Source: a virus. From it: a DNA stretch of 38,287 bases. The notes under the pieces are model-generated. The model saw nothing but the letters and a program-made list of their open reading frames with translations. It searched no databases and was not told the DNA's origin. Shown here one piece after another: positions 1-38,287 of the stretch. Numbering within the stretch: the stretch's first letter is position 1; each line of letters opens with the position of its first letter. The DNA lies in UHGV virus genome UHGV-1369766; one strand, given 5' to 3'. Position numbers and translations under genes: made by a program.

Positions 1-53
1 CACGCAGTTAAAGTGGCGGGCGTGATGCACTAACTTACTGATTTTTATCATTC

Positions 54-1313
54 TCATATTCCTATCGCCATGCCGTGGGGCATGGATGGGGCAAAGTCCG
101 ATAATTTCTGGTTCAACATAGCAATCTGATCGCTGCTGCTGTCGGCCATCCAGGCGCCGTAAACATTGAAAACCATCTGGGCGCTGGAGTGTCCCATTTG
201 GCTGGCAATGAAACTCGGATTGGCCCCGGCAGACAGCGACCAGCAGGCGTAAGTGTGTCTCGACTGATACGCCTTGCGGTGCCTTAAACCTGACCGTTTA
301 AGCGCCGCATCCCATGAGTCACCGACTGAATCGGCTTTGTATAGGTAACCTACGCTGCCACTTTTTTTAACCAACTGAGGATTGAACACAAATGTACAGT
401 CGTGAATGACCGTTCGGCCATACTCCCGCAGTTGTACCTCAACCTGATACTGCTTGCCTAACCTGGTCATTTCCGCCTGGTTCCTCAAAGCGTCAATGGC
501 TGGCTTGATCAGGTGAACGACCCTGTCGGTACCGGCTTCGGTTTTTGGTAGAGTGAAATCACCGAGTTTCGTATAATTCCGGCGTATGGTCATCGTTCCA
601 GTTTTCAGATCTATGTCTTCCCATGCGAGGGATACCAACTCACCGTGACGTAATCCTGTGTATACCGCAATTGACCACAGGTTTTTCGTTTGCTGATGCT
701 TGCAGGCATCTATAAAGCGAACGAATTCATCACGTGTGAGCGGATCTGGTTCTATCCTGGCCCTCTTTAGCGGCTTGATGCCGTTGAACGGGTTTTCACT
801 CACATAGCCATTATCAACAGCAAACTGAAACATACCCGCGATCGTGGTCATGTAGTAGTTTACCGTCACCACACTCAACCCTTTATCCCCCGCCAGCATA
901 TCCTTCCTGATATAGAGAAGCTCTTCTCTTGTCACAGACGAAACCAGCTTATTCGCGCCAACCCTCGGCAGCATGCTTCTCACCACCGATTCATACCTGT
1001 TTATGGCATTAGCGCAGATCTCCATCCGTTTAAGCTCAAGCCATTTTTCAGACAGATCTTTTACGGTGATATCTTTCTTCCCGATGCCGAAAGTTTTCAG
1101 ATTTGGCGAGTTGGGGAATTGGGCCGCATAGTCAAAGGTCCCCATGCGGATAGCGAAACAAACTGACGTTCTCAGCTCCCCGGCCACCTTCCTGTTTTTA
1201 GCGGTGTCAGGGACACCGAGGTTTTCCCTGACACGCTTACCTTTAAAAATGAACCATATGCGGAGTGACTTTCCGTGGTTCTCAACGCCCGTTGGGTATG
1301 ATTCTTTACTCAT
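54..1313 (-). CDS. int: Phage tyrosine integrase (site-specific recombinase)
   Basis: 419 aa ORF; C-terminal catalytic region with conserved R..H..R..Y pattern (LRHGE, HxxRHT, final Y); ATG preceded by GGGAGGG RBS; sits at the prophage left end next to an excisionase-like gene. Confidence 0.9.
   Translation of the reverse strand: MSKESYPTGVENHGKSLRIWFIFKGKRVRENLGVPDTAKNRKVAGELRTSVCFAIRMGTFDYAAQFPNSPNLKTFGIGKKDITVKDLSEKWLELKRMEICANAINRYESVVRSMLPRVGANKLVSSVTREELLYIRKDMLAGDKGLSVVTVNYYMTTIAGMFQFAVDNGYVSENPFNGIKPLKRARIEPDPLTRDEFVRFIDACKHQQTKNLWSIAVYTGLRHGELVSLAWEDIDLKTGTMTIRRNYTKLGDFTLPKTEAGTDRVVHLIKPAIDALRNQAEMTRLGKQYQVEVQLREYGRTVIHDCTFVFNPQLVKKSGSVGYLYKADSVGDSWDAALKRSGLRHRKAYQSRHTYACWSLSAGANPSFIASQMGHSSAQMVFNVYGAWMADSSSDQIAMLNQKLSDFAPSMPHGMAIGI
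76..93. other. Candidate attachment-site core copy (left), inside the integrase 3' end
   Basis: TGGGGCATGGATGGGGCA matches 17 of 18 positions of a copy at 38155-38172 near the right end; weak evidence only. Confidence 0.25.
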
Positions 1314-1355
1314 TTATCCCTCCCGACGTCCAGGAGCGTTGCAAGTTTACCTGTT

Positions 1356-1601
1356 TCATACCGCCCGATCACCCAATGGTTGCTTTTGCGCCTGAATCCA
1401 TGCGTCTACCGCTTTGCGGTTGTACATGCATTCGCTGGTTGGCTTTGGGTCACCTTCAGGGGAAACGTGCTTATACTCACGCCCAAGCAGCCAGGATGAT
1501 TTGCGGGCCCGTGTAATGGTTCCACGTTTCATCCCTGTGACTGCCATCAGCAAGTCCTCTGAAACCCATTCGTTTGGCTCGATCTGGATTATTGTCTGCA
1601 T
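1356..1601 (-). CDS. xis: Excisionase-like small DNA-binding protein
   Basis: 81 aa basic ORF immediately upstream of int on the same strand; GAGGTG RBS; position typical of lambdoid xis. Confidence 0.65.
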   Translation of the reverse strand: MQTIIQIEPNEWVSEDLLMAVTGMKRGTITRARKSSWLLGREYKHVSPEGDPKPTSECMYNRKAVDAWIQAQKQPLGDRAV

Positions 1602-1760
1602 GCATCACCTCTGCCGCACTCTTTAACTGATATAGAATTCCCAGCTACTGGCGACGGAATTCATAACCTTAATCGCCATTTCAGCCGTTTCCCTGCTGTC
1701 GTAACACTGGAAATACATCTCCTGCCCAGTACGTTTAAGCTTCATCATTACCCACATACA

Positions 1761-2096
1761 TCACCTCAGGTGCTTACCACGTTCTTCAAACTCTTCTTGG
1801 CAATCAGCACGGCGCTGTGCATCCCACAACAGGAACTGCATATCAGCACACTCGCTGAGATCGTCAGGTTCGGCTGCGGCTTCCAGTGCCTCTTTTGAGA
1901 GGTGTTTCAGTGGACCAATGGGGCCAACGCAGCCAAATGTGGAGTCAGACCATTTGGCATGCTCGTGGCGAATCAGTTCGCGTTCCAGTGATGCCAGTGC
2001 AATTCGTGCCAGTTCCATTTGTTCGCCACGAGTAAGCCCGTTTTCAAGCGGATTTTTAATGAATAATTCGATACGTTCTTTGGTAATAGTGGTCAT
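1761..2096 (-). CDS. Hypothetical early-left protein
   Basis: 111 aa ORF, ATG with AAGGTGA RBS at 7 nt spacing; tightly packed with neighbours. Confidence 0.5.
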   Translation of the reverse strand: MTTITKERIELFIKNPLENGLTRGEQMELARIALASLERELIRHEHAKWSDSTFGCVGPIGPLKHLSKEALEAAAEPDDLSECADMQFLLWDAQRRADCQEEFEERGKHLR

Positions 2097-2098
2097 AG

Positions 2099-2290
2099 CT
2101 ATTTCACCTTAATCTCAACATTTCGCAGCTTTAGCTCTACTGGCTGGTCTGACTTTCCGGTTAATGCTAATGCGAGATTTTCTGGGGTAATGAGAGCAGT
2201 TATTGTTTTCCCCATTGCCAGACGAATAATTATTCGTATTTCGCGATCGTCACATGCTCCTGGTCGAACGATTGATATTTGTCCGTACAT
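2099..2290 (-). CDS. Hypothetical small protein
   Basis: 63 aa ORF, ATG with AAGGAG RBS; 1-nt gap to the upstream gene's stop codon. Confidence 0.45.
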   Translation of the reverse strand: MYGQISIVRPGACDDREIRIIIRLAMGKTITALITPENLALALTGKSDQPVELKLRNVEIKVK

Positions 2291-2291
2291 C

Positions 2292-2969
2292 TCACTCTCC
2301 TTTGATGCGAATGCCAGCGGCGCGGATTGCAGCGATGATCTCAGAAACTTTGTATGCCATTACCGTTTGGTAATCCTCGTGAAAATCTGTTCGATGAAGC
2401 ATGCTGCTACGTTCCGGGAGCAGTATTTCCCGCTCCTCCAGTTCTGCTATGCGCTTCTCTGCGGCTTCCAGCTTCTCGCGCATATCGTCAACGTACTCGA
2501 CCAGAGAACCGCCAGCAGGAATTTCGCACTCCTCGACCAGTTGGAAGTAGATATCAGCTGCGGCCCGTGTGTTGCTATGCCTAGCGTCGCCCATCTCACC
2601 TTCACGAAGAGCATCGCGTTCGGCGGTAAGATTGGCTATTTTGCTGTCTTTGCCTTCCAGCTCAACGCGCAGCCTCCCTACCGTTAGCGCAATATCCTCG
2701 TTCTCCTGGTCGCGGCGTTTGATGTATTGCAGGTTTCTTTCCCGTTCATCCAGTAGTGCCAAAGCAATCTTGGGATTAAAGGCAGCAATAAATTCAGCGT
2801 TGTTTTTCAGAACGTGTTGCGCAATGGCCTGACTACTTAGCCGGACTTCATAACCACGTGCGCCACGGTGTGGTTTATATGAGTCCCAGTCACCCCACGT
2901 TGCTTTCTCTGCCTTTTCACGCAGTGCCTGATAGTCAATCTTGCTCACTGGTTGCCTCCTTTGCGCCAC
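2292..2969 (-). CDS. Ead/Ea22-like protein
   Basis: 225 aa ORF with coiled-coil central part and C-terminal ...[14 protein letters not shown] motif recalled from Ead/Ea22 family; apparent GTG start. Confidence 0.65.
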
Positions 2970-3130
2970 ATCGCATTCAGATATTTGTTTTGATTCACTG
3001 ATGGAAAAGAATTTCTTTTAAGCAATTCCTCTCTCGATGGCATTGGCTTTACGCGTTGGCGAATAATCATTTCTGCCGGAAGAATGCCGGGATTGTATGC
3101 AAGTCCTCTCATGGTAAATTCCTCAGTCAT
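2945..3130 (-). CDS. Hypothetical small protein (61 aa, ATG-start version of the 2945..3262 ORF)
   Basis: ATG at 3128-3130 lies 3 nt upstream of the stop of the preceding gene (coupled arrangement); the longer track ORF would need a TTG start. Confidence 0.3.
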
Positions 3131-3416
3131 TACTGATAGCGCCATAGCGTGAGCGGTAATTACGCTGGCGCGGGTCAATTTCAGGGAAGTGGGTATATGT
3201 GGCTTTGCGGAATGGTCGGATTGATGTCTGGTAAATTCGCTCGCGTTCTTCTTTCTCTGCAAGCCATATACAATGGCGAAATTCCTTTTCCTCTTTCGTT
3301 TCCTGCGGTAGCGACATTATCCGGTTGTAGTTTTTCCTGAATTTATCCAGCACCTCCGATACGGAATTGCCGGAACAGCGGCGCGCGTCATCCGCACCAT
3401 ACAGAGGCGCTGGCAT
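3123..3416 (-). CDS. Hypothetical protein
   Basis: 97 aa ORF; strong RBS (AGGAGAAAATC-ATG). Confidence 0.5.
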
Positions 3417-3429
3417 GATTTTCTCCTGA

Positions 3430-3897
3430 TTAAATTGCGTGAATAGCGTGACGAGGGAAGGGGAGAGTTACTGGTTCCTCGTCTGGATATATTGGCTTGT
3501 TGTGCTTGTGCCATTCAACATGACATGCTTTGCATAGCCACATCACTTCAAGAGGTTTACTGTAATCGCAGTGGTGAGCGTCTGGGTGGCATTTGCTGTT
3601 GCATTTCTGACACGTTGTTGGTCTACATAACTTACCAGATTTAATTGCTCGTTTGACTGACCATCTTGCTTGCTGTCTTTGGCGATGAGATTCCAGATAG
3701 TTCTCTCTTGCTTTGATTAATGCAACCTTGCCCTTTTCGCTTTTGTTATATTTTTTACAAGCATTATTATGTATTAGCTTTCCTATTCCTTTTTGATATT
3801 CAGTTACTCGTTTTTTAGTGCATTCCTTGCACACCTTATTTCTAGGATAAAAACCATTAGGTGGTTTATTCTCTCCACATTTTTTGCAAGTGATCAT
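3430..3897 (-). CDS. Zinc-ribbon / HNH-like endonuclease-type protein
   Basis: N-terminal CxxC...CxxC zinc ribbon, C-terminal ...DAHHCDYSKP...WLCKACHVEWH resembling an HNH motif; ATG with GGGAGAA RBS; the 5' half of the gene is visibly AT-rich relative to flanks. Confidence 0.6.
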   Translation of the reverse strand: MITCKKCGENKPPNGFYPRNKVCKECTKKRVTEYQKGIGKLIHNNACKKYNKSEKGKVALIKARENYLESHRQRQQARWSVKRAIKSGKLCRPTTCQKCNSKCHPDAHHCDYSKPLEVMWLCKACHVEWHKHNKPIYPDEEPVTLPFPRHAIHAI

Positions 3898-3912
3898 ATT
3901 TTCTCCCAATGA

Positions 3913-4374
3913 TTAAAATGGGATCTCATCGTCGAAGTTCATAGGAGGTTCGTTGTGTTGTGCTGGTGATGATTGCTGCTGTGGCTTCTGTGATTGCCTG
4001 CTGGCTGCTTGTTGTTTGCTGTCGCCAATGCCGCCAAGCATTTGCATCACGCCATTAATTCCGACATGAACCTCGGTTGTGTAACGGTCTTGTCCTGACT
4101 GGTCTTTCCACTTTCTGGTTCTCAGCATTCCCTCGAAATAAATCTGATCACCTTTTTTCACATACTGCCCCACGACCTCAGCCAGTTTCCCGGATACAGC
4201 AACACGATGCCATTCAGTCAATTCCTTTTGCTCGCCAGTATTTTTATCTCGCCATTGTTCTGACGTGGCTATTGTCAGGTTAGCGAACGCTGTTCCTGAT
4301 GGTGAGTATCGAACTTCCGGGTCTTGTCCTACCCGACCAAGGATAATCACCTTATTTACGCCTCTGCTTGCCAT
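3913..4374 (-). CDS. ssb: Single-stranded DNA-binding protein
   Basis: 153 aa; OB-fold-like N-terminal region, Gln/Pro-rich linker and acidic C-terminal tail ...NFDDEIPF typical of SSB. Confidence 0.9.
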
Positions 4375-5082
4375 TTATGCCGCCTGTTTTAGTTCGTTAA
4401 CTCTGATGTTCATTACCTGAACGCATTTAGCCTGCGCCTCCTCGTTGCCAGCCATTAATTGCCAGTCATGCTGATAACGCTCGATGAGTTTTTTCTTGTC
4501 AGTTTCTGTCGCTGCATAATCGCTGAAGTCTTTCAGGATTTGTTCGCAGTCAATCGATGGAGATTTCTGGTTGGTATTTTCTGGTGATGGTTTGTTATCT
4601 GATGCTGGTATTGCCCATCCCGGCAGCGATGGAGGGAGCCAGTAAAATCCTGTTCCATCCTTGAGTTTTGCCCTGTGCCACCCCTGCTTTTTATCGAGAG
4701 ATGTTTGTGCAAAACCTTCCTCAAGGTTATACAGATACCGACCGATTCCCCACTGAACGGCAGCACGCTTCATTGCACCGGAACGACCACCTTTGACGGC
4801 TTCTACCTGTGTGTTTTCAGCAGCATCCCATTTGGTTACCCATTCGGAATCAATCTTTATTGATATGCCGCATTCAACGCCGCCGTTGTTGGGAATATCG
4901 CGGTATTCATTGCGCCATCCTGCTTTGCCGCAAACATCGTCCAGGCGTTTCATGATTGCCCGGTTCGTGACATAAGCCAGCACCATAGCCCACACCTTGC
5001 CATCGCGTGTTTTACCGCTTTGCTGTATTCGCCATTCGATATCTTCAGGGCTGAATGGCTCATCGAATTTATTCAAATCCAT
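4375..5082 (-). CDS. Single-strand annealing recombinase (Rad52/Sak-like N-terminus, Erf-like C-terminus)
   Basis: 235 aa; N-terminal part with GIGRYLY-type motif; C-terminal ~60 aa (...YAATETDKKKLIERYQHDWQL...CVQVMNIRVNELKQAA) matches my recollection of the P22 Erf C-terminus; GAGGTGA RBS. Confidence 0.75.
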   Translation of the reverse strand: MDLNKFDEPFSPEDIEWRIQQSGKTRDGKVWAMVLAYVTNRAIMKRLDDVCGKAGWRNEYRDIPNNGGVECGISIKIDSEWVTKWDAAENTQVEAVKGGRSGAMKRAAVQWGIGRYLYNLEEGFAQTSLDKKQGWHRAKLKDGTGFYWLPPSLPGWAIPASDNKPSPENTNQKSPSIDCEQILKDFSDYAATETDKKKLIERYQHDWQLMAGNEEAQAKCVQVMNIRVNELKQAA

Positions 5083-5090
5083 AATTCACC

Positions 5091-5279
5091 TCAGAATGGT
5101 AATTCGGATGGGGAGGAAAGAAATTCGCGCTCATTCATGCGCTCTCTTTGTGCTTGCCATAAACAAAGTTGTTTCTTTGATTTATCTCCCGCTTTACGCC
5201 AGTAACGAGCCTCAGCAATGTGATATTCTCTTTTTAATCGACTTAACTCTGGAGTTTTCGCCAGCTCTACCGGAATCAT
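5091..5279 (-). CDS. Hypothetical small basic protein (possible recombination accessory factor)
   Basis: 62 aa; GGAGG RBS 5 nt before ATG; start overlaps the stop of the upstream Kil-like gene. Confidence 0.5.
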   Translation of the reverse strand: MIPVELAKTPELSRLKREYHIAEARYWRKAGDKSKKQLCLWQAQRERMNEREFLSSPSELPF

Positions 5280-5389
5280 TTAGACCTCCATTTTCTGTAG
5301 GCTTCGACGGCCTCACGAAACATCTTTTCATCGCCAATAAAAGTGGCGATAGTGAATTTAGTCTGAATAGCCATAAGTGTTTTATCCAT
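5276..5389 (-). CDS. kil: Kil-like host-killing protein (37 aa)
   Basis: MDKTLMAIQTKFTIATFIGDEKMFREAV... closely resembles my recollection of the lambda Kil N-terminus; its ATG overlaps the cIII stop (ATGGATAA). Below the ORF-track size cutoff. Confidence 0.55.
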   Translation of the reverse strand: MDKTLMAIQTKFTIATFIGDEKMFREAVEAYRKWRSK

Positions 5390-5528
5390 TTTTTGGAACT
5401 CCTGGCTGATTAAGTACGTCGATGAGTCGTTTCCATCCGTCACGTAATTTACGGGTGATTCGTTCAAGTAAAGATTCATTTAATTGGAAGGCACCCATGC
5501 GAGCGCCTCCCGCGATTGCGTAAATCAT
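5382..5528 (-). CDS. cIII: CIII-like protease inhibitor (48 aa)
   Basis: MIYAIAGG...ESLLERITRKLRDGWKRLIDVLNQPGVPKNG matches the conserved lambda CIII core as I recall it; AAGGAA RBS; not in the ORF track (<60 aa) and out of frame with the overlapping 5276..5479 track ORF. Confidence 0.7.
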   Translation of the reverse strand: MIYAIAGGARMGAFQLNESLLERITRKLRDGWKRLIDVLNQPGVPKNG

Positions 5529-5552
5529 GGGTGGTTCCTTATGTTGGTTTTA

Positions 5553-6521
5553 TTAGTAGGTTATTTTTGTTGCGAATACTTCGCCTTTTACGATGGCTGT
5601 TATGATATTTTTAGCAACATCTTCTGATGCGCCAACCTTGATAAGGTCAGCAAGTATTTTGTTATTTACTTCTTTCCGGTGAGCTTTATCCTTTGCTCTA
5701 CGCTCTTCTTCGTCCTTGATTCTTTTTTCTTCTGCTATTCTGGCTTGCTCTTTTACTTCAGCCTCGCGCCGGATTCGTTCAGCCTCCTCCTGTGCTTTTC
5801 GGCGTTCTGCTTCAATTGCCGCCTGCTTTTCTCTTTCAGCTCGTTCTGCTGCCTCTTTTGCTTCGCGCTGTGCTCGTTGCTCGGCTTCAATGCGTTCACG
5901 CTCTGCACGTTCCGCTGCGGCCTTAGCTTCTGCTTCTCGCCTTGCTGCTGCTTCAATTTCGGCTTTTGCCTTTGCTTCGGCTTCAGCTCTGGCTTTCTCT
6001 TCAGCTTCTCTTTTTAAGCGTTCTTCATGCTCTCGCTTTTCCTGCTCAGCTTTGAGTCTTGCCTCTTCTCTTTGGCGGTCAAATTCGCGATCCATCAAAA
6101 TCGCTATTTCATGGTCAGACTCAATTTGCTTTGCGAGAGCTTCAGCTGCTGCCTTAGCTTCTTCTTCGGCTTTAATCCGCGCCTGTTCTTCCTCATAATC
6201 AGTAAGAGGCTGGCGCGCCTTGGCTTTCAGTTCATCAAGGCGATCACGCACTGTCTTGCGGTTGGCATCAATTAGCTTTGGAATTTCCTTAAGTTCAGCA
6301 ACAAGGTCTTTGCCAAGACCATCGAGATATGTTTTCGTCTGCGCAACTTTATACGCCAGAGAAGCGATCTCCTTTCTGCCCTTTGCCGTTGTGATATCAG
6401 GCACAAAGGACATAACTTCACGTTCAACCTTTTGGAGAATTTCTTCAATCTGGTCGGCAGACTGAAATACAGTCATTGCATTTGCTTTTTCAATAACAAC
6501 TAAATCTGTTACTTCACTCAT
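5553..6521 (-). CDS. Hypothetical protein with long E/R/K/A-rich predicted single alpha-helix or coiled-coil segment
   Basis: 322 aa from the ATG at 6519-6521 (GGAGGAT RBS); ~110 aa of charged repeats (AEEKARAEAEAKAKAEIEAAARRE...); position analogous to the ea10/ral/sieB accessory segment of lambda. Confidence 0.65.
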   Translation of the reverse strand: MSEVTDLVVIEKANAMTVFQSADQIEEILQKVEREVMSFVPDITTAKGRKEIASLAYKVAQTKTYLDGLGKDLVAELKEIPKLIDANRKTVRDRLDELKAKARQPLTDYEEEQARIKAEEEAKAAAEALAKQIESDHEIAILMDREFDRQREEARLKAEQEKREHEERLKREAEEKARAEAEAKAKAEIEAAARREAEAKAAAERAERERIEAEQRAQREAKEAAERAEREKQAAIEAERRKAQEEAERIRREAEVKEQARIAEEKRIKDEEERRAKDKAHRKEVNNKILADLIKVGASEDVAKNIITAIVKGEVFATKITY

Positions 6522-6533
6522 ATATCCTCCATC

Positions 6534-6561
6534 AAAAAAAACTGCCCTCACACTGGAGGGC
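6534..6561 (-). terminator. Intrinsic terminator in the PL operon (tL1-like)
   Basis: Minus-strand GCCCTC-CAGTGT-GAGGGC hairpin followed by AG and eight T; sits between the 207-aa and 322-aa genes. Confidence 0.75.
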
Positions 6562-6695
6562 AAAGAAGATTTCCAATAATCAGAACAAGTCGGCTCCTGT
6601 TTAGTTACGAGCGACATTGCTCCGTGTATTCACTCGTTGGAATGAATACACAGTGCAGTGTTTATTCCGTTGTTTATGCCAAAAATAAAGGCCGA

Positions 6696-7319
6696 CTATG
6701 CGGACTCGGAAGGAAGTCCAATCATCTTATTCAAATCTTCTACCCGTAAAGCAGGAAGTGCTGTACTTGCTTTGTCTGCTTCTTTTGGTAGCAATTCTTT
6801 GCTTTCAGGCCAAACTTCAATAAGTCGCTTAACTGTTGTGACTGAGTTCAAAGCAGCCCATACATTTGATTCGATATCCTTTTTCTTGGTTTCAAGTTTT
6901 TGTTGCAATGCGCAGATTTCATCAAACCTTTTTGTTATTTCGTGTTCTGCATCAAACATGCATTTATCTTTGGTTGGAGTAGGGAGCAATATATCTTCGC
7001 CGTTGCCGTCTTTCCCATATGAATGCCATCCAACCCTTCTGCCAGATACAGTCAGATAAATTGAAGTAGAACGAACATCGTATGAGTAAAATGAACATCC
7101 CATCTTTTCAAGTTCTTCACTTATAGCTACTAACCTGGATGATAACTGATCCACTTCCTCAGTTTTCTTTTTACCGCCAAACGCAATAACTCTGGCGTCA
7201 AGTGCAAGCTGGTTCTTTAACTTTGTTACTTCTTCAAGTTCAGTGAAAACCCCAGACTTAATTAAAGCGTTACGAGCGATTTTCTCTTTCATTCTCGTAG
7301 TTAAGCGGATTGATGACAT
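6696..7319 (-). CDS. Hypothetical protein immediately downstream of N
   Basis: 207 aa from the ATG at 7317-7319 (GAGGA RBS); 11 nt after the N stop and upstream of the tL1-like terminator; no family recognised. Confidence 0.6.
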   Translation of the reverse strand: MSSIRLTTRMKEKIARNALIKSGVFTELEEVTKLKNQLALDARVIAFGGKKKTEEVDQLSSRLVAISEELEKMGCSFYSYDVRSTSIYLTVSGRRVGWHSYGKDGNGEDILLPTPTKDKCMFDAEHEITKRFDEICALQQKLETKKKDIESNVWAALNSVTTVKRLIEVWPESKELLPKEADKASTALPALRVEDLNKMIGLPSESA

Positions 7320-7330
7320 ATTAATTCCTC

Positions 7331-7630
7331 TCAAATAAGTGGTTTGCTGCCTAATTTTATTTTCTGGCGACCAACACAAGTCACACCCATTTCACTGCGT
7401 GGCTTGCGGTAGTAAATACGGTTCTGTTTACGCTCGACTTCTTCTGCCTTCTTGCAGCGAAGGCTTCCGAGTGATGCTGCTTTGTCTGCTCTGACGCAAC
7501 CAGAGAGCTTTAGCGCAATTTTTCGCGCCAGTCGCTGCTCTTGCATTGCCTGTTCACGTTGAGCCTGTCTGCGTGCTCTGCGGCGATTTCTGGCGTTATC
7601 GTCAGCCAGATATGTAATGACTACTGTCAT
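7331..7630 (-). CDS. N: Antitermination protein N
   Basis: 99 aa; arginine-rich motif NARNRRRARRQAQ near the N-terminus; C-terminus ...YYRKPRSEMGVTCVGRQKIKLGSKPLI resembles my recollection of lambda N (...YSKPGERGITCSGRQKIKGKSIPLI); GGAGG RBS. Confidence 0.85.
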   Translation of the reverse strand: MTVVITYLADDNARNRRRARRQAQREQAMQEQRLARKIALKLSGCVRADKAASLGSLRCKKAEEVERKQNRIYYRKPRSEMGVTCVGRQKIKLGSKPLI

Positions 7631-7942
7631 GTTGACCTCCGATGAAACAACTTTGGAATTTTTTTATTACAAAGTTGTTTCCTTCCCCGCCAATTAGACG
7701 GGGATGGAAGAGCATTTATGAGCCTTCATGGACTCTGCTCGATCAGTTCTATTTAATTAATCTCTCAATTGAATGTAAGTATTCACATAAATCCTCCTAC
7801 CTCTTGTGCAGCTTTCTTGAATATGGTGGCGGCTGCATAACGCCTATGGAATTGACTTTGGCGGTGACGCGCCGGGTGCTTATCTTCCGGTTGCCGTCGT
7901 GCAGCTGCACTTCACGTCACCCCAAAGCCAACTACTCTTTGG

Positions 7943-7985
7943 TTCCCGCATTTCGGCGGGACAATCCCATCAATGTTAAAGAGCA
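7943..7985 (-). promoter_or_regulatory. nutL (boxA TGCTCTTTAA plus boxB hairpin CCCGC-CGAAAT-GCGGG)
   Basis: Minus-strand reading; the boxB is a 16-nt exact copy of the nutR boxB; ~40-80 nt downstream of the PL candidate. Confidence 0.65.
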
Positions 7986-8030
7986 TGCCAATCTGTTCCG
8001 TTTGGCTTCCAGCGTCCTGCTGATGGCTAA

Positions 8031-8059
8031 AGAATACTGTAGGTATTTTATTGTGTAAA
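8031..8059 (-). promoter_or_regulatory. PL-like early leftward promoter (-35 TTTACA, 17-bp spacer, -10 TATTCT)
   Basis: Read on the minus strand; both hexamers overlap operator repeats; same -10 hexamer and geometry as the PR candidate. Confidence 0.5.
8033..8047. promoter_or_regulatory. OL operator site (AATAC-TGTAG-GTATT)
   Basis: Perfect inverted half-sites with 5-bp spacer; one of six related sites. Confidence 0.6.
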
Positions 8060-8072
8060 TACCCAAGGTATT
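8058..8072. promoter_or_regulatory. OL operator site (AATAC-CCAAG-GTATT)
   Basis: Perfect inverted half-sites, 25 bp centre-to-centre from the neighbouring site. Confidence 0.6.
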
Positions 8073-8102
8073 TATTTTTGATGAAATAATGATAAGCAAA
8101 TG

Positions 8103-8117
8103 AATACAAAGGATATT
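8103..8117. promoter_or_regulatory. OL operator-like site (AATAC-AAAGG-ATATT, one mismatch)
   Basis: Imperfect copy of the same motif. Confidence 0.4.
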
Positions 8118-8203
8118 TATTTTTTCGGTGTCTGCTTGTTCAGTGCTTTTTATGCGGGATATGTGAAGTGGATCCCGATAGCTATTGCTGCCGGGATTAT
8201 AGG

Positions 8204-8572
8204 TTAGTCAGCGAAGGTTAAGACGAGAATTACCTTAATGATGTCTGCTACAACAGACACGGCCATAGATAAACCAAAGACGATCCAAGCCACAGTGATG
8301 TCTTCACTACCATCGTATAGAGTTCCGTAATCACTGGTGTAAGGCGTAAATGTCGCGCCTTGATACAATAGGTATAAGCTTGATCCATAGAGGATAAATG
8401 CAGATATCCCTTGTATTGCTATGATCACCAGAATCATGAAACGAGCTGATCTATGCGCCCAAGCCTGGCTTATTTTTTCTGATAGAGATTTCGCAATAAA
8501 AGCATGCGCTAAGCCGTAAATTGTCGAGATTGCCAACATCCCAAAAAAGCTTGCTATAGCGGTTCCAACCAT
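8204..8572 (-). CDS. Small three-helix membrane protein downstream of cI (rex-position gene)
   Basis: 122 aa from the ATG at 8570-8572 (AAGGGG RBS, 17 nt after the cI stop); three hydrophobic segments; same strand and operon position as rexAB in lambda. Confidence 0.6.
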   Translation of the reverse strand: MVGTAIASFFGMLAISTIYGLAHAFIAKSLSEKISQAWAHRSARFMILVIIAIQGISAFILYGSSLYLLYQGATFTPYTSDYGTLYDGSEDITVAWIVFGLSMAVSVVADIIKVILVLTFAD

Positions 8573-8589
8573 AATCGCCCCTTGCGTGA

Positions 8590-9306
8590 TCAAACCAGCC
8601 TTAGTTTTGTCTCAATTGCAACGCCTATAATCTTGCAGTTTCCATTGATTGGCACGAGAGGCCATGCAGGATTAAGTCCCTTGAGGTATTTATTTCCGCC
8701 GTCGATTATCAGCTTCTTGAATGTTGCTTCGTTAGAGTCAGAAAGTTTTGCTATGACCAAGCTGCCGTTGATCGCCTCCCTTCCGGTATCGAAAAGAACG
8801 AATGTTCCCTCTGGAATGCTTAACCCAACCGGTGCCGTCATTGAATCACCTTCCACTTTAAGCCAGAACGCATTACCTTGAATATGCGCGTCAGACTCAA
8901 GCCAAACATCTATGTCTTTAATGGTGTATGGTTCGCATGCTTCACACCACGAGCCAGCCTGGATACTGCTTAACACCGGATACCTCTTTCCTGCTCTGTA
9001 TTCCCCTGCATACCTTACGTTGGCATCGCTCTTAAGGCTTTCTGCCTGTTCTGCAACCTTGGCAGCAATTGACTGGCTAAAATCAGCAATTGAGACTTGC
9101 AACAGTCGTGCAAAACCAGATGCAACCTCAACGTTTAGCGCGTTTCTGCCATTAAGATAATGCCCTACCGCTCCTTGGGTGATACCCAGTTCATCAGCGA
9201 TTGAGTATTGGGTTATTCCCAATTCTTTCTTTTTTGACTCATACAAAGCCTTAAGCCGCTTAGCGTCTTCGAGCTGTTCTGTCGTCAGTGATTTTTTATT
9301 TTCCAT
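8590..9306 (-). CDS. cI: CI-type prophage repressor (HTH plus LexA-like S24 peptidase domain)
   Basis: 238 aa; N-terminal HTH (QYSIADELGITQGAVGHYLNG), C-terminal autocleavage-type domain (...VEGDSM...KL...); divergent to cro across an operator-rich intergenic region. Confidence 0.9.
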   Translation of the reverse strand: MENKKSLTTEQLEDAKRLKALYESKKKELGITQYSIADELGITQGAVGHYLNGRNALNVEVASGFARLLQVSIADFSQSIAAKVAEQAESLKSDANVRYAGEYRAGKRYPVLSSIQAGSWCEACEPYTIKDIDVWLESDAHIQGNAFWLKVEGDSMTAPVGLSIPEGTFVLFDTGREAINGSLVIAKLSDSNEATFKKLIIDGGNKYLKGLNPAWPLVPINGNCKIIGVAIETKLRLV

Positions 9307-9317
9307 AGCTTAATTCT

Positions 9318-9332
9318 AATAGCTAAGGTACT
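9318..9332. promoter_or_regulatory. OR3-like operator (AATAG-CTAAG-GTACT, degenerate)
   Basis: Weaker copy, 24 bp from the next site, nearest cI. Confidence 0.35.
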
Positions 9333-9341
9333 TAAACTAAA

Positions 9342-9356
9342 AATACCCTGAGTATT
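9342..9356. promoter_or_regulatory. OR2-like operator (AATAC-CCTGA-GTATT)
   Basis: Perfect half-sites; overlaps the -35 of the PR candidate. Confidence 0.6.
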
Positions 9357-9383
9357 GATTGCTTTGAATACCTGTAGTATTCT
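9355..9383 (+). promoter_or_regulatory. PR-like early rightward promoter (-35 TTGATT, 17-bp spacer, -10 TATTCT)
   Basis: Hexamers overlap the OR2 and OR1 sites; ~30 nt upstream of cro. Confidence 0.5.
9367..9381. promoter_or_regulatory. OR1-like operator (GAATAC-CTGTA-GTATTC)
   Basis: Perfect 17-bp palindrome including flanks; overlaps the -10 of the PR candidate. Confidence 0.65.
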
Positions 9384-9412
9384 TTGTTCATGGTTAATAA
9401 CGGAGAGTGCAT

Positions 9413-9607
9413 ATGATTCGAATGACACTTGCCGATTACGCCAAAATCCATGGACAGGCTAAAGCAGCCAGTGACTTTGGTGTAATCCAGTGCGCTATCA
9501 GCAAGGCCATTCTGGCAGGTCGTAACATTATGGTTACGGTAAAGCCTGATGGCAGTGTGATTGGAGAGGAAGTTCGTCCTTTCCCAAGCAACAAGAAAAA
9601 CAAATAG
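9413..9607 (+). CDS. cro: Cro repressor
   Basis: [33 protein letters not shown]...FPSNKK closely parallels my recollection of lambda Cro; GGAGAG RBS before the ATG at 9413 (track ORF starts 6 nt earlier at GTG). Confidence 0.85.
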
Positions 9608-9613
9608 TAACAC

Positions 9614-9658
9614 CGCTCTTTAACAGTCATGGTCATCATTCCCGCCGAAATGCGGGAA
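9614..9658 (+). promoter_or_regulatory. nutR (boxA CGCTCTTTAA plus boxB hairpin)
   Basis: boxA matches the lambdoid consensus CGCTCTT(T)A; followed 15 nt later by the TTCCCGCCGAAATGCGGGAA hairpin; lies between cro and cII. Confidence 0.7.
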
Positions 9659-9715
9659 TACAACGCGCATAAGTTGATGCGCATAACTTCTTATTAGTTA
9701 AGGAAATACTTACAT

Positions 9716-9994
9716 ATGCAACTTACAAGTACTCGCAAGAAAGCGAATGCAATTACAAGCAACATCCTGAATCGAATTGCTGTACGTGGTCAGCGAAAGG
9801 TTGCCGACGCGTTAGGGATTAATGAATCGCAAATTTCGCGATGGAAAGACAGCTTCATCCCAAAAATGGGAATGCTTCTGGCTGTTCTTGAATGGGGTGT
9901 TGAAGACGAGGAGTTGGCGGAACTGGCTAAGAAAGTAGCCAGAATGCTGACAAAAGAAAAAGCCCCGAAGAACGGCGAATTCTTCGAGGCCTGA
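9716..9994 (+). CDS. cII: CII transcriptional activator
   Basis: ...SQISRWK...IPKMGMLLAVLEWGV... matches the conserved lambda CII core as recalled; AAGGAA RBS. Confidence 0.85.
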   Translation: MQLTSTRKKANAITSNILNRIAVRGQRKVADALGINESQISRWKDSFIPKMGMLLAVLEWGVEDEELAELAKKVARMLTKEKAPKNGEFFEA

Positions 9995-10028
9995 TGTAGA
10001 AAGACTGGATCAATCCACAGGAGTAATT

Positions 10029-10190
10029 ATGACAAAACGTCGTAAGAAATACCAGGAAAAAGAAGAGATTCGACACCCTGATTCACCTGAGGGATTAGTG
10101 GTAGCCGCAGCAAATAACAGGGCGTTCGCAGAGCGCCTTGTTGGTGTTTACAGACTAGCCAAAGCAGGAGTGAAACATGGGCGTCGTTAA
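10029..10190 (+). CDS. Hypothetical small basic protein (53 aa)
   Basis: ATG with AGGAG RBS; not in the ORF track (<60 aa); overlaps the annotated start of the following gene. Confidence 0.3.
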   Translation: MTKRRKKYQEKEEIRHPDSPEGLVVAAANNRAFAERLVGVYRLAKAGVKHGRR

Positions 10191-11067
10191 GTTAGCTGAT
10201 TACAGGCATAACCCTGTACAACATCAGGAGGCATCCAGTATGGGGTATGTCTCTATACACCGCCAGTTTATGGACAGCAGGCTCTATAAGGACTCTCAGG
10301 CAGTACATCTTTGGCTTCACTTAATCCTCAAGGCTAATCACGAATCTACTGTCGTCAATACGGATATCGGGCCGATAACTGTTGATCGCGGTCAGATGAT
10401 AACTGGACGCCCGTCGCTGGTCAGAGAAACATTCATCCCCGACAACAAAGTTCGGAGCTTATTACGGACTTTTGAGTCGAAAGGGATGCTTAATATTTGC
10501 TCGATGGGGAAGAAATTTAGCCTGTTTACAATCGTTAAATATGACGATTTTCAGGCAAAAAATTGTCCAACGGTTGTCCAACGGTTGTCCAACGCAAACA
10601 CCAGTAATGGCGCGGCTCTCAGCGGAGATTGTCCAACGGTTGTCCAACGGTTGTCCATAAACAATAATATAAATAATATCTCTAATACTGACGTATTAGA
10701 GAGTGCCACAGCAGACAAAAAGTCTGACAAGAAAAAACCTTCCGTCAGCTGTCAGGATGTTGTCGATGCTTACCACGAAATCCTTCCTGAAGCGCCAAGA
10801 ATCCGCGCACTGAATGACAAGCGTAAAAACCAGATCCGAACGTTCTGGCGCAAAGCCGGAGTGATAACCCGCCAGCTTGACGGGCATGGGTTCACGATGC
10901 AGGACTGGAGAAATTATTTGAGCTACGTAGGCGAAAATTGCCGATGGATGTTCGAAGAACGCCCAAACCATCAACGCGGAACCGTCTGGCACAAAAAGGG
11001 ATTTGATTTCCTGCTTAACGACAATACCTACCTGAAAGTTCGTGAGGGTGAACACGATGACCGATAA
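10177..11067 (+). CDS. Replication initiator (lambda O functional analogue) with embedded origin iterons
   Basis: 296 aa ORF; the 11-bp iterons at 10563-10659 lie inside the coding sequence (encoding the repeated CPTVVQRLS peptide), as in lambdoid ori-in-O arrangements; stop overlaps the helicase start. An alternative start at ATG 10239 (AGGAGG RBS) is possible. Confidence 0.75.
   Translation: MGVVKLADYRHNPVQHQEASSMGYVSIHRQFMDSRLYKDSQAVHLWLHLILKANHESTVVNTDIGPITVDRGQMITGRPSLVRETFIPDNKVRSLLRTFESKGMLNICSMGKKFSLFTIVKYDDFQAKNCPTVVQRLSNANTSNGAALSGDCPTVVQRLSINNNINNISNTDVLESATADKKSDKKKPSVSCQDVVDAYHEILPEAPRIRALNDKRKNQIRTFWRKAGVITRQLDGHGFTMQDWRNYLSYVGENCRWMFEERPNHQRGTVWHKKGFDFLLNDNTYLKVREGEHDDR
10563..10700. 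repeat. Origin of replication: six 11-bp iterons (TTGTCCAACGG) in two triplets plus an AT-rich tract
   Basis: Direct repeats at 10563-10594 and 10629-10659, then aaacaataatataaataatatct; embedded in the initiator gene. Confidence 0.8.
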
Positions 11068-12493
11068 TTTTTATGCGCCTCCCCATAGCATCGAGGCAGA
11101 GCAGGCGGTTATTGGTGGATTGCTTCTGGATGATGACAGCAGTGAGCGCGTCCAGAAAGTTCTGGCGATGCTGAAGCCTGATTCATTTTACAGCCGACCA
11201 CACAAAATCATTTTCGAAGAAATAACCAGAATGCACCGGGAGCAAAAGCCAGTAGATGGCCTGACGCTTTTCGATGAACTGGAGCGTAAATCGTTAACGG
11301 CGTCTGTTGGCGGTTTTGCTTATATCGCTGAGATCGCAAAGAACACGCCAAGCGCCGCAAACATCGTTGCCTATGCAATGCAGGTTCGCGAAACCGCAAT
11401 GGAACGCTACGCCATCAACCGCATGACTGAAGCGACGGAATTGCTCTATTCCCGCAACGGAATGACTGCGACGCAGAAGTACGAAGCTATTCAGGCGATT
11501 TTCACGCAACTGACAGACCATGCAAAAACCGGATCGCGTCGCGGCCTTCGCTCATTTGGTGAGGTCATGGAAGACTGGGTTAGCGACCTTGAGAAGCGAT
11601 TTGACCCGTCAGGCGAACAACGAGGAATGAGCACAGGGATCCCATCGCTGGACAGGATGCTGTCACCGAAAGGTCTGGTGAAAGGCTCTCTGTTTGTCAT
11701 TGGCGCTCGCCCTAAGATGGGGAAAACGACGCTATACAGCCAGATGGCAATCAACTGCGCAGTGCATGAGAAAAAGCCCGCTCTGATGTTCAGCCTTGAA
11801 ATGCCCGGTGACCAGATACTGGAAAAACTGGTAGGACAGAAGTCAGGTGTTAACCCGAATATTTTTTACCTTCCGGCGACAAATGACGCTGATGACGGCT
11901 ATCAGGGTGATTACGATGGTGACTTCAACAGGGCGATCGAAACAGCCAATCGCTTGAGTGAAATCGACCTGCTTTACATCGACGACACGCCGGGATTATC
12001 TCTGGCTCAAATCGTCAGCGAAAGTCGTCGAATCAAGCGAGAAAAAGGATGTGTTGGCATGATTCTGGTCGATTACCTGACACTAATGACTGCTGAGAAG
12101 GCCGATCGCAACGACCTTGCTTACGGCATGATCACCAAAGGACTGAAGAACCTTGCCAAAGAGCTTGATTGCGTTGTTGTGCTTCTGACACAGCTTAACC
12201 GCGCACTGGAAAGTCGAACCAATAAACGCCCATTACCAAGTGACTCACGAGATACAGGGCAGATTGAACAGGATTGCGATTATTGGGTGGGGATCCATCG
12301 TGAAGGTGCTTTTGATGACAGTGTTCCACCTGGTGAAACCGAACTAATCCTTCGTCTCAATCGTCATGGCAATACCGGCACGGTGTATTGCATTCAGGCA
12401 AATGGCGCTATTTATGACACAGACCAACAGTCCGCTGAAATGCGCCGCCGTGAACGCGAGGAACCGCAGTCCAAGAAGAAAGGAGGATTCTGA
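11057..12493 (+). CDS. Replicative DNA helicase (DnaB family)
   Basis: N-terminal SIEAEQAVIGGLLLD motif, Walker A GARPKMGKTT, DnaB-like C-terminal motifs; start ATG at 11057 preceded by GAGGGTGAA. Confidence 0.85.
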   Translation: MTDNFYAPPHSIEAEQAVIGGLLLDDDSSERVQKVLAMLKPDSFYSRPHKIIFEEITRMHREQKPVDGLTLFDELERKSLTASVGGFAYIAEIAKNTPSAANIVAYAMQVRETAMERYAINRMTEATELLYSRNGMTATQKYEAIQAIFTQLTDHAKTGSRRGLRSFGEVMEDWVSDLEKRFDPSGEQRGMSTGIPSLDRMLSPKGLVKGSLFVIGARPKMGKTTLYSQMAINCAVHEKKPALMFSLEMPGDQILEKLVGQKSGVNPNIFYLPATNDADDGYQGDYDGDFNRAIETANRLSEIDLLYIDDTPGLSLAQIVSESRRIKREKGCVGMILVDYLTLMTAEKADRNDLAYGMITKGLKNLAKELDCVVVLLTQLNRALESRTNKRPLPSDSRDTGQIEQDCDYWVGIHREGAFDDSVPPGETELILRLNRHGNTGTVYCIQANGAIYDTDQQSAEMRRREREEPQSKKKGGF

Positions 12494-12521
12494 TGACCAT
12501 CTACATCACTGAGCTAATAAC

Positions 12522-12553
12522 AGGCCTGCTGGTAATCGCAGGCCTTTTTATTT
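12522..12553 (+). terminator. Intrinsic terminator after the helicase gene (tR2-like position)
   Basis: AGGCCTGC-tggtaatc-GCAGGCCT hairpin followed by TTTTTATTT. Confidence 0.6.
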
Positions 12554-12568
12554 GGGGGAGAGTAAATC

Positions 12569-12775
12569 GTGGCTGAGTTTATGCTCGTCGCATTCAAATG
12601 CGTTGGCGTTGGATGGATTCTTCTGACGTTTTTTATTGTTCTGCATAGCTACATTCGTCTTGTGAATGACGGCAAAGACCCATGGTATACGTTGTTTGGC
12701 GCTGCATTTGTCTGGGTGATTATCGGTGTTATGCCTGTTGTCGTAGCAAAAATGGCGTGGCGTTTTGTGAGTTGA
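12569..12775 (+). CDS. Small two-helix membrane protein
   Basis: 68 aa, GTG start with GGGGGAG RBS; hydrophobic; preferred over the overlapping minus-strand ORF because all neighbours are on the plus strand. Confidence 0.4.
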   Translation: MAEFMLVAFKCVGVGWILLTFFIVLHSYIRLVNDGKDPWYTLFGAAFVWVIIGVMPVVVAKMAWRFVS

Positions 12776-12792
12776 ACTGAGGGTAAGTATCG

Positions 12793-13056
12793 ATGGACGA
12801 ATCAAGAAAGCAGTTTGAAGAATGGTTTGAAAATTACACCGGATGTGATCCTAAAAATAAAATATACGCCAATATGGTTGAGATGTATTGGCAAGCGTGG
12901 CAGGCATCGCGAGCAGCTATCGAGATTGAGCTGCAAAAGCCAAAGAAAGGCCCACTTCCCGGTGATTATCACATTGGCTATGACTCAGGTGCAGAATCGC
13001 AATACGAAAGCGATGTAGAGGCTATCCGCGCCGCTGGAATCAAAGTGAAGGAGTGA
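12793..13056 (+). CDS. Hypothetical protein with Ea22-like C-terminal motif
   Basis: 87 aa; GAGGG RBS; C-terminus ...EAIRAAGIKVKE echoes the C-terminus of the Ea22-like protein at 2292..2969. Confidence 0.5.
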   Translation: MDESRKQFEEWFENYTGCDPKNKIYANMVEMYWQAWQASRAAIEIELQKPKKGPLPGDYHIGYDSGAESQYESDVEAIRAAGIKVKE

Positions 13057-13244
13057 GCATGAGTCGACGAAGTAGCTTTTTGGGGTTTGTAATATTCCTG
13101 TTCTGCACTGGTTACATCGTAATCTGGTCAATTTCGAACATTGACCGTGGCGTGGCATATCTCATTGTAATGTTCTTTCCTTTGTTTCTTGGGTGGTACG
13201 CCGCAAGGTTGCTGGAAGAATGGGGTTACAGGCATAAAAAATAA
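13053..13244 (+). CDS. Small two-helix membrane protein
   Basis: 63 aa; AAGGAG RBS; start overlaps the upstream stop. Confidence 0.5.
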   Translation: MSMSRRSSFLGFVIFLFCTGYIVIWSISNIDRGVAYLIVMFFPLFLGWYAARLLEEWGYRHKK

Positions 13245-13301
13245 AGGAGTGTTCAGTGAAGCAAACCCTTTTTTATTGGATTAAGAACGAGGGGGATCCT
13301 G

Positions 13302-13514
13302 ATGGACACCGTTAACGGAATGTGTTCAGACGCACCGCGTGCCAAAAAATGTAAATGCGGAAAATCACCGACAATATTCGACATGGAGAACGGGTGCCAA
13401 ATCTACTGCGCTAACCACGCTGCTGTGGCGGCCGCGAATTATCGCAGTGCGGTAACGGAGTGGAATAACATGAAATCTGTTAGAGAGGGAAGTCATGAAA
13501 AAACTAACCTTTGA
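13302..13514 (+). CDS. Hypothetical Cys-rich small protein
   Basis: 70 aa; GAGGGGG RBS; CKCG...C...C pattern. Confidence 0.5.
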   Translation: MDTVNGMCSDAPRAKKCKCGKSPTIFDMENGCQIYCANHAAVAAANYRSAVTEWNNMKSVREGSHEKTNL

Positions 13515-13935
13515 AATTCGATCTCCAGCACATCAGCAAAACGCTATTCACGCAGTACAGCAAATCCTTCCAGACCCAACCAAACCAATCGTAGTAACCA
13601 TTCAGGAACGCAACCGCAGCTTAGACCAAAACAGGAAGCTATGGGCCTGCTTAGGTGACGTTTCTCGTCAGGTTGAATGGCATGGTCGCTGGCTGGATGC
13701 AGAAAGCTGGAAGTGTGTGTTTACCGCAGCATTAAAGCAGCAGGATGTTGTTCCTAACCTTGCCGGGAATGGCTTTGTGGTAATAGGCCAGTCAACCAGC
13801 AGGATGCGTGTAAACGAATTTGCGGAGCTATTAGAGCTTATACAGGCATTCGGTACAGAGCGTGGCGTTAAGTGGTCAGACGAAGCGAGACTGGCTCTGG
13901 AGTGGAAAGCGAGATGGGGAGATCGGGCTGCATGA
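13495..13935 (+). CDS. ninB: NinB (Orf) recombination protein
   Basis: MKKLTFEIRSPAHQQNAIHAVQQILPDPTKPIVVTIQERNRSLDQNRKLWACLGDV... is near-identical to my recollection of lambda NinB. Confidence 0.9.
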   Translation: MKKLTFEIRSPAHQQNAIHAVQQILPDPTKPIVVTIQERNRSLDQNRKLWACLGDVSRQVEWHGRWLDAESWKCVFTAALKQQDVVPNLAGNGFVVIGQSTSRMRVNEFAELLELIQAFGTERGVKWSDEARLALEWKARWGDRAA

Positions 13936-14459
13936 CTATCAAATCAAATACGCCAGCACACGACAAGGACTGCTGGCAAACGCCGCTTTGGCTTTTTGAT
14001 GCACTGGATATTGAGTTTGGATTCTGGCTGGATTCGGCAGCGAGCGACAAAAATGCTCTGTGTGCTCACTGGCTAACTGAGGCCGACGACGCGCTCAATT
14101 CTGAGTGGGTAAGCCACGGTGCAATCTGGAATAACCCACCGTACAGCAATATCAGGCCGTGGGTGGAAAAAGCTGCTGAGCAGTGCATACAACAGCGACA
14201 GACGGTAGTGATGCTTGTGCCAGAGGATATGTCTGTCGGATGGTTCAGCAAGGCTCTGGAGAGTATTGACGAAGTTCGCATCATCACTGATGGACGGATT
14301 AATTTTATCGAACCATCGACGGGGCTGGAGAAGAAGGGAAACAGCAAAGGCTCCATGCTGCTGATTTGGCGACCGTTCATCAGTCCTCGACGGATGTTTA
14401 CTACTGTATCCAAAGCGGCATTGATGGCGATCGGGCAGGGCGTCAGGAGGGCGGCATGA
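13932..14459 (+). CDS. Phage Dam-type DNA N6-adenine methyltransferase (orphan)
   Basis: ATG overlaps the ninB stop (ATGA); contains WNNPPYS (the (D/N)PPY catalytic motif); no adjacent restriction endonuclease gene. Confidence 0.8.
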
Positions 14460-14638
14460 GGCGACAGCGACGAAGCATCACCGACATAATCTGCGAAAAC
14501 TGCAAATACCTTCCAACGAAACGCTCCAGAAATAAACGCAAGCCAATCCCAAAAGAATCTGACGTAAAAACCTTCAATTACACGGCTCACCTGTGGGATA
14601 TCCGGTGGCTTAGAGAACGTGCGAGGAAAACAAGGTGA
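14456..14638 (+). CDS. ninE: NinE
   Basis: [52 protein letters not shown]... matches lambda NinE as recalled; AGGAGGG RBS. Confidence 0.8.
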
Positions 14639-14805
14639 TTGACCCAAATCGAAGTTACGAACAAGAAAGCGTCGAGCGGGCTTTAACGTGCGCTAACTGC
14701 GGTCAGAAGCTGCATGTGCTGGAAGTTCACGTGTGCTCCGATTGCTGCGCAGAACTGATGAGCGATCCGAATAGCTCAATGTACGAGGAAGAAGACGATG
14801 AATGA
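14635..14805 (+). CDS. ninF: NinF (56 aa)
   Basis: GTG start overlapping the ninE stop; ...[29 protein letters not shown]...[12 protein letters not shown]... matches lambda NinF as recalled; below the ORF-track cutoff. Confidence 0.7.
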
Positions 14806-15523
14806 GTTAATAAATGGCAATGCCATCAAAATGACAAGCATTGAAATCGCTGAGTTGGTAGAAAGCCGCCATAGCAATGTAAAAGTATCCATAGATAGAT
14901 TGGTGAAACGTGGCGTTATCAAGCCTCCTGCATTGCAGCACACTAACATAATCAATGATTTAGGTGTTATTACCGGGAAGCGTGATTTCTACGTCTTCGA
15001 GGGCGAACAAGGAAAGCGAGACAGCATTATTGTCGTCGCCCAATTGTCGCCGGAATTCACCGCTCGTCTTGTTGACCGTTGGCGAGAGCTTGAAGAAACT
15101 GCGGTTAATATCCCCAAAACGCTACCAGAAGCGTTGCGCCTTGCTGCTGATCTTGCTGAGCAGAAAATGCAACTGGAAAACCAGCTCGCAATTGCCGCAC
15201 CTAAAGTTGAGTTTGCCGATCGCGTTGGCGAGGCCAGCGGAATTTTGATTGGAAACTTTGCAAAGGTTGTCGGTATTGGCCCAAACAAACTGTTTGCATG
15301 GATGCGCGATCACAAAATCCTTATTGCTTCAGGTTCCCGGCGCAATGTGCCAATGCAGGAATATATGGATCGCGGCTATTTCACAGTGAAAGAAACAGCG
15401 GTCAACACAAATCACGGAATACAGATATCGTTCACCACAAAAATCACCGGGCGTGGTCAACAGTGGCTGACCAGAAAGCTGCTCGATAACGGAATGCTGA
15501 AAGTAACAGGGGAGGCTGCTTAA
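14798..15523 (+). CDS. Phage antirepressor-like protein (N-terminal Ant/Rha-type domain, KilA-C-like C-terminus)
   Basis: 241 aa; the N-terminal SIEIAELV...NV... and C-terminal ...FAKVVGIGPNKLFAWMRDHKIL... patterns are typical of this antirepressor family. Confidence 0.7.
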   Translation: MNELINGNAIKMTSIEIAELVESRHSNVKVSIDRLVKRGVIKPPALQHTNIINDLGVITGKRDFYVFEGEQGKRDSIIVVAQLSPEFTARLVDRWRELEETAVNIPKTLPEALRLAADLAEQKMQLENQLAIAAPKVEFADRVGEASGILIGNFAKVVGIGPNKLFAWMRDHKILIASGSRRNVPMQEYMDRGYFTVKETAVNTNHGIQISFTTKITGRGQQWLTRKLLDNGMLKVTGEAA

Positions 15524-15813
15524 TGGCTAACCTACGCAAAGAAGCGCGCGGCAGAGAATGCCAGGTACGTATTTACGGCGTATGCAATGGCAATCCTGAA
15601 ACTACAGTTCTGGCACATTACCGGATGGCTGGAATTTGCGGAACGGGAATGAAGCCTGACGACCTGATCGGCGCATGGGCTTGTAGTGACTGCCACGCGG
15701 AGATCGACCGACGCACAATGATTCTCGACAACAAAGACGCCAGACTTTACCACCTCGAAGGCGTGATCAGGACGCAGGCGATACTGCTGAAGGAGGGGAA
15801 GATTAAGTCATGA
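15523..15813 (+). CDS. YbcO-like (DUF1364) nin-region protein, putative nuclease
   Basis: ...RGRECQVRIYGVCNGNPETTVLAH...C..C..DCHAEIDRR... resembles DLP12 YbcO as recalled; start overlaps the upstream stop. Confidence 0.7.
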   Translation: MANLRKEARGRECQVRIYGVCNGNPETTVLAHYRMAGICGTGMKPDDLIGAWACSDCHAEIDRRTMILDNKDARLYHLEGVIRTQAILLKEGKIKS

Positions 15814-16172
15814 ACGAATATCAGTTTGTGCTTCCATACCCACCGTCGCTGAATACTTACTGGCGAAGACGAGGAAGCCAATACTACATCAGCGATAAAG
15901 GCCAGAAATACCGAAAAGACGTTCAGCAAATCATTCGCCAACTCAAGTTAGACATTTTCACCAAATCACGACTCCGTATCAAAGTCATCGCAGACGTTCC
16001 AGACTCCCGCCGCCGCGACCTCGACAACATCCTGAAAGGTTTACTCGACTCCCTTATCCACGCCGGATTTGCGGAAGACGACGAGCAATTCGATGACATT
16101 CGCGTAATTCGTGGTGTGAAAGTACCAGGCGGAAGGCTTGGAATAAAAATCACCGAACTGGAGAACGCATGA
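15810..16172 (+). CDS. rusA: Holliday junction resolvase RusA
   Basis: 120 aa; PPSLNTYWRRRG...D.DN..K...D motif typical of RusA. Confidence 0.85.
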   Translation: MNEYQFVLPYPPSLNTYWRRRGSQYYISDKGQKYRKDVQQIIRQLKLDIFTKSRLRIKVIADVPDSRRRDLDNILKGLLDSLIHAGFAEDDEQFDDIRVIRGVKVPGGRLGIKITELENA

Positions 16173-16357
16173 ACGCCACAATTCAAACGATACCAGAGCT
16201 TCTTATCCAGACACGAGGCAATCAGACCGAAGTGGCAAGGATGCTTTCCTGCGCAAGAGGAACAGTGCTCAAGTACAACCGAGACAGTAAAGGCGAGCGT
16301 CACGTAATAGTTAACGGCGTCCTGATGGTCAAACAGGGAAAAAGGGGAAGGCCATGA
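16169..16357 (+). CDS. ninH: NinH-like protein
   Basis: ...GNQTEVARMLSCARGTVLKY... resembles lambda NinH (...GNQTEVARRLKCSRGTVRKY...) as recalled. Confidence 0.7.
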   Translation: MNATIQTIPELLIQTRGNQTEVARMLSCARGTVLKYNRDSKGERHVIVNGVLMVKQGKRGRP

Positions 16358-16977
16358 GACTCGAAAGCGTAGCTAAATTTCATTCGCCAAAAAGCCCGAT
16401 GATGAGCGACTCACCACGGGCCACGGCTTCTGACTCTCTTTCCGGTACTGATGTGATGGCTGCTATGGGGATGGCGCAATCACAAGCCGGATTCGGAATG
16501 GCTGCATTCTGCGGTAAGCACGAACTCAGCCAGAACGACAAACAAAAGGCTATCAACTATCTGATGCAATTTGCACACAAGGTATCGGGGAAATACCGTG
16601 GTGTGGCAAAGCTTGAAGGAAATACTAAGGCAAAGGTACTGCAAGTGCTCGCAACATTCGCTTATGCGGATTATTGCCGTAGTGCCGCGACGCCGGGCGC
16701 AAGATGCAGAGATTGCCACGGTACAGGCCGTGCGGTTGATATATCAAAAACAGAGCTGTGGGGGAGAGTTGTTGAGAAAGAATGCGGAAGATGCAAAGGT
16801 GTCGGCTATTCAAGAATGCCAGCAAGCGCCGCATATCGCGCTGTAACGATGCTAATCCCAAACCTTACCCAACCCACCTGGTCACGCACTGTTAAGCCGC
16901 TGTATGACGCTCTGGTGGTGCAATGCCACAAAGAAGAGTCAATCGCAGACAACATATTGAATGCGGTCACACGTTAG
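16354..16977 (+). CDS. Q: Late-gene antiterminator Q
   Basis: 207 aa; appears near-identical to lambda Q as I recall it (MRLESVAKFHSPKSPMMSDSPRATASDSL...); followed by a PR'-like promoter. Confidence 0.9.
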   Translation: MRLESVAKFHSPKSPMMSDSPRATASDSLSGTDVMAAMGMAQSQAGFGMAAFCGKHELSQNDKQKAINYLMQFAHKVSGKYRGVAKLEGNTKAKVLQVLATFAYADYCRSAATPGARCRDCHGTGRAVDISKTELWGRVVEKECGRCKGVGYSRMPASAAYRAVTMLIPNLTQPTWSRTVKPLYDALVVQCHKEESIADNILNAVTR

Positions 16978-17019
16978 CTGCATGATTGCCACGGATGGCA
17001 ACATATTAACGGCATGATA

Positions 17020-17048
17020 TTGACTTATTGAATAAAATTGGGTAAATT
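17020..17048 (+). promoter_or_regulatory. PR'-like late promoter with Q-utilisation region (-35 TTGACT, 17-bp spacer, -10 TAAATT)
   Basis: Immediately downstream of Q; the string gatattgacttattgaataaaattgggtaaatttgactcaacgatgg matches lambda PR' as I recall it. Confidence 0.7.
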
Positions 17049-17083
17049 TGACTCAACGATGGATAAATGCACTCGTTAAATAA

Positions 17084-17119
17084 AGCCCTGAGTTAATAGC
17101 TCGGGGCTTTTTGCGTTTT
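17084..17119 (+). terminator. Intrinsic terminator just downstream of PR' (tR'-like)
   Basis: 9-bp stem (AGCCCTGAG / CTCGGGGCT, one G-U pair), 7-nt loop, then TTTTTGCGTTTT. Confidence 0.7.
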
Positions 17120-17409
17120 AAGCACGACCTTTCTGAAAGCACATCAAACCAAATACCAGACAGACCAAAATAATCACCTTATCCGCTGTGGCTACGGTGC
17201 GGTGTGCTTTGCATAAAAGAAAACCAGCGCAATGGCTGGCTTCGTGAAAGCGGGTGGCATGAGGTTGCGCTAACAACCTCCTGCCGTTTTGCCCGTGCAT
17301 ATCGGTCACGAACAAATCTGATTACTAAACACAGTAGCCTGGATTTGTTCTATCAGTAATCGACCTTATTCCTAATTAAATAGAGCAAATCCCCTTATTG
17401 GGGTAAGAC

Positions 17410-17733
17410 ATGAAGATGCCTGAAAAACATGACCTGTTAGCCGCCATTCTCGCGGCAAAGGAACAAGGCATCGGGGCAATCCTTGCGTTTGCAATGGCGT
17501 ACCTTCGCGGCAGATATAATGGCGGTGCGTTTACAAAAACACTAATCGACGCAACGATGTGCGCCATTATCGCCTGGTTCATTCGTGACCTTCTCGACTT
17601 CGCCGGACTAAGTAGCAATCTCGCTTATATAACGAGCGTGTTCATCGGCTACATCGGTACTGACTCGATTGGTTCGCTTATCAAACGCTTCGCTGCTAAA
17701 AAAGCCGGAGTAGAAGATGGTGGAAATCAATAA
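17410..17733 (+). CDS. S: Holin (lambda S type, dual-start motif MKMPEKH)
   Basis: 107 aa, near-identical to lambda S as recalled; Met-Lys-Met dual start typical of the S107/S105 holin/antiholin pair. Confidence 0.9.
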
Positions 17734-18193
17734 TCAACGTAAGGCGTTCCTCGATATGCTGGCGTGGTCAGAGGGGACTGATAACGGACGACAGAAAACC
17801 AGAAATCATGGTTATGACGTCATTGTAGGCGGAGAGCTATTCACTGATTACTCCGATCACCCTCGCAAACTTGTCACGCTAAACCCAAAACTCAAATCAA
17901 CAGCAGCCGGACGTTACCAGCTTCTTTCCCGTTGGTGGGATGCCTATCGTAAGCAACTTGGCCTGAAAGACTTCTCTCCGAAAAGTCAGGACGCTGTGGC
18001 ATTGCAGCAGATTAAAGAGCGTGGCGCTTTACCGATGATTGATCGCGGTGATATTCGTCAGGCAATTGACCGTTGCAGCAATATCTGGGCTTCACTTCCG
18101 GGCGCTGGTTATGGTCAGTTCGAGCATAAGGCTGACAGCCTGATTGCAAAATTCAAAGAAGCAGGCGGAACGGTCAGAGAGATTGAGGTATGA
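17717..18193 (+). CDS. R: Endolysin (lambda R-type lytic transglycosylase)
   Basis: 158 aa, near-identical to lambda R as recalled. Confidence 0.9.
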
Positions 18194-18627
18194 GCAGAGT
18201 AACCGCGATTATCTCCGCTCTGATTATCTGCATCATCGTCTGCCTGTCATGGGCTGTTAATCATTACCGTGATAACGCCATCGCCTACAAAGAGCAGCGC
18301 GATAAGGCCGCATCCATCATCGCTGATATGCAGAAGCGTCAACGTGATGTAGCAGAACTCGACGCCAGATACACAAAGGAGCTTGCTGATGCTAACGCGA
18401 CTATCGAAAGTCTTCGTGCTGATGTTTCTGCTGGGCGTAAGCGCCTGCAAGTCGCCGCCACCTGTGCAAAGTCAACGACCGGAGCCAGCAGCATGGGCGA
18501 TGGAGAAAGCCCAAGACTTACAGCAGATGCTGAACTCAATTATTACCGTCTCAGAAGTGGAATCGATAGGATAACCGCGCAGGTTAACTACCTGCAGGAA
18601 TACATCAGGACTCAGTGCCTGAAATAA
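18190..18627 (+). CDS. Rz: Inner-membrane spanin Rz
   Basis: 145 aa; N-terminal TM helix ([28 protein letters not shown]...) and coiled-coil periplasmic domain; N-terminus matches lambda Rz as recalled. Confidence 0.85.
18383..18574 (+). CDS. Rz1: Outer-membrane lipoprotein spanin Rz1, embedded in the +1 frame of Rz
   Basis: ORF nested within Rz; lipobox-like VSAC followed by a Pro-rich stretch (KSPPPVQ); the true start may be an internal Met. Confidence 0.7.
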
Positions 18628-18658
18628 TTTTTTTGCAAATCACAAAGTCAATTTAATG

Positions 18659-18688
18659 AGCCTCGCGATGCGGGGCTTTTTTATGTCC
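18659..18688 (+). terminator. Hairpin plus T-tract after Rz/Rz1
   Basis: GCCTCGC-gat-GCGGGGC followed by TTTTTTAT; the 3-nt loop makes this less certain. Confidence 0.4.
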
Positions 18689-18829
18689 GCAGTAAACGCG
18701 CTTCACACGCGCGACTTATGAACACAGAACCTTTCAGGATGACCCTTGAGGATGCCGGTTTGGTGATCGGTGCCTTTCTGTGGGCCGGAATCCTGTGTGA
18801 CAAGGTTCATCACTAAAAGGTGAGCACTG

Positions 18830-19372
18830 ATGAATTATCCAACTATCGTTAACGGCATCGATTTCCGAGATCTGATTTTTGTGGCAAACAACGATCCGGT
18901 TACAGATTCTTTTATGGTGGCAAAAGCATTTGGAAAGCTGCCGAAGAACGTGGTTCGTGACATTGAACGAACCATGGAAGCTTGCCCTCCTGAGTTTGAT
19001 ACAAAGCTCAACTTTGAGCTTTGCTATAAAAACAATGAGTTACAGAATGGTAAGCCGCAAAAATTCTACCGTCTCCGCAAGGATGGGTTGATGCTTTTGG
19101 TTATGTCCTACACCAAAAAAGAAGCAATGCGTATCAAAATTGCTTACATCAACGCATTTAACTGGATGTACGCCATGCTTCAGGTTGGTCATCGTCAATT
19201 TGAAGAAGAGAGGAATGCCGTAATGCTGGAGTACATGAAAGAGAAGGATGTTGCCAGCATGTCAGGTCGCCTGCTAAATCGCTGGGGCAAAATTAAGAAG
19301 CCACAGCTGCTGGCTAGAATTGAACGCCTTGAACAGCACGGGCAAACCGTAATCCCCGGACTCATCAATTAA
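18830..19372 (+). CDS. rha: Rha-family phage regulatory protein
   Basis: 180 aa; N-terminal ...FMVAKAFGKLPKNVVRDIERTME... pattern typical of Rha; sits between lysis genes and terminase, as rha does in P22. Confidence 0.65.
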   Translation: MNYPTIVNGIDFRDLIFVANNDPVTDSFMVAKAFGKLPKNVVRDIERTMEACPPEFDTKLNFELCYKNNELQNGKPQKFYRLRKDGLMLLVMSYTKKEAMRIKIAYINAFNWMYAMLQVGHRQFEEERNAVMLEYMKEKDVASMSGRLLNRWGKIKKPQLLARIERLEQHGQTVIPGLIN

Positions 19373-19530
19373 CGGCAGTACAGCGAAACAACCCAAGCCA
19401 GAAAGTGGGGAAATAACACTGGCAGCCACTGAAAGATGAACCTCCTGCCTTATGGCAAAAAAGATTCTTTGTGGTGGCGGAATGATGGAAAGACATCCTA
19501 ATCAAGCAACCACTCTACAGGGTCATAATT

Positions 19531-19887
19531 ATGAACGACCAGCAAATCGAAAAAGAAATCGTTGAGAAAGGCAAAACGGCATCGCGCGTTACGCCTCAAT
19601 ATATCGAAAGCATCATTCTTGAAGAGCATTTCTTTACTGCTTATGACGGCATTCGTGCTGCCAATATGGGCGTTGGCGATTCATGGACAGCGCATAAATC
19701 TACAGACCTCCTGACTTTCTGCGTACTGGTGCTGAAGAATGGCTTCACCGTCACCGGAGAGAGTGCCTGTGCAAGCCCGGAAAACTTTGATGCAGAAATT
19801 GGTCGGAAGATTGCCCGGCAAAATGCTGTAAACAAAATCTGGATGCTCGAAGGTTACTTGCTGAAGCAGAAGCTAAGCGAACAGTAG
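19531..19887 (+). CDS. Hypothetical protein
   Basis: 118 aa ORF, plus strand, between rha and the terminase genes; weak RBS. Confidence 0.45.
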   Translation: MNDQQIEKEIVEKGKTASRVTPQYIESIILEEHFFTAYDGIRAANMGVGDSWTAHKSTDLLTFCVLVLKNGFTVTGESACASPENFDAEIGRKIARQNAVNKIWMLEGYLLKQKLSEQ

Positions 19888-19990
19888 TTATTACAAAAGC
19901 CACTCCCTACAGAGTGGCTTTGATAATGGCTTATACCCTACACGGGATAACTTAACTGATATCCCTTTTAACGGATAAATGGAGCCAACA

Positions 19991-20233
19991 ATGGCAGAGA
20001 TTATTCCCATGACTGAAGAACAGAAATTCCAGTTAGAGATTTACAAACTGGTCATGAACCAGAACGCAGCCGCAGAAGAAGCATTTCAATTCATTGGCAC
20101 TGACGAGCTGAAGCTTGAGCTATTCAAAATTCACTTCCAGTCAGGCGGCGCTAATTCAGATATCACGACCCGCACTATCGAAGCGGTGCGTAAATCGAAG
20201 GAAGCGTTAGACCTGTTCACTACCGGAGCATGA
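19991..20233 (+). CDS. Hypothetical protein
   Basis: 80 aa from the ATG at 19991 (GGAG RBS, 7 nt spacing); the track ORF starts 12 nt earlier. Confidence 0.45.
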   Translation: MAEIIPMTEEQKFQLEIYKLVMNQNAAAEEAFQFIGTDELKLELFKIHFQSGGANSDITTRTIEAVRKSKEALDLFTTGA

Positions 20234-20262
20234 TGCTCAACCTGAAATAACAACTAAGTGAG

Positions 20263-20757
20263 ATGAATATGGCAGCACCAAAGGGCAACCGATTTTGGGA
20301 GGCCCGCAGTAGTCATGGGCGAAATCCTAAATTCGAATCGCCTGAGGCGCTGTGGGCTGCTTGTTGTGAATACTTCGAGTGGGCTGATGATAACCCGCTA
20401 TGGGAGGGTAAGGTATTTTCATATCAGGGAGAAATAATTAAGGCTAATGTCCCTAAGATGCGAGCCATGACTATTTCAGGATTGTGTACCTTCCTTGATA
20501 TCACCAGGCAAACATGGGGAACCTTCCGGTCAATGGAAGGTTTTTCTGACGTCACATCACGAGCGGAAGACATCATCTACGACCAGAAATTCTCTGGCGC
20601 AGCCGCTGACCTTCTCAACGCTAACATCATCGCCCGTGATTTGGGCCTCAAAGAGCAGTCGCAAGTTGAAGACGTGACACCTGATAAGGGAGATCGCGAT
20701 AAGCGGCGCTCTCGTATCAAGGAGCTATTCAACCGTGGAACTGGACGCGATTCTTGA
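20263..20757 (+). CDS. Terminase small subunit
   Basis: 164 aa; N-terminal [22 protein letters not shown]...[14 protein letters not shown] motif typical of this small-terminase family; immediately precedes the large subunit. Confidence 0.7.
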
Positions 20758-22231
20758 TAACCTGAGCGACGAAGAGCAAATCGAGTTGCTCGAGCTACTC
20801 GAAGAAGAAGAGAACTACCGGAACACACACCTGCTATATGAATTTACGCCATACAGCAAACAGCGTGAGTTCATCGACGCCGGGCATGACTATCCAGAGC
20901 GCTGTTTTATGGCTGGTAACCAGCTTGGTAAGTCATTTACTGGTGCTGCTGAAGTCGCGTTTCACCTTACCGGGCGTTATCCGGGCACAAAAGGCTATCC
21001 TGCTGATGGTAAATATGGCGGTGAGTGGAAAGGTAAGCGTTTCTATGAGCCTGTTGTCTTCTGGATTGGTGGCGAGACAAACGAGACGGTAACCAAAACG
21101 ACTCAACGCATCCTGTGCGGTCGTATCGAAGAGAATGATGAACCTGGCTACGGTTCCATACCGAAAGAAGACATCATTAGCTGGAAGAAGTCTCCTTTCT
21201 TTCCGAACCTTGTTGATCACCTTCTGGTTAAGCATCACACGGCTGATGGCGTTGAAGATGGAATTTCAATCTGCTACTTCAAACCATACTCGCAAGGCCG
21301 TGCTCGCTGGCAGGGTGACACAATCCACGGCGTGTGGTTTGACGAAGAGCCACCATACAGCATTTATGGCGAAGGTCTTACCCGTACCAACAAATACGGT
21401 CAATTCTCAATTCTGACGTTTACCCCACTGATGGGGATGTCTGACGTTGTTACCAAGTTCCTGAAGAATCCCAGCAAGTCGCAGAAAGTGGTCAACATGA
21501 CCATCTATGACGCTGAGCACTATACCGAAGAGCAGAAAGAGCAAATCATCGCATCCTATCCCGAGCATGAGAGAGAGGCGCGTGCTCGCGGTATTCCTAC
21601 GATGGGTAGCGGGCGAATCTTCCAGATACCGGAAGAGACGATTAAGTGTCAGCCGTTCGAGTGTCCTGATCACTTCTACGTCATCAATGCAATGGACTTC
21701 GGATGGGATCACCCACAGGCACATATCCAGCTTTGGTGGGATAAAGACGAGGACGTGATTTATCTTTCTCGCGTCTGGAAGGCCAAACAGAAGAAGGCGA
21801 CAGAGGCATGGAGTGCTGTTAAAGCATGGAGCAAAAACACCCCTACGGCTTGGCCTCATGACGGGCATCAGCACGAAAAGGGAGGAGGCGCTCAGCTCAA
21901 GGAACAATACGCCGACGCTGGGTTCGACATGTTGCCAGATCATGCAACATGGCCTGATGGAGGTAATGCGGTCGAACCCGGGATAGCAGAGATACGCGAC
22001 ATGATGCTCGACGGTCGTTTCAAGGTATTTAACACCTGCGAGCCATTCTTTGAAGAGTTTCGCCTCTATCACCGCGATGAGAACGGGAAGATCGTCAAGC
22101 TAAATGACGACATCCTTTCTGCTGTTCGCTATGGCTACATGATGAGGCGTTTTGCAATACAGATGCGAGACATCAAAGATCCTAAAGAGATTGATTACTC
22201 AAGCTACAACATACCTTGCGGAGTTGGATGA
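20735..22231 (+). CDS. Terminase large subunit
   Basis: 498 aa; ATPase N-terminal region and nuclease C-terminal region (...[12 protein letters not shown]...); apparent GTG start overlapping the small-subunit 3' end. Confidence 0.85.
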
Positions 22232-24432
22232 TGGCTGATGATAGAAAGATGACTGACTGGCATCGCAAGGTGCTGTGCAACTTTGATAATGCCTGGTCAG
22301 CAACGCAGGATATGCGTGAGCAGATTATTGAGGCTCAACGTTTCGTCAGGGTGTCCGGCGCACAGTGGGAAGGTAGCACAAACGCTGGTTACTCGTTTGA
22401 TGAGGGCAGGTTTGAGCATTACCCGCGTTTTGAACTGAATAAGATTTCCCGTGAATGTGATCGCATCATTGGTGAGTATCGACAGAATCGCATCAGCGTT
22501 AAATTCAGGCCGAAGGACGATAAGGCATCGGAAGCGTTAGCCGAAAAGATGAACGGCAAATTCCGCGCTGACTATCAGGAAACATCCGGTGGCGAAGCGT
22601 GTGATAACGCATTTGATGATGCTGTAACGGGCGGATTCGGTTGTTTCCGCATGTGTGCCGATTACGAAGATGAAATGGATCCGAGTAACGAGCAGCGCCG
22701 CATCAGCCTTCTTCCTGTTTACGACCCAGCGACATGCGTCTTCTTCGATCAGGACAGCAAGCAATATGACCGCTCTGATGCTATGTGGGCTATGGAAATG
22801 TTCTCCATGACGCCTAAAGCGTTCGAGGCTGAATACCCTGATTCCATCGCGGCAAGCCTTTCTCGTGATGACACTGGCACTCAATATGACTGGTCAACGC
22901 CCGATGCCATCTATGTTGGACGCTACTACGAAGTTCGCATAGAGAAGGTGAAGCTCACGGCGTGGCGCAACCCTGTTAGCGGAGAAACGGCAATCTATGA
23001 TGAAGAGCAAATCAAAGATATTGTCGACGAGCTGACCGATGGTGCATTCGAACTGATTGGCGAGCGAACGGTGAAGAAGCGCCGCGTTTATTGCGGTCTT
23101 CTGTCTGGCGCTGAATGGCTGGAAGAACCTAAGCGTATTCCGGGCGAACATATTCCTCTCATCCCGGTATATGGGCGTCGCTCATTTGTTGATAATCAGG
23201 AGCGAATCGAAGGCCACGCAGCAAAAGCGATGGATGCACAGCGTCTTGAGAACCTGATGGTTTCCATGATTGCAGATAACGCCACTCAGGCTGGCGGCGA
23301 TGGCATTCCTGTAGTTGATGTTGACATGATTCCTGGTCCTCTTGCCACTCATTGGGCGGAGCGCAACAAAAAGCGCCCGGCGTTCCTGCCGATGGTCAGT
23401 CTGAAAAACAAAAACGGAGATATTACTGCGCAGGCTCAGGTCAGCAGTTATACACCTCCGACACAAATGCCTCCTGCTCTTGCCGGGCTATTGCAGTACA
23501 CCGGAACGGCTATTCAGCAAATTACAGGTGCGTCGCAGCTTGAGAATATGCCGAGCAACGTCGCTACCGATACCGTTGATAGCATCTTTAACCGGATGGA
23601 CACGCAGTCCTATATCTACATGGACAACATGGCTAAATCCATGCGCCGCGCTGGCGTTGTGTGGCTTTCTATGGCGCGTGAGGTCTATGGCAGTGATACG
23701 CCGATGCGTATCGTTAATGAGGACGGCAGCGATGACGTGGCGCTGATGACTGGTGAAGTGGTTGACCGTCAGACAGGGCAGGTTATCGCGCTTAACGACC
23801 TTTCGCAGGGTAACTATGAAGTGACTGTCGATGTCGGTCAGTCGTTCGCTACTCGCCGTGATGCAACGGTTAAGTCGTTACTTTCCATGCTGGCACTTAT
23901 CCCACCAGGAACGCCGAAGCACGACCTTGTATCGTCGATGATTCTCGACAATATGGGCGGCGAAGGGATGGACGACCTGAAAGAATACAACCGCAATCAG
24001 TTGCTTCTGTCTGGAGTTATCAAGCCGAGAACACCAGAAGAACAGCAGATGGTTGAGCAGGCGAAACAACAACAGGCCAGTCAGCCAGATCCGGCTATGG
24101 TTGCAGCGCAAGGTCAGCTTCTTGCTGGTCAGGCTGAATTGCAGAAAGCGCAGAACGAACAGGCAGCCATTCAGGTTAAAGCATTCCAGGCACAGACTGA
24201 TGCTCAGGTTGCAGCGGCAAATGTTGTGAAAATACTCGCATCTGCCGATAGTCAGCAGAAATCTGATATCCGCGAGGCTCTGAAACTGCTCGGACAGTTC
24301 CAGCAACAGCAAGGAGATAATGCCCGTGCTGATGCAGAGCTTGTCCTGAAAAGTCAGGCACAGGGCCATGCGCAGCGCATGGACATCAGCAGCATCCTGC
24401 AAAAATCAACTCAGCAACAACCACAGCAGTAA
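22228..24432 (+). CDS. Portal protein (P22 gp1-like, with C-terminal Gln-rich barrel region)
   Basis: ATG overlaps the terminase stop (ATGA); long stretches parallel P22 portal as recalled (...GEHIPLIPVYG..., ...PEEQQ...QAKQ...DPAMV.AQGQLLAGQAELQKAQN...). Confidence 0.9.
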   Translation: MMADDRKMTDWHRKVLCNFDNAWSATQDMREQIIEAQRFVRVSGAQWEGSTNAGYSFDEGRFEHYPRFELNKISRECDRIIGEYRQNRISVKFRPKDDKASEALAEKMNGKFRADYQETSGGEACDNAFDDAVTGGFGCFRMCADYEDEMDPSNEQRRISLLPVYDPATCVFFDQDSKQYDRSDAMWAMEMFSMTPKAFEAEYPDSIAASLSRDDTGTQYDWSTPDAIYVGRYYEVRIEKVKLTAWRNPVSGETAIYDEEQIKDIVDELTDGAFELIGERTVKKRRVYCGLLSGAEWLEEPKRIPGEHIPLIPVYGRRSFVDNQERIEGHAAKAMDAQRLENLMVSMIADNATQAGGDGIPVVDVDMIPGPLATHWAERNKKRPAFLPMVSLKNKNGDITAQAQVSSYTPPTQMPPALAGLLQYTGTAIQQITGASQLENMPSNVATDTVDSIFNRMDTQSYIYMDNMAKSMRRAGVVWLSMAREVYGSDTPMRIVNEDGSDDVALMTGEVVDRQTGQVIALNDLSQGNYEVTVDVGQSFATRRDATVKSLLSMLALIPPGTPKHDLVSSMILDNMGGEGMDDLKEYNRNQLLLSGVIKPRTPEEQQMVEQAKQQQASQPDPAMVAAQGQLLAGQAELQKAQNEQAAIQVKAFQAQTDAQVAAANVVKILASADSQQKSDIREALKLLGQFQQQQGDNARADAELVLKSQAQGHAQRMDISSILQKSTQQQPQQ

Positions 24433-24522
24433 TTAACCCATAACGTGCAATGGCTGTCTTTATGAGGCCTGGCACCCTATTGCCTTCCGATGGGCTGAAC
24501 ATCGAGTAAACAGGGGTAACAA

Positions 24523-25416
24523 ATGGACCAGATGGCAGAAAACACACCAGAAGTTGAAATCGAAACCGACGCGTCAGAGCAGATTCCTGATGATGTCGAA
24601 CTGGTTGAAGAAGTCGAAACAGAAGATGGCAGTGAGTCCTCCGGCAATGCTGCAGAGGAAGCTACTGAAACTGATGACGACGAATCAGAACAGGAATTCT
24701 ACTTTGGTGACGAAAAGCTGGATTCGCCAACCAGCGAAGATGGCGCAGAGCATGGACTGGTAAAACACCTGCGCAAGACGATTAAAGAGAAAGACCGCGA
24801 GCTGAAAGAGCTGATGCGTCAGTCTCAGAAACCCGTCGAGCAGCAGCCGGTAATCACTCAACCACCGCGAATGCCAAAACTGGATGATGAGGACATCGGT
24901 TTCGATGAAGAAATCTATCAGCAACGCATGGCTAAGTGGGCAGACGATAACGGAAAGTACCAGCAACAGGAGATGGCTCGCAAGCAGAAGGAGCAGGAGC
25001 TTCAGGCTGCTTATCAAGAGCGATTATCCAAATATCAGCAACGTGTTAAGGCTCTCAAGGTTCCTGGCTATCAGGAAGCAGAACAGGCCGTACTCGAGGA
25101 AATCCCCATCGAGACACAAAACGCGATCCTGTTTGAGTCAGAGAAGCCGGAAATCGTTGTTCTGGCACTCGGTCGCAACGCTGAACTGCGCAAGCAACTG
25201 GCAGAAGCTACCAACCCCGTAGCAATTGGTCGTCTGCTGGAACGTATCGAATCGAAGGCCAGAATCATGCCAAAAGCAAAAACCACGGCAGCCACAACCC
25301 CGACAGTTAAGGGGAGCAACGGCGCAGTAATCAACAACCTCGACAAATTGAAAGCCAAGGCGCTGGAAACTGGTGACTGGACGCCGTATTTCGCCGCTAA
25401 AAAGGCAAAAAAATAA
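24523..25416 (+). CDS. Scaffolding protein
   Basis: 297 aa acidic, helical protein between portal and coat; size and position as P22 gp8. Confidence 0.8.
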   Translation: MDQMAENTPEVEIETDASEQIPDDVELVEEVETEDGSESSGNAAEEATETDDDESEQEFYFGDEKLDSPTSEDGAEHGLVKHLRKTIKEKDRELKELMRQSQKPVEQQPVITQPPRMPKLDDEDIGFDEEIYQQRMAKWADDNGKYQQQEMARKQKEQELQAAYQERLSKYQQRVKALKVPGYQEAEQAVLEEIPIETQNAILFESEKPEIVVLALGRNAELRKQLAEATNPVAIGRLLERIESKARIMPKAKTTAATTPTVKGSNGAVINNLDKLKAKALETGDWTPYFAAKKAKK

Positions 25417-25434
25417 CCTATCGGAGCATTAAGC

Positions 25435-26688
25435 ATGGCTAACCAATTAGCAAAAGACCTTGAAATCATGTTCGAAAACTACGTTGAAGGCTTTGAGGCC
25501 GCCTGCGTAGTTTCCCGTAACGCTAAAAAATTCCGTCCCGGTGATACAGCAATGCAGCGAGCAGGTGATGTTCTGTATCGTCCGCAGCATTACCACATGA
25601 ACATTGAGGAAGGCCTCGATCTCAGCAGCAAAACGCCAACAGCACTGGTTCAGCGCCTTGTTCCTTCAGTGTTCAAGGAGCCGAAAAACATTCTGTACAC
25701 TCTGGATGCGCGTGAAATGCGTGACCCGGAACATAAAACTGAAGCTGGTCGCGCCGCAGGTATGCGCCTTGCTGCACAGATTGACTCTGACCTGATTTCC
25801 ATGGTCACGCAGCGTGCTACTAACGTGATCACAATGGCTGACTCAACCACTGGTTCACAGGGCCGTGATTTGTGGAACTGTGCGGCAGGTATTGATGCCA
25901 CCATGACGGCGATTGGTGTACCACAGGGTATCAACCGCCGCTCTTTCTGGAACCCCTTCAACTACAAAGACCTTGCTGGCGAGCTTGGTCACCGTGCCTA
26001 TGCTCAGGGCGCAACCCTGACAGCATACGAAAAAGCGCAGATCCCTCCGGTTGCGTCCTTCGATAGCTACAAGACCGATATTTCTGGTCGTGTTCCGAAG
26101 GGTGCAGCAACTTCCCTGACGCTGGCGGCTGAACCTGCGCACAAGGTTGAAGCGAAAGATGCCAACGATATGCCAGTGGATAACCGACAGGGAACCATTA
26201 CGGTATCTGCATCTGGTTTGCAGGTTGGCGATGCGTTCACCATTGCTGGCGTGAATTCCGTACACCAGATCACCAAAGATACCACCGGGCAGCCGCAGGT
26301 ATTCCGCGTTCTGGCAGTAAGCGGAACGACAGTAACTATCTCCCCGAAAATTCTGCCGCCTGACAACGCGGATGTCGCCAGCCGACCATATGCAAACGTT
26401 GATGCTAACGCGGCAAATGGTGCAGCAATTACCATTCTCAACAAAAATGCCGCACCGGCTAACCTGTTCTGGGCTGATGGTTCTGTTGAGCTGATGTACG
26501 GCAAACTGGCGTTCCCGACTGGTCAGGGTCCACAGGTAATGACAGCAACCACCGAGCAGGGCGCTACGCTGATCATGTCTTACGCCTTCGACCACATCAA
26601 AGGCGTAACCACTGCTCGTTTCACCACTCTGTACGGTTGCTCTGTACTTGTTCCTGAATATACGGGCATCGTTATTGCCGGGCAGTAA
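25435..26688 (+). CDS. Major capsid (coat) protein, P22 gp5-like
   Basis: 417 aa; conserved segments (...PYANVDAN..., ...NLFWADGSVELM...) parallel P22 coat (...AYANVNTS..., ...NVFWADDAIRIV...); followed by a strong terminator hairpin. Confidence 0.9.
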   Translation: MANQLAKDLEIMFENYVEGFEAACVVSRNAKKFRPGDTAMQRAGDVLYRPQHYHMNIEEGLDLSSKTPTALVQRLVPSVFKEPKNILYTLDAREMRDPEHKTEAGRAAGMRLAAQIDSDLISMVTQRATNVITMADSTTGSQGRDLWNCAAGIDATMTAIGVPQGINRRSFWNPFNYKDLAGELGHRAYAQGATLTAYEKAQIPPVASFDSYKTDISGRVPKGAATSLTLAAEPAHKVEAKDANDMPVDNRQGTITVSASGLQVGDAFTIAGVNSVHQITKDTTGQPQVFRVLAVSGTTVTISPKILPPDNADVASRPYANVDANAANGAAITILNKNAAPANLFWADGSVELMYGKLAFPTGQGPQVMTATTEQGATLIMSYAFDHIKGVTTARFTTLYGCSVLVPEYTGIVIAGQ

Positions 26689-26692
26689 TTTT

Positions 26693-26718
26693 GGTGGGGC
26701 TTCGGCCCCATTTTTATT
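26693..26718 (+). terminator. Intrinsic terminator after the coat gene
   Basis: TGGGGC-ttcg-GCCCCA hairpin followed by TTTTTATT, 5 nt after the coat stop. Confidence 0.7.
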
Positions 26719-26729
26719 GGGAGAAGACA

Positions 26730-26918
26730 ATGGCACGAACAATGCTCTATAAGCCTGGCAACATGATCACCTGTGGTCAGTTTGCTGTCGATTACATCAT
26801 TGTTGATGACGAAGAAGTTAAATCTCACCTGAAAAAAGGTTGGGTAAAAACTCCTGAAGAAACCGCAACGAAGCAAAAAGTGGCTAAGGCGGAAGAAGAT
26901 GGCGAAAACGAAGGGTGA
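26730..26918 (+). CDS. Hypothetical small protein
   Basis: 62 aa from the ATG at 26730 (GGGAGAAG RBS); lies between the coat terminator and the gp4-like gene. Confidence 0.4.
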   Translation: MARTMLYKPGNMITCGQFAVDYIIVDDEEVKSHLKKGWVKTPEETATKQKVAKAEEDGENEG

Positions 26919-27360
26919 TCTCGTTCTTAAGGCTTTACGAAAAGCCGGGCTGTATTCCAATGCCACGTTGACAGATGCCGACCCTCAGGCAATTGAAGAT
27001 GCCATTAATGACCTCGAAGACATGATGGCAGCATGGCAGGCTAAAGGTATCGAGCTTGGGTATCAGTTTGCTGATACAGAAAACGGCATCATGCCGTTAC
27101 CTGACGATGATTCAGGTATCCCTGCATGGGCAAATGATGGCGTCGCTTTGAAACTCGCTGTGCAAGTGTGCATGGATAACGTCATTCAGCCGTCAGACGC
27201 TCTCCTTACCGCTGCTGACAGTGCATATCAGACAATCTGTATCGCTTTAACCAAAATACCACCACTTGAGCGGCGAAATGACATGCCTCGCGGTAGTGGT
27301 AACAAAAGCGCGTTTACGTGGAATCGGTTTTACATCGAGAAAGATGATCCGAGTACGTGA
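26899..27360 (+). CDS. Head completion / tail accessory protein (P22 gp4-like)
   Basis: N-terminus ...KTKGDLV..ALRK.G...ATLTD..PQ...DA..DLE.MMA.W resembles P22 gp4 as recalled; C-terminal ...MPRGSGN... also conserved. Confidence 0.8.
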   Translation: MAKTKGDLVLKALRKAGLYSNATLTDADPQAIEDAINDLEDMMAAWQAKGIELGYQFADTENGIMPLPDDDSGIPAWANDGVALKLAVQVCMDNVIQPSDALLTAADSAYQTICIALTKIPPLERRNDMPRGSGNKSAFTWNRFYIEKDDPST

Positions 27361-27369
27361 GGTGAATAA

Positions 27370-28788
27370 ATGCCGATTCAGCAACTTCCGCTTATGAAAG
27401 GTGTCGGCAAAGACTTTCGAAACGCCGACTATATCGACTATCTGCCAGTGAATATGCTGGCTACACCAAAAGAAATCCTTAACAGCAGCGGATATCTTCG
27501 CTCATTCCCTGGCATTGCCAAACGTTCTGATGTGAACGGTATATCGCGCGGCGTCGAGTACAACATGGCGCAGAGTGCTGTATATCGCGTGTGTGGGGGC
27601 AAGCTGTATAAGGGCGAAAGCGAAGTCGGTGATGTTGCCGGAAGTGGTCGTGTATCAATGGCGCATGGTCGGACATCTCAGGCTGTAGGCGTTAATGGTC
27701 AACTGGTCGAGTATCGCTATGATGGCACGGTTAAAACCGTCTCAAACTGGCCTACTGATAGCGGATTCACTCAGTATGAGTTAGGTTCAGTCCGCGACAT
27801 TACACGCTTACGTGGGCGTTATGCGTGGTCAAAAGACGGCACGGATTCATGGTTTATCACTGACCTTGAAGACGAATCGCATCCTGACCGTTACAGCGCA
27901 CAATATCGCGCAGAATCGCAGCCGGACGGTATCCTCGGCATCGGAACATGGCGAGACTTCATCGTCTGCTTTGGTTCATCGACGATTGAATATTTTTCCC
28001 TGACTGGGGCAACCACCGTTGGTGCCGCTTTGTATGTCGCACAGCCATCACTGATGGTGCAGAAAGGCATTGCCGGGACTTACTGCAAAACGCCATTCGC
28101 TGATTCTTATGCGTTCATCAGCAATCCGGCAACAGGTGCGCCGTCTGTGTACATCATCGGTTCCGGTCAGGTATCACCAATCGCCAGCGCGAGCATTGAG
28201 AAAATACTACGCTCCTACACTGCTGATGAACTGGCTGATGGCGTGATGGAGTCTCTGCGATTTGATGCGCATGAGTTGCTGATTATCCACCTTCCGCGCC
28301 ATGTTCTCGTGTACGACGCATCTTCAAGCGCCAATGGTCCGCAATGGTGTGTACTGAAAACAGGCCTGTATGACGATGTGTACCGCGCTATCGACTTCAT
28401 TTACGAAGGCAACCAAATAACGTGCGGCGATAAGCTTGAATCGATGACAGGGAAATTGCAGTTCGATATCAGCAGCCAGTACGACAAGCAACAGGAACAC
28501 CTGCTGTTTACTCCGTTGTTCAAAGCGGATAACGCCAGAGTGTTCGACCTTGAGGTTGAATCGTCAACTGGCGTTGCGCAGTACGCCGACCGCCTGTTCC
28601 TCTCTGCAACCACTGACGGAATCAATTACGGACGTGAGCAGATGATTGAGCAGAATGAACCGTTCGTTTACGACAAGCGCGTTTTGTGGAAGCGAGTCGG
28701 GCGCATCAGGAAAAATGTCGGCTTCAAATTGCGCGTTATCACGAAGTCACCTGTAACTCTGTCTGGCTGCCAGATAAGGATTGAGTAA
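27370..28788 (+). CDS. Tail accessory protein (P22 gp10-like)
   Basis: 472 aa, same length and order as P22 gp10; strong RBS. Confidence 0.8.
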
Positions 28789-29741
28789 TGGCTGATTCTA
28801 ATCTCAATGAGCCGGTAATCATCCAGGCTACGCGGCTCGATACATCAGTCCTTCCACGCAATATCTTCTCGCAGTCATATCTGCTGTACGTTATCGCACA
28901 GGGCACTGATGTTGGTAACGTGGCTAACAAAGCCAACGAGGCCGGACAGGGCGCTTATGATGCACAGGTCAGGAACGATGAGCAGGATGTCACCCTTGCA
29001 GACCATGAATCCAGAATTGAAGCTGCTGAAGCAACTCTCATCAATCATGAACATAGAATTGCAGCAGCGGAAAGCACTCTTGCAGATCATGAAACAAGGA
29101 TTACGGCTGCTGAAACAGAACTGGCTGATCACGAGACGCGAATTGCTGCCAATGAATCTGAGTTAGCAAACCATGATGCGCGCATAACTCAGAATACAAC
29201 CGATATCGACGCACTTGATACCAGGCTCACAGCGGCAGAGGGAAGTATTTCGACGCTACAAAGCACAGTTGGTGATCACTCAACAAGAATATCTGCGCTT
29301 GAGTATGCCACCACGCGCAAGAAATCAGAGGTTGTTTACTCAGGGGTATCGGTAACAATTCCGACAGCGCCTACCAACCTTGTTAGCCTGCTGAAAACGC
29401 TCACGCCGTCATCCGGCACGTTGGCACCATTCTTCGACACCGTTAACAACAAGATGGTTGTGTTCAACGAGAACAAAACCTTGTTCTTCAAGCTGTCGAT
29501 CGTCGGGACGTGGCCCAGCGGAACCGCCAACAGGTCAATGCAGCTAACATTTTCCGGTTCTGTTCCTGACACGTTGGTAAGCAGTCGCAACTCGGCGACA
29601 ACAACCGATAACATCTTGTTAGCTACGTTCTTCAGCGTGGATAAAGACGGATTTCTTGCCACAAATGGCAGTACGTTAACCATCCAGTCAAATGGTGCGG
29701 CGTTTACTGCCACAACCATCAAGATAATCGCGGAGCAGTAA
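28788..29741 (+). CDS. Tail needle protein (P22 gp26-like) with extended C-terminal domain
   Basis: N-terminal ~60 aa ([43 protein letters not shown]...[16 protein letters not shown]) parallels P22 gp26; followed by heptad-like ADHE(S/T)RI.AAE repeats; 317 aa versus ~233 aa for P22 gp26. Confidence 0.85.
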
Positions 29742-30196
29742 TGATTCAGTTCAAACCAACGCGAAACATCGACCTGATCGAAGCAGTCGGAAATCACCCT
29801 GACATTATTGCCGGAAGCAACAACGGTGATGGATACGACTACAAACCTGATTGCCGTTACTTTGAGGTGAACGTGCACGGGCAGTTCGGCGGCATTGTTT
29901 ACTATCAGGAGATTCAGCCGCTGACATTCGATTGCCACGCCATGTACCTGCCAGAGATTCGCGGCTTCAGCAAGGAAATCGGGCTGGCGTTCTGGCGATA
30001 CATTCTGACTAACACCACCGTTCAGTGCGTCACATCGTTCGCCGCACGCAAATTCCGCCACGGGCAGATTTACTGCGCAATGATTGGCCTTAAGCGTGTC
30101 GGAACTATCAAGAAATACTTTAAAGGCGTGGATGACGTGACGTTTTACAGCGCCACACGCGAAGAACTAATCGACTTCCTGAATCACGGGAGATAG
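29741..30196 (+). CDS. P22 gp14-like head/ejection-associated protein
   Basis: 151 aa; gene order after the needle matches the P22 gene 14 position; start overlaps the upstream stop. Confidence 0.65.
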   Translation: MIQFKPTRNIDLIEAVGNHPDIIAGSNNGDGYDYKPDCRYFEVNVHGQFGGIVYYQEIQPLTFDCHAMYLPEIRGFSKEIGLAFWRYILTNTTVQCVTSFAARKFRHGQIYCAMIGLKRVGTIKKYFKGVDDVTFYSATREELIDFLNHGR

Positions 30197-30198
30197 CC

Positions 30199-30891
30199 AT
30201 GTTATATGCATTTAAGCTGGGCAGAAAACTGCGCGGCGAGGAACCTTATTGCCCTGAAAAAGGCGGGAAAGGTGGCAGTTCTGATAAAAGCGCAAAGTAT
30301 GCAGCAGAAGCTCAGAAGTATGCCGCAGACCTGCAAAATCAGCAGTGGCAGACGATCATGAAAAACCTTGCTCCGTTCACGCCTCTTGCGGAGCAGTATG
30401 TTAACCAGCTTCAGAACCTTTCCAGTTTAGAAGGTCAGGGGCAGGCACTTAATCAGTATTACAACTCTCAGCAGTATAAAGACCTTGCAGGTCAGGCTCG
30501 TTACCAGAGTCTTGCTGCTGCGGAGGCTACGGGAGGACTTGGCTCGACAGCCACAAGCAATCAACTGGCTACGATCGCGCCGACTCTCGGTCAGTCTTGG
30601 TTATCAAACCAGATGAGCAATTACAACAATCTGGCAAACGTTGGGCTTGGTGCTCTGCAAGGTCAGGCAAACGCCGGGCAGACGTACGCCAACAACATGA
30701 GCAGCATTGCACAGCAAAGCGCAGCTCTTGCCGCTGCTAATGCCAACAAACCATCAAGTCTTCAGACAGCAATTAGTGGCGGAACGTCTGGTGCGATTGC
30801 CGGTGCAGGTCTTGCCAGCCTTTTGGGAACATCAACACCTTGGGGCGCTGGCATTGGTGCTGGTATCGGATTGCTTGGCTCGTTGTTTTAA
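30199..30891 (+). CDS. Ejection protein (P22 gp7-like)
   Basis: 230 aa; order and size as P22 gp7; Gly/Ala-rich C-terminal hydrophobic segment. Confidence 0.75.
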   Translation: MLYAFKLGRKLRGEEPYCPEKGGKGGSSDKSAKYAAEAQKYAADLQNQQWQTIMKNLAPFTPLAEQYVNQLQNLSSLEGQGQALNQYYNSQQYKDLAGQARYQSLAAAEATGGLGSTATSNQLATIAPTLGQSWLSNQMSNYNNLANVGLGALQGQANAGQTYANNMSSIAQQSAALAAANANKPSSLQTAISGGTSGAIAGAGLASLLGTSTPWGAGIGAGIGLLGSLF

Positions 30892-30900
30892 GGGGTAATC

Positions 30901-32289
30901 ATGGCTACTTGGCAAGGATCAAATGGCGGATTGTTGGCTGGTATCGGCGGCGTCAACTCAAACGCTCCGAGCGTAAATGACATCGGCAATACGCTTCAGC
31001 TTATCAGGCAGAACAATGATATTGAGCGTTCAGGCGCTAACAATGTTGGGCTGACTGCTTTGCAAGGCCTTTCAGGTATTGCGGGGGTGTTTCAGCAGGA
31101 AAAGCAGGCTCAGCGGCAGAAAGAATTTCAGCAGGCATACGCTAATGCTTATGCTTCTGGTGATCGCGGTGCTTTGCGTCAGTTGGCTACTCAATATCCA
31201 GACCAGATTGAATCCGTTCGTAAAGGCATGGGATTCATTGATGAAGACCAGCGTAATTCTATCGGTACATTAGCGGCTGGCGCACGTCTTGCGTCATCTT
31301 CTCCAGAAGCAATGCAATCATGGCTGCAAAACAACGCCAATGAGCTGGCGCGCGTCGGTGTTGACCCTAACAACGTTGCTCAGATGTATCAGCAGAATCC
31401 TTCAGGGTTTGGTGAGTTTGTTGATCACCTTGGGATGGCTGCTCTCGGTCCGATTGACTACTTCAATGTTCAGGACAAGATGGCAGGTCGTGAGATTGAC
31501 CGAGGCAGGCTGGCAGAGACAATCCGCAGCAATCAGGCTGGCGAGGCGCTAACAGCACGAGGCCAGAACATCACGATGCGCGGTCAGGACTTATCTGCTT
31601 CTACTGCGAGACGCGGGCAGGATTTGGCAATGCAGCGAGCGTCAACAAGAGGAACCGCTGGGAATGATGAGCGTACAGTTCAGTTATCAGATGGCAGAAC
31701 TGTAACGGTAGGCGGGAAACTTCACGGCGCTGGGGCTAATGCGTTCTACGAAGGCATCGACAACGAGGGGAATATGGTTCGCGTTCCTGCCAGTTCAATC
31801 GCAGCGCCTGCAACATCGTCTGCATCAGCACAAAACTATGCCATGAAGAAGGATATCGACGCGATCGCAAATGCAGATGCTTCTGCTCTCGATTTCATGA
31901 CAGGAATGACCGGCGGCGCAGGTAACCCGGCAATTGGTGCTGATGTTCGCAGCCGATTAACAGGAAAAGAGCAGCGCCAGTTATATAACTCAGCACAACG
32001 TATTCAGGGAAGAATGCAGAATCAGGGCGTGGCGGCAGCAAGGGACATGGGTGCCAGTGGTATTAACACCGTTGCAGAAGCGAAGATGTATTTTCAGGGG
32101 ATGCCGCAGGTTGACTATTCAAGCCCGGAGGCTATGCAGCAGTCGATTCGTGAGATTCAGGAATACACCAACAATTACAACCAACAATATAACGTTAATG
32201 TTGGTAAATCTCAGCGGCAGCAATCTCAACCTGCACAGGTATCACAGCCAGCAGCCAGCAGTAACTTTTCTTCACTATGGGGTGATTAA
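30901..32289 (+). CDS. Ejection protein (P22 gp20-like)
   Basis: 462 aa; order and size as P22 gp20. Confidence 0.75.
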
Positions 32290-34286
32290 TGGCTAAAGCA
32301 TGGAAAGATGTTATCGCCTCTCCACAGTATCAGGCGTTAGCACCAGAACAAAAAGCGCAGGCTCAGGAGCAATACTTCAATGAAGTCGTGGCCCCGCAAG
32401 CTGGAGAAAATGCAGAGCAGGCTAAGCAAGCTTTCTATGCTGCCTATCCATTGCCATCTGCGCAGCCAGTTGATACACAGCAACCAGTAGCACAGCAACA
32501 ACCACAGCAAAGTGGATTTATGTCTGATCTTGGTGAAGCAGTGAAAGAGACTGGTCGCGGACTGGTGCAGGCTGGCGTGAACGTGGCAAACATACCTGCA
32601 TCAGTTGCCGATGCTGTAACGAGCGCGGCGGCTTGGGCTGGCGGTAAACTCGGCATTGGCGATGGGACATATCAACCAGCGCCACGAGTAACAACGCAGG
32701 GATTAGAGCAGGACTTTGGCCTTCAGCAAGGCGCGCTGACTCCACAAACGACAGAGGGAAGGGTATTTGCTGAAGCATTGCCTTACCTCACTCCTGCTGG
32801 CGTTGAGAGAGCAGCAACACAGGCACCAACACTTGCTGGTCGAATTGCTCAGGGGGCAACACGACTTCTCGCAGAAAACGCAGTTGGATCACTTGCTGCA
32901 AATAGTGCGAAAGATGATGCGGAAGCACTCGCCACCGATTTAGGCGTTGGTGTGCTGGCTGGCGGTGCTATTAACGCTGCCGGACGTGGATTAGGTGCTG
33001 CTTATCGTGGCGTTCGTGGTGCTATTGCGCCAGAAGCGCAGCAGGCTATCAGATTTGCAGAGCGTGAAGGAGTTCCTCTGCACACCACAGACCTGTTACA
33101 GCCTACTTCCCGCGTCGGGAAAATGGCGCAGACTACAGCAGAAAATATCCCCCTGGCTGGCACAAGCGGAATGAGAGCAACGCAACAGGAAGCGAGAAGC
33201 CAGTTGGTGCAGAGATTTGCTGATAAATTCGGTGAGTATGATCCAGCTGTTGTTATTGACAGCCTTAAAGCGAAAACATCAGGAATTCGTCGTGCTGCAG
33301 GGAACCGTCTTGAGCAGGTTCAGAATGCAATGGCAGGAGTCAACATTCAACCTGCACGAGCAATTCAGCAGATTGATACTGAGATATCTAACCTGCAGAA
33401 GCTTGGTAAGGTGGCTGATAACGAGACAATTTCAAAACTTCAATCCTATCGTGATGAGCTTGTTCGCAATGCTGGTCCTGATGGTCCGGTAAATCTGGAT
33501 TTGAAGCAATTAAGCGATCTGCGCAGCCAGTTCAGAATGGACGTGAAGGGTGAGCGACCAGTGTTACCAAACCGTTCCGATGCTGCCATTCAGCGCGTTT
33601 ACAAGGCGATGACCGACGATATCAATGGTGCCATTGGTCAGAATCTTGGCAACGATACTCTCCGTAAATATCAGCAGGCCAATGCCGTCTACGCTGACGA
33701 AGCGGCGAAACTAAAGAATACCCGGCTGAAGAATGTTCTCATGAAAGGCGATCTTACTCCGGAAGTTGTCAACAGCATGCTATTCAGCAAGAACAAATCG
33801 GAAATTAAGACGCTGTACAACTCAGTTGGCCGTGTTGGCAGGGCGCAAATGCGCAATGGCATCATTGGAAAGGCGATGGAGAAATCAGGTGGATCCCCTG
33901 ACCAGTTCCTTCGGCAGCTTAATATCCTGCAAAACCAGACTGGCATCACATTTAAGGGGCAGGACGCTGCTTATCTGAAAGGATTAAAAAACTATCTGCA
34001 ATCCACGCAGCAGGCTACAAAAGCGGCAGTAACAACACCAACAGGGCAGCAAACCATCCCGTTCATTATCGGATATGGGACGGCAATGAACCCGGCGACA
34101 ACTGGCGCAGCAGTAAGCTACGGCCTTCTTGCTCGCGCCTATGAGAGTGAGCCATTCAGAAATGCAATGCTACGAATGGCAAACACACCACACGGATCAA
34201 CAGCGTTTGAGAAAGCCATGCAGCAGGCGCAAAAGGCAATTAACGCTATGACGCAGGGGGCTAAGTCTGAAGCGTTGTCAGAATAG
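32289..34286 (+). CDS. Ejection protein (P22 gp16-like)
   Basis: 665 aa; order and approximate size as P22 gp16; last gene of the plus-strand late block before a strand switch. Confidence 0.75.
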   Translation: MAKAWKDVIASPQYQALAPEQKAQAQEQYFNEVVAPQAGENAEQAKQAFYAAYPLPSAQPVDTQQPVAQQQPQQSGFMSDLGEAVKETGRGLVQAGVNVANIPASVADAVTSAAAWAGGKLGIGDGTYQPAPRVTTQGLEQDFGLQQGALTPQTTEGRVFAEALPYLTPAGVERAATQAPTLAGRIAQGATRLLAENAVGSLAANSAKDDAEALATDLGVGVLAGGAINAAGRGLGAAYRGVRGAIAPEAQQAIRFAEREGVPLHTTDLLQPTSRVGKMAQTTAENIPLAGTSGMRATQQEARSQLVQRFADKFGEYDPAVVIDSLKAKTSGIRRAAGNRLEQVQNAMAGVNIQPARAIQQIDTEISNLQKLGKVADNETISKLQSYRDELVRNAGPDGPVNLDLKQLSDLRSQFRMDVKGERPVLPNRSDAAIQRVYKAMTDDINGAIGQNLGNDTLRKYQQANAVYADEAAKLKNTRLKNVLMKGDLTPEVVNSMLFSKNKSEIKTLYNSVGRVGRAQMRNGIIGKAMEKSGGSPDQFLRQLNILQNQTGITFKGQDAAYLKGLKNYLQSTQQATKAAVTTPTGQQTIPFIIGYGTAMNPATTGAAVSYGLLARAYESEPFRNAMLRMANTPHGSTAFEKAMQQAQKAINAMTQGAKSEALSE

Positions 34287-34376
34287 CTTTTCAAACACCA
34301 GGAACGTGCAAAAACCAAATATGTAGAACGCGAGGTTTATCGTATCCCTCTGCATAGGCGATACCTTTGCTGATTG

Positions 34377-34862
34377 TTATCTGATGTTACTGCTACTGTT
34401 GCATGTGACTGTATTTCCAAACCCTGAATTGCAGTTTGTGTAAGTGTCAACTCGTGTTGGATAGGGTTGAGTTATAACAGGCTGTCTCGCTTTTTGCTCG
34501 ATCGCTTGCATTGTGTTTACAGCCTGATAATTCAATAAAGCCTGCTGGAATGCTTGGCTTTGTGCTATTTGTTGGGCTTGTTCTTGGCTTTGTAATTGAA
34601 CATAAAGATTCTGAAGCTCAAGTCTTGCCTGTGCGTCACTTATCTTGCCTTCATCGACACCTTGCCCGAGCATCTTTGCAGCAAGGACATACAACTTAGG
34701 TGTTGGTGCTGATGCCATGCGTGAGTCGTTCTTCACACTGGCATCAAGGCAATTAGCCATATCGCTAAGCTTTTGATAGCGTTGTTCGCAACTTGCTTGA
34801 TAGTCACTTACTTTTGCGCATCCAACCAGCAGAAGCGGGATAATTAACAGTGATTTTTTCAT
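34377..34862 (-). CDS. Predicted lipoprotein (moron; candidate superinfection-exclusion or lysogenic-conversion factor)
   Basis: 161 aa from the ATG at 34860-34862 (AAGGAGAG RBS); signal peptide with lipobox MKKSLLIIPLLLVGC; Gln-rich mature region; minus strand, AT-rich, in the sieA/immI-equivalent slot between ejection genes and tailspike. Confidence 0.65.
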   Translation of the reverse strand: MKKSLLIIPLLLVGCAKVSDYQASCEQRYQKLSDMANCLDASVKNDSRMASAPTPKLYVLAAKMLGQGVDEGKISDAQARLELQNLYVQLQSQEQAQQIAQSQAFQQALLNYQAVNTMQAIEQKARQPVITQPYPTRVDTYTNCNSGFGNTVTCNSSSNIR

Positions 34863-34932
34863 ATGGTTAACTCTCCTTAGTTTTTCACAGGATATCATGA
34901 AGGCAATGCCATTTTAGCCGGAAACTAGATTT

Positions 34933-35199
34933 CTATGTTTCCTTCTTATTATTGCTATACATGGTCTTAAGCGTATCAAAGACAATTTTCTTAACCATCT
35001 CAGATTGTTGTTCTGCCATACGCTCTGCGTCGTCAATGTAAACAGATGCAGAGCTTTGTTTAGCCAATGATTCTTCAATCGCTGCAATTATCTCTGAGTT
35101 CAGCGACCTGTTATTCATCTTCGCACGCTGTTTAATTTTCGCGTGTAGTTCGTGCGTAAGCCTCAAGTGGAACTGCGCCTCATCGTATTTGCTGTACAT
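34933..35199 (-). CDS. mnt: Mnt-like ribbon-helix-helix repressor
   Basis: 88 aa from the ATG at 35197-35199; RHH core (QFHLRLTHELHAKIKQRAKMNNRSLNSEIIAAIEESL) and C-terminus ...DDAERMAEQQSEMVKKIVFDTLKTMY parallel P22 Mnt (...NDAERLADEQSELVKKMVFDTLKDLY) as recalled. Confidence 0.8.
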   Translation of the reverse strand: MYSKYDEAQFHLRLTHELHAKIKQRAKMNNRSLNSEIIAAIEESLAKQSSASVYIDDAERMAEQQSEMVKKIVFDTLKTMYSNNKKET

Positions 35200-35260
35200 C
35201 CTTGATGCCCTCACCAGTGGGTGGAATGGCATCGTAAAACCTACTGGATAAATCAACAAT

Positions 35261-35277
35261 CATACCATTTCGGTATG
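35261..35277. promoter_or_regulatory. 17-bp perfect palindrome (CATACC-ATTTC-GGTATG), candidate Mnt operator
   Basis: Located in the 135-bp divergent region between the mnt start and the tailspike start. Confidence 0.45.
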
Positions 35278-35334
35278 TAACTATAGCTTACCGCAGCTCT
35301 GCTGTGGGGACTAATTGCGCCCGGAGCACATCAA

Positions 35335-37383
35335 ATGACTAATACCAATTACTTGGTCTCTATGCCGTCCACTCCTTTTTCGGCGCCACGAGCATTTAAA
35401 TCAGTGGCGAATGGGAAAATCTATATCGGAAACCCTGACACTGACCCGGTAAATCCTGCCAACCAAATCCCGGTATATATCGTTAATGAGGATGGCTCCG
35501 AGGTTCAGGTTTCACAGCCAATCATCATTAACGCCGGCGGCTTCCCGGTCTATAACGGCCAGATTATGAAGTTCATCACCAAACAGAACTTCAGTATGGC
35601 GGTTTATGATGCGTATGGAGCACAGCAGTTTTATTGGCCTGATTTATCAGAAATTGACCCATCTGCAATCATAGCCATGCTTTCGACTAGCGAAGGATCT
35701 GGAATGATTGGATGGGCGCGAAATTATTCTTGCGAGCTTGCAGCTACTGTTTCCGTATTTCTATCTGCACAAAAGATTAATTTATGGGAATATCGACATC
35801 TGGCGCTCGATACTATTGTTGATGGGGCTGAAGTCGTTGACTGGACACCCGCCATGATTCAGGCGCTGGTTGATGGTGCAAAATATAAGCGGCAGGTTTA
35901 TGCACCAGGCGGGAGATATTACTTTCAGAAAATGCCTGAGTTTGTAAATTTGGATTCCTCCGGTTCAACAACAAACATGTCCATGTATTCGCTGGTTGGT
36001 GACGGACACGATAAAACTATTTTCTGGACAGACAGTCTGGTTGGCAAGGAAATGCATTTCAGTACATGCCGCTTTTATTTTGATAAATTTAGTGTGCAGC
36101 GCGTGCTACAGGGGGATGATGCCGCATACCGGGATAGCAAGATACCCCTCATGCAGCTTGGACGCAGTACTGACATCTCTGCGGCCAGGCTCGGTTATAT
36201 GGGGGATGTACGCTTCAACGGCAGTCCGTGGGGTCTGAACATAGAGCACTGCTGGGACTCAATTTTCCAGGATGTCATTGTCCATAATTTCCAGACATCA
36301 GGCATTCGCATAGGCATGCATGATGTAGACAACAGTAATAACCTGTTGTTTATCAGAACACATATTGAAAGCTGTCAGTATAAAGGTGAAAACCTGTGTC
36401 GCGCCTTTGCTGATATGTCATATAAGACTGGTTCGCGGGTAAACCATAACATCACCCTCATTCAGCCGCATATTGAGCCTGTTAATCTGCGTTGCCATAT
36501 TTTTTATTCATCCTATGGAAAAAATATCAAAGTCATCAATCCGGCATTCAACCGAAACAATGGCTCCGTGGATAAAGGGTTATACCTCGACCCTTCTCTC
36601 GCTGCGCCAGCGGTGTACTCGTCGGATGGTGTCAACATCCACATTGATGGTGGTCAGATTCAGCATATCGGGCCACGCAGTGACACCGTTGCTCCCCTGT
36701 TTAAGTTTGTTGGTACGCATAAAGGTTGGCGGTGTGACAGCTACATTGATACCGGGAAGGAGACTTCACGCACTGATTTACTGTCTTCAGTTGACGTTTC
36801 AAGAAGCAATAATGGGTTACGTGAAATTTCATTTAAGGGAGCGACAGTCAACTCATTTACCTCGATGAGCTCTGTAGGCGACAGACTGAGAGTGGCTCCT
36901 TTAAATGACCTGCAAAAAGTATTCGATCTGGTTGCAGAAACCTTCATCCCACCGGGGGAAACGAACACTATCGCACGGATTATTGCGATGTATTCCAACA
37001 CGCAGGATTTATCCACTCCCCAGCAAAAGGCGTGGGATATCACCAGTGCCGGACATGCATCATTTAAGGCGTTGCGCGGTCAGCAGTACATCATTCAGGC
37101 CGGGGCAGTGGCGACGGTTAACGTAGGTGTCGGGGCACTGGAGCGGCGCGGAACTTATCTGATTAGCGGGGCGGAAAACAATAACCAACTTTTTGCGATG
37201 TTCTTTAATGTTCCAGGACAGGCTCCCAGTGAAATTAAAACTGGCTCCAGCGTTAATTTATCAAGAGTGCAACCTGATGCATCTGTCACCGGCAAGCTGT
37301 GTGTGTATCAGAATAATCAATATATCAATCTTGAAAACAGAACCGCATCCGCGGTGACTGTTAACGTCAATTTTTTTGCGTGA
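35335..37383 (+). CDS. Tailspike protein: P22-like N-terminal head-binding domain fused to a divergent receptor-binding domain
   Basis: First ~110 aa (…[47 protein letters not shown]…MAVYDA…) parallel the P22 gp9 N-terminus as recalled; the remaining ~570 aa do not. Confidence 0.9.
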
Positions 37384-37390
37384 GGTGATT

Positions 37391-37630
37391 ATGTCCTTAT
37401 CTTTATACCGCTCAACAAGGACCGTACAGGCTTTAAAGATAGCATCTGTCGCTATAGCTGAAGATTACTCGGCTGTTCTGAAAGATGCTTCAGGTAATGA
37501 GCTTATCGTAAGCGCCGATTATGTTGTGCGGGAAAAACCAAAGGCGGGTGGGTATTATATGAAAAATAATGATGGCTTTGAGGCATTTCTCGATAAAGAA
37601 GTTTTTGAAAGGGATTTCGCTCTCGTCTGA
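37391..37630 (+). CDS. Hypothetical protein
   Basis: 79 aa from the ATG at 37391 (GAGGTGA RBS) directly after the tailspike stop. Confidence 0.45.
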   Translation: MSLSLYRSTRTVQALKIASVAIAEDYSAVLKDASGNELIVSADYVVREKPKAGGYYMKNNDGFEAFLDKEVFERDFALV

Positions 37631-37722
37631 ATACTTGTTTTTCAGATGGCTATTCCTGTCGATTCAAGCTGGTATAGCCATCACTTCAATTCACCTGATT
37701 GTCATCAGGCTAGGTGGATATT

Positions 37723-38115
37723 ATGGATTATATTGGTTTCGATGTAATTTTAATCTGGTATGCTGGGGTAGGTTTCTTTTTATGGACTGTCGCCCAGATT
37801 ATCAGGGCGGGTGAAACAAATGGAGTATTCAATAATATTGCATGCCTGTTGCTGTTTGTTATCGCATGGCCGAAGATAATGTGGACACTTTGCTGCCTTA
37901 TTGTAAAGAGACTTTTTGATGTTGATCATCAATTATTATCAGAAAGCAGAGGTGTCAAGCGAGGCGGCGGGACGGAGCTTGCCACGCTGAGAGGAAGGTC
38001 GCTGATTACCGAAGATGGTGAAGCGATCGAGGGTGAAGCCTTGGACGATGTTAGCGTCATCGGGGTCGTGACATTTACTATCTGCGATGTCCGCGGGGAC
38101 AATACCGTTGTTTAG
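37723..38115 (+). CDS. Hypothetical protein with hydrophobic N-terminal half (extent uncertain)
   Basis: ATG at 37723 with AGGTGG RBS; AT-rich hydrophobic first half, then a compositionally different GC-richer tail that may not be coding in this frame. Confidence 0.3.
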   Translation: MDYIGFDVILIWYAGVGFFLWTVAQIIRAGETNGVFNNIACLLLFVIAWPKIMWTLCCLIVKRLFDVDHQLLSESRGVKRGGGTELATLRGRSLITEDGEAIEGEALDDVSVIGVVTFTICDVRGDNTVV

Positions 38116-38154
38116 TTGCAGTAAATTGGTGGAAGATTTCGCGTGGCAGGGTTC

Positions 38155-38172
38155 TTGGGGCATGGTTGGGGC
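38155..38172. other. Candidate attachment-site core copy (right)
   Basis: TGGGGCATGGTTGGGGCA, ~780 bp beyond the tailspike gene; pairs with the copy at 76-93. Confidence 0.25.
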
Positions 38173-38287
38173 ATGAGAAGTCATTAAATTTCGCCAAACA
38201 TTGCAAACAACACATGTTGATTGCTATCTCCAGCCATTGAAAATGGCGCTCCTGGACGATATTTGTCGATTTTTAAATTTACCGCGT

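Follow-up and report, generated by a model that had tools for sequence, protein, structure and literature searches.

The DNA analyzed here (a stretch of 38,287 nucleotides, hereafter the window) belongs to a lambdoid phage of the P22/HK620/Sf6 type. Upstream of its replication initiator gene lie the genes for a CI-type repressor (8590-9306, minus strand), Cro (9407-9607) and CII (9716-9994). Between cII and the initiator there is an open reading frame of 53 amino acids (10029-10190, plus strand; PHROG 1331; Sf6 gene 42, 'HK97 53 protein homolog'), which overlaps the start of the initiator gene by 14 nt and occupies the position of orf48 in P22, HK022 and phage L. The minus strand at the end of cII (9960-9992) contains a strong hairpin that, with its run of T residues, resembles a terminator, and the sequence GACTGGATCAAT, which begins at 10003 (10003-10035), resembles the start of a 33-nt motif, ACTGGATCaATCc..., that represents the oop promoter and the 5' end of its transcript (PMC3349717). 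Together, the hairpin and GACTGGATCAAT suggest an oop-type antisense RNA; Rfam returned no match in the window.

The initiator gene itself (10177-11067, plus strand) encodes an 'O-like' protein of 296 amino acids, which matched PHROG 345 ('replication initiation O-like') over its full length (E = 5.8e-85) and corresponds to Sf6 gene 43, phage L gene 18 and the HK620 O class. At the DNA level, the gene shares 99-100% identity with the genes for 'replication protein O' in Huey, mEpX2, HK633, HK75, IME10 and Sf6, the value for Sf6 gene 43 being 99.1%. The annotated start differs from record to record, at the ATG at 10177 in Sf6 and at 10240 in Huey; the former is supported because the homologues align from residue 1. 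Immediately downstream comes a gene for a DnaB-type replicative helicase of the P22 gene 12 class (11042-12493, plus strand), recognized by Pfam (DnaB_C, E = 3e-60; DnaB N-terminal domain, E = 6e-32) and by the annotation of Sf6 and Huey. Its reading frame opens at the GTG at 11042, and the records use the ATG at 11057; a start at this ATG overlaps the end of the initiator, including its stop codon, by 11 nt, which suggests translational coupling of the two genes.

The initiator protein had no match in Pfam (above cut-off, E ≤ 0.01) or among the sequences of the PDB, and no usable one in NCBIfam. An AlphaFold (AF2) model built on an alignment of 49 diverse relatives consists of two confidently predicted domains and a linker between them; a shallower alignment (23 sequences, at least 72% identity) gave a poor N-terminal domain with a pLDDT of about 50. 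The N-terminal domain (aa 25-127, encoded by 10249-10557 on the plus strand; pLDDT 93-98) is predicted to be a winged-helix domain, with helices at residues 78-85 and 89-101 that form a helix-turn-helix (78-101) and a beta wing at 105-119. Its best Foldseek matches in the PDB were all winged-helix DNA binders, weak ones (E ≥ 0.028), so that this search is consistent with a winged-helix fold but is not diagnostic of it. Four of 49 distant relatives matched PF09681 (Phage_rep_org_N) and some matched generic winged-helix families. This domain also aligned with the N-terminus of SPP1 G38P at 28% identity over 111 amino acids (BLASTP pairwise E = 8e-13; tblastn E = 1e-5) and, as judged from this alignment, is homologous to it. 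The C-terminal domain (aa 190-293, encoded by 10744-11055 on the plus strand; pLDDT 91-98) presumably recruits the helicase, and the N-terminal domain presumably binds the repeats described below. The linker between them (aa 128-188; pLDDT 40-47) is predicted to be disordered, and the DNA that encodes it coincides with the repeats, the AT-rich tract and the palindrome that are the subject of this work.

This part of the gene had been marked in a first-pass annotation as a replication origin with iterons arranged as two triplets of an 11-bp repeat. In the first triplet (10563-10595, plus strand), TTGTCCAACGG is repeated head to tail at 10563-10573, 10574-10584 and 10585-10595, and direct reading shows that the third copy is TTGTCCAACGC, with a C as its final base. 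A G+C-rich spacer of 33 nt (10596-10628) follows, which together with the first triplet makes one unit of 66 bp. In the second triplet (10629-10657, plus strand), two full copies (10629-10639 and 10640-10650) are followed by a truncated one, TTGTCCA (10651-10657), which makes 2.6 copies in all, and the starts of the two triplets are exactly 66 bp apart. Direct reading, a repeat search and TRF all returned these same arrays. The description given in the first-pass annotation, namely three tandem copies, a second triplet ending in a truncated copy, an AT-rich tract behind it and a position inside the initiator gene, agrees with what we found; the gap, previously given as 34 bp, is 33 nt, or 34 nt when the mismatched C is counted in. 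The comparison drawn there with lambda also stands: six iterons of 11 bp are shorter and more numerous than the four 19-bp iterons of lambda.

The array is the only one of its kind in the window. When TTGTCCAACGG was searched with at most one mismatch, five matches were obtained in the 38,287 nt, all of them at 10563-10657, compared with 0.69 expected, and none of 100 shuffled sequences reached five. The same search revealed no further iteron cluster and no second origin comparable to SPP1 oriR anywhere in the window, and the bare hexamer TGTCCA was found outside the array at chance frequency only. Likewise, no DnaA boxes (TTATCCACA-like, at most one mismatch) were found within several kb of the candidate origin. 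Tandem repeats of other kinds were seen at 28991-29093 (period 42, 2.5 copies), 30288-30329 (period 21, 2 copies) and 5926-6009 (a degenerate GCTTCT array, 14 copies); these probably belong to the coding sequences of late or accessory genes. On the minus strand, each triplet yields a promoter-like pair of hexamers, TGGACA and GACAAT, 18 nt apart (10562-10591 and 10628-10657; 9 of 12 positions matched), and one further pair was seen on the plus strand (10640-10668); all are matches at the level of consensus only. We also considered whether the junctions between iterons form dyad sites like those of lambda, since a 9-bp dyad, CAACGGTTG, arises wherever two copies abut. This candidate was dropped because the dyad is absent in the homologues of phage L, HK022, Klebsiella and CobraSix, the corresponding sequences being CAACGGATG and CCAGCAGATTACC.

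The truncated iteron is directly followed by a tract in which 20 of 21 nt are A or T (10658-10678; 95%, with a single C), presumably the DNA-unwinding element; windows of 40 nt across 10640-10699 have a GC content of 20-25%. Next to the tract there is a perfect palindrome (10679-10702), TCTCTAATAC-TGAC-GTATTAGAGA, with two arms of 10 nt and a loop of 4 nt. It was absent from the first-pass annotation and extends 2 nt beyond the end of the origin given there, 10700. As single-stranded DNA the palindrome folds at -9 kcal/mol (z = -5.3). Since a search of the whole window with Rfam gave no match, the palindrome is not explained by a known RNA.

The iteron region has been annotated before in close relatives. 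In the record of Sf6 (AF547987), a rep_origin at 28385..28480 maps to 10562-10657 of the window and is described as 'putative; repeat region reminiscent of the phage lambda origin; similar to phage HK620'. In that of phage L (MW013503), the homologous bases are annotated as 'putative origin of replication', and the accompanying paper describes the putative origin in gene 18 and contrasts it with the four ~20-bp repeats in lambda and P22 (PMC8022706). In phage L, six copies of the same 11-bp repeat, TGTCCAACGGA, are found in the gene for a protein 82.5% identical to that of the window. The putative origins in Sf6 gene 43 and phage L gene 18 are the same element as that in the window, and nothing substantive differs between them; the two annotations, both of them predictions, span the repeats only, without the AT tract or the palindrome. 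Since near-identical phages have this element annotated as a putative origin, its presence here is an ordinary and already known finding. A literature search found no experimental work on origins of this 11-bp-iteron class.

We then compared the window with more distant members of the family, which comprises 8,617 representative clusters at E ≤ 0.001. The homologues fetched were those of phage L (78% identity over the whole protein), HK022 (66%), VT2-Sakai (65%), the Klebsiella phage ST101-KPC2phi6.1 (47%), the Enterobacter phage CobraSix (42%) and Erwinia phage 59 (30%, rising to 41% across the N-terminal part matched in tblastn), and 240 loci were added by scanning IMG/VR. All six of the fetched homologues have, at the same codon position (aa 129-133), 11-bp repeats grouped in two triplets whose period is 66 bp, and in all six the last iteron is truncated in the same manner and is followed by a tract of ~20 nt with 0-18% GC and then by a palindrome. 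The 66-bp period was found in 186 of all loci fetched from IMG/VR and GenBank. The sequence of the iteron itself differs: the core is TGTCCAAC in the window and phage L, TTACCAGC in HK022 and VT2-Sakai, (G/T)TGCCAAC in the Klebsiella and Erwinia phages and TGTCCAGC in CobraSix. All classes share only the CCA at positions 5-7 and the C at position 9. Among 40 distinct origins of class A, the core TGTCCAAC (positions 2-9) is nearly invariant and variation is found at positions 1, 10 and 11. In the two large iteron classes, substitutions fall on these same positions and leave the 8-bp core untouched.

Because the repeats lie within a coding sequence, they might have been kept for the sake of the protein, as a duplicated peptide with no role for the DNA. 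They are indeed in frame, the peptide CPTVVQRLS occurs twice in the initiator, and P131 and P153 are invariant across the family. However, each of the three copies in a triplet is translated in a different frame (NCPTVVQRLSN), and selection on a peptide cannot produce a period of identity of 11 nt. Moreover, the peptide varies from class to class (CPTVVQRLS, VPADYQQIT, VPTECQQSA, CPADVQPVS) while the 11-bp periodicity of the DNA persists, the segment is predicted to be disordered, and the CCA that never varies in the iteron core accounts for the invariant Pro and Gln. We therefore regard a purely protein-level explanation as extremely improbable. That an 11-bp period is read in three frames within a linker predicted to be disordered indicates that the constraint acts on the DNA and not on the protein. 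The grouping of iterons in threes can be explained in the same terms, since 3 x 11 = 33 nt, or 11 codons, is the smallest multiple of the 11-bp unit that stays in frame.

The number of 66-bp units is not the same in all natural alleles, which have one, two or three. One-unit alleles (3 iterons, 22 amino acids fewer) are found in prophages that encode proteins of 274 amino acids (P0036, in 33 contigs, and P0041; for example locus L062:1840-2040), and a three-unit allele (9 iterons, 22 amino acids more) in prophages that encode a protein of 318 amino acids (P0001, in 14 contigs; locus L060:1862-2122). Such variant alleles occur on many bacterial contigs. Either the number of iterons is not strictly fixed, or those prophages are defective. 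The variation also implies that the region does undergo unequal exchange, and one could imagine that the repeats have no function and merely arose neutrally, through slippage or unequal crossing-over, in a linker that tolerates them. Such an origin of the repeats is hardly compatible with the rest of the comparison: the 2 x 3 x 11 layout is kept down to ~30-47% whole-protein identity with different sequences in it, the core is almost invariant within classes while the flanking positions drift, the iteron class tracks the N-terminal domain (see below), and exactly two units are present in every one of the 26 isolated GenBank phages of the same class whose coverage of the test queries is 80% or more. 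We consider it no more credible than the protein-level explanation.

The relation between iterons and protein was analyzed with 18 representatives. The N-terminal domains are 75% identical on average within an iteron class and 51% between classes, and the corresponding values for the C-terminal domain are 46% and 45%, showing that the iteron sequence co-varies with the N-terminal winged-helix domain only and not with the C-terminal domain. Two individual comparisons illustrate this from opposite sides. Between the window and HK022, the C-terminal domains are 100% identical, the N-terminal domains are only 50% identical and the iterons differ; the DNA of the two phages is near-identical from the AT tract rightward, which places a mosaic joint between the last iteron and the AT tract, at 10651-10680 of the window and 729-765 of the HK022 locus (L004). 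Conversely, one locus (L176:801-2443) has the same TTGTCCAACGG iterons as the window and an N-terminal domain 63% identical to it, but its C-terminal domain is unrelated (18%) and the next gene encodes a homologue of lambda P (PF06992, E = 1.6e-62) instead of a DnaB-type helicase. In general, relatives in which a lambda P homologue is the next gene have the C-terminal domain swapped for an unrelated one. The design is thus modular, the N-terminal domain and the iterons forming one module and the C-terminal domain and its partner the other, as is known for lambda O.

A related but different layout was seen in sister O proteins (L187, L189, L195 and L221, at ~1170-1350 of each locus), in which the two clusters consist of 12-bp iterons, CCGCGCATAAnn or CCGCACATnnnn, in 3+3 or 4+4 copies, with cluster periods of 69, 81 or 105 bp, and are followed by an AT tract and a dyad centred on GAATTC. 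Sister loci with 12-bp or 21-bp iterons match the Pfam family Phage_rep_O (L189, E = 2.7e-15; L220, E = 6.3e-25).

The palindrome behind the AT tract behaves differently from the iteron core. Across the 186 loci, its site is occupied by 13 distinct perfect palindromes with arms of 9-11 bp and loops of 2-4 nt, among them ACTTACTACC/GGTAGTAAGT, CTCATTAGGT/ACCTAATGAG, TCTCTTCTAC/GTAGAAGAGA and CTCTTTATCT/AGATAAAGAG. In an unfitted MAFFT alignment of 18 sequences, 8 of the 10 pairs were changed on both sides and 80.6% of the cells were paired, a count that is conservative because 4 of the 18 sequences are misaligned there. The covariation score was 0.537, compared with 0.187 for shuffled alignments (none of 500 reached the observed value) and 0.11-0.23 for controls in which the position was slid. 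The palindrome is therefore kept as a structure and not as a sequence, through compensatory changes. Because it is the symmetry that is kept, a hairpin or cruciform is indicated rather than a fixed site for a protein, and evolution by compensatory change means that the palindrome is probably a structural part of the origin.

A hairpin conserved in this way could also serve transcription, as an intrinsic terminator of leftward (antisense) transcripts that has no part in the origin. In a consensus scan, 10702-10679 on the minus strand indeed looked like a terminator, the hairpin being followed by TATTATTTAT, and in the record of phage L a minus-strand terminator is annotated on the homologous bases. 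Only 3 of the 10 pairs in the stem are G-C, however, the T-rich tail is simply the AT tract, and neither a promoter nor a transcript directed leftward is known from within the gene. Furthermore, the lambda-type relatives have a different dyad element at the same place, TTCGTC...GACGAA around GAATTC. We therefore think it unlikely, though worth keeping in mind, that the palindrome is a terminator alone. The functional origin unit probably takes in the repeats, the AT tract and also the conserved palindrome up to 10702.

Taken together, these elements most likely constitute an origin of phage theta replication embedded in the initiator gene, a reading to which we assign a probability of roughly 85%. 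It is based on the rep_origin annotation of relatives, the conserved anatomy, the homology to SPP1 G38P, the helicase encoded downstream and the presence of a single cluster. The interpretation of the region as an origin in the first-pass annotation is thereby supported, as the layout is kept across the family and the iterons co-vary with the DNA-binding domain; a function in replication is what these features point to. One may ask whether the iterons, while binding the initiator, serve regulation (autoregulation, copy control or fork arrest) and replication starts elsewhere. Iteron arrays of plasmids also serve copy control, and gp38 of SPP1 has been proposed to stall forks at its second site, oriR (PMC6316719). 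The window, however, has one cluster only, the AT tract flanks the cluster in every homologue, and its position corresponds to those of the proven origins of lambda and SPP1 (oriL). A purely regulatory role consequently seems quite improbable, though not to the degree of the protein-level and neutral explanations.

How an origin of this form might fire can be outlined as follows. The N-terminal domains would line up head to tail on the six iterons, with roughly one helical turn from each to the next and probably with one domain per 11-bp unit, although this stoichiometry is a guess. By analogy with lambda (PMC7466680, PMC12663957) and SPP1, the resulting nucleoprotein complex may stress the flanking AT tract until it melts. 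Our preferred guess for the palindrome is that it would extrude when the AT tract melts, hold the bubble open and offer the helicase a junction. The C-terminal domain would recruit the phage's own DnaB-type helicase, encoded immediately downstream, and with a helicase brought in this manner a loader of the lambda P type would not be needed. Rightward early transcription through the gene probably aids activation, as it does in lambda. A further and more tentative proposal, which we rate as somewhat doubtful, is that these phages represent a distinct mechanistic class among the lambdoid phages, in which a G38P-like winged-helix domain polymerizes head to tail on two in-register triplets, the structure-conserved hairpin or cruciform beside the unwinding element is essential, for example as a platform for the helicase, and alleles with one, two or three units tune the strength of the origin.

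On its own, one more origin of a P22/HK620-like phage, placed where curated records already put it, has little weight. The family as a whole offers a natural series of specificities, in which at least four classes of iterons are paired with their N-terminal domains and in which winged-helix reading of head-to-tail iterons could be followed. Two points alone seem worth experiments, the head-to-tail class of iterons and the palindrome as a structure. Structured DNA at the origins of phages appears to be detected by some defence systems, and Lamassu is enriched at the origin iterons of lambda during infection (PMC12663957); hairpins such as the one described here may therefore matter in the conflict between phage and host.

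Among the known systems, iteron plasmids (Rep/iteron origins) differ from the window in that DnaA boxes adjoin their iterons, whereas the origin in the window lacks them. With P22 the window shares the gene order of gene 18 and gene 12, the strategy of using a DnaB-type helicase and the position of the origin inside gene 18 (PMC8022706). P22 gp12 is a DnaB-type helicase according to Wickner 1984, as that work is cited in PMC8022706. The gp18 protein of P22 shares only 25% identity with its phage L counterpart, and gene 18 of P22 has four repeats of ~20 bp and not six of 11 bp (PMC8022706).

The likeness to SPP1 is of another kind. SPP1 gp38 (G38P) binds the direct repeats of oriL, which lie inside gene 38 by an AT-rich unwinding element, and the system has been reconstituted in vitro (PMC6316719). 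In the SPP1 sequence, the oriL repeats begin just past the part of the gene that codes for the N-terminal domain, as they do in the window. Both phages thus have origin repeats within the initiator's own gene, followed by AT-rich DNA, and a helicase of the DnaB family encoded downstream. The C-terminal domain Phg_2220_C, the separate loader G39P, the second origin oriR and repeats of other sizes are found in SPP1 only: the initiator of the window has no match to Phg_2220_C (PF09524), there is a single iteron cluster, and the initiator and helicase genes overlap, with no loader gene between them.

With lambda, the window has in common an origin placed midway along the initiator gene, where it separates the coding part of the DNA-binding N-terminal domain from that of the partner-binding C-terminal domain, an AT tract on the promoter-distal side of the iterons, and a specificity module made of the N-terminal domain and the iterons. 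A dyad element after the AT tract was seen directly in the lambda-type loci L187-L221. Taylor and Wegrzyn reportedly described one, in 1995, at that place in lambda itself. The lambda ori in gene O consists of four 19-bp iterons and an AT-rich region, on which the O-some is formed (PMC7466680, PMC12663957). The lambda iterons are imperfect inverted repeats of ~19 bp, spaced ~21 bp apart and bound by O dimers, while the repeats in the window are 11 bp long, head to tail and arranged in two triplets; moreover, the partner of O is the P loader, which hijacks host DnaB, and that of the window's initiator is a phage DnaB-type helicase encoded by the next gene. Phage_rep_O (PF04492) had no match in the whole initiator protein (E ≤ 0.01) or in its N-terminal domain (aa 20-138, E ≤ 1). 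The first-pass annotation had called the arrangement the ori-within-initiator layout of lambdoid phages, and this is right for the iterons, the AT tract, the position within the gene and the place upstream of the helicase, but it does not extend to membership in the lambda O family, to 19-bp dyad sites or to a P loader. The lack of a PF04492 match together with the 11-bp direct repeats indicates that what the origin of the window shares with that of lambda is its way of working rather than its sequence family.

Follow-up and report, generated by a model that had tools for sequence, protein, structure and literature searches.

The window analysed here is the complete 38,287-nt stretch of a viral genome (UHGV-1369766), and the locus under study is where the replication genes of a lambdoid, HK620/P22-like phage meet its nin region. 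Genes for an N-like antiterminator (7331–7630), CI, Cro, CII and O lie upstream, and Q and a holin gene downstream. The segment contains the following features, all on the plus strand:

11042–12493, plus strand: DnaB-like replicative helicase gene of the HK620 "P" type (Pfam DnaB_C, E = 3e-60, and DnaB, E = 6e-32; PHROG 19)
12480–12487, plus strand: Shine-Dalgarno (SD) sequence AAGGAGGA of ninA, within the helicase coding sequence, 5 nt before the ATG
12493–12576, plus strand: ninA, a 27-codon mini-gene (MTIYITELITGLLVIAGLFIWGRVNRG) that encloses tR2 (PHROG 5907, E = 1.3e-18, residues 1–26)
12522–12553, plus strand: predicted intrinsic terminator tR2, stem-loop (12522–12545) and U-tract (terminator scan; annotated as tR2 in HK620 and Sf6)
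12569–12775, plus strand: orf68, GTG start, conserved predicted membrane protein with two transmembrane helices (PHROG 1165, E = 1.6e-38)
12793–13056, plus strand: orf87, acidic soluble protein, distant relative of the phiTE_015/Sf6 gp48 family (PHROG 343, E = 3e-30)
13059–13244, plus strand: orf61, rare predicted membrane protein with two transmembrane helices (AAGGAG 5 nt before the ATG)
13256–13315, plus strand: chimeric 19-codon mini-ORF MKQTLFYWIKNEGDPDGHR (alignment to ninA of HK544 and Gally)
13302–13514, plus strand: orf70, small cysteine-rich soluble protein (PHROG 6308, E = 1.6e-53)
13495–13935, plus strand: ninB, encoding the Orf recombination mediator, start of the canonical nin gene chain (Pfam NinB, E = 1.2e-54; PHROG 72)

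The first-pass annotation had singled out the 27-aa ORF as unannotated, preceded by a strong ribosome-binding site and spanning a terminator hairpin. The latter two observations hold, with AAGGAGGA at the expected spacing and both hairpin and U-tract lying inside the ORF, but the ORF itself is the named ninA gene in the records of HK620, P22, Sf6 and phage 21; PGAP (NCBI) gives it no annotation in E. coli genomes. The encoded peptide is identical to HK630 NinA (UniRef K7P6R4) and differs from the HK620-type ninA annotation at 3 of 27 residues, and we assign it to the already known NinA of lambda-like phages. Maps of lambdoid phages have shown NinA for some 40 years. In lambda, P22, HK620, Sf6 and phage 21 the gene occupies the same slot, after the last replication or ren gene and ahead of the nin genes, with the same habit of overlapping starts and stops, and lambda carries the same ORF with ATGA overlaps with both ren and ninB. 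The first 22 residues are shared with lambda NinA, whereas the C-terminal tail is GRGKS in lambda and GRVNRG here, and the next gene, ninB with its ATGA overlap in lambda, is here orf68, the start of which overlaps the ninA stop by 8 nt (GTGGCTGA). The upstream partner also differs, being an HK620-type DnaB helicase gene, the 3' end of which supplies a stronger SD and the TGA of which overlaps the ninA ATG by one base (TGATG instead of ATGA). The lambda NinA/tR2 arrangement is credited to Kroger and Hobom (1982), as cited in PMC4824070.

The hairpin inside ninA, AGGCCTGCTGGTAATCGCAGGCCT (12522–12545) followed by TTTTATTT, has a stem of 8 pairs, 6 of them G-C, and an 8-nt loop, with a predicted fold of -16.1 kcal/mol (z = -3.4; 0 of 200 shuffles as stable). 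Hairpin and U-tract are identical to tR2 of lambda and P22, and we identify the element as the intrinsic (Rho-independent) terminator tR2. The identical lambda terminator has an efficiency of about 0.9 in E. coli reporters, which varies with the distance from the upstream stop codon, from about 0.8 at 18 bp (natural lambda sequence) to a plateau of about 0.9 past about 30 bp, and NinA translation reduced termination by only about 10% in a lambda reporter (Li et al. 2016, PMC4824070). In the phage analysed here, this distance is 28 nt. A second terminator-like hairpin within orf68 (12605–12630) is weak (z = -1.8; 10 of 200 shuffles as stable) and was set aside as a chance fold. Together, ninA and the enclosed terminator make up a "boundary" module of about 80 bp, common to lambda, P22, HK620, Sf6, Stx phages and many prophages. 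The module was found in 421 of 50,697 phage records, and part of a 921-bp query spanning it and its surroundings (12400–13320) was matched in 2076 of 5426 complete E. coli genomes.

A short, probably translated ORF overlapping an intrinsic terminator brings to mind leader-peptide attenuators, such as those of pyrBI and the amino-acid operons, and ribosome position could in principle affect hairpin formation in ninA/tR2 as well. Unlike attenuators, however, ninA/tR2 has neither an alternative antiterminator hairpin nor a run of regulatory codons, and readthrough should depend on the N-type antiterminator from the gene at 7331–7630.

Whether ninA is translated was addressed by comparing about 230 related ninA loci. 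Each of the seven different upstream gene ends among them places an SD-like 4-mer 5–10 nt before the ninA ATG, against a background rate of 7.6% (P about 1.5e-8, provided that the contexts are independent). On the other side, at least 8 unrelated downstream genes begin either overlapping the ninA stop (ATGA, GTGA or the 8-nt overlap) or abutting it, and this pattern of start/stop overlap with the neighbors recurs in lambda, P22 and more than 200 loci. A second allele, of the HK97 gp56 type, which encodes a 32-aa NinA often mislabelled "histone H1", maintains the same frame over a different hairpin (GGGGCTATTTACACAGTAGCCCC; -12.6 kcal/mol, z = -3.5) in about 100 loci. It shares with the lambda type the first 10 codons, the frame and the position, likewise has an intrinsic terminator inside it, and runs into the start of the next gene, orf70; the middle and tail of the peptide differ because the hairpin sequence differs. 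Of the lambda-type loci, 120 of 126 retain an intact ORF, as do 102 of 108 of the HK97 type. The ORF has been lost in about 5% of loci (in 6 cases with tR2 abutting the stop of an HNH endonuclease gene, in 5 through a 1-nt deletion at the start and in 1 through a nonsense codon), so that these phages evidently manage without NinA. Synonymous and non-synonymous changes in codons 2–10 numbered 7 and 6 (P = 0.03; control frame, P = 0.09), a marginal signal on which we do not rely. In lambda, the NinA initiation site was described as "not weak" in a reporter study, in which silencing the NinA ribosome-binding site or AUG restored expression of the upstream reporter, and the halving of upstream expression was ascribed to non-stop messages produced by termination at tR2 (Li et al. 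2016, PMC4824070). The comparison of loci supports translation of ninA, which combines a translation signal with a frame conserved in homologous regions, and since the reading frames are kept in this way, the first-pass proposal of genuine small ORFs at this locus stands.

Beyond ninA, the first-pass annotation had described two small membrane proteins of 68 and 63 aa, each with two helices. The former is borne out: orf68 has two hydrophobic segments, its AlphaFold2 model is a two-helix hairpin (mean pLDDT 89), and it aligns to PHROG 1165 over its full length (residues 1–68 on profile positions 1–68). Its homologues form 43 clusters, mostly of 68 aa and 50–99% identical, the gene is present in 107 phage records, and the median dN/dS is 0.35 in frame vs 0.79 and 0.98 out of frame. 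For the latter (ORF 13053–13244), the two hydrophobic segments are present but the length is probably overstated: the most likely start is the ATG at 13059, which yields 61 aa, given the AAGGAG 5 nt upstream and the fact that all four homologue clusters, none longer than 61 aa, are called from that ATG. Rare as it is, with only 4 phage records and no PHROG match, orf61 shows a dN/dS of 0.17 (pS 0.56), and a copy 74% identical lies directly after a DnaB helicase gene in another locus (L126). Between the two sits orf87, absent from the earlier annotation, which encodes a hydrophilic protein of 87 aa. It is 31% identical (E = 1e-8) to an 87-aa PF26207 protein in a distant phage (locus L246), where an orf68-like gene is likewise followed by the phiTE_015-like gene; orf87 itself falls below the gathering threshold of Pfam PF26207 (Phage_phiTE_015) and is not reported at E ≤ 1.

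In searches of the five small ORFs against Pfam, NCBIfam, PADLOC and PDB sequences, only sub-threshold noise was returned. A Foldseek comparison of the orf68 model with the PDB gave only generic helical-hairpin matches (E > 3), and an orf68-family profile run against 1.84 billion representatives recovered 25 small proteins and no multidomain relatives. PHROG 1165 and the phiTE_015/Sf6 gp48-like family are themselves of no known function. A 60-aa ORF of phage Gally with two transmembrane helices, considered as an orf68 homologue, showed no homology by hhalign and is best regarded as an analogue in the same slot. We conclude that orf68 and orf61 are real, conserved accessory phage genes, under purifying selection and with no match to a characterised family. 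Taken together, the z-score of the tR2 hairpin, the conservation of the module in 421 records and the dN/dS values indicate that these features are real and exceed what chance would produce.

The right-hand side of the segment carries traces of a different arrangement. The mini-ORF at 13256–13315 is a chimera: its SD, GTG start and first codons are those of a ninB of the Gally type, and the rest (13270–13315) is the 3' half of a ninA of the HK97 type, the only part of that allele left in the window. Its last 14 nt overlap the start of orf70, and it has lost the hairpin, with no stable fold (z = +0.29). The orf70 family adjoins HK97-type ninA on its 3' side in most of the 97 IMG/VR loci examined, and the HK97-type arrangement is intact in phage IME10. 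Relative to an IME10-like backbone, orf68-orf87-orf61 is a mosaic cassette inserted between ninA/tR2 and orf70-ninB, the left joint of which falls within the shared 5' segment of ninA. Separately, a NinB scan of species-representative genomes, aimed at distant hosts, mostly returned lambda DNA contaminating unrelated assemblies.

The explanation we favor, with moderate confidence in the account as a whole, joins a NinA/tR2 module to this inserted cassette, with ninA translated as a relay in cis and orf68 and orf61 as delayed-early membrane proteins. In this scheme, ninA would be a truly translated gene: ribosomes that complete the helicase gene, or load at the SD in its 3' end, would start at the overlapping ninA ATG, traverse the terminator sequence on those transcripts that N-type antitermination carries past tR2, and stop atop the start codon of the next gene. 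Given this path across tR2 and onto the next start, NinA would act mainly in cis, as a translational relay through which the coupled "chain of interlinked genes" could stay unbroken across the terminator. On transcripts ended at tR2, the ninA frame would have no stop codon, yielding a non-stop message. A consensus scan of 12500–13500 found no sigma-70-like site on the plus strand, although weak or other promoters could escape such a scan, and with no promoter-like site nearby, orf68 and orf61 are probably delayed-early genes, transcribed only past tR2. Their products would be inner-membrane proteins made in the lytic cycle after tR2 readthrough, encoded by non-essential accessory genes and possibly acting on the host envelope. 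The downstream genes carry their own SD (GGGGGAGAG), so that their translation need not depend on the relay.

A pure relay would not need the peptide to be hydrophobic, yet it has remained so: both terminator alleles are read in the sole frame that gives an uninterrupted, transmembrane-like stretch of about 20 hydrophobic residues followed by basic residues (TGLLVIAGLFIWGR, TGAIYTVALFYWIK), the remaining frames of both being hydrophilic or containing stops. These features raise the alternative, to our minds unlikely, that NinA is a functional single-pass inner-membrane micropeptide that acts in trans, maybe together with orf68, and merely shares space with tR2. Residues 1–10 (MTIYITELIT) vary mostly synonymously or conservatively, with the Leu8 codon occurring in five synonymous forms and position 9 being I, V or M, and a Klebsiella phage retains the ORF even though its hairpin is degenerate. 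In Salmonella, NinA is fused in frame to orf68 in proteins of 93–94 aa, one of them on 47 contigs, and such a fusion would be topologically coherent under the positive-inside rule; these fusions could nonetheless come from slippage in a run of five G residues and may be neutral. Against a function in trans, the hydrophobicity is partly a direct outcome of a GC stem and a U-tract, the C-terminal tail is free to vary with context (GRGKS, GRVNRG, GRVIGGFKK, IKNEGDPDGHR), and the signal of purifying selection is marginal. Moreover, the nin region is regarded as non-essential, and in the literature searched, neither an assigned function nor a phenotype has been reported for NinA.

A more elaborate possibility, which we consider quite unlikely, is that ninA/tR2 is a dual-coded device that allows ribosomes to "read" what becomes of the early-right transcript. 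Non-stop ninA messages would then be subject to trans-translation, destabilizing the upstream replication-gene mRNA, whereas on antiterminated transcripts NinA would be made in full and ribosomes handed straight on to the nin genes. The natural NinA-orf68 fusions could hint that NinA is, in addition, a membrane partner of orf68.

Conversely, the ORF might be incidental, the roughly 80 bp serving as a non-coding terminator with a 29-nt spacer and also as a patch of homology for recombination between mosaic phages. Owing to the spacer, ribosomes at the upstream stop would be too distant from the hairpin to lessen termination, in keeping with the dependence of tR2 efficiency on stop-codon distance reported by Li et al. 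(PMC4824070) and the 28 nt found here. The annotation of Sf6 calls the segment boundary sequence bsq6, the left joint of the cassette lies within the shared 5' part of ninA, loci of the Stx2 phage 1717 type have tR2 without the 5' part of ninA, and the sequences compared are mostly at least 95% alike, so that retention of the ORF alone proves little. This reading leaves unexplained, however, why seven different upstream genes provide an SD at the right spacing, why at least 8 unrelated downstream genes start exactly at the ORF stop, and why the frame is kept over a second, unrelated hairpin, and it sits poorly with the activity of the lambda NinA start site in a reporter (PMC4824070). We judge it very unlikely.

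Finally, the small hydrophobic ORFs had been proposed in the first-pass annotation to be toxins, holin-like lysis modulators or superinfection-exclusion factors. The products are indeed small, with one or two transmembrane helices, a general shape shared by several phage exclusion and lysis-timing proteins, and other phages also have small membrane genes directly after ninA, among them one like Sf6 gp46 and the 60-aa Gally ORF. By our tally, membrane proteins account for roughly 4 of about 10 gene families seen in this slot, with no evident enrichment. None of the genes resembles a defence, holin or toxin family: PADLOC returned no match at E ≤ 1 for any of the five small ORFs, there was no holin PHROG or Pfam match for ninA, orf68 or orf61, and no Pfam or NCBIfam toxin match of the type I toxin-antitoxin kind (Hok, Ldr, Ibs, TisB). 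An Rfam scan of the whole window gave nothing, and hence no antisense RNA family, and promoter-like sites, those on the opposite strand included, were not above shuffles (6 vs 5.7), none being placed for an antisense transcript to ninA or orf68. The genes from ninA to orf61 also lie outside the lysis cassette, about 4.2 kb upstream of it, the holin gene being at 17410–17733, after Q. Because they belong to the repressed early-right operon, downstream of tR2 and with no promoter-like site, expression from a lysogen is unlikely. With no PADLOC, Pfam, NCBIfam or PDB match in its favor, a toxin, holin-modulator or exclusion role is highly improbable.

The locus is thus essentially ordinary, a known module rather than a new system. 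Still, few natural examples show as clearly as ninA/tR2 an intrinsic terminator lying within a probably translated ORF, and orf68 and orf61 enlarge the pool of uncharacterised phage accessory genes. If the relay or the non-stop reading is true, the module would illustrate how translational coupling is maintained by phages past a regulatory terminator, and how the expression of replication genes may be tied to antitermination.

By gene content the window genome is a lambdoid phage of the HK620/P22 type, and the locus of small ORFs sits in its early-right operon, with replication genes on one side and nin genes on the other:

7331-7630, minus strand, N-like antiterminator
8590-9306, minus strand, CI
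9407-9607, Cro
9716-9994, CII
10177-11067, O-like initiator
11042-12493, DnaB-like helicase
12493-12576, plus strand, 27-codon ORF (ninA)
12569-12775, orf68, 68 aa, GTG start at 12569, 8-nt overlap with the stop of the 27-codon ORF
12793-13056, orf87, hydrophilic, 87 aa, missed by the first-pass annotation
13059-13244, orf61
13256-13315, chimeric 19-codon ORF, MKQTLFYWIKNEGDPDGHR, 14-nt overlap with the orf70 start
13302-13514, orf70
3' of the small-ORF locus, NinB, a DNA methyltransferase, an Ant/Roi-like protein and RusA
16354-16977, Q
17410-17733, holin

The first-pass annotation correctly observed a cluster of small hydrophobic ORFs after the helicase gene, but its interpretation holds only in part, the smallest ORF being a known element and its neighbours uncharacterised accessory genes. 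The 27-codon ORF is exactly as described there. AAGGAGGA lies at 12480-12487, 5' of an ATG that has one base in common with the helicase stop codon (TGATG), and the terminator scan placed a hairpin (12522-12545; -16.1 kcal/mol, z = -3.4) and its U-tract within the frame. Hydropathy analysis of the 27-mer gave one hydrophobic stretch. The ORF matches PHROG 5907 (E = 1.3e-18), and its equivalents in HK620 and P22 are annotated as ninA with tR2 marked inside; in Sf6 the equivalent is gene 45, "similar to phage 21 NinA", with tR2 and "boundary sequence bsq6" annotated over the gene. The HK630 "NinA protein" is identical to the window peptide, and the lambda hairpin is identical to that of the window. 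Lambda also has the ORF, which RefSeq leaves without annotation, with ATGA overlaps at both ends, to the ren stop and to the ninB start. The 27-aa ORF is therefore NinA and the hairpin tR2, a named module already known, and ninA is counted among the non-essential nin genes, which are tightly packed via ATGA overlaps (PMC8022706; PMC3349717; PMC5630979). With an 81-nt query, the module was matched in 421 of 50,697 phage records, and 2076 of 5426 complete E. coli genomes contain at least part of the 921-bp region 12400-13320.

Public annotation of these genes is uneven. PGAP leaves ninA, orf61 and orf70 without annotation in E. coli genomes (locus L003, E. coli strain 44, 1594-2596), and the 32-aa NinA of the HK97 type (HK97 gp56-type cluster) widely carries the NCBI label "histone H1" in E. 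coli, Shigella and Salmonella, evidently a propagated annotation error. We also found 99%-identical NinB on low-coverage contigs of species-representative assemblies (loci L248-L261 and others) from unrelated taxa, including Pseudomonas, Oceanobacillus, Shewanella and Bradyrhizobium; some of these contigs are ~48.4-48.5 kb, and they are almost certainly phage lambda DNA contamination.

Whether ninA is translated was addressed with 120 IMG/VR loci carrying the exact lambda-type hairpin, 109 loci with a second hairpin type, and named phages. The conserved block starts exactly at the ninA ATG whichever of seven gene ends precedes it (lambda ren, P22 gene 12 type, HK620 helicase type and four others). 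An SD-like 4-mer lies 5-10 nt 5' of the ATG in 7/7 of these otherwise unrelated 3' ends, against a background of 7.6% for ATG triplets of the window (P ~1.5e-8 on the assumption of seven independent contexts, 2.6e-6 on that of only five). NinA residues 1-22 are near-constant and the 3' junction is variable: at least eight unrelated genes directly follow ninA, among them NinB, the orf68 family, an Sf6 gp46-like membrane protein, an orf87-like protein and four others, and in every class the ninA stop and the start of the following gene either overlap (ATGA, GTGA, GTGGCTGA, ATGGTTAA) or lie side by side (TAAATG), the NinA tail being altered to suit each junction. HK97, HK544, Gally and IME10 share the first 10 ninA codons with the lambda type and then carry a different terminator, GGGGCTATTTACACAGTAGCCCC followed by U6 (-12.6 kcal/mol, z = -3.5). 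The same reading frame continues through it to give MTIYITELITGAIYTVALFYWIKNEGDPDGHR (HK97 gp56) and overlaps orf70 by 14 nt, and in both alleles the ninA frame is the sole frame that is both open and hydrophobic.

Other lines are less telling. Synonymous versus non-synonymous changes in codons 2-10 (7 versus 6) are marginal (P = 0.03, compared with 0.09 for a control frame), and the ORF is intact in 120/126 lambda-type and 102/108 HK97-type loci, which is weak evidence alone because the sequences are so similar. The ORF has also been lost in places: in six loci tR2 directly abuts the stop of an HNH endonuclease gene, in five a single nucleotide is deleted at the start, and in one there is a nonsense codon. 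Taken together, translation of ninA is well supported, and an essential role is not. In a single, anecdotal case (locus L269, Escherichia sp. E1V33, 1445-1480), a C-to-T change in the 5' arm of tR2 (GGC to GGT) leaves the encoded NinA residue unchanged and the base pair in place as G-U.

Transcripts ending at tR2 (~12552-12554) stop 5' of the ninA stop codon at 12574, from which it follows directly that they are non-stop messages for any ribosome initiating at 12493. Li et al. (2016) came to this inference too: experimenting on the natural lambda sequence, they found the NinA start site active and ascribed the halved expression to non-stop messages that end at tR2 and are removed by trans-translation. 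Translating NinA lowered the efficiency of tR2 by only ~10% in their reporter (PMC4824070).

The module also marks a site of exchange. IME10 has a backbone in common with the window, but there the helicase gene is followed by HK97-type ninA and orf70. The window instead has, after the initial 32 nt of ninA, the lambda-type tR2, orf68, orf87, orf61 and the opening codons of a Gally-type ninB, and the sequence rejoins HK97-type ninA within the 3' arm of that allele's hairpin (~13267-13270). Relative to IME10, ~760 bp were exchanged, a mosaic event typical of lambdoid phages; one joint falls within the ninA 5' segment common to the two types, and the second, illegitimate, is inside the old hairpin. 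The second joint leaves the chimeric ORF 13256-13315, in which Gally-type ninB contributes its SD, GTG start and opening codons, in frame with the last 15 codons (3' half) of HK97-type ninA, and the HK97-type terminator hairpin is lost (fold z = +0.29).

The two small membrane-protein genes are real, uncharacterised accessory genes, with frames conserved in related phages (107 records for orf68, four for orf61). As the first-pass annotation proposed, orf68 has two hydrophobic stretches, and AlphaFold2 confidently predicts a two-helix hairpin, for which no meaningful PDB match was found. The protein matches PHROG 1165 over its full length and has 43 homologue clusters (50-99% identity, mostly 68 aa), an invariant C-terminal motif (P-V-x-x-A-K-M-A-W-x-F) and a median dN/dS of 0.35 in frame versus 0.79 and 0.98 out of frame; its records include HK620, H-19B, HK022, Stx2a phages and Salmonella P22-like phages. 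When 1.84 billion representatives were searched with a family profile, only 25 relatives came back, all of 39-109 aa. In a distant phage (locus L246, 2501-2952), the replication genes are likewise followed by an orf68-like gene (63 aa) and then by an 87-aa PF26207 (phiTE_015) protein with 31% identity to orf87 (E = 1e-8), a recurrence suggesting that the pair moves together as a conserved two-gene unit. The original HK620 record (L001, AF335538, 1677-1884) leaves orf68 without annotation despite its conservation and purifying selection. A terminator-like hairpin with a T-run within orf68 (12605-12630; -8.8 kcal/mol, z = -1.8) folds weakly, with 10/200 shuffles folding as well, and is probably due to chance.

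The second membrane protein has the two predicted hydrophobic stretches, but 61 aa is a more likely length than 63 aa: ATG 13059 has AAGGAG 5 nt before it and is the start from which every homologue is called. Although rare (four clusters), orf61 is a real gene, given a 74%-identical copy directly 3' of a helicase gene in another phage and a dN/dS of 0.17 (pS 0.56). In other phages, the slot right after ninA holds unrelated small membrane-protein genes: in Gally (L130/L243, 180-362) a 60-aa ORF with two transmembrane helices, absent from the record's annotation, and in Sf6 (L133, 984-1310) a gp46-like gene with an N-terminal transmembrane helix.

Family searches matched neither orf68 nor orf61 to any defence, toxin, holin or structural family, giving no backing to the earlier suggestion of toxins, holin-like modulators or exclusion factors. 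A promoter scan found no promoter-like site on the plus strand at 12500-13500, so both are most likely delayed-early products dependent on tR2 readthrough, which argues against expression in the lysogen and hence against classical prophage exclusion.

As for NinA itself, we favour a role in cis. On antiterminated transcripts, its translation would carry ribosomes over the terminator and hand them to the next gene, so that the "chain of interlinked genes", a phrase of Kroger and Hobom (1982) as quoted in a citing paper, would stay continuous whatever genes recombination puts on either side. Two observations agree with this: the NinA tail varies freely, yet the stop codon invariably meets the start of the next gene, and the chimeric ORF still overlaps orf70 although its hairpin is gone. 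The main rival, that the peptide works in the membrane, draws on the choice of a hydrophobic frame in two independent hairpin alleles, conservative changes in residues 1-10, natural in-frame NinA-orf68 fusions of 93-94 aa in Salmonella (one on 47 contigs), and a Klebsiella phage that retains the ORF with a decayed hairpin. The fusions (proteins P0013, P0014 and P0018, Salmonella enterica) have three predicted transmembrane helices and apparently arose via a 1-nt change in the G-run 3' of the U-tract. The Klebsiella phage, phiKp_30 (L129, 401-490; MTIYITELVTGMLVIAGLLFVCKQNRF), has a stem mismatch and a weaker U-tract (fold z = +0.27), and is the sole case seen of a ninA ORF without a good terminator. 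A third reading, in which the segment is a non-coding spacer and recombination patch, is consistent with tR2 efficiency varying with distance and with the annotation of a "boundary sequence" in Sf6, but leaves the SD motifs and start/stop overlaps unexplained.

Follow-up and report, generated by a model that had tools for sequence, protein, structure and literature searches.

The 38,287-nucleotide stretch of DNA analysed here, hereafter the window (UHGV virus genome UHGV-1369766), is a complete P22-like, HK620/IME10-like mosaic prophage. The integrase gene is followed by an SSB/Rad52-type recombination module, by kil, N, cI, cII, an O-like initiator gene and a DnaB-like helicase gene, and then by the nin region, Q and the lysis genes. 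Beyond these lie the genes for the terminase, a P22-type portal and coat, the ejection proteins and the tailspike. A tRNA scan found no tRNA genes. The subject of this analysis, hereafter dam, lies within the nin region between ninB and ninE; 3' of ninE, Pfam identified in order NinF, a Roi-like ANT/KilAC protein, YbcO, RusA, NinH and the antiterminator Q. The coordinates of dam, its motifs and the features discussed below are collected in Table 1.

Table 1. Positions in the window of dam, its sequence motifs and other prophage features.
Feature	Position	Strand	Remarks
Integrase	54-1313	-	First in prophage order
159-aa Cys/His-rich HNH-like protein (HHCDYSKP…WLCKACHVEWH)	3433-3909	-	phrog_2340 'endonuclease'; no Pfam match
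Intrinsic-terminator-like hairpin and T-run	12522-12545	+	Just 3' of the DnaB-like helicase gene, 5' of the nin genes
ninB, Orf-family recombination mediator	13495-13935	+	Pfam NinB, E 1.2e-54; lambda nucleotide match
dam	13932-14459	+	ATG 13932 to TGA 14457-14459; 175 codons
N-terminal DxWxTP (D13-C-W-Q-T-P18)	13968-13985	+	D13, W15, T17 and P18 invariant across VT2, T1 and HP1
Motif-I-like FWLDSAAS, residues 31-38	14022-14045	+	Presumed AdoMet-binding; L33 and D34 invariant in both alignments
Motif IV NPPY, residues 68-71	14133-14144	+	Catalytic/adenine-binding tetrapeptide; invariant in 26 homologues and in VT2, T1 and HP1
ninE	14456-14638	+	Pfam NinE, E 3.2e-43
Q antiterminator	16354-16977	+	Distal end of the delayed-early nin operon containing dam
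Tailspike	35335-37383		Prophage annotation

The coordinates and description given for the reading frame in the original prediction were exact, from the ATG to the TGA over 175 codons. The dam ATG lies inside the end of ninB (gcATGAct; ninB TGA at 13933-13935), giving an overlap of 4 nt, and the ninE ATG lies in the same way inside the end of dam (ggcATGAgg), so that these two genes also share an ATGA. A Shine-Dalgarno-like GGGGAG is positioned 10 nt 5' of the dam ATG. Translational coupling of dam to ninB, which had been proposed, is likely given this arrangement, and the ATGA overlaps suggest that translation of Dam would be coupled to that of both ninB and ninE. The longest mechanical reading frame, a 195-aa form starting at GTG 13872, was rejected: it overlaps ninB by 64 nt, the matches to Pfam and TIGR01712 both start at residues 2-4 of the shorter, 175-aa form, and 175 aa is also the length of the RefSeq homologues. 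Protein databases also hold Dam-NinE fusion entries of 233-235 aa (PF05869 plus PF05322), including one cluster with 41 members; these may have arisen by loss of the overlapping ATGA stop or may be gene-calling artefacts. In other chimeric database calls Dam is joined to NinB, RusA, CII or holin domains.

Several other genes of the prophage were recorded. Between N and kil, the pL operon includes two adjoining genes. One encodes a 354-aa protein (5556-6617, minus strand; phrog_1376, function unknown), which had no Pfam, NCBIfam or PADLOC match; the other encodes a 227-aa protein (6699-7379, minus strand) in which the Nmad5 domain (PF18757, 'nucleotide modification associated domain 5', E 1.3e-71) is present at full length. 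Parts of the 5556-7379 segment were present in 333 phage records, and both genes together, at 95% coverage, only in APC_JM3.2. Where lambda has rexAB, directly downstream of cI and in the same orientation as cI, is a 129-aa open reading frame (8207-8593, minus strand; phrog_6534) that contains three GATC sites within 67 bp and may be a lysogen-expressed accessory gene. The Roi-like gene between ninF and ybcO (14798-15523, plus strand) is of the Rha/antirepressor type, and a Rha plus ORF11CD3 protein is encoded after the lysis cassette (18830-19372, plus strand). Just upstream of the tailspike gene, the region 34380-35259 (minus strand) encodes a 173-aa phrog_6067 protein beside an immI-type, Mnt/Arc-like repressor gene (34936-35259). 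After the tailspike gene, a 133-aa open reading frame (37714-38115, plus strand) matches a UmuD-like PHROG at its C-terminus.

The protein encoded by dam matched the Pfam family PF05869 'Dam' over profile positions 1-167 of 169 (E 1.4e-64; 217.3 bits, cutoff 28.1) and the NCBIfam equivalog TIGR01712 'phage N-6-adenine-methyltransferase' (E 9.6e-80; 265.9 bits, cutoff 97.05). In PHROGs it matched phrog_111, 'DNA methyltransferase'. Conservation was assessed in an alignment of 26 homologues at 58-98% identity and, separately, in an alignment of the VT2, T1 and HP1 Dam proteins. Among the 26 homologues the invariant or near-invariant positions were D13-x-W15-Q-T17-P18, E28-F-G-F-x-L33-D34-x-A36, G63-A-I-W-x-N68-P-P-Y71-S72, V93-M-L-x-P97-x-D99, G121-R…F125 and N137-x-K139-G140, and the VT2, T1 and HP1 enzymes keep the same conserved core. 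Within the motif-I-like element A36 was invariant in only one of the two alignments and A37 only in the other. The two profile matches, the NPPY tetrapeptide and the motif-I-like LDxAAS support the earlier assignment of the gene as an N6-adenine methyltransferase with an NPPY motif; the SAM-binding motifs on which that assignment had been made to depend are present as the motif-I-like and NPPY elements.

An AF2 model of Dam (pTM 0.80) has a strand at residues 31-36 and then, at 37-43, a loop of low confidence, and the fold predicted is that of a class I Rossmann-like methyltransferase. Matches in the fold search included CamA, MmeI, type I HsdM subunits, M.BseCI, T4 Dam and DpnM. The alignments extended over 129-138 residues for gamma-type enzymes and over about 103 residues, at 6-12% identity, for the alpha-type enzymes EcoDam, T4 Dam and DpnM. 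PCIF1 was the only PDB match found by Foldseek at E < 1e-3, and a sequence search of the PDB with Dam gave only chance matches (E ≥ 0.32), indicating that the PF05869 family has no close solved structure. Motif I and NPPY are only about 30 residues apart, and the protein comprises little beyond the catalytic Rossmann core. In the model, motif I directly precedes NPPY and there is no separate target-recognition domain. The alpha-type architecture, in which a target-recognition domain stands between motif I and motif IV, was thus not found in this protein. How a 175-aa enzyme with no obvious target-recognition domain reads GATC is a structural question for the whole family.

The gene is long known and very widespread. 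It is the ordinary dam of lambdoid and Stx phages, named as such by PGAP, Pfam, TIGRFAMs and REBASE. The protein is 100% identical to that of phage Louie. At the DNA level, dam was found at ≥95% identity in 244 phage records, mostly Stx1- and Stx2-converting phages but also Sf101, mEp213 and Louie, and near-identical DNA was present in 1566 of 5426 complete Escherichia coli genomes (∼29%), with a maximum of five copies per genome. These E. coli copies are nearly always labelled 'phage N-6-adenine-methyltransferase' and have NinB and NinE on either side. A tblastn search detected members of the Dam family in 2130 phage records from many genera. When 1.84 billion cluster representatives (50% identity) were searched with the profile, 15,816 clusters matched at E ≤ 1e-3 and 6,540 at E ≤ 1e-10.

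The closest characterized relative is M.EcoVT2Dam (VT2-Sakai/933W L0094, BAA94133), a protein of equal length that shares 174 of the 175 residues (99.4%) with the window Dam. The sole amino acid change is a conservative I112V. As six of the seven nucleotide differences from the VT2-Sakai dam are synonymous, the comparison indicates that the window dam is under purifying selection. The ninB-dam-ninE order, with its 4-nt overlaps, is the same in VT2-Sakai, although the genome around M.EcoVT2Dam is that of a Stx-converting phage and the window is a P22-like, podovirus-type prophage.

M.EcoVT2Dam, cloned in 2001 and described as the orphan methyltransferase of prophage VT2-Sa, is reported in a secondary account to target 5'-GATC-3' (PMC6602927, citing Radlinska & Bujnicki 2001, PMID 11720311). 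Homologues 99% identical to it are likewise entered as GATC enzymes in the same paper, REBASE-derived tables give GATC for M.EcoVT2Dam, and VT-2 and HP1 are named elsewhere among the phages with Dam-like proteins (PMC7556043). Since it stands one conservative change away from an enzyme reported to be GATC-specific, the window Dam almost certainly methylates the adenine of GATC. The description 'Dam-type' in the original prediction therefore holds for this specificity, as judged from the identity to M.EcoVT2Dam, but not for the family, which is PF05869 rather than the D12 family (PF02086) of the host Dam. Alternatively, Dam might have another or broader specificity and provide a methylation pattern that the host cannot. 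Some prophage methyltransferases, such as those of the M.EcoGI type, are indeed non-specific (PMC6602927, PMC4659465), and relaxed recognition is conceivable for an enzyme that lacks a recognisable target-recognition domain. This alternative is nevertheless improbable, given the GATC assignments for M.EcoVT2Dam in PMC6602927 and the REBASE-derived tables. In addition, methylomes of STEC strains contain no extra m6A motif attributable to Dam (PMC6602927), but dam may not be expressed in those strains.

It had been claimed that the methyltransferase has no partner endonuclease anywhere in the window. Scans of the ∼58 open reading frames (all those of at least 50 aa) against Pfam, PHROGs, PADLOC and NCBIfam revealed no restriction endonuclease, and Dam is an orphan in this sense. 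The only nucleases found were the terminase, YbcO, RusA and the small HNH-like protein of 159 aa. In agreement, the best PADLOC model for Dam was oMTase (orphan methyltransferase), although models for type II methyltransferases also matched. We considered whether Dam could be the methyltransferase of a restriction-modification pair, with the endonuclease encoded elsewhere in the prophage. The 'endonuclease' label of the HNH-like protein could be taken in this sense, as could a gene annotated 'endonuclease' directly 5' of dam in Stx2a_F723. The HNH-like gene, however, belongs to the recombination module, where it is placed between the SSB/Rad52-type annealase genes and an ea22-like region. It lies 10 kb from dam on the other strand, has no PADLOC match, and probably encodes a free-standing HNH or homing-type nuclease. 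The Stx2a_F723 gene (AP012533.1 19179-19781; L005:1402-2004) encodes a NUMOD4-HNH_3 (I-HmuI-like) homing endonuclease and not a restriction enzyme. It stands in place of ninB and overlaps the start of dam by 4 nt, as ninB does in the window. Moreover, dam is present in many phages with unrelated left arms, and its ninB and ninE neighbours are kept in otherwise different phages (Louie, the Stx phages, Sf101 and mEp213). With NinB and NinE as the products of its neighbours, dam does not have the setting of a type II restriction-modification gene, and this possibility is effectively refuted.

The absence of the gene from lambda, also noted at the outset, was confirmed by tblastn of Dam against the lambda genome, which gave only chance matches (E ≥ 0.47). 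The corresponding slot in lambda, where the order is ninB-ninC-ninD-ninE, is occupied by ninC, encoding a PAPS-reductase-like protein, and ninD. At the nucleotide level, the window and lambda are homologous through ninB (98.9% identical); the homology ends exactly at the ninB stop (window 13935) and restarts at window 14463, inside ninE, with ninE/F being 94.4% identical. Judged from where the homology stops and resumes, dam is a precise gene-boundary replacement of lambda ninC and ninD, a case of typical lambdoid mosaicism.

The strong terminator-like hairpin 5' of the nin genes is in the position of lambda tR2, which suggests that expression of dam would depend on N antitermination. No promoter of its own was apparent, as promoter-like matches in 12300-17500 did not exceed the expectation from shuffled sequences. 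The gene would thus be transcribed in lytic growth from pR, together with the rest of the delayed-early nin operon and under N antitermination, and is probably silent in the lysogen. A comparison of methylation between a lysogen and a cured strain, which had been put forward as a check on the prediction, would be uninformative because the operon is expected to be repressed in the lysogen and E. coli Dam itself methylates GATC.

Expression may not be strictly lytic, however. Expression of the Phi24B orthologue of dam was detected in cultures of lysogens, a result for which spontaneous induction could account. The authors of that study suggested that the orthologue could supplement the host Dam, needed by 933W for stable lysogeny (PMC3342100, citing Murphy et al. 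2008). Such observations, together with two small clusters of GATC sites in the window (8382-8448 and 15666-15765), would be compatible with Dam being an epigenetic regulator that is expressed in lysogens or early in infection and, through GATC methylation, adjusts promoters of the phage or the host or the stability of lysogeny. We regard this role as unlikely. With a terminator in front of it and promoter signals no higher than background, dam is placed within the delayed-early operon read from pR, and added regulation is hard to envisage for an enzyme with the specificity of the host Dam. The prophage methyltransferases M.EcoMIV and M.EcoMV, which are outside the phage Dam family, were predicted to be inactive in the lysogen (PMC4659465).

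GATC is under-represented in the window, with 98 sites observed against 191 expected from a second-order Markov model (ratio 0.51; z -5.4 against dinucleotide shuffles). Among the 16 four-base palindromes this is the second-lowest ratio, after that of CTAG, which is five-fold rarer than expected (7 observed, 34 expected). The longest GATC-free stretch, 15765-17855, extends from RusA to the holin gene. The observed/expected ratio for GATC was 0.55 in lambda, which has no dam, and 0.37, 0.78 and 0.51 in Louie, T1 and the window, respectively, all of which carry the gene; these four genomes, too few for the purpose, revealed no consistent trend between dam carriage and GATC usage. The depletion of GATC in dam-less lambda, similar to that in the window, indicates that dam has not relaxed GATC avoidance, a poor fit with a simple protective role.

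This bears on one of the roles originally suggested for the gene, protection of phage DNA from host restriction. As a dedicated anti-restriction function, Dam would exist mainly to make progeny DNA resistant to the restriction enzymes of later hosts, where their recognition sites include GATC or overlap with it. DefenseFinder classes such methyltransferases as anti-RM in EHEC phages carrying dam (PMC12502783), and the PADLOC matches to orphan and type II methyltransferase models point the same way. There would also be room for a protective top-up, as the host Dam leaves lambdoid virion DNA undermethylated (PMC8022706). Against this, the window phage avoids GATC just as dam-less lambda does, fully methylated GATC would confer sensitivity to DpnI-like methyl-dependent enzymes, and the literature found contains no experiment that ties the Dam family to escape from restriction. 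A dedicated anti-restriction role is thus possible but doubtful.

The same undermethylation of virion DNA by the host Dam, reported for P22, lambda and L (PMC8022706), makes supplementation the most economical model. Here the phage enzyme would add to a limiting host activity, so that the fast-replicating phage DNA would be fully methylated at GATC before it is packaged. Full methylation would protect this DNA from methylation-sensitive cleavage at GATC, both by enzymes of the MboI/DpnII type and by MutH at un- or hemimethylated sites, and would avoid the binding of SeqA to hemimethylated DNA. Objections to this model are that the host already supplies Dam and that the phage, as noted above, avoids GATC no less than dam-less lambda does. 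Still, supplementation of host Dam is the most likely role. We conclude that the gene is very probably a standard lambdoid dam, an orthologue of M.EcoVT2Dam that acts alone; its GATC target, its lytic expression and its supplementation of the host Dam are what we infer from the comparisons above.

The question that remains of interest, why phages of Dam-positive hosts carry a GATC methylase, is general to the phage Dam family and not specific to the window. One speculative answer, to which we give little weight, is that the phage Dam is not merely redundant but counteracts a host activity that detects GATC sites left un- or hemimethylated when phage DNA replicates fast or recombines. Such an activity might be MutHLS cleavage of recombination heteroduplexes, SeqA sequestration or an undescribed defence that reads GATC methylation. 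If true, this would explain why dam sits, translationally coupled, between ninB, which encodes the recombination mediator, and other nin genes. It would also explain why purifying selection keeps dam in ∼29% of E. coli genomes although the host has the same activity. As a variant of this idea, the phage Dam might hypermethylate the host chromosome, derailing mismatch repair and the timing of oriC during lytic growth.

More distant relatives of the window Dam are the founding members of PF05869/TIGR01712, the Dam proteins of phage HP1 (orf13; 38% identity, E 1e-32) and phage T1 (34% identity, E 9e-27). Both have in common with the window Dam the DxWxTP, LDxAA and NPPYS elements and the C-terminal R..F and N.K positions. 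Like it, they are orphan enzymes encoded in phage early or replication regions, although the neighbourhoods of their genes are unrelated to that of the window dam. T1 Dam differs by a 45-residue N-terminal extension and a 14-residue insertion. The alpha-type enzymes E. coli Dam, T4 Dam and DpnM, in contrast, belong to the D12 family. The PF02086 MethyltransfD12 profile did not match the window Dam, for which PF05869 was the only Pfam family reported at E ≤ 0.01, and E. coli Dam is 278 aa long compared with 175 aa here. The chemistry, m6A formation, is the same, as is, by our assignment, the GATC target. The window Dam is thus a functional analogue of the D12 Dam enzymes and not a member of their family.

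Follow-up and report, generated by a model that had tools for sequence, protein, structure and literature searches.

The window analysed here, a 38,287-nucleotide stretch of viral DNA (UHGV virus genome UHGV-1369766), carries on its plus strand a tail needle gene that is the orthologue of P22 gene 26, Sf6 gene 9 and HS1 EcHS_A0316. The feature at 28975-29741 that drew attention to the locus falls within one uninterrupted plus-strand open reading frame of the ORF list, 28788..29741. The gene therefore begins at 28788, and position 28975, where the original prediction had placed its start, is codon 63. The needle gene occupies its usual place in a P22-like virion module (gp10, needle, gp14, gp7, gp20, gp16), and the gene order is equal in Sf6, HS1 and HK620:

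27370..28788, plus strand: gp10 tail hub ("packaged DNA stabilization protein"), upstream neighbour; PF11134, E = 2e-299
28788..29741, plus strand: tail needle gene; single ORF, 317 aa plus stop codon
29741..30196, plus strand: gp14-like DUF2824 protein, downstream neighbour; PF11039
30199-30891: gp7 ejection-protein gene; PF25688
30901-32289: gp20 ejection-protein gene; PF16928
32289-34286: gp16-type DNA transfer protein; PHROG 770

The needle gene is coupled to both of its neighbours through TAATG stop/start overlaps in the sequence, the gp10 stop codon overlapping the needle start codon at 28786-28790 and the needle stop codon overlapping the start codon of the gp14-like gene at 29739-29743. 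Elsewhere in the window are an integrase, a CI-like repressor, O-like and DnaB-like replication genes, and Ant. Extensive parts of the window are matched at 94-97% identity by P22-like phages, among them E212, CUS-3, IME10 and Kapi1. Taken together with the genes of the virion module, these matches identify the window as a P22-like (Lederbergvirus-type) temperate phage of E. coli.

The protein is recognized by families specific to tail needles. PF16532 (Phage_tail_NK, Sf6-type phage tail needle knob) matches along its whole profile at aa 136-317 (E = 2.5e-108, 359.9 bits against a cut-off of 27), PHROG 1030 ("tail needle knob") matches at 8e-137, and PHROG 1219 ("tail needle protein") matches aa 1-111 at 1e-59. 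Along with the neighbouring genes and 99% identity to the needle of the HS1 prophage, these matches bear out the claim that the locus encodes a tail needle. We consider it close to certain that the gene specifies the tail needle of a P22-like temperate E. coli phage, of the Sf6/HS1 needle-with-knob kind and in the long, 16-heptad HS1 allele; none of the observations speaks against this identification. Judged by its sequence, the product is an Sf6-type tail needle knob protein, with the knob homologous to residues 140-282 of Sf6 gp9, the plug domain (residues 1-60), the shaft, the L-glutamate residues and the gene position of that class; it has no C-terminal tip homologous to residues 141-233 of gp26, the tip found in the P22 gp26-type class.

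Two sets of labels point elsewhere. The other Pfam matches to the needle protein, all below their cut-offs, are to coiled-coil families that include MscS_porin, ATG16 and crescentin, and the JGI/IMG name for the exact protein is "predicted nucleic acid-binding Zn-ribbon protein". Both the Zn-ribbon label and the sub-cut-off matches are mis-annotations driven by the coiled coil.

The exact needle sequence is already present in NCBI, IMG and ENA on 20 contigs, belongs to a cluster of 1,430 members and bears the NCBI name "tail needle knob protein". A full-length match is carried by 164 of 5,426 complete E. coli genomes, while ~700 further complete genomes of this species carry a shorter Sf6-type allele or a knob-only remnant; the same architecture is likewise annotated for the phages Gally, JEP4 and Sf6. 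The gene, its three-domain architecture, the 16-heptad shaft and the atomic structure of the knob have all been published for the 99%-identical HS1 prophage protein. The needle gene is thus an ordinary, already annotated member of a known family, and as a discovery it matters little. Many genomes of E. coli O157:H7 and its relatives match only nt 507-952 of the query, the knob half, and yet are annotated "tail needle knob protein"; such partial matches are consistent with the small remnants of P22-like prophages that Leavitt et al. (PMC3741392) mention.

Along the gene, the following elements can be delimited:

28788..28991, plus strand: N-terminal gp26-type plug domain, aa 1-68 (alignment to needle structures)
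28911..29312, plus strand: shaft helix, aa 42-175 (AlphaFold2 monomer model)
28995..29204, plus strand: five tandem 42-nt (14-aa, two-heptad) units of the type L-A-D/N-H-E-x-R-I-x-A-A-E-x-x
29205..29303, plus strand: degenerate continuation of the 14-aa periodicity, aa 140-172, with the heptad phase kept; joiner between shaft and knob
29307..29738, plus strand: C-terminal Sf6-type knob, aa 174-317 (matches to 4k6b and 3rwn)

The N-terminus of the needle aligns from residue 1 to the needle chains of P22, HK620 and Sf6 (2poh, 3c9i, 5bu5 and 8eap; E = 1e-42 to 1e-48), and in the PDB search the alignment to the needle structures of these phages covers residues 1-139. Residues 1-68 are almost invariant across five aligned needles. 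They include the NxxQD motif (N63, Q66 and D67; nt 28974-28988), which coordinates Ca2+ in P22 gp26 (PMC13580157).

In the shaft, the register listing follows a continuous heptad pattern from ~aa 49 to 171. Position a is L, I or V, and position d is His six times (H73, H87, H101, H115, H129 and H164), in alternation with Ala or Asn. The AlphaFold2 model, computed as a monomer with 25 homologues and used for secondary structure only, has a single helix at 42-175 (pLDDT 91-98 over aa 61-160; 40-46 over the N-terminal 40 residues), after which comes a beta-rich domain with strands at 179-316.

That domain is the knob, which in the crystal structures is a trimeric beta-sandwich of TNF-like fold. 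Its identity to the crystallised knob of phage HS1 (PDB 4k6b) is complete over residues 166-317, and over residues 165-317 it differs from the Sf6 knob (3rwn) at two positions, one of which lies inside the knob (A305 here, Ser in Sf6). The L-glutamate-binding residues E181, K235, S283 and D285 (HS1 numbering, residue list from PMC3741392) are all present. The extended C-terminal domain, proposed at the outset as a possible distal knob, is thus confirmed by the PF16532 match and by the identity to 4k6b. Its size had been misjudged: the needle was said to continue ~150 residues beyond P22 gp26, but at 317 aa against 233 aa it is only 84 residues longer. The figure of ~150 matches the part that follows the shaft (146 aa), which replaces residues 140-233 of gp26 and is not an addition to them.

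Comparison with described needles places the protein next to that of HS1. Leavitt et al. (2013, PMC3741392) reported an HS1 needle of 317 codons whose helical core, predicted to be ~210 Å long, comprises 16 heptads; the needles of Sf6 and P22 have 11. They found the N-terminal domain of HS1 to be 98% identical to that of Sf6, its knob (codons 174-317) to be 99% identical to the Sf6 knob, and the Sf6 shaft to be only 67% identical to the HS1 shaft. The HS1 knob is a trimer with a TNF-like fold that binds three L-glutamate molecules through E181, K235, S283 and D285, and the tip domains of the P22 type and the Sf6/HS1 type have completely different folds (PMC3741392). Likewise 317 aa long, the needle encoded by the prophage HS1 in E. 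coli HS (EcHS_A0316, WP_000785558.1) is 99% identical to the needle in the window, with an identical knob (166-317), an equal 16-heptad shaft built on the same five 14-aa units, and matching gene neighbours. Relative to HS1, the N-terminal domain differs by E8V and the shaft by D100E, A107D and T137A, and there is no structural or architectural difference.

Needles from other P22-like phages diverge in the shaft or at the tip. Sf6 gp9, from a Shigella phage (282 aa, knob structure 3rwn), is 92% identical and has the same plug domain and gene order, but its shaft is 35 residues (5 heptads) shorter. In P22 gp26 and HK620 gp26 (233 aa; 2poh, 3c9i and 5bu5), homology to the needle in the window covers the plug domain and the initial stretch of the coiled coil, and the NxxQD motif, His at d positions 73 and 87, the genome position and the plug function are shared as well. 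The shaft of gp26 is shorter, however, at 11 heptads, and its C-terminal tip is unrelated, the structure alignments ending at query residue 139. Overall identity to the knob-less HK620 needle (233 aa) is 49%, and the C-terminal parts of the HK620 and Dewey needles do not align meaningfully with that of the window.

The tandem repeats lie where they had been predicted, as five 42-nt units at 28995-29204 followed by three more degenerate ones up to 29303. Tandem Repeats Finder reports a period of 42 at 28991-29093 (2.5 copies, 70% matches, score 102), and a repeat search recovered a family of 31-nt copies that follow one another at intervals of 42, 42 and 42 nt. The nucleotide identity measured at lag 42 is 0.60, compared with 0.31 ± 0.036 in codon shuffles, and amino-acid identity at lag 14 is 0.61; in neither case did any of 10,000 shuffles reach so high a value. 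At lag 21 the nucleotide identity is weak (0.42). The period of the DNA repeat is therefore 42 nt, or two heptads, and not one heptad.

The repeats had further been described as tandem at the DNA level. The lag-42 identity agrees with that description, but the nucleotide repeat does not exceed what follows from the protein repeat. Units 1-4 have 20-31 of 42 nucleotides in common (48-74% identity) and 8-11 of 14 residues, and where the residues agree the codon coincides 31 times, whereas local codon usage predicts 28.5 such coincidences. Since codon sharing is at the level of chance, the nucleotide repeat is what the protein repeat alone would give; on the same ground we rejected a recent DNA duplication within this gene, and with it the description as a DNA-level repeat. 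Exact duplications of recent date do occur in a rare relative. The tandem repeat is the sequence signature of a coiled coil, built from units of 14 residues (two heptads) in which a is L/I and d alternates between His and Ala. In sum, the observation that led to this analysis is real and was slightly mis-described, as regards where the gene starts, the period of the repeat and how much longer the protein is than gp26.

Repeat number was then compared across relatives, using the 120 best of 2,523 homologues. The length is 317 plus a multiple of 7 in 108 of the 120, and the lengths found are 254, 268, 282, 289, 296, 303, 310, 317, 331, 338 and 345 aa, with steps that are more commonly 14 or 28 residues than 7. 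The ends of the protein stay constant: the N-terminal domain is 68 aa in nearly all length variants and the C-terminal part is 146 aa, while the shaft segment between them varies from 40 to 131 aa. The ladder is made up of two lineages:

HS1-type lineage: 268, 289, 303, 317, 331 and 345 aa, differing by whole 14- or 28-residue units
Sf6-type lineage: 254, 282, 310 and 338 aa, with 0, 1, 2 or 3 copies of the 28-residue block VSDHETRIAQNESD-IASLDTRVQSLESQ
Sf6-type lineage: 296 aa, with one additional 14-residue unit

The one entry of 324 aa owes its length to seven extra residues at the N-terminus, its shaft being no longer than that of the 317-aa form. The 12 out-of-step homologues are truncated entries, proteins with indels in the N-terminal domain, or four singletons in which the shaft is out of heptad phase (P0006, P0050, P0054 and P0055); the latter may be defective genes or sequencing errors.

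On the count used in the literature, in which 317 aa corresponds to 16 heptads, the ladder extends from ~7 to 20 heptads. It is wider than the published range of 11-16 heptads, a tidy but minor addition. The comparison thus returned a heptad-phased ladder with constant ends, and the view of the repeats as a site of length variation holds, relatives of 254 to 345 aa having gained or lost whole units. The earlier interpretation was largely right about gene identity and length variation; its size comparison was wrong, and a receptor role is not supported.

The junctions of three variants can be read directly in their DNA, and the events are clean. In the 345-aa gene, units 1-2 are duplicated exactly and in tandem (84 nt), the 303-aa gene has a 42-nt deletion with its junction inside a common AGAATTG, and the 289-aa gene has an 84-nt deletion with its junction at a common CTTGCAGA. 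The longest stretches in common at the junctions are 7-8 nt. The 345-aa variant (locus L005, positions 1501-2538; GCA_026334955.1, contig DAKBED010000006.1) has the longest shaft seen, ~20 heptads; it comes from a single contig, which leaves some room for an assembly artefact in that case.

Two lengths dominate, with 3,620 members in the 282-aa cluster and 1,430 in the 317-aa cluster. Among IMG/VR phage contigs, taken as the best matches to 317-, 282-, 254- and 303-aa queries, 100 encode a needle of 282 aa, 84 one of 317 aa, one a needle of 254 aa and none a needle of 303 aa. The scans with the 254- and 303-aa queries likewise returned almost only the 282- and 317-aa classes, with one 254-aa locus and no 303-aa locus. 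The rarer lengths were drawn from the protein collection and from the contigs encoding those proteins.

Together with published work on close homologues, these results suggest how the needle would be built and would act. Three chains would assemble into a thin trimeric fibre, the trimer state being that reported in the literature. The N-terminal 60-68 residues would enter the channel of the gp10 tail hub as a plug that retains the packaged DNA in the head, a role described for needles of this family; in Sf6, the hexameric tail hub is plugged by a quasi-sixfold bundle of hairpins that the N-terminus of the needle forms (Li et al. 2022, PMC9728967). Residues ~42 to 175 would form a continuous three-stranded coiled coil of ~200 Å, and residues 174-317, by analogy with the published knobs, a TNF-like trimeric knob at the far tip that binds three L-glutamate molecules. 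Upon infection the needle would be released and DNA ejection would follow, with the tip domain tuning the rate of ejection and not the host range, as in published experiments. The trimer, the plug and the role in ejection are expected for this needle from its close homologues (99%-identical HS1, Sf6 and P22).

The similarity between units would now and then permit slippage, or recombination out of register, by which whole 42- or 84-nt blocks are gained or lost. Since only changes that keep the heptad phase would persist, natural needles would form a ladder in which the shaft varies in length and the plug and knob do not change. We infer both the recombination mechanism and the selection for heptad phase, the former from the junction sequences.

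The ladder might also be functionally meaningful, with the phase-preserving gain and loss of 14- or 28-residue modules tuning the projection of the knob past the tailspikes, fibre stability or DNA-release kinetics. In that case selection would maintain two optima, at 11 and 16 heptads, and rarer lengths would keep arising. We regard this reading as possible and on balance unlikely. One form of it, co-adaptation of needle length and tailspike length, was examined in IMG/VR P22-like contigs. The tailspike of the window and the two needle classes compared were as follows:

35335-37383, plus strand: tailspike, 682 aa, with a P22-type head-binding domain (PF09008) at residues 3-130
317-aa needle class: 33 tailspike types, 476-823 aa, median 683 aa
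282-aa needle class: 56 tailspike types, 444-899 aa, median 653 aa

Over these 89 types, needle length class showed no association with tailspike length (Mann-Whitney p = 0.20) in a crude test that considers length only, applies no phylogenetic correction and leaves room for effects on ejection kinetics or stability. Needles of 282 aa and of 317 aa have four tailspike types in common. The tailspike test therefore gives no support to length co-adaptation. In the tailspike of the window itself, Pfam and PHROG family matches are confined to residues 3-130, and the receptor-binding body (aa 131-682) had no PDB sequence match at E <= 0.01; the body may have an uncharacterised glycan specificity.

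The tailspikes also bear on the idea that the knob is a receptor-binding domain that determines host range, like the adenovirus or PRD1 fibre knobs it resembles, so that the needle would act as an adhesin. The knob does sit at the most distal point of the virion (PMC3741392, PMC9728967), and Sf6 requires the secondary receptors OmpA and OmpC, whose partner on the virion is left unsettled in PMC9728967. Several pieces of evidence nevertheless argue against this role: (i) Salmonella is infected efficiently by a chimeric P22 that bears the HS1 knob (PMC3741392). (ii) The C-terminal domain is dispensable in the laboratory, and a foldon can stand in for it (PMC3741392). (iii) Mutations of the L-glutamate site are without phenotype (PMC3741392). 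(iv) Knob sequences are nearly invariant, diverging by at most 4.9% (PMC3741392). (v) Needles 96-100% identical to that of the window are combined with at least 33 tailspike types, and the 282-aa and 317-aa classes overlap in four types. A near-invariant knob that accompanies many receptor specificities argues against the knob as the determinant of host range. Changes at the tip alter only kinetics, with slower K+ release and an effect on DNA delivery, and Leavitt et al. concluded that what the needle controls is DNA-delivery kinetics and not host specificity (PMC3741392). We consider an adhesin role for the needle distinctly improbable, and the receptor contact first suggested for the knob is not supported by the experiments on the chimera and on the dispensable domain.

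A different account of the length variants would make the repeat tract a contingency locus, in which DNA repeats are kept similar so that slippage rapidly yields needle-length variants within a population. Whole-unit variants in both the HS1-type lineage (268/289/303/317/331/345 aa) and the Sf6-type lineage (254/282/296/310/338 aa), with junctions in short common sequences, are what such a locus would produce. The units of this gene, however, are only 48-74% identical in DNA, with codon sharing at chance (31 vs 28.5), and the sequence shared at junctions amounts to 7-8 nt at most. The dominance of the 282- and 317-aa lengths, both in clusters (3,620 and 1,430) and in IMG/VR contigs (100 and 84, with one of 254 aa), together with the rarity of the others, fits rare, sporadic events and not a high-rate switch. 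We give a contingency locus very little credence. The original expectation that the repeats mark a site of length variation stands, whereas the proneness to DNA slippage that it implied is weakened by the divergence of the units at synonymous sites and by the prevalence of two lengths.

There is next to no chance that the C-terminal part is a separate downstream ORF joined to the needle by a frameshift or sequencing error, the outcome named in advance as a refutation, as a single 317-aa frame runs from 28788 to 29741, hundreds of relatives have the same architecture (at full length in the 164 complete E. coli genomes, and also in Gally, JEP4 and Sf6), the Pfam knob model crosses the junction (aa 136-317) and the crystal constructs include shaft residues.

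With the needle read as a plug, a heptad-phased shaft and an Sf6-type knob, the natural length series in both lineages offers test material for the relation of coiled-coil length to fibre stability and DNA-ejection kinetics in P22-like phages. The ladder may also be of interest to groups that use gp26-type fibres as engineering scaffolds.

Five smaller ORFs lie over the needle gene or further downstream in the window:

28875-29132, minus strand: 85 aa, overlapping the needle gene across the repeat tract
28909-29166, plus strand: 85 aa, overlapping the needle gene across the repeat tract
29336-30061, minus strand: 241 aa, antisense, across the knob and the next gene
34377-34898, minus strand: 172 aa, between the gp16-type DNA transfer gene and the tailspike; PHROG 6067 ("unknown function"), 2e-110
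37714-38115, plus strand: 133 aa, near the right end of the window; UmuD-like C-terminal match, PHROG 3469, 4e-19, aa 82-131 only

We took the three overlapping ORFs to be by-products of a repetitive, compositionally biased coding sequence; the strong family matches came from the needle frame. The 172-aa ORF had no Pfam match. At its site, between the gp16-type gene and the tailspike, P22-like phages carry lysogenic-conversion or exclusion genes. The 133-aa ORF is possibly a truncated gene, or a gene flanking the prophage.

What the first reader, a model, noticed from the sequence alone, without database searches (positions are those of the whole stretch)
34377..35277. Lipoprotein moron plus orphan Mnt repressor and palindrome replacing the P22 sieA/immI region
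Between the last ejection gene and the tailspike, where P22 carries sieA and the mnt-arc-ant immunity region, this element has a minus-strand AT-rich lipoprotein and an Mnt-like repressor but no arc or ant. A perfect 17-bp palindrome lies in the mnt-tailspike intergenic region. The lipoprotein is a candidate exclusion or conversion factor, and Mnt may have been repurposed to regulate the moron or tailspike expression.
Basis: partly seen in the sequence, partly recalled or inferred. Interest (0 to 1): 0.65.

Follow-up and report, generated by a model that had tools for sequence, protein, structure and literature searches.

The report
Orphan Mnt repressor and prophage lipoprotein
This is a common, already catalogued variant of the variable "ant moron" that P22-like phages carry in front of their tailspike gene: an Mnt repressor with its own operator but no antirepressor to control, next to an uncharacterised exported lipoprotein. 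It is ordinary in kind, although what either part does is still unknown.

Summary
The window is a complete HK620/P22-like phage genome. Between the last ejection gene (32289-34286) and the tailspike (35335-37383) lie two minus-strand genes. One is a 161-aa lipoprotein (34377-34862, lipobox LVGC). The other is an 88-aa Mnt homologue (34933-35199, Pfam Arc + Repressor_Mnt). There is no arc and no ant.

The "perfect 17-bp palindrome" is really two 6-bp arms (CATACC/GGTATG) around an asymmetric 5-nt centre. By itself it is no more than chance would give. It does, however, sit exactly where P22 has its Mnt operator, 1 bp from the -35 of Pmnt. Operator sequence and the Mnt DNA-reading strand change together across at least four specificity classes. 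It is therefore very probably the cognate operator.

The strong rightward promoter Pant of P22 is absent here, so control of the tailspike from a divergent promoter is not supported.

The same arrangement occurs in at least 101 of 5,426 complete E. coli genomes, including strain B7A, a prophage shown in the 2008 "ant moron" survey. Orphan mnt is also known from phages L and ST64T.

The added points are that the orphan Mnt is under strong purifying selection, and that the lipoprotein belongs to a wider, unnamed family carried on mobile elements. This is a new member of a known kind, of low to moderate interest.

The parts
32289..34286 (+). gene-16-type DNA ejection protein (left boundary of the ant moron)
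   Evidence: 665-aa ORF. The homologous genes are annotated 'injection protein, similar to P22 gp13/16' or lytic transglycosylase in Gally and VSe13.
34377..34862 (-). lipoprotein gene, 161 aa, of unknown function (phrog_6067); signal peptide plus lipobox LVG-C15, Ala at +2
   Evidence: ORF. Start fixed by 27 homologues. phrog_6067 at 1.6e-110; no Pfam, NCBIfam or PADLOC family. Four conserved Cys. Always convergent with and just after the gene-16 homologue.
34871..34878 (-). ribosome-binding site of the lipoprotein gene (AAGGAGAG)
   Evidence: Read from the sequence. Conserved in VSe13 and Gally.
34889..34897 (-). candidate extended -10 promoter of the lipoprotein gene (TGaTATCCT); inferred
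   Evidence: Read from the sequence. The 45 bp upstream of the lipoprotein ATG, including TGgTATCCT, are conserved in VSe13, where a different gene follows. Not detected by the two-hexamer scan.
34933..35199 (-). mnt homologue, 88 aa, 'class C' recognition strand YSKYDEAQFHLRL
   Evidence: Pfam Arc + Repressor_Mnt. PDB 1MNT 3e-18. Start codon conserved across relatives. N-terminal domain pN 0.035 against pS 0.44.
35208..35212 (-). ribosome-binding site of mnt (GAGGG, 8 nt before the ATG)
   Evidence: Read from the sequence.
35231..35236 (-). -10 hexamer of Pmnt (TACGAT); inferred by homology
   Evidence: Aligns with P22 Pmnt TATCAT, which is annotated in BK000583. The same hexamers and spacing were scored in JEP4.
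35254..35259 (-). -35 hexamer of Pmnt (TTGTTG), 17-bp spacer to the -10
   Evidence: Aligns with P22 TTGAGA. The 'ATTG' is invariant in all nine aligned loci.
35261..35277 (.). putative class-C Mnt operator: CATACC-ATTTC-GGTATG (6-bp arms, 5-nt centre)
   Evidence: Same position and same 1-bp distance from the -35 as the annotated P22 mnt operator. Core ATACC-NAAAN-GGTA is kept in 73 of 73 class-C loci. It is the only exact site in the window. Homology with E. coli prophages ends at its outer edge.
35291..35307 (+). hairpin in the tailspike leader (CCGCAGC-TCT-GCTGTGG); part of the tailspike module, not of the mnt module
   Evidence: Homologous to CCGTAGC-CAT-GCTGCGG upstream of P22 gene 9 and ST64T gene 9. 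Not reproduced in the minimum-free-energy fold of 35255-35334, which pairs these bases differently. Function unknown.
35335..37383 (+). tailspike (right boundary of the ant moron)
   Evidence: Pfam Head_binding 4.9e-47 at residues 4-110.

Best explanation
The interval is an 'ant moron' of a P22-like phage, built from two independent mosaic modules. Both are transcribed leftward, against the late operon, and are presumably expressed from the prophage.

Module 1 is mnt with its promoter Pmnt and its operator. The Mnt homologue has a changed DNA-reading strand and recognises the 17-bp element at 35261-35277. That element abuts the -35 of Pmnt exactly as in P22. The arc-ant half of the P22 immI region and the strong promoter Pant are gone. 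In cis, therefore, Mnt can only act on its own leftward transcription unit, and it sits bound about 57 bp upstream of the tailspike start, in the path of late transcription.

Module 2 is a lipoprotein gene at the position that sieA occupies in P22. The protein is exported, lipidated at Cys15 and, with Ala at +2, sorted to the inner face of the outer membrane. It is read from its own weak extended -10 promoter and/or by read-through from Pmnt. Its most likely job is a prophage-encoded envelope function such as superinfection exclusion.

Shown: gene identities, positional homology of the operator, loss of Pant, purifying selection on Mnt, and independent assortment of the two modules.
Inferred: DNA binding, promoter activity, co-transcription, protein localisation and the exclusion role.
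For: Mnt identity.

Operator:
- P22 has annotated Omnt, Pmnt and Pant. The nine-locus alignment puts the window's repeat on Omnt and keeps ATTG plus a 17-bp spacer plus TAnnAT as Pmnt.
- Strand and operator co-vary: RDDPHFNFRM with AGGTCCAC-C-GTGGACCT; GRDDPQFNLRL with AAGACCAC-G-GTGGTCTT; YSKYDEAQFHLRL with CATACC-GAAAT-GGTA; SREEPQINIRI with TGGTATAAC-C-GTTATACCA.

Loss of Pant: loci with ant score 9-11/12 for a rightward promoter. The orphan loci have none with A2/T6 at that position.

The gene is functional, not decaying: 75 of 78 class-C copies are intact, and the N-terminal domain has pN 0.035 against pS 0.44.

No other target in cis: there is a single operator in the window. The only ANT-domain gene, the roi-like gene at 14798-15523, has no site.

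The modules are independent. In L218 mnt is deleted, and operator plus Pmnt directly precede the lipoprotein gene. In Klebsiella mnt and the lipoprotein gene are 10 bp apart.

Lipoprotein:
- Lipobox and Cys conservation.
- Fixed position next to gene 16 in Morganella, Yersinia and Klebsiella prophages.
- Distant relatives lie on integrative elements beside restriction-modification, AIPR, TIR and Thoeris-type genes.

Literature: PMC2629481 and PMC8022706.
Against: - No experiment or expression data were available. Pmnt here matches consensus at only 7 of 12 positions.
- The operator is poorly symmetric in most relatives.
- A repressor whose only target is its own promoter does not explain the strong selection, least of all in the 30 loci where mnt is the only gene of the moron. 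So part of its function is missing from this account.
- The defence-island context of distant relatives rests on three loci only.
Confidence: 0.6

Rival explanations
1. Trans-acting immunity. The orphan Mnt is kept because, in a lysogen, it shuts off the antirepressor gene of an incoming related phage that carries the same operator class. This protects the resident prophage from Ant-mediated induction. This reading is compatible with the best explanation and would supply the missing selective advantage.
For: - Strong purifying selection on a repressor with no cis target.
- For the neighbouring class B operator, 67 loci are orphans and 7 carry arc plus ant next to the same operator, so such targets exist in nature.
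- From established P22 biology (my own knowledge, not tested here): prophage Mnt represses ant of superinfecting phage, and Ant inactivates repressors of heteroimmune phages.
Against: - For class C, the window's class, 0 of 73 IMG/VR loci and none of the GenBank phages have ant next to the operator. No target phage is known.
- L045 carries a complete immI of another class beside the class-C mnt, so class C is not simply what is left of that phage's own immI.
Confidence: 0.2
2. Tailspike control. Mnt represses a promoter in the mnt-tailspike spacer, or blocks late transcription, and so sets tailspike dosage.
For: - In 70 of 73 class-C loci and 67 of 74 class-B loci the operator faces the tailspike gene, usually 50-60 bp from its start.
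- Villafane et al. suggest that the P22 ant moron, and possibly Mnt and Arc, affect read-through of late transcription into the tailspike gene (PMC2629481).
Against: - No rightward sigma-70 promoter with the essential -10 bases exists at or near the operator.
- P22-like phages with no mnt at all (Sf6, HK620, and the Morganella and Yersinia prophages) have the same tailspike leader or layout, so Mnt is dispensable for tailspike expression.
- HNH-like or IS insertions between operator and tailspike are tolerated in 7-8 loci of each class.
Confidence: 0.08
3. Decaying remnant. mnt and its operator are leftovers of an immI region that lost arc-ant, and they have no present function.
For: HK620 carries annotated remnants of mnt and ant at this place. 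VSe13 has a truncated ant-like fragment. The phage L paper lists this possibility.
Against: - pN/pS is about 0.08 in the DNA-binding domain across 35 distinct sequences, and 75 of 78 copies are intact.
- Operator and promoter are conserved at dS above 1 between subgroups.
- Recombination joints respect the outer edge of the operator.
Confidence: 0.08
4. The inverted repeat is an intrinsic terminator for leftward transcription, not a protein-binding site.
For: The consensus scan calls a minus-strand hairpin CATACCGAAATGGTATG followed by ATTGTTGATT. A 61-nt minus-strand RNA spanning the element (35240-35300) folds at -16.8 kcal/mol, z = -2.4.
Against: - The T-rich tail is the -35 region of Pmnt.
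- In most relatives the stem shrinks to 4 bp (TACC/GGTA) and the tail to ATTGAG.
- There is no leftward transcription unit upstream, only antisense tailspike.
- The homologous P22 element is a mapped operator.
Confidence: 0.03

Closest known systems
Phage P22 immI region: Mnt repressor, Omnt, Pmnt/Pant (GenBank BK000583; PDB 1MNT, 1QEY)
   Same: Same protein family and two-domain architecture. Same 17-bp operator length, the same 1-bp gap to the -35 of Pmnt and the same 17-bp promoter spacer. Same position between gene 16 and the tailspike gene.
   Different: 47% identity. The base-reading strand differs at 2 of the 3 compared contact positions (H6 to Q, N8 to H; R10 retained), and the operator sequence is different and only partly symmetric. 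There is no Pant, arc, sar or ant, so Mnt's known job is absent.
Orphan mnt 'ant morons' of Salmonella phages L, ST64T, ST104 and ST160 (Villafane et al. 2008, PMC2629481; Zaworski et al. 2020, PMC8022706)
   Same: mnt plus operator plus Pmnt joined directly to the tailspike leader, with no arc or ant. The operator lies about 60 bp from the tailspike start. The function is acknowledged as unknown.
   Different: A different specificity class (B: AAGACCAC-G-GTGGTCTT, strand GRDDPQFNLRL), 57% identity or less. The companion gene is a different small ORF, not the lipoprotein.
Prophage of E. coli B7A and at least 100 other complete E. coli genomes; partial matches in phages VSe13, Gally, Sf101 and IME10
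   Same: B7A has the identical order gene 16 > lipoprotein < mnt < tailspike >, at 95.8% DNA identity. B7A is one of the ant morons drawn in Villafane et al. 2008, Fig. 3.
   Different: The tailspike and its leader differ, with a mosaic joint at about 35278. The window's operator has an extra symmetric base pair on each side (GGTATG instead of GGTACT).
P22 SieA superinfection-exclusion protein (Leavitt et al. 2024, PMC10883804)
   Same: Same genomic slot, convergent with and immediately after gene 16, transcribed against the late operon. It is an envelope protein expressed from a prophage.
   Different: No sequence similarity. SieA is an inner-membrane protein; the window's protein is a lipobox lipoprotein predicted for the outer membrane. 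No functional data exist.
Cor (phi80/N15) and Llp (T5) exclusion lipoproteins
   Same: Small phage-encoded outer-membrane lipoproteins. This is the best-known way a phage lipoprotein blocks superinfection.
   Different: No sequence or profile match. Cor and Llp are 60-80 aa and target FhuA, which P22-like phages are not known to use. The resemblance is one of concept only.

Membership tests
Mnt repressor (Arc/MetJ ribbon-helix-helix superfamily) | N-terminal ribbon-helix-helix DNA-binding domain | tested here: met
   Pfam PF03869 Arc 6.7e-13, residues 8-50. Aligns with 1MNT over residues 7-79, E 3e-18.
Mnt repressor (Arc/MetJ ribbon-helix-helix superfamily) | C-terminal coiled-coil tetramerisation domain | tested here: met
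   Pfam PF11423 Repressor_Mnt 8e-14, residues 58-82. PDB 1QEY 4e-7. Other class-C copies carry two alternative C-terminal variants.
Mnt repressor (Arc/MetJ ribbon-helix-helix superfamily) | 17-bp dyad operator directly upstream of the -35 of its own promoter | tested here: met
   Positional homology with the annotated P22 operator and promoter. The symmetry is imperfect: 6+6 bp here, 4+4 bp in most relatives.
Mnt repressor (Arc/MetJ ribbon-helix-helix superfamily) | Specific binding of the protein to that operator | not testable with these tools
   Only indirect support: strand and operator co-vary across classes.
P22-type immI immunity region (mnt-arc-ant with Pant and sar) | Antirepressor gene ant downstream of the operator | tested here: not met
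   tblastn with four Ant proteins finds only an E of about 0.1 match inside the roi-like gene at 15209-15307. The operator is followed by the tailspike gene.
P22-type immI immunity region (mnt-arc-ant with Pant and sar) | arc gene and a strong divergent promoter Pant overlapping the operator region | tested here: not met
   No Arc match. P22 Pant scores 11/12, whereas the window has no rightward candidate with A2/T6 at that position.
'ant moron' of P22-like phages (Villafane et al. 2008) | Variable, non-morphogenetic gene set between the gene 16 and gene 9 homologues, inside the late operon | tested here: met
   Gene order, flanking genes, definition. The same arrangement is found in B7A.
Bacterial lipoprotein (Lgt/LspA substrate) | Signal peptide ending in a lipobox [LVI][ASTVI][GAS]C, with a basic N-region | tested here: met
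   MKKSLLIIPLLLVG-C15. Cys is invariant in 28 close homologues and at least 90% conserved in 41 distant ones. No SignalP/LipoP run was possible.
Bacterial lipoprotein (Lgt/LspA substrate) | Actual lipidation and membrane localisation | not testable with these tools
   Outer-membrane sorting is inferred from Ala at +2 (the established Lol avoidance rule; my own knowledge).
SieA-type exclusion protein | Sequence homology to one of the three SieA types | tested here: not met
   No tblastn match of P22 SieA in the window. PHROG assignment is phrog_6067, unknown function.
Cor/Llp-type exclusion lipoprotein | Sequence homology to Cor or Llp | tested here: not met
   No PHROG, PADLOC, Pfam or NCBIfam match to such families.

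The most novel reading that the evidence does not exclude
The class-C mnt-operator cassette is not a leftover of immI. It is a self-standing module that has taken on an ant-independent role, for example pre-emptive repression of antirepressors of invading phages, or tuning of tailspike dosage. This would explain why it is always fused to the tailspike gene and is under strong selection even when it is the only gene of the moron. In addition, the neighbouring two-disulfide lipoprotein would be the founding member of a new periplasmic superinfection-exclusion or defence family carried by phages and integrative elements.
Probability: 0.25. Interest if true: 0.55.

Novelty: new member of a known kind. 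Interest (0 to 1): 0.27.

Why it matters
If the inferences hold, this locus gives a clean natural series of Mnt specificity classes: recognition strand paired with operator. That series could be used to extend the beta-sheet DNA-recognition code worked out on P22 Mnt and Arc.

It also sharpens an acknowledged loose end, namely why phages such as L and ST64T, and many E. coli prophages, keep mnt without ant. The selection data argue that the gene is used, which makes the trans-immunity idea directly testable.

The lipoprotein is a frequent prophage cargo gene: its main 90%-identity cluster holds 871 member sequences, and it occurs in several Enterobacterales genera. It has no assigned function and occupies the sieA slot, so it is a reasonable candidate for phage-exclusion screens.

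None of this changes how P22-like genomes are understood. The arrangement itself is common and has been drawn before.

Tried and rejected
1. Palindrome significance by symmetry alone: rejected. Shuffles give at least one such repeat in 20% of cases, and 19 inverted repeats were found in 551 bp.
2. A second operator elsewhere in the window: none credible. There is one exact site. Near-matches with 2 mismatches lose an arm, and a 1-mismatch site at 12372 and a TACC-N4-GGTA at 2361 look like chance.
3. An ant gene under Mnt control elsewhere: only a roi-like ANT/Rha gene at 14798-15523, in the nin region and without a site.
4. A class-C operator in front of arc-ant in other phages: none in 73 loci. 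The other 46 pattern hits are unrelated chance matches.
5. Genes inserted between operator and tailspike as possible Mnt targets: they read towards mnt and look like an HNH-type endonuclease (judged by eye; a 70-aa fragment had no Pfam hit) or an IS. They are not rightward cargo.
6. A class-C site at the Rha/KilA promoter of JEP4-type morons: none.
7. Lipoprotein function by sequence: no Pfam, NCBIfam or PADLOC match. The GspK hit of 18.9 bits against a cut-off of 130 is noise.
9. Context of distant lipoprotein relatives in IMG/VR: the alignment was too diverse to search with, and two single-protein scans found nothing.
10. The genome-contig scan with Mnt returned only 6 loci, two of them spurious Akkermansia hits.
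11. Terminators flanking the lipoprotein gene: none. The folds are not better than shuffles.
12. One literature search was wasted on non-specific 'mnt' hits, and PMC30133 is not held.
Full report
**What the window is.** The 38,287-bp window is a complete genome of a P22-like (Lederbergvirus) phage or prophage of the HK620/IME10/CUS-3 group. It has an integrase at 54-1313 (an unverified reading from position; no family search was run on it). It also has a CI-type repressor, CII, NinB, Dam, a Q antiterminator, a virion gene block and a tailspike with the P22 head-binding domain.

The finding lies between the last ejection gene (32289-34286) and the tailspike gene (35335-37383). This is the interval that Villafane et al. 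(2008) named the "ant moron". They showed it to be the most fluid part of the late operon, with ten types in sixteen genomes (PMC2629481).

**Check of the observation.** Both genes are real.

- *Lipoprotein.* The listed ORF runs 34377-34898, but every homologue starts at the internal MKK. The CDS is therefore 34377-34862, 161 aa, preceded by AAGGAGAG. Its N-terminus MKKSLLIIPLLLVG-C15 satisfies the lipobox rule.
- *Mnt homologue.* It spans 34933-35199, 88 aa, starting MYSKYD behind a GAGGG ribosome-binding site. The in-frame extension to 35259 is absent from several relatives. It hits both Pfam Arc and Pfam Repressor_Mnt and aligns with P22 Mnt (PDB 1MNT) at 3e-18.
- *Absent genes.* No arc, ant or sieA is detectable anywhere in the window.
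- *Base composition.* GC content is only mildly low, 38-45% against 48-55% in the neighbours.
- *The palindrome.* It is not perfect. 35261-35277 reads CATACC-ATTTC-GGTATG, with 6-bp arms and an asymmetric centre. One region in five of this size and composition has such a repeat by chance.

**What the repeat is.** P22 (BK000583) carries annotated coordinates for the mnt operator, Pmnt, Pant and the arc operator. I laid the mnt upstream regions of P22, ST160, Gally, MS2 LVA, Sf101, VSe13, JEP4, a Serratia prophage and the window side by side. In every one a 17-bp element is followed, after one base, by an invariant TTG that begins the -35 of Pmnt. A 17-bp spacer and a TAnnAT -10 follow. In the window these are TTGTTG at 35259-35254 and TACGAT at 35236-35231. 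The window's repeat occupies exactly the operator position.

The operator sequence changes together with the N-terminal beta-strand that reads the bases in this family:

| Phage(s) | Recognition strand | Operator |
|---|---|---|
| P22, UPF_BP1 | RDDPHFNFRM | AGGTCCAC-C-GTGGACCT |
| ST64T, ST160, Gally | GRDDPQFNLRL | (A/G)AGACCAC-N-GTGGTCTT |
| Window, Sf101, IME10, VSe13, JEP4, Serratia | YSKYDEAQFHLRL | CATACC-(G/T)AAA(T/C)-GGTA(C/T)(G/T) |
| A Klebsiella myovirus | SREEPQINIRI | TGGTATAAC-C-GTTATACCA |

The Arg of the strand and the CC...GG of the operator are common to the first three rows. I call the window's type class C.

An IMG/VR scan for the class-C core found 73 loci with class-C mnt beside it. 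All keep ATACC-NAAAN-GGTA, but the commonest form, CATACCGAAATGGTACT, is symmetric only in TACC/GGTA. The element is therefore conserved as a sequence more than as a palindrome, and the window's copy happens to be the most symmetric. Homology between the window and E. coli prophages stops at 35277-35281, the outer edge of the element. The operator is thus the last functional piece of the mnt module. I conclude, by homology and co-variation and without binding data, that 35261-35277 is the cognate Mnt operator.

**What Mnt can regulate here.**

- In P22 the operator covers the start of Pant, which scores 11/12 against consensus. Loci of other classes that have ant also have a good rightward promoter (9/12). 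The orphan loci, including the window, have no rightward candidate with the essential A2 and T6 of the -10 at that position, and the general scan finds none.
- The window has one exact operator site. Its only antirepressor-like gene is a roi-type ANT/Rha protein at 14798-15523 in the nin region, which has no site.
- Among 73 class-C loci the operator faces the tailspike gene directly in 63. In 7 it does so across an inserted leftward ORF that looks HNH-like by eye. It never faces arc-ant.
- On the other side of mnt lie gene 16 directly (30 loci), the lipoprotein (16), or a Rha/KilA-type module with its own repressor (13). One locus has a complete immI of a different class there.
- For class B, 67 loci are orphans and 7 have arc-ant.

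**Is the orphan gene decaying?** No. Of 78 class-C copies, 75 are intact. Across 35 distinct sequences of the first 40 codons, pN is 0.035 against pS 0.44. The C-terminal tetramerisation region exists in three exchangeable variants. [quoted passage not shown]

What it is selected for is not shown. Autoregulation of the leftward unit is the minimum that follows from the anatomy. Repression of ant genes on incoming phages of the same operator class is an attractive addition, supported for class B. For class C, however, no target phage is known.

**The lipoprotein.**

- *Family.* It belongs to phrog_6067, function unknown, and has no Pfam, NCBIfam or PADLOC family. Eighty-nine homologues, all "hypothetical", occur in Escherichia, Citrobacter, Serratia, Klebsiella, Cronobacter, Yersinia, Pectobacterium, Morganella, Pantoea and Tatumella.
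- *Conserved features.* These are the lipobox Cys, a Cys25/Cys38 pair in a helical N-terminal domain, a Gln-rich helix, and a C-terminal C-x9-C hairpin.
- *Genomic position.* In Morganella, Yersinia and Klebsiella prophages the gene is always convergent with, and 10-20 bp from, the gene-16 homologue. This is the slot of sieA in P22. It occurs with no mnt (Morganella, Yersinia) or with a class-B-like mnt 10 bp upstream (Klebsiella).
- *Expression signals.* In the window, 70 bp separate it from mnt, with no terminator. The 45 bp upstream of its ATG, including an extended -10-like TGaTATCCT, are conserved in VSe13, where a different gene lies beyond. In contig L218 mnt is deleted, and operator plus Pmnt sit directly before the lipoprotein gene. 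Both its own promoter and read-through from Pmnt are therefore plausible.
- *Wider family.* A profile search found 236 cluster representatives with the same Cys pattern. The three distant members whose contexts could be read lie on integrative elements next to restriction-modification, AIPR, TIR and Thoeris-type genes. This is weak, anecdotal support for a defence or exclusion role.
- *Localisation and role.* Localisation to the inner face of the outer membrane follows from Ala at +2 (established sorting rule). The exclusion role itself is inference from position and context only.

**Comparison and novelty.** The closest systems are:

- the P22 immI Mnt/Omnt/Pmnt unit, which has the same family and geometry but a different specificity, and here lacks Pant-arc-ant;
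- the orphan-mnt morons of L, ST64T and ST160, which have the same layout but belong to class B;
- the prophage of E. coli B7A, which has the identical gene order at 96% identity and was one of the morons drawn in 2008.

At least 101 of 5,426 complete E. coli genomes carry 80% or more of the interval. The finding is therefore a further member of a known, catalogued kind. The additions from this analysis are the class-specific operator assignment, the loss of Pant in orphans, the selection evidence, the independence of the two modules, and the wider lipoprotein family.

**Verdict.** It is a new member of a known kind, with interest about 0.27. The most novel reading not excluded is an ant-independent function for class-C Mnt together with a new exclusion lipoprotein family. 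I give that reading roughly 0.25 probability.

Noticed in passing
window 14798-15523 (+): Roi-like protein with a Pfam ANT (KilAC) domain (1e-32) and a weak Rha N-terminal domain, in the nin region. It is the only antirepressor-like gene in the window, and no Mnt-operator-like site lies near it.
   Followed up: partly
window 35291-35307 (+): Hairpin CCGCAGC-TCT-GCTGTGG in the tailspike leader. It is homologous to CCGTAGC-CAT-GCTGCGG in front of P22 and ST64T gene 9. In P22 the motif AAAATTCACCGTAGCCA(C/T)GCT occurs twice (after the ant terminator and before gene 9), like a recombination boundary sequence. Function unknown.
   Followed up: partly
window 37376-38115 (+): Two small ORFs lie between the tailspike and the end of the window, where HK620 has an O-antigen modification gene. 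One is 84 aa (phrog_11049, unknown). The other is 133 aa, with a hydrophobic N-terminal half and a C-terminal match to phrog_3469 'UmuD-like'. GC skew rises to +0.23 to +0.32 across 37550-38150.
   Followed up: no
L218 (IMG/VR 3300045988_051161), about 7060-7400 in the mnt-oriented reverse complement used (operator at 7141-7160 in both orientations): A close relative of the window (tailspike N-terminus 95%, lipoprotein 98%) has a class-B operator and Pmnt, but mnt is replaced by a 10-codon remnant. The repressor-less promoter therefore directly precedes the lipoprotein gene.
   Followed up: partly
L045 (IMG/VR 2648501336_000006), operator at about 3005 in the mnt-oriented reverse complement used (10339-10358, minus strand, in stored locus coordinates): This locus has two mnt genes of different classes. 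A class-C mnt faces the tailspike, and behind it lies a complete 611R6-type module (Ant 97% identical) with its own mnt-like gene. Class C is thus an addition to immI rather than a residue of it.
   Followed up: partly
L041, L064, L088 (class C); L151, L165, L184, L203 (class B): Insertions of 0.3-0.8 kb lie between the Mnt operator and the tailspike start. In L041, L064 and L088 there is a 166-179-aa ORF reading towards mnt; the L041 form looks HNH-endonuclease-like by eye (a 70-aa fragment had no Pfam hit). L203 has an IS1-like transposase fragment.
   Followed up: partly
Sf101 NC_027398 gp14, ST160, epsilon34, SPN9CC and others; phrog_795: RefSeq and PHROG label Mnt homologues 'partition protein ATPase'. 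This is evidently a propagated mis-annotation of an 82-97-aa ribbon-helix-helix repressor.
   Followed up: no
L002 (Gally) 3711-4130 (+), and 21 class-B IMG/VR loci: A second, unrelated lipoprotein gene (phrog_6823, lipobox LSGC, weak PEGA-domain hit) sits on the late-operon strand between the first lipoprotein and mnt. The moron can therefore carry two envelope lipoproteins.
   Followed up: no
L224, L225, L226: Distant relatives (26-34% identity) of the lipoprotein lie on integrative elements. Two sit beside a serine recombinase plus a primase-type gene (L224, L225). Two sit next to defence-type genes: N6_N4 methylase with a BamHI-like nuclease, AIPR and TIR in L224; ThsB_TIR, SLATT and QueC in L226.
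   Followed up: partly
window, minus strand: 2361, 3786, 4837, 6925, 26193, 35745: There are seven matches to ATACCNAAANGGTA with up to 2 mismatches, against 2.0 expected (0 of 100 shuffles reach 7), and all are on the minus strand. Apart from the operator none keeps both arms. 2361-2374 reads TACC-AAAC-GGTA, with a 4-nt spacer. Unexplained, possibly a composition effect.
   Followed up: no
window 6696-7379 (-) and 13872-14459 (+): An Nmad5 (nucleotide-modification-associated) domain protein lies in the early-left region, and a phage Dam methyltransferase in the nin region.
   Followed up: no
L007 (JEP4) 2770-5234 and 13 class-C IMG/VR loci: An alternative moron content lies behind class-C mnt: a C2-like repressor gene divergent from a hyp-Rha-KilA-hyp operon that reads towards mnt and the tailspike. 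It looks like a functional analogue of immI built from different parts.
   Followed up: partly

Follow-up and report, generated by a model that had tools for sequence, protein, structure and literature searches.

Here, we report a tailspike gene from a P22-like Escherichia coli prophage that is a three-part mosaic, with its most recent crossover located within 16 nucleotides. The gene was found in a 38,287-nucleotide stretch of viral DNA (UHGV-1369766), called the window below. We put at about 0.7 the probability of the whole reading, in which this is a recombinant P22-like E. coli tailspike whose beta-helix depolymerase has been retargeted to a Klebsiella-type capsule. The protein would be the receptor-binding spike of a temperate P22-like E. 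coli podovirus, with residues 1 to 110 docking the trimeric spike onto the P22-type tail hub and a beta-helix enzyme binding and cleaving the host surface polysaccharide, opening the way to the outer membrane. One parent, an E. coli P22-type tailspike with a body of the same family already in place, would have crossed with a Klebsiella-prophage cassette at a 16-nt stretch coding for INLWEY, replacing aa 154 to 682 and two downstream open reading frames (ORFs). The new body would most likely depolymerise a Klebsiella-type (group 1, Wzy-dependent) capsule, on the surface of Klebsiella or of the E. coli minority with acquired Klebsiella-type capsules, and the phage would thereby be retargeted.

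Genome setting and the tailspike gene

A temperate phage genome of the P22-like (Lederbergvirus) type fills the window, and its late region matches those of Klebsiella phage phiKp_30, E. coli phages E212 and CUS-3, and others at 94 to 97% identity. The genes upstream of the tailspike include homologs of the P22 coat protein, gp4 (P22_Tail-4), gp10 (Phage_stabilise) and the gp26 needle, together with homologs of the ejection proteins gp7 (P22_gp7), gp20 (Inj_translocase) and gp16 (Phage_P22_gp16). A gene for an Mnt/Arc-type repressor (34933..35259, minus strand; Pfam Repressor_Mnt, E = 1e-13; Arc, E = 1e-12) forms an immI-like region just before it, so that the tailspike follows the ejection-protein genes and the immI (mnt/arc) region, as gene 9 canonically does in P22. 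A 173-aa ORF (34377-34898, minus strand; phrog_6067, E = 2e-110, function unknown), with …LLLVGC… as a lipoprotein-like signal sequence, lies between the gp16 homolog and the repressor; its counterpart in a sister E. coli prophage (L013) is 96% identical. It occupies the position at which P22 carries sieA, and may be a superinfection-exclusion or moron gene. A promoter and terminator scan found nothing above chance.

The tailspike ORF (35335..37383, plus strand, 682 aa, ATG start) is real, and the first-pass annotation had its coordinates exactly. The exact protein (P0003) was found on 23 contigs from independent E. coli assemblies, among them GCA_013176605.1 and those of runs SRR36207224, SRR36207457, SRR36207407, ERR7123828 and ERR4426018, where it is labelled "phage tailspike protein [Escherichia coli]", and one of these contigs (L004) carries the host flank yecD-aspS-nudB-yebC-ruvC; this is therefore a real E. 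coli prophage, not an assembly chimera. The crossover described below falls in a short repeat-like conserved stretch, the type of site at which assemblers can mis-join, which speaks for a false joining of two phages. That reading has next to no probability and was rejected, as the identical 682-aa protein recurs on 23 contigs (NCBI isolate assemblies, independent runs) with the same P22-like upstream genes, and the host flank of L004 adds to this.

On another contig (L008, ERR7123828, positions 4050 to 6246), genes for a 343-aa glycine-rich protein (Gly_rich_2) and an integrase of 386 aa come after the tailspike, 79-aa and 130-aa genes. The window is arranged differently, its integrase having 419 aa and lying at 54-1313, and L008 may represent a different prophage backbone or a tandem element with the same cassette.

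The claim that only the first ~110 residues track P22 gp9 was borne out. A P22-type head-binding (tail-attachment) domain (35344..35664, plus strand) was found at aa 4 to 110 with Pfam Head_binding PF09008 (E = 4.9e-47; 159 bits against a cutoff of 24). Searches with phmmer against all PDB chain sequences matched Sf6 gp14 (E = 2e-41) and P22 gp9 constructs (E = 6e-36 to 2e-34), all beginning at aa 4 and every one ending at aa 110 or 111. The 25 PHROG matches listed of 27 were all confined to the N-terminal ~110 to 196 residues, and matches to the tailspike in Pfam and PHROGs concerned its N terminus only, with no informative family for the body. Past aa 111, there is no sequence match to the P22 endorhamnosidase body, which acts on Salmonella O-antigen; the earlier statement to that effect holds for sequence, and searching the PDB with a profile of the body-family alignment gave no match at E ≤ 10. 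The bacterial tailspike-like protein WceF of Pantoea stewartii (6tgf) also matched, at aa 10 to 150 (E = 1.3e-11), reaching past the head-binding domain into the linker and capping-helix region.

Full-length similarity to gp9 was not found, and among tailspikes of known specificity the nearest reaches only ~42% identity to the body. The suggestion that the body is of somewhat different composition did not survive measurement: the GC content is 0.459 in the head-binding part, 0.471 in the body and 0.482 in the whole window, and with values this nearly equal, composition was rejected as evidence for a swap.

Crossover and parental lineages

Domain swapping, which the first-pass annotation had deduced from the protein, was seen directly in the DNA, with two parental lineages and a located crossover. 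Using megablast against 50,697 phage records, nucleotides 1 to 327 of the gene matched phiKp_30 (95%), and nucleotides 439 to 2049 matched the "tail fiber protein" gene of Klebsiella phage vB_VIPKPNMC05 (98%). The 5' end of the tailspike gene of phiKp_30, a Lederbergvirus, has 95.7% DNA identity to window positions 35289-35661. Phage vB_VIPKPNMC05 (L001) is siphovirus-like and unrelated to P22, with tape-measure and lambda-J-like tail genes, and its similarity to the window spans 35773-38287, running beyond the tailspike stop to the window end. The same imported segment was found in only 1 of 5,426 complete E. coli genomes, that of AB66 (GCF_988244135.1; 98.9% identical), where the copy (L003) lies in a contractile-tail prophage that also encodes a sheath initiator and baseplate J. 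The whole imported cassette (35773..38287, plus strand; 97.5% identical to L001 and 98.9% to L003) comprises the body, a 79-aa ORF and a UmuD-like remnant.

The second parent (L013) encodes a 675-aa E. coli P22-type tailspike of the P0028/P0048 cluster. Proteins of this type are identical to the window protein up to aa ~153 except for one residue (V/I near aa 141) and ~45% identical from there on, and the 458 nt at 35335-35792 differ from L013 by a single mismatch. The linker and N-terminal capping helix of the body (aa 111 to 153; 35665..35793, plus strand) come from this P0028/P0048-type parent, and are ~25% identical to the corresponding stretch in the siphovirus-like and contractile-tail copies.

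The crossover was placed by three-way DNA comparison, 30-nt sliding identity and protein alignment. It lies within a 16-nt microhomology, TTAATTTATGGGAATA (35777..35792, plus strand), which codes for INLWEY (aa 147 to 153) and is identical in both parental lineages. The latest breakpoint is thus at aa 147 to 153, 43 residues inside the body family, and not at the head-binding/body boundary (aa ~110). Both parents have bodies of the same family (~42 to 45% identity), and the fusion of the head-binding domain to that family is therefore older than the crossover. Judged from the sequence, the gene was built in two layers: an older fusion of head-binding domain and body family, and a recent homologous exchange that replaced aa 154 to 682 and the DNA downstream. 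The swapped segment continues past the tailspike stop and includes both the 79-aa ORF and the UmuD-like remnant.

Among Klebsiella relatives, P0013, P0014 and P0015 are ~88 to 92% identical to the window protein up to aa ~506 to 528 and then diverge. The divergence point (window ~36850-36920) coincides with a low-confidence linker in the structural model described below, which suggests a second exchange boundary at aa ~506 to 528, swapping the C-terminal domain.

Body family, fold and surface target

Relatives of the body are confined to "tail proteins" of Klebsiella and E. coli prophages, in 41 homolog clusters with 41 to 100% identity and ~100% coverage of the body. The family is small, with 13 representatives at E ≤ 1e-3 (8 at E ≤ 1e-30) among 1.84 billion proteins; no sister-type (L013) body was found in complete E. 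coli genomes. N-terminal adaptors vary within the family and include the P22 head-binding domain, Tail_spike_N in a P2-like gpH position and a weakly matching T7-fibre N terminus; the N termini of the siphovirus-like phage and contractile-tail prophage members match no recognised domain.

Two family members, 245_48 and 248_38, occur in a recent screen of prophage depolymerases (Otwinowska et al., PLoS Biol 2026, PMC13123978, S4 Table). Both come from Klebsiella variicola INF336 (KL55), where they lie on different prophages, and both were scored there as having a beta-helical domain (PMC13123978). Over its printed 273 residues, 245_48 is 93.8% identical to the body; it was recorded as inactive, without usable expression (PMC13123978). 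The other protein, 248_38, belongs to the sister clade; over the printed portions it shares 41.6% identity with the body now in the window, and its identity to the E. coli parent P0048 is 81.6%. This protein has depolymerase activity, acting on KL46 only among 118 K-types and not on the KL55 of its host (PMC13123978), and the family therefore includes a proven capsule depolymerase. The N-terminal adaptors of both proteins (Tail_spike_N or none recognised) differ from the P22 head-binding domain of the window protein. By sequence, the body belongs to a family of Klebsiella-prophage depolymerases in which one protein has been characterised. In the same screen, 5 of 14 active enzymes targeted a K-type other than that of their host (PMC13123978), and the K-type of the host is an unreliable guide to specificity.

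The body was modelled as a monomer with AlphaFold2 (22 family sequences; mean pLDDT 80). In order, the model has a capping helix (helices at model residues 15 to 33 and 39 to 45, equal to aa 126 to 144 and 150 to 156), a long high-confidence beta-helix (aa ~158 to 491), an ill-defined linker of low confidence (aa ~507 to 526) and a C-terminal beta-rich domain. The second of these is a right-handed parallel beta-helix, a putative polysaccharide-depolymerase domain (aa ~154 to 491; 35794..36807, plus strand), which the linker joins to a predicted beta-sandwich-like C-terminal domain (aa ~528 to 682; 36916..37380, plus strand; AlphaFold2 secondary structure, pLDDT 54 to 88). The predicted fold class, a pectin-lyase-like right-handed beta-helix, is firm, and the model has no close structural relative. 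Structural neighbours found with Foldseek had low TM-scores and ~10% identity; P22 chains scored TM 0.18 to 0.26, so that the general architecture is shared only distantly. Several Klebsiella capsule depolymerases were among the neighbours. The solved enzymes Depo32 (K2, 7vz3), Kp32gp38 (K21, 9qrm/6tku), KP34p57 (8bke) and the K2-2 TSP (8iq9) had TM-scores of 0.37 to 0.43 to the body at ~10 to 13% identity, without detectable sequence homology.

Residues D223, D308, D332, E345, E381, H371, H379, R285, R356 and R407 are invariant across clades that are only 42% identical; D223, D308, D332, E345 and E381 are candidate catalytic or groove residues. Hydrolases and lyases are mixed among the structural neighbours, and the chemistry is therefore not settled by the fold. 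Hydrolysis of a glycoside bond via conserved carboxylates (candidates D308, D332, E345 and E381) is more likely than beta-elimination. A polysaccharide lyase acting at uronic acid, with the mosaic and the target as proposed above, is a distinctly less favoured alternative that nevertheless keeps some weight: hydrolase neighbours are equally strong (GH87, Depo32, CBA120 TSP2, GH28 and Kp32gp38), several of the invariant carboxylates lie on successive rungs, and the best HHpred match of 245_48 is the hydrolase KP32gp38 (PMC13123978). A body that only binds without catalysis, or that persists as an inactive relic in a decaying prophage, is improbable. That its closest relative, 245_48, could not be made as an active protein would fit such a relic, as would two soluble candidates found inactive in the same screen, in which 34 of 50 failed to express, and the probable gene remnant downstream (the 130-aa ORF). 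Against it stand the full P22-like gene set of the window, the recurrence of the exact protein on 23 contigs, the one active family member, and the acidic and aromatic residues that are invariant across the 42%-identical clades. The body also differs from that of AB66 by 14 nt and 5 aa in 529 codons; the predominance of synonymous changes against near-identical copies is consistent with a functional gene.

A different polysaccharide specificity, as the first-pass annotation had proposed, is suggested by the fold, by the KL46-active sister enzyme and by one co-occurrence with a K-locus. The last of these comes from AB66, whose K-locus (L012, NZ_OZ547461.1, 4550001-4600000) is a Klebsiella-style group 1 locus with the order galF, PAP2, wzi, wza, wzb, wzc, wbaP, glycosyltransferases, a putative Wzy, pyruvyl transferase, a Wzx-like gene, gnd, manCB and ugd, followed by an O9-family O-antigen cluster (wzm/wzt/wbdA). 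Three copies of IS1 lie in or beside the locus, and its PAP2 gene is cpsACP-like. The exact Wzy is common to K. pneumoniae and K. variicola. Among the 5,426 complete E. coli genomes, the serotype-specific central genes of the K-locus occur in no other genome, and the wzi-wzc block was matched at ≥99% identity only in AB66 itself. The O9-type wbdA region is present in 285 of them. The sole genome with the body is therefore also the sole genome with this K-locus, and a chance coincidence is ~285 times less likely with the K-locus than with O9, which favours capsule over O-antigen as the target from a single observation. The AB66 locus was compared with two known types and equated with neither: the K47 locus of E. 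coli HS was rejected because the central genes are in no other complete E. coli genome, and KL55 because AB66 has WbaP where KL55 loci have WcaJ. From that same difference, AB66 and INF336 have different K-types, so at least one of the two lysogens does not display the substrate of the enzyme.

P22-type tailspikes classically target O-antigen, and an O-antigen endoglycosidase like those of P22, Sf6 and HK620, perhaps directed at the polymannose O9/O3 antigen of E. coli and Klebsiella, was weighed against a capsule depolymerase. An O-antigen common to both genera would likewise explain the near-identical bodies, AB66 has the O9-family wzm/wzt/wbdA cluster, and a preprint describes a prophage of the Klebsiella-capsulated E. 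coli HS that uses the O9 antigen as receptor, with the capsule masking O9 (PMC13622650). We nonetheless consider an O-antigen target rather unlikely. Of 118 K-types, the sister enzyme acts on KL46 only, several Klebsiella capsule depolymerases are among the structural neighbours, and INF336, host of the 94%-identical copy, is O1/O2v2 and not O3; the O9-type cluster is in 285 of the 5,426 E. coli genomes, and the body is in 1, the one with the unique K-locus.

Capsule-directed bodies have a precedent on the same chassis in CUS-3, a P22-like phage with a K1 endosialidase spike. The P22-like coliphages phiHS3 and phiHS4 (Hueyvirus) of E. coli HS, which has a Klebsiella-derived group 1 capsule, carry Klebsiella-related, capsule-dependent tailspikes (bioRxiv 10.64898/2026.05.19.726188). 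They resemble the window phage in being temperate P22-like E. coli phages whose tailspikes cluster with receptor-binding proteins of Klebsiella phages and prophages, and in the exchange across phage families. The linked K-locus differs, being of the AB66 type for the window body and K47 for E. coli HS, and the phiHS3 and phiHS4 tailspikes probably belong to another body family: no Hueyvirus tailspike was among the tblastn matches of the body in the 50,697 phage records. Other late genes are common to phage Huey and the window.

Downstream genes and significance

A 79-aa ORF (37391..37630, plus strand) starts eight nucleotides past the tailspike stop, with a Shine-Dalgarno-like GAGGTGA that overlaps the stop codon. 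A homologous 79- to 80-aa ORF lies 7 to 11 nt past every body-family gene examined, whatever comes next, be it lysis genes, another fibre or a UmuD-like gene. The loci examined were the window, vB_VIPKPNMC05, the AB66 prophage, the E. coli P0028 prophage, a Klebsiella prophage with P0029, a P2-like prophage and a multi-RBP phage contig; outside the window, copies are at L001:9619-9858, L003:16615-16854, L013:5307-5549, L014:6420-6659, L015:6102-6341 and L016:6006-6248, on podovirus, siphovirus-like, myovirus and P2-like chassis. With 52 to 65% identity and 30 of 79 positions invariant, the copies are more strongly conserved than the adjoining bodies, which are 42 to 63% identical. The ORF had no Pfam match and one PHROG match of unknown function. 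It is predicted to adopt an OB-fold that weakly resembles the N-terminal domain of phage L Dec (6e3c), with an alignment limited to Dec residues 23 to 90. Dec has 134 aa and a C-terminal trimeric beta-helix stalk, which the 79-aa ORF lacks, and in podovirus, siphovirus-like and myovirus genomes alike the ORF accompanies a receptor-binding gene, not one capsid. As it moves with the receptor-binding body and not with a capsid type, a role in capsid decoration is doubtful. A spike accessory in folding, assembly or glycan binding is suspected from this synteny.

Farther downstream, a 130-aa ORF (37723..38115, plus strand) has a UmuD-like C-terminal 50 residues and an unrelated hydrophobic N terminus. 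It matched phrog_3469 over aa 79 to 128 only (E = 3.6e-19) and had no Pfam match; in the equivalent place, L013 has an intact 105-aa UmuD-like gene. The ORF, probably a remnant, belongs to the co-transferred segment. Over the final ~325 nt of the window (37963-38287), 142 complete E. coli genomes match at ~92%, annotated as hypothetical or as S24/S26 peptidase.

Body exchange on a conserved P22 adaptor is long established, from P22, Sf6, HK620, epsilon34 and CUS-3. Three papers appear to bear on such exchange (PMC2629481, PMC10408124 and PMC10684548). The window protein is like P22 gp9, Sf6 gp14 and the HK620 and CUS-3 tailspikes in its PF09008 N terminus, gene position, beta-helix body and module exchange. 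A recent cassette swap is an ordinary, well-known way of changing the surface target of a phage, of which this is an unusually detailed example. The concept is unchanged, body swapping on a conserved P22-type adaptor being textbook; the value lies in a clean, datable case: the breakpoint is narrowed to 16 nucleotides, the two parental lineages are identified, and one cassette is shared by three tail architectures from two genera. Such a case can guide the choice of cut sites when phage host range is engineered, and can help to follow genes moving between Klebsiella and capsule-mimicking E. coli.

Only the 79-aa ORF, strictly syntenic and with a predicted OB-fold, is potentially new. Tentatively, and with the odds against it, the body and the 79-aa protein might form an obligatory two-gene receptor-recognition module, mobile between podovirus, siphovirus-like and myovirus chassis, in which the weakly Dec-like protein would act as a tailspike accessory of a new kind, either as a dedicated factor for folding or assembly or as a subunit that rides on the spike and binds glycans, and the module would mark phage traffic between Klebsiella and rare Klebsiella-capsulated E. 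coli. If so, the missing 79-aa protein could explain the failure to make the near-identical Klebsiella enzyme alone, in a screen of prophage depolymerases of which 34 of 50 failed to express (PMC13123978). Were the 79-aa protein needed for the folding or function of the spike, it would have practical value for making prophage depolymerases.
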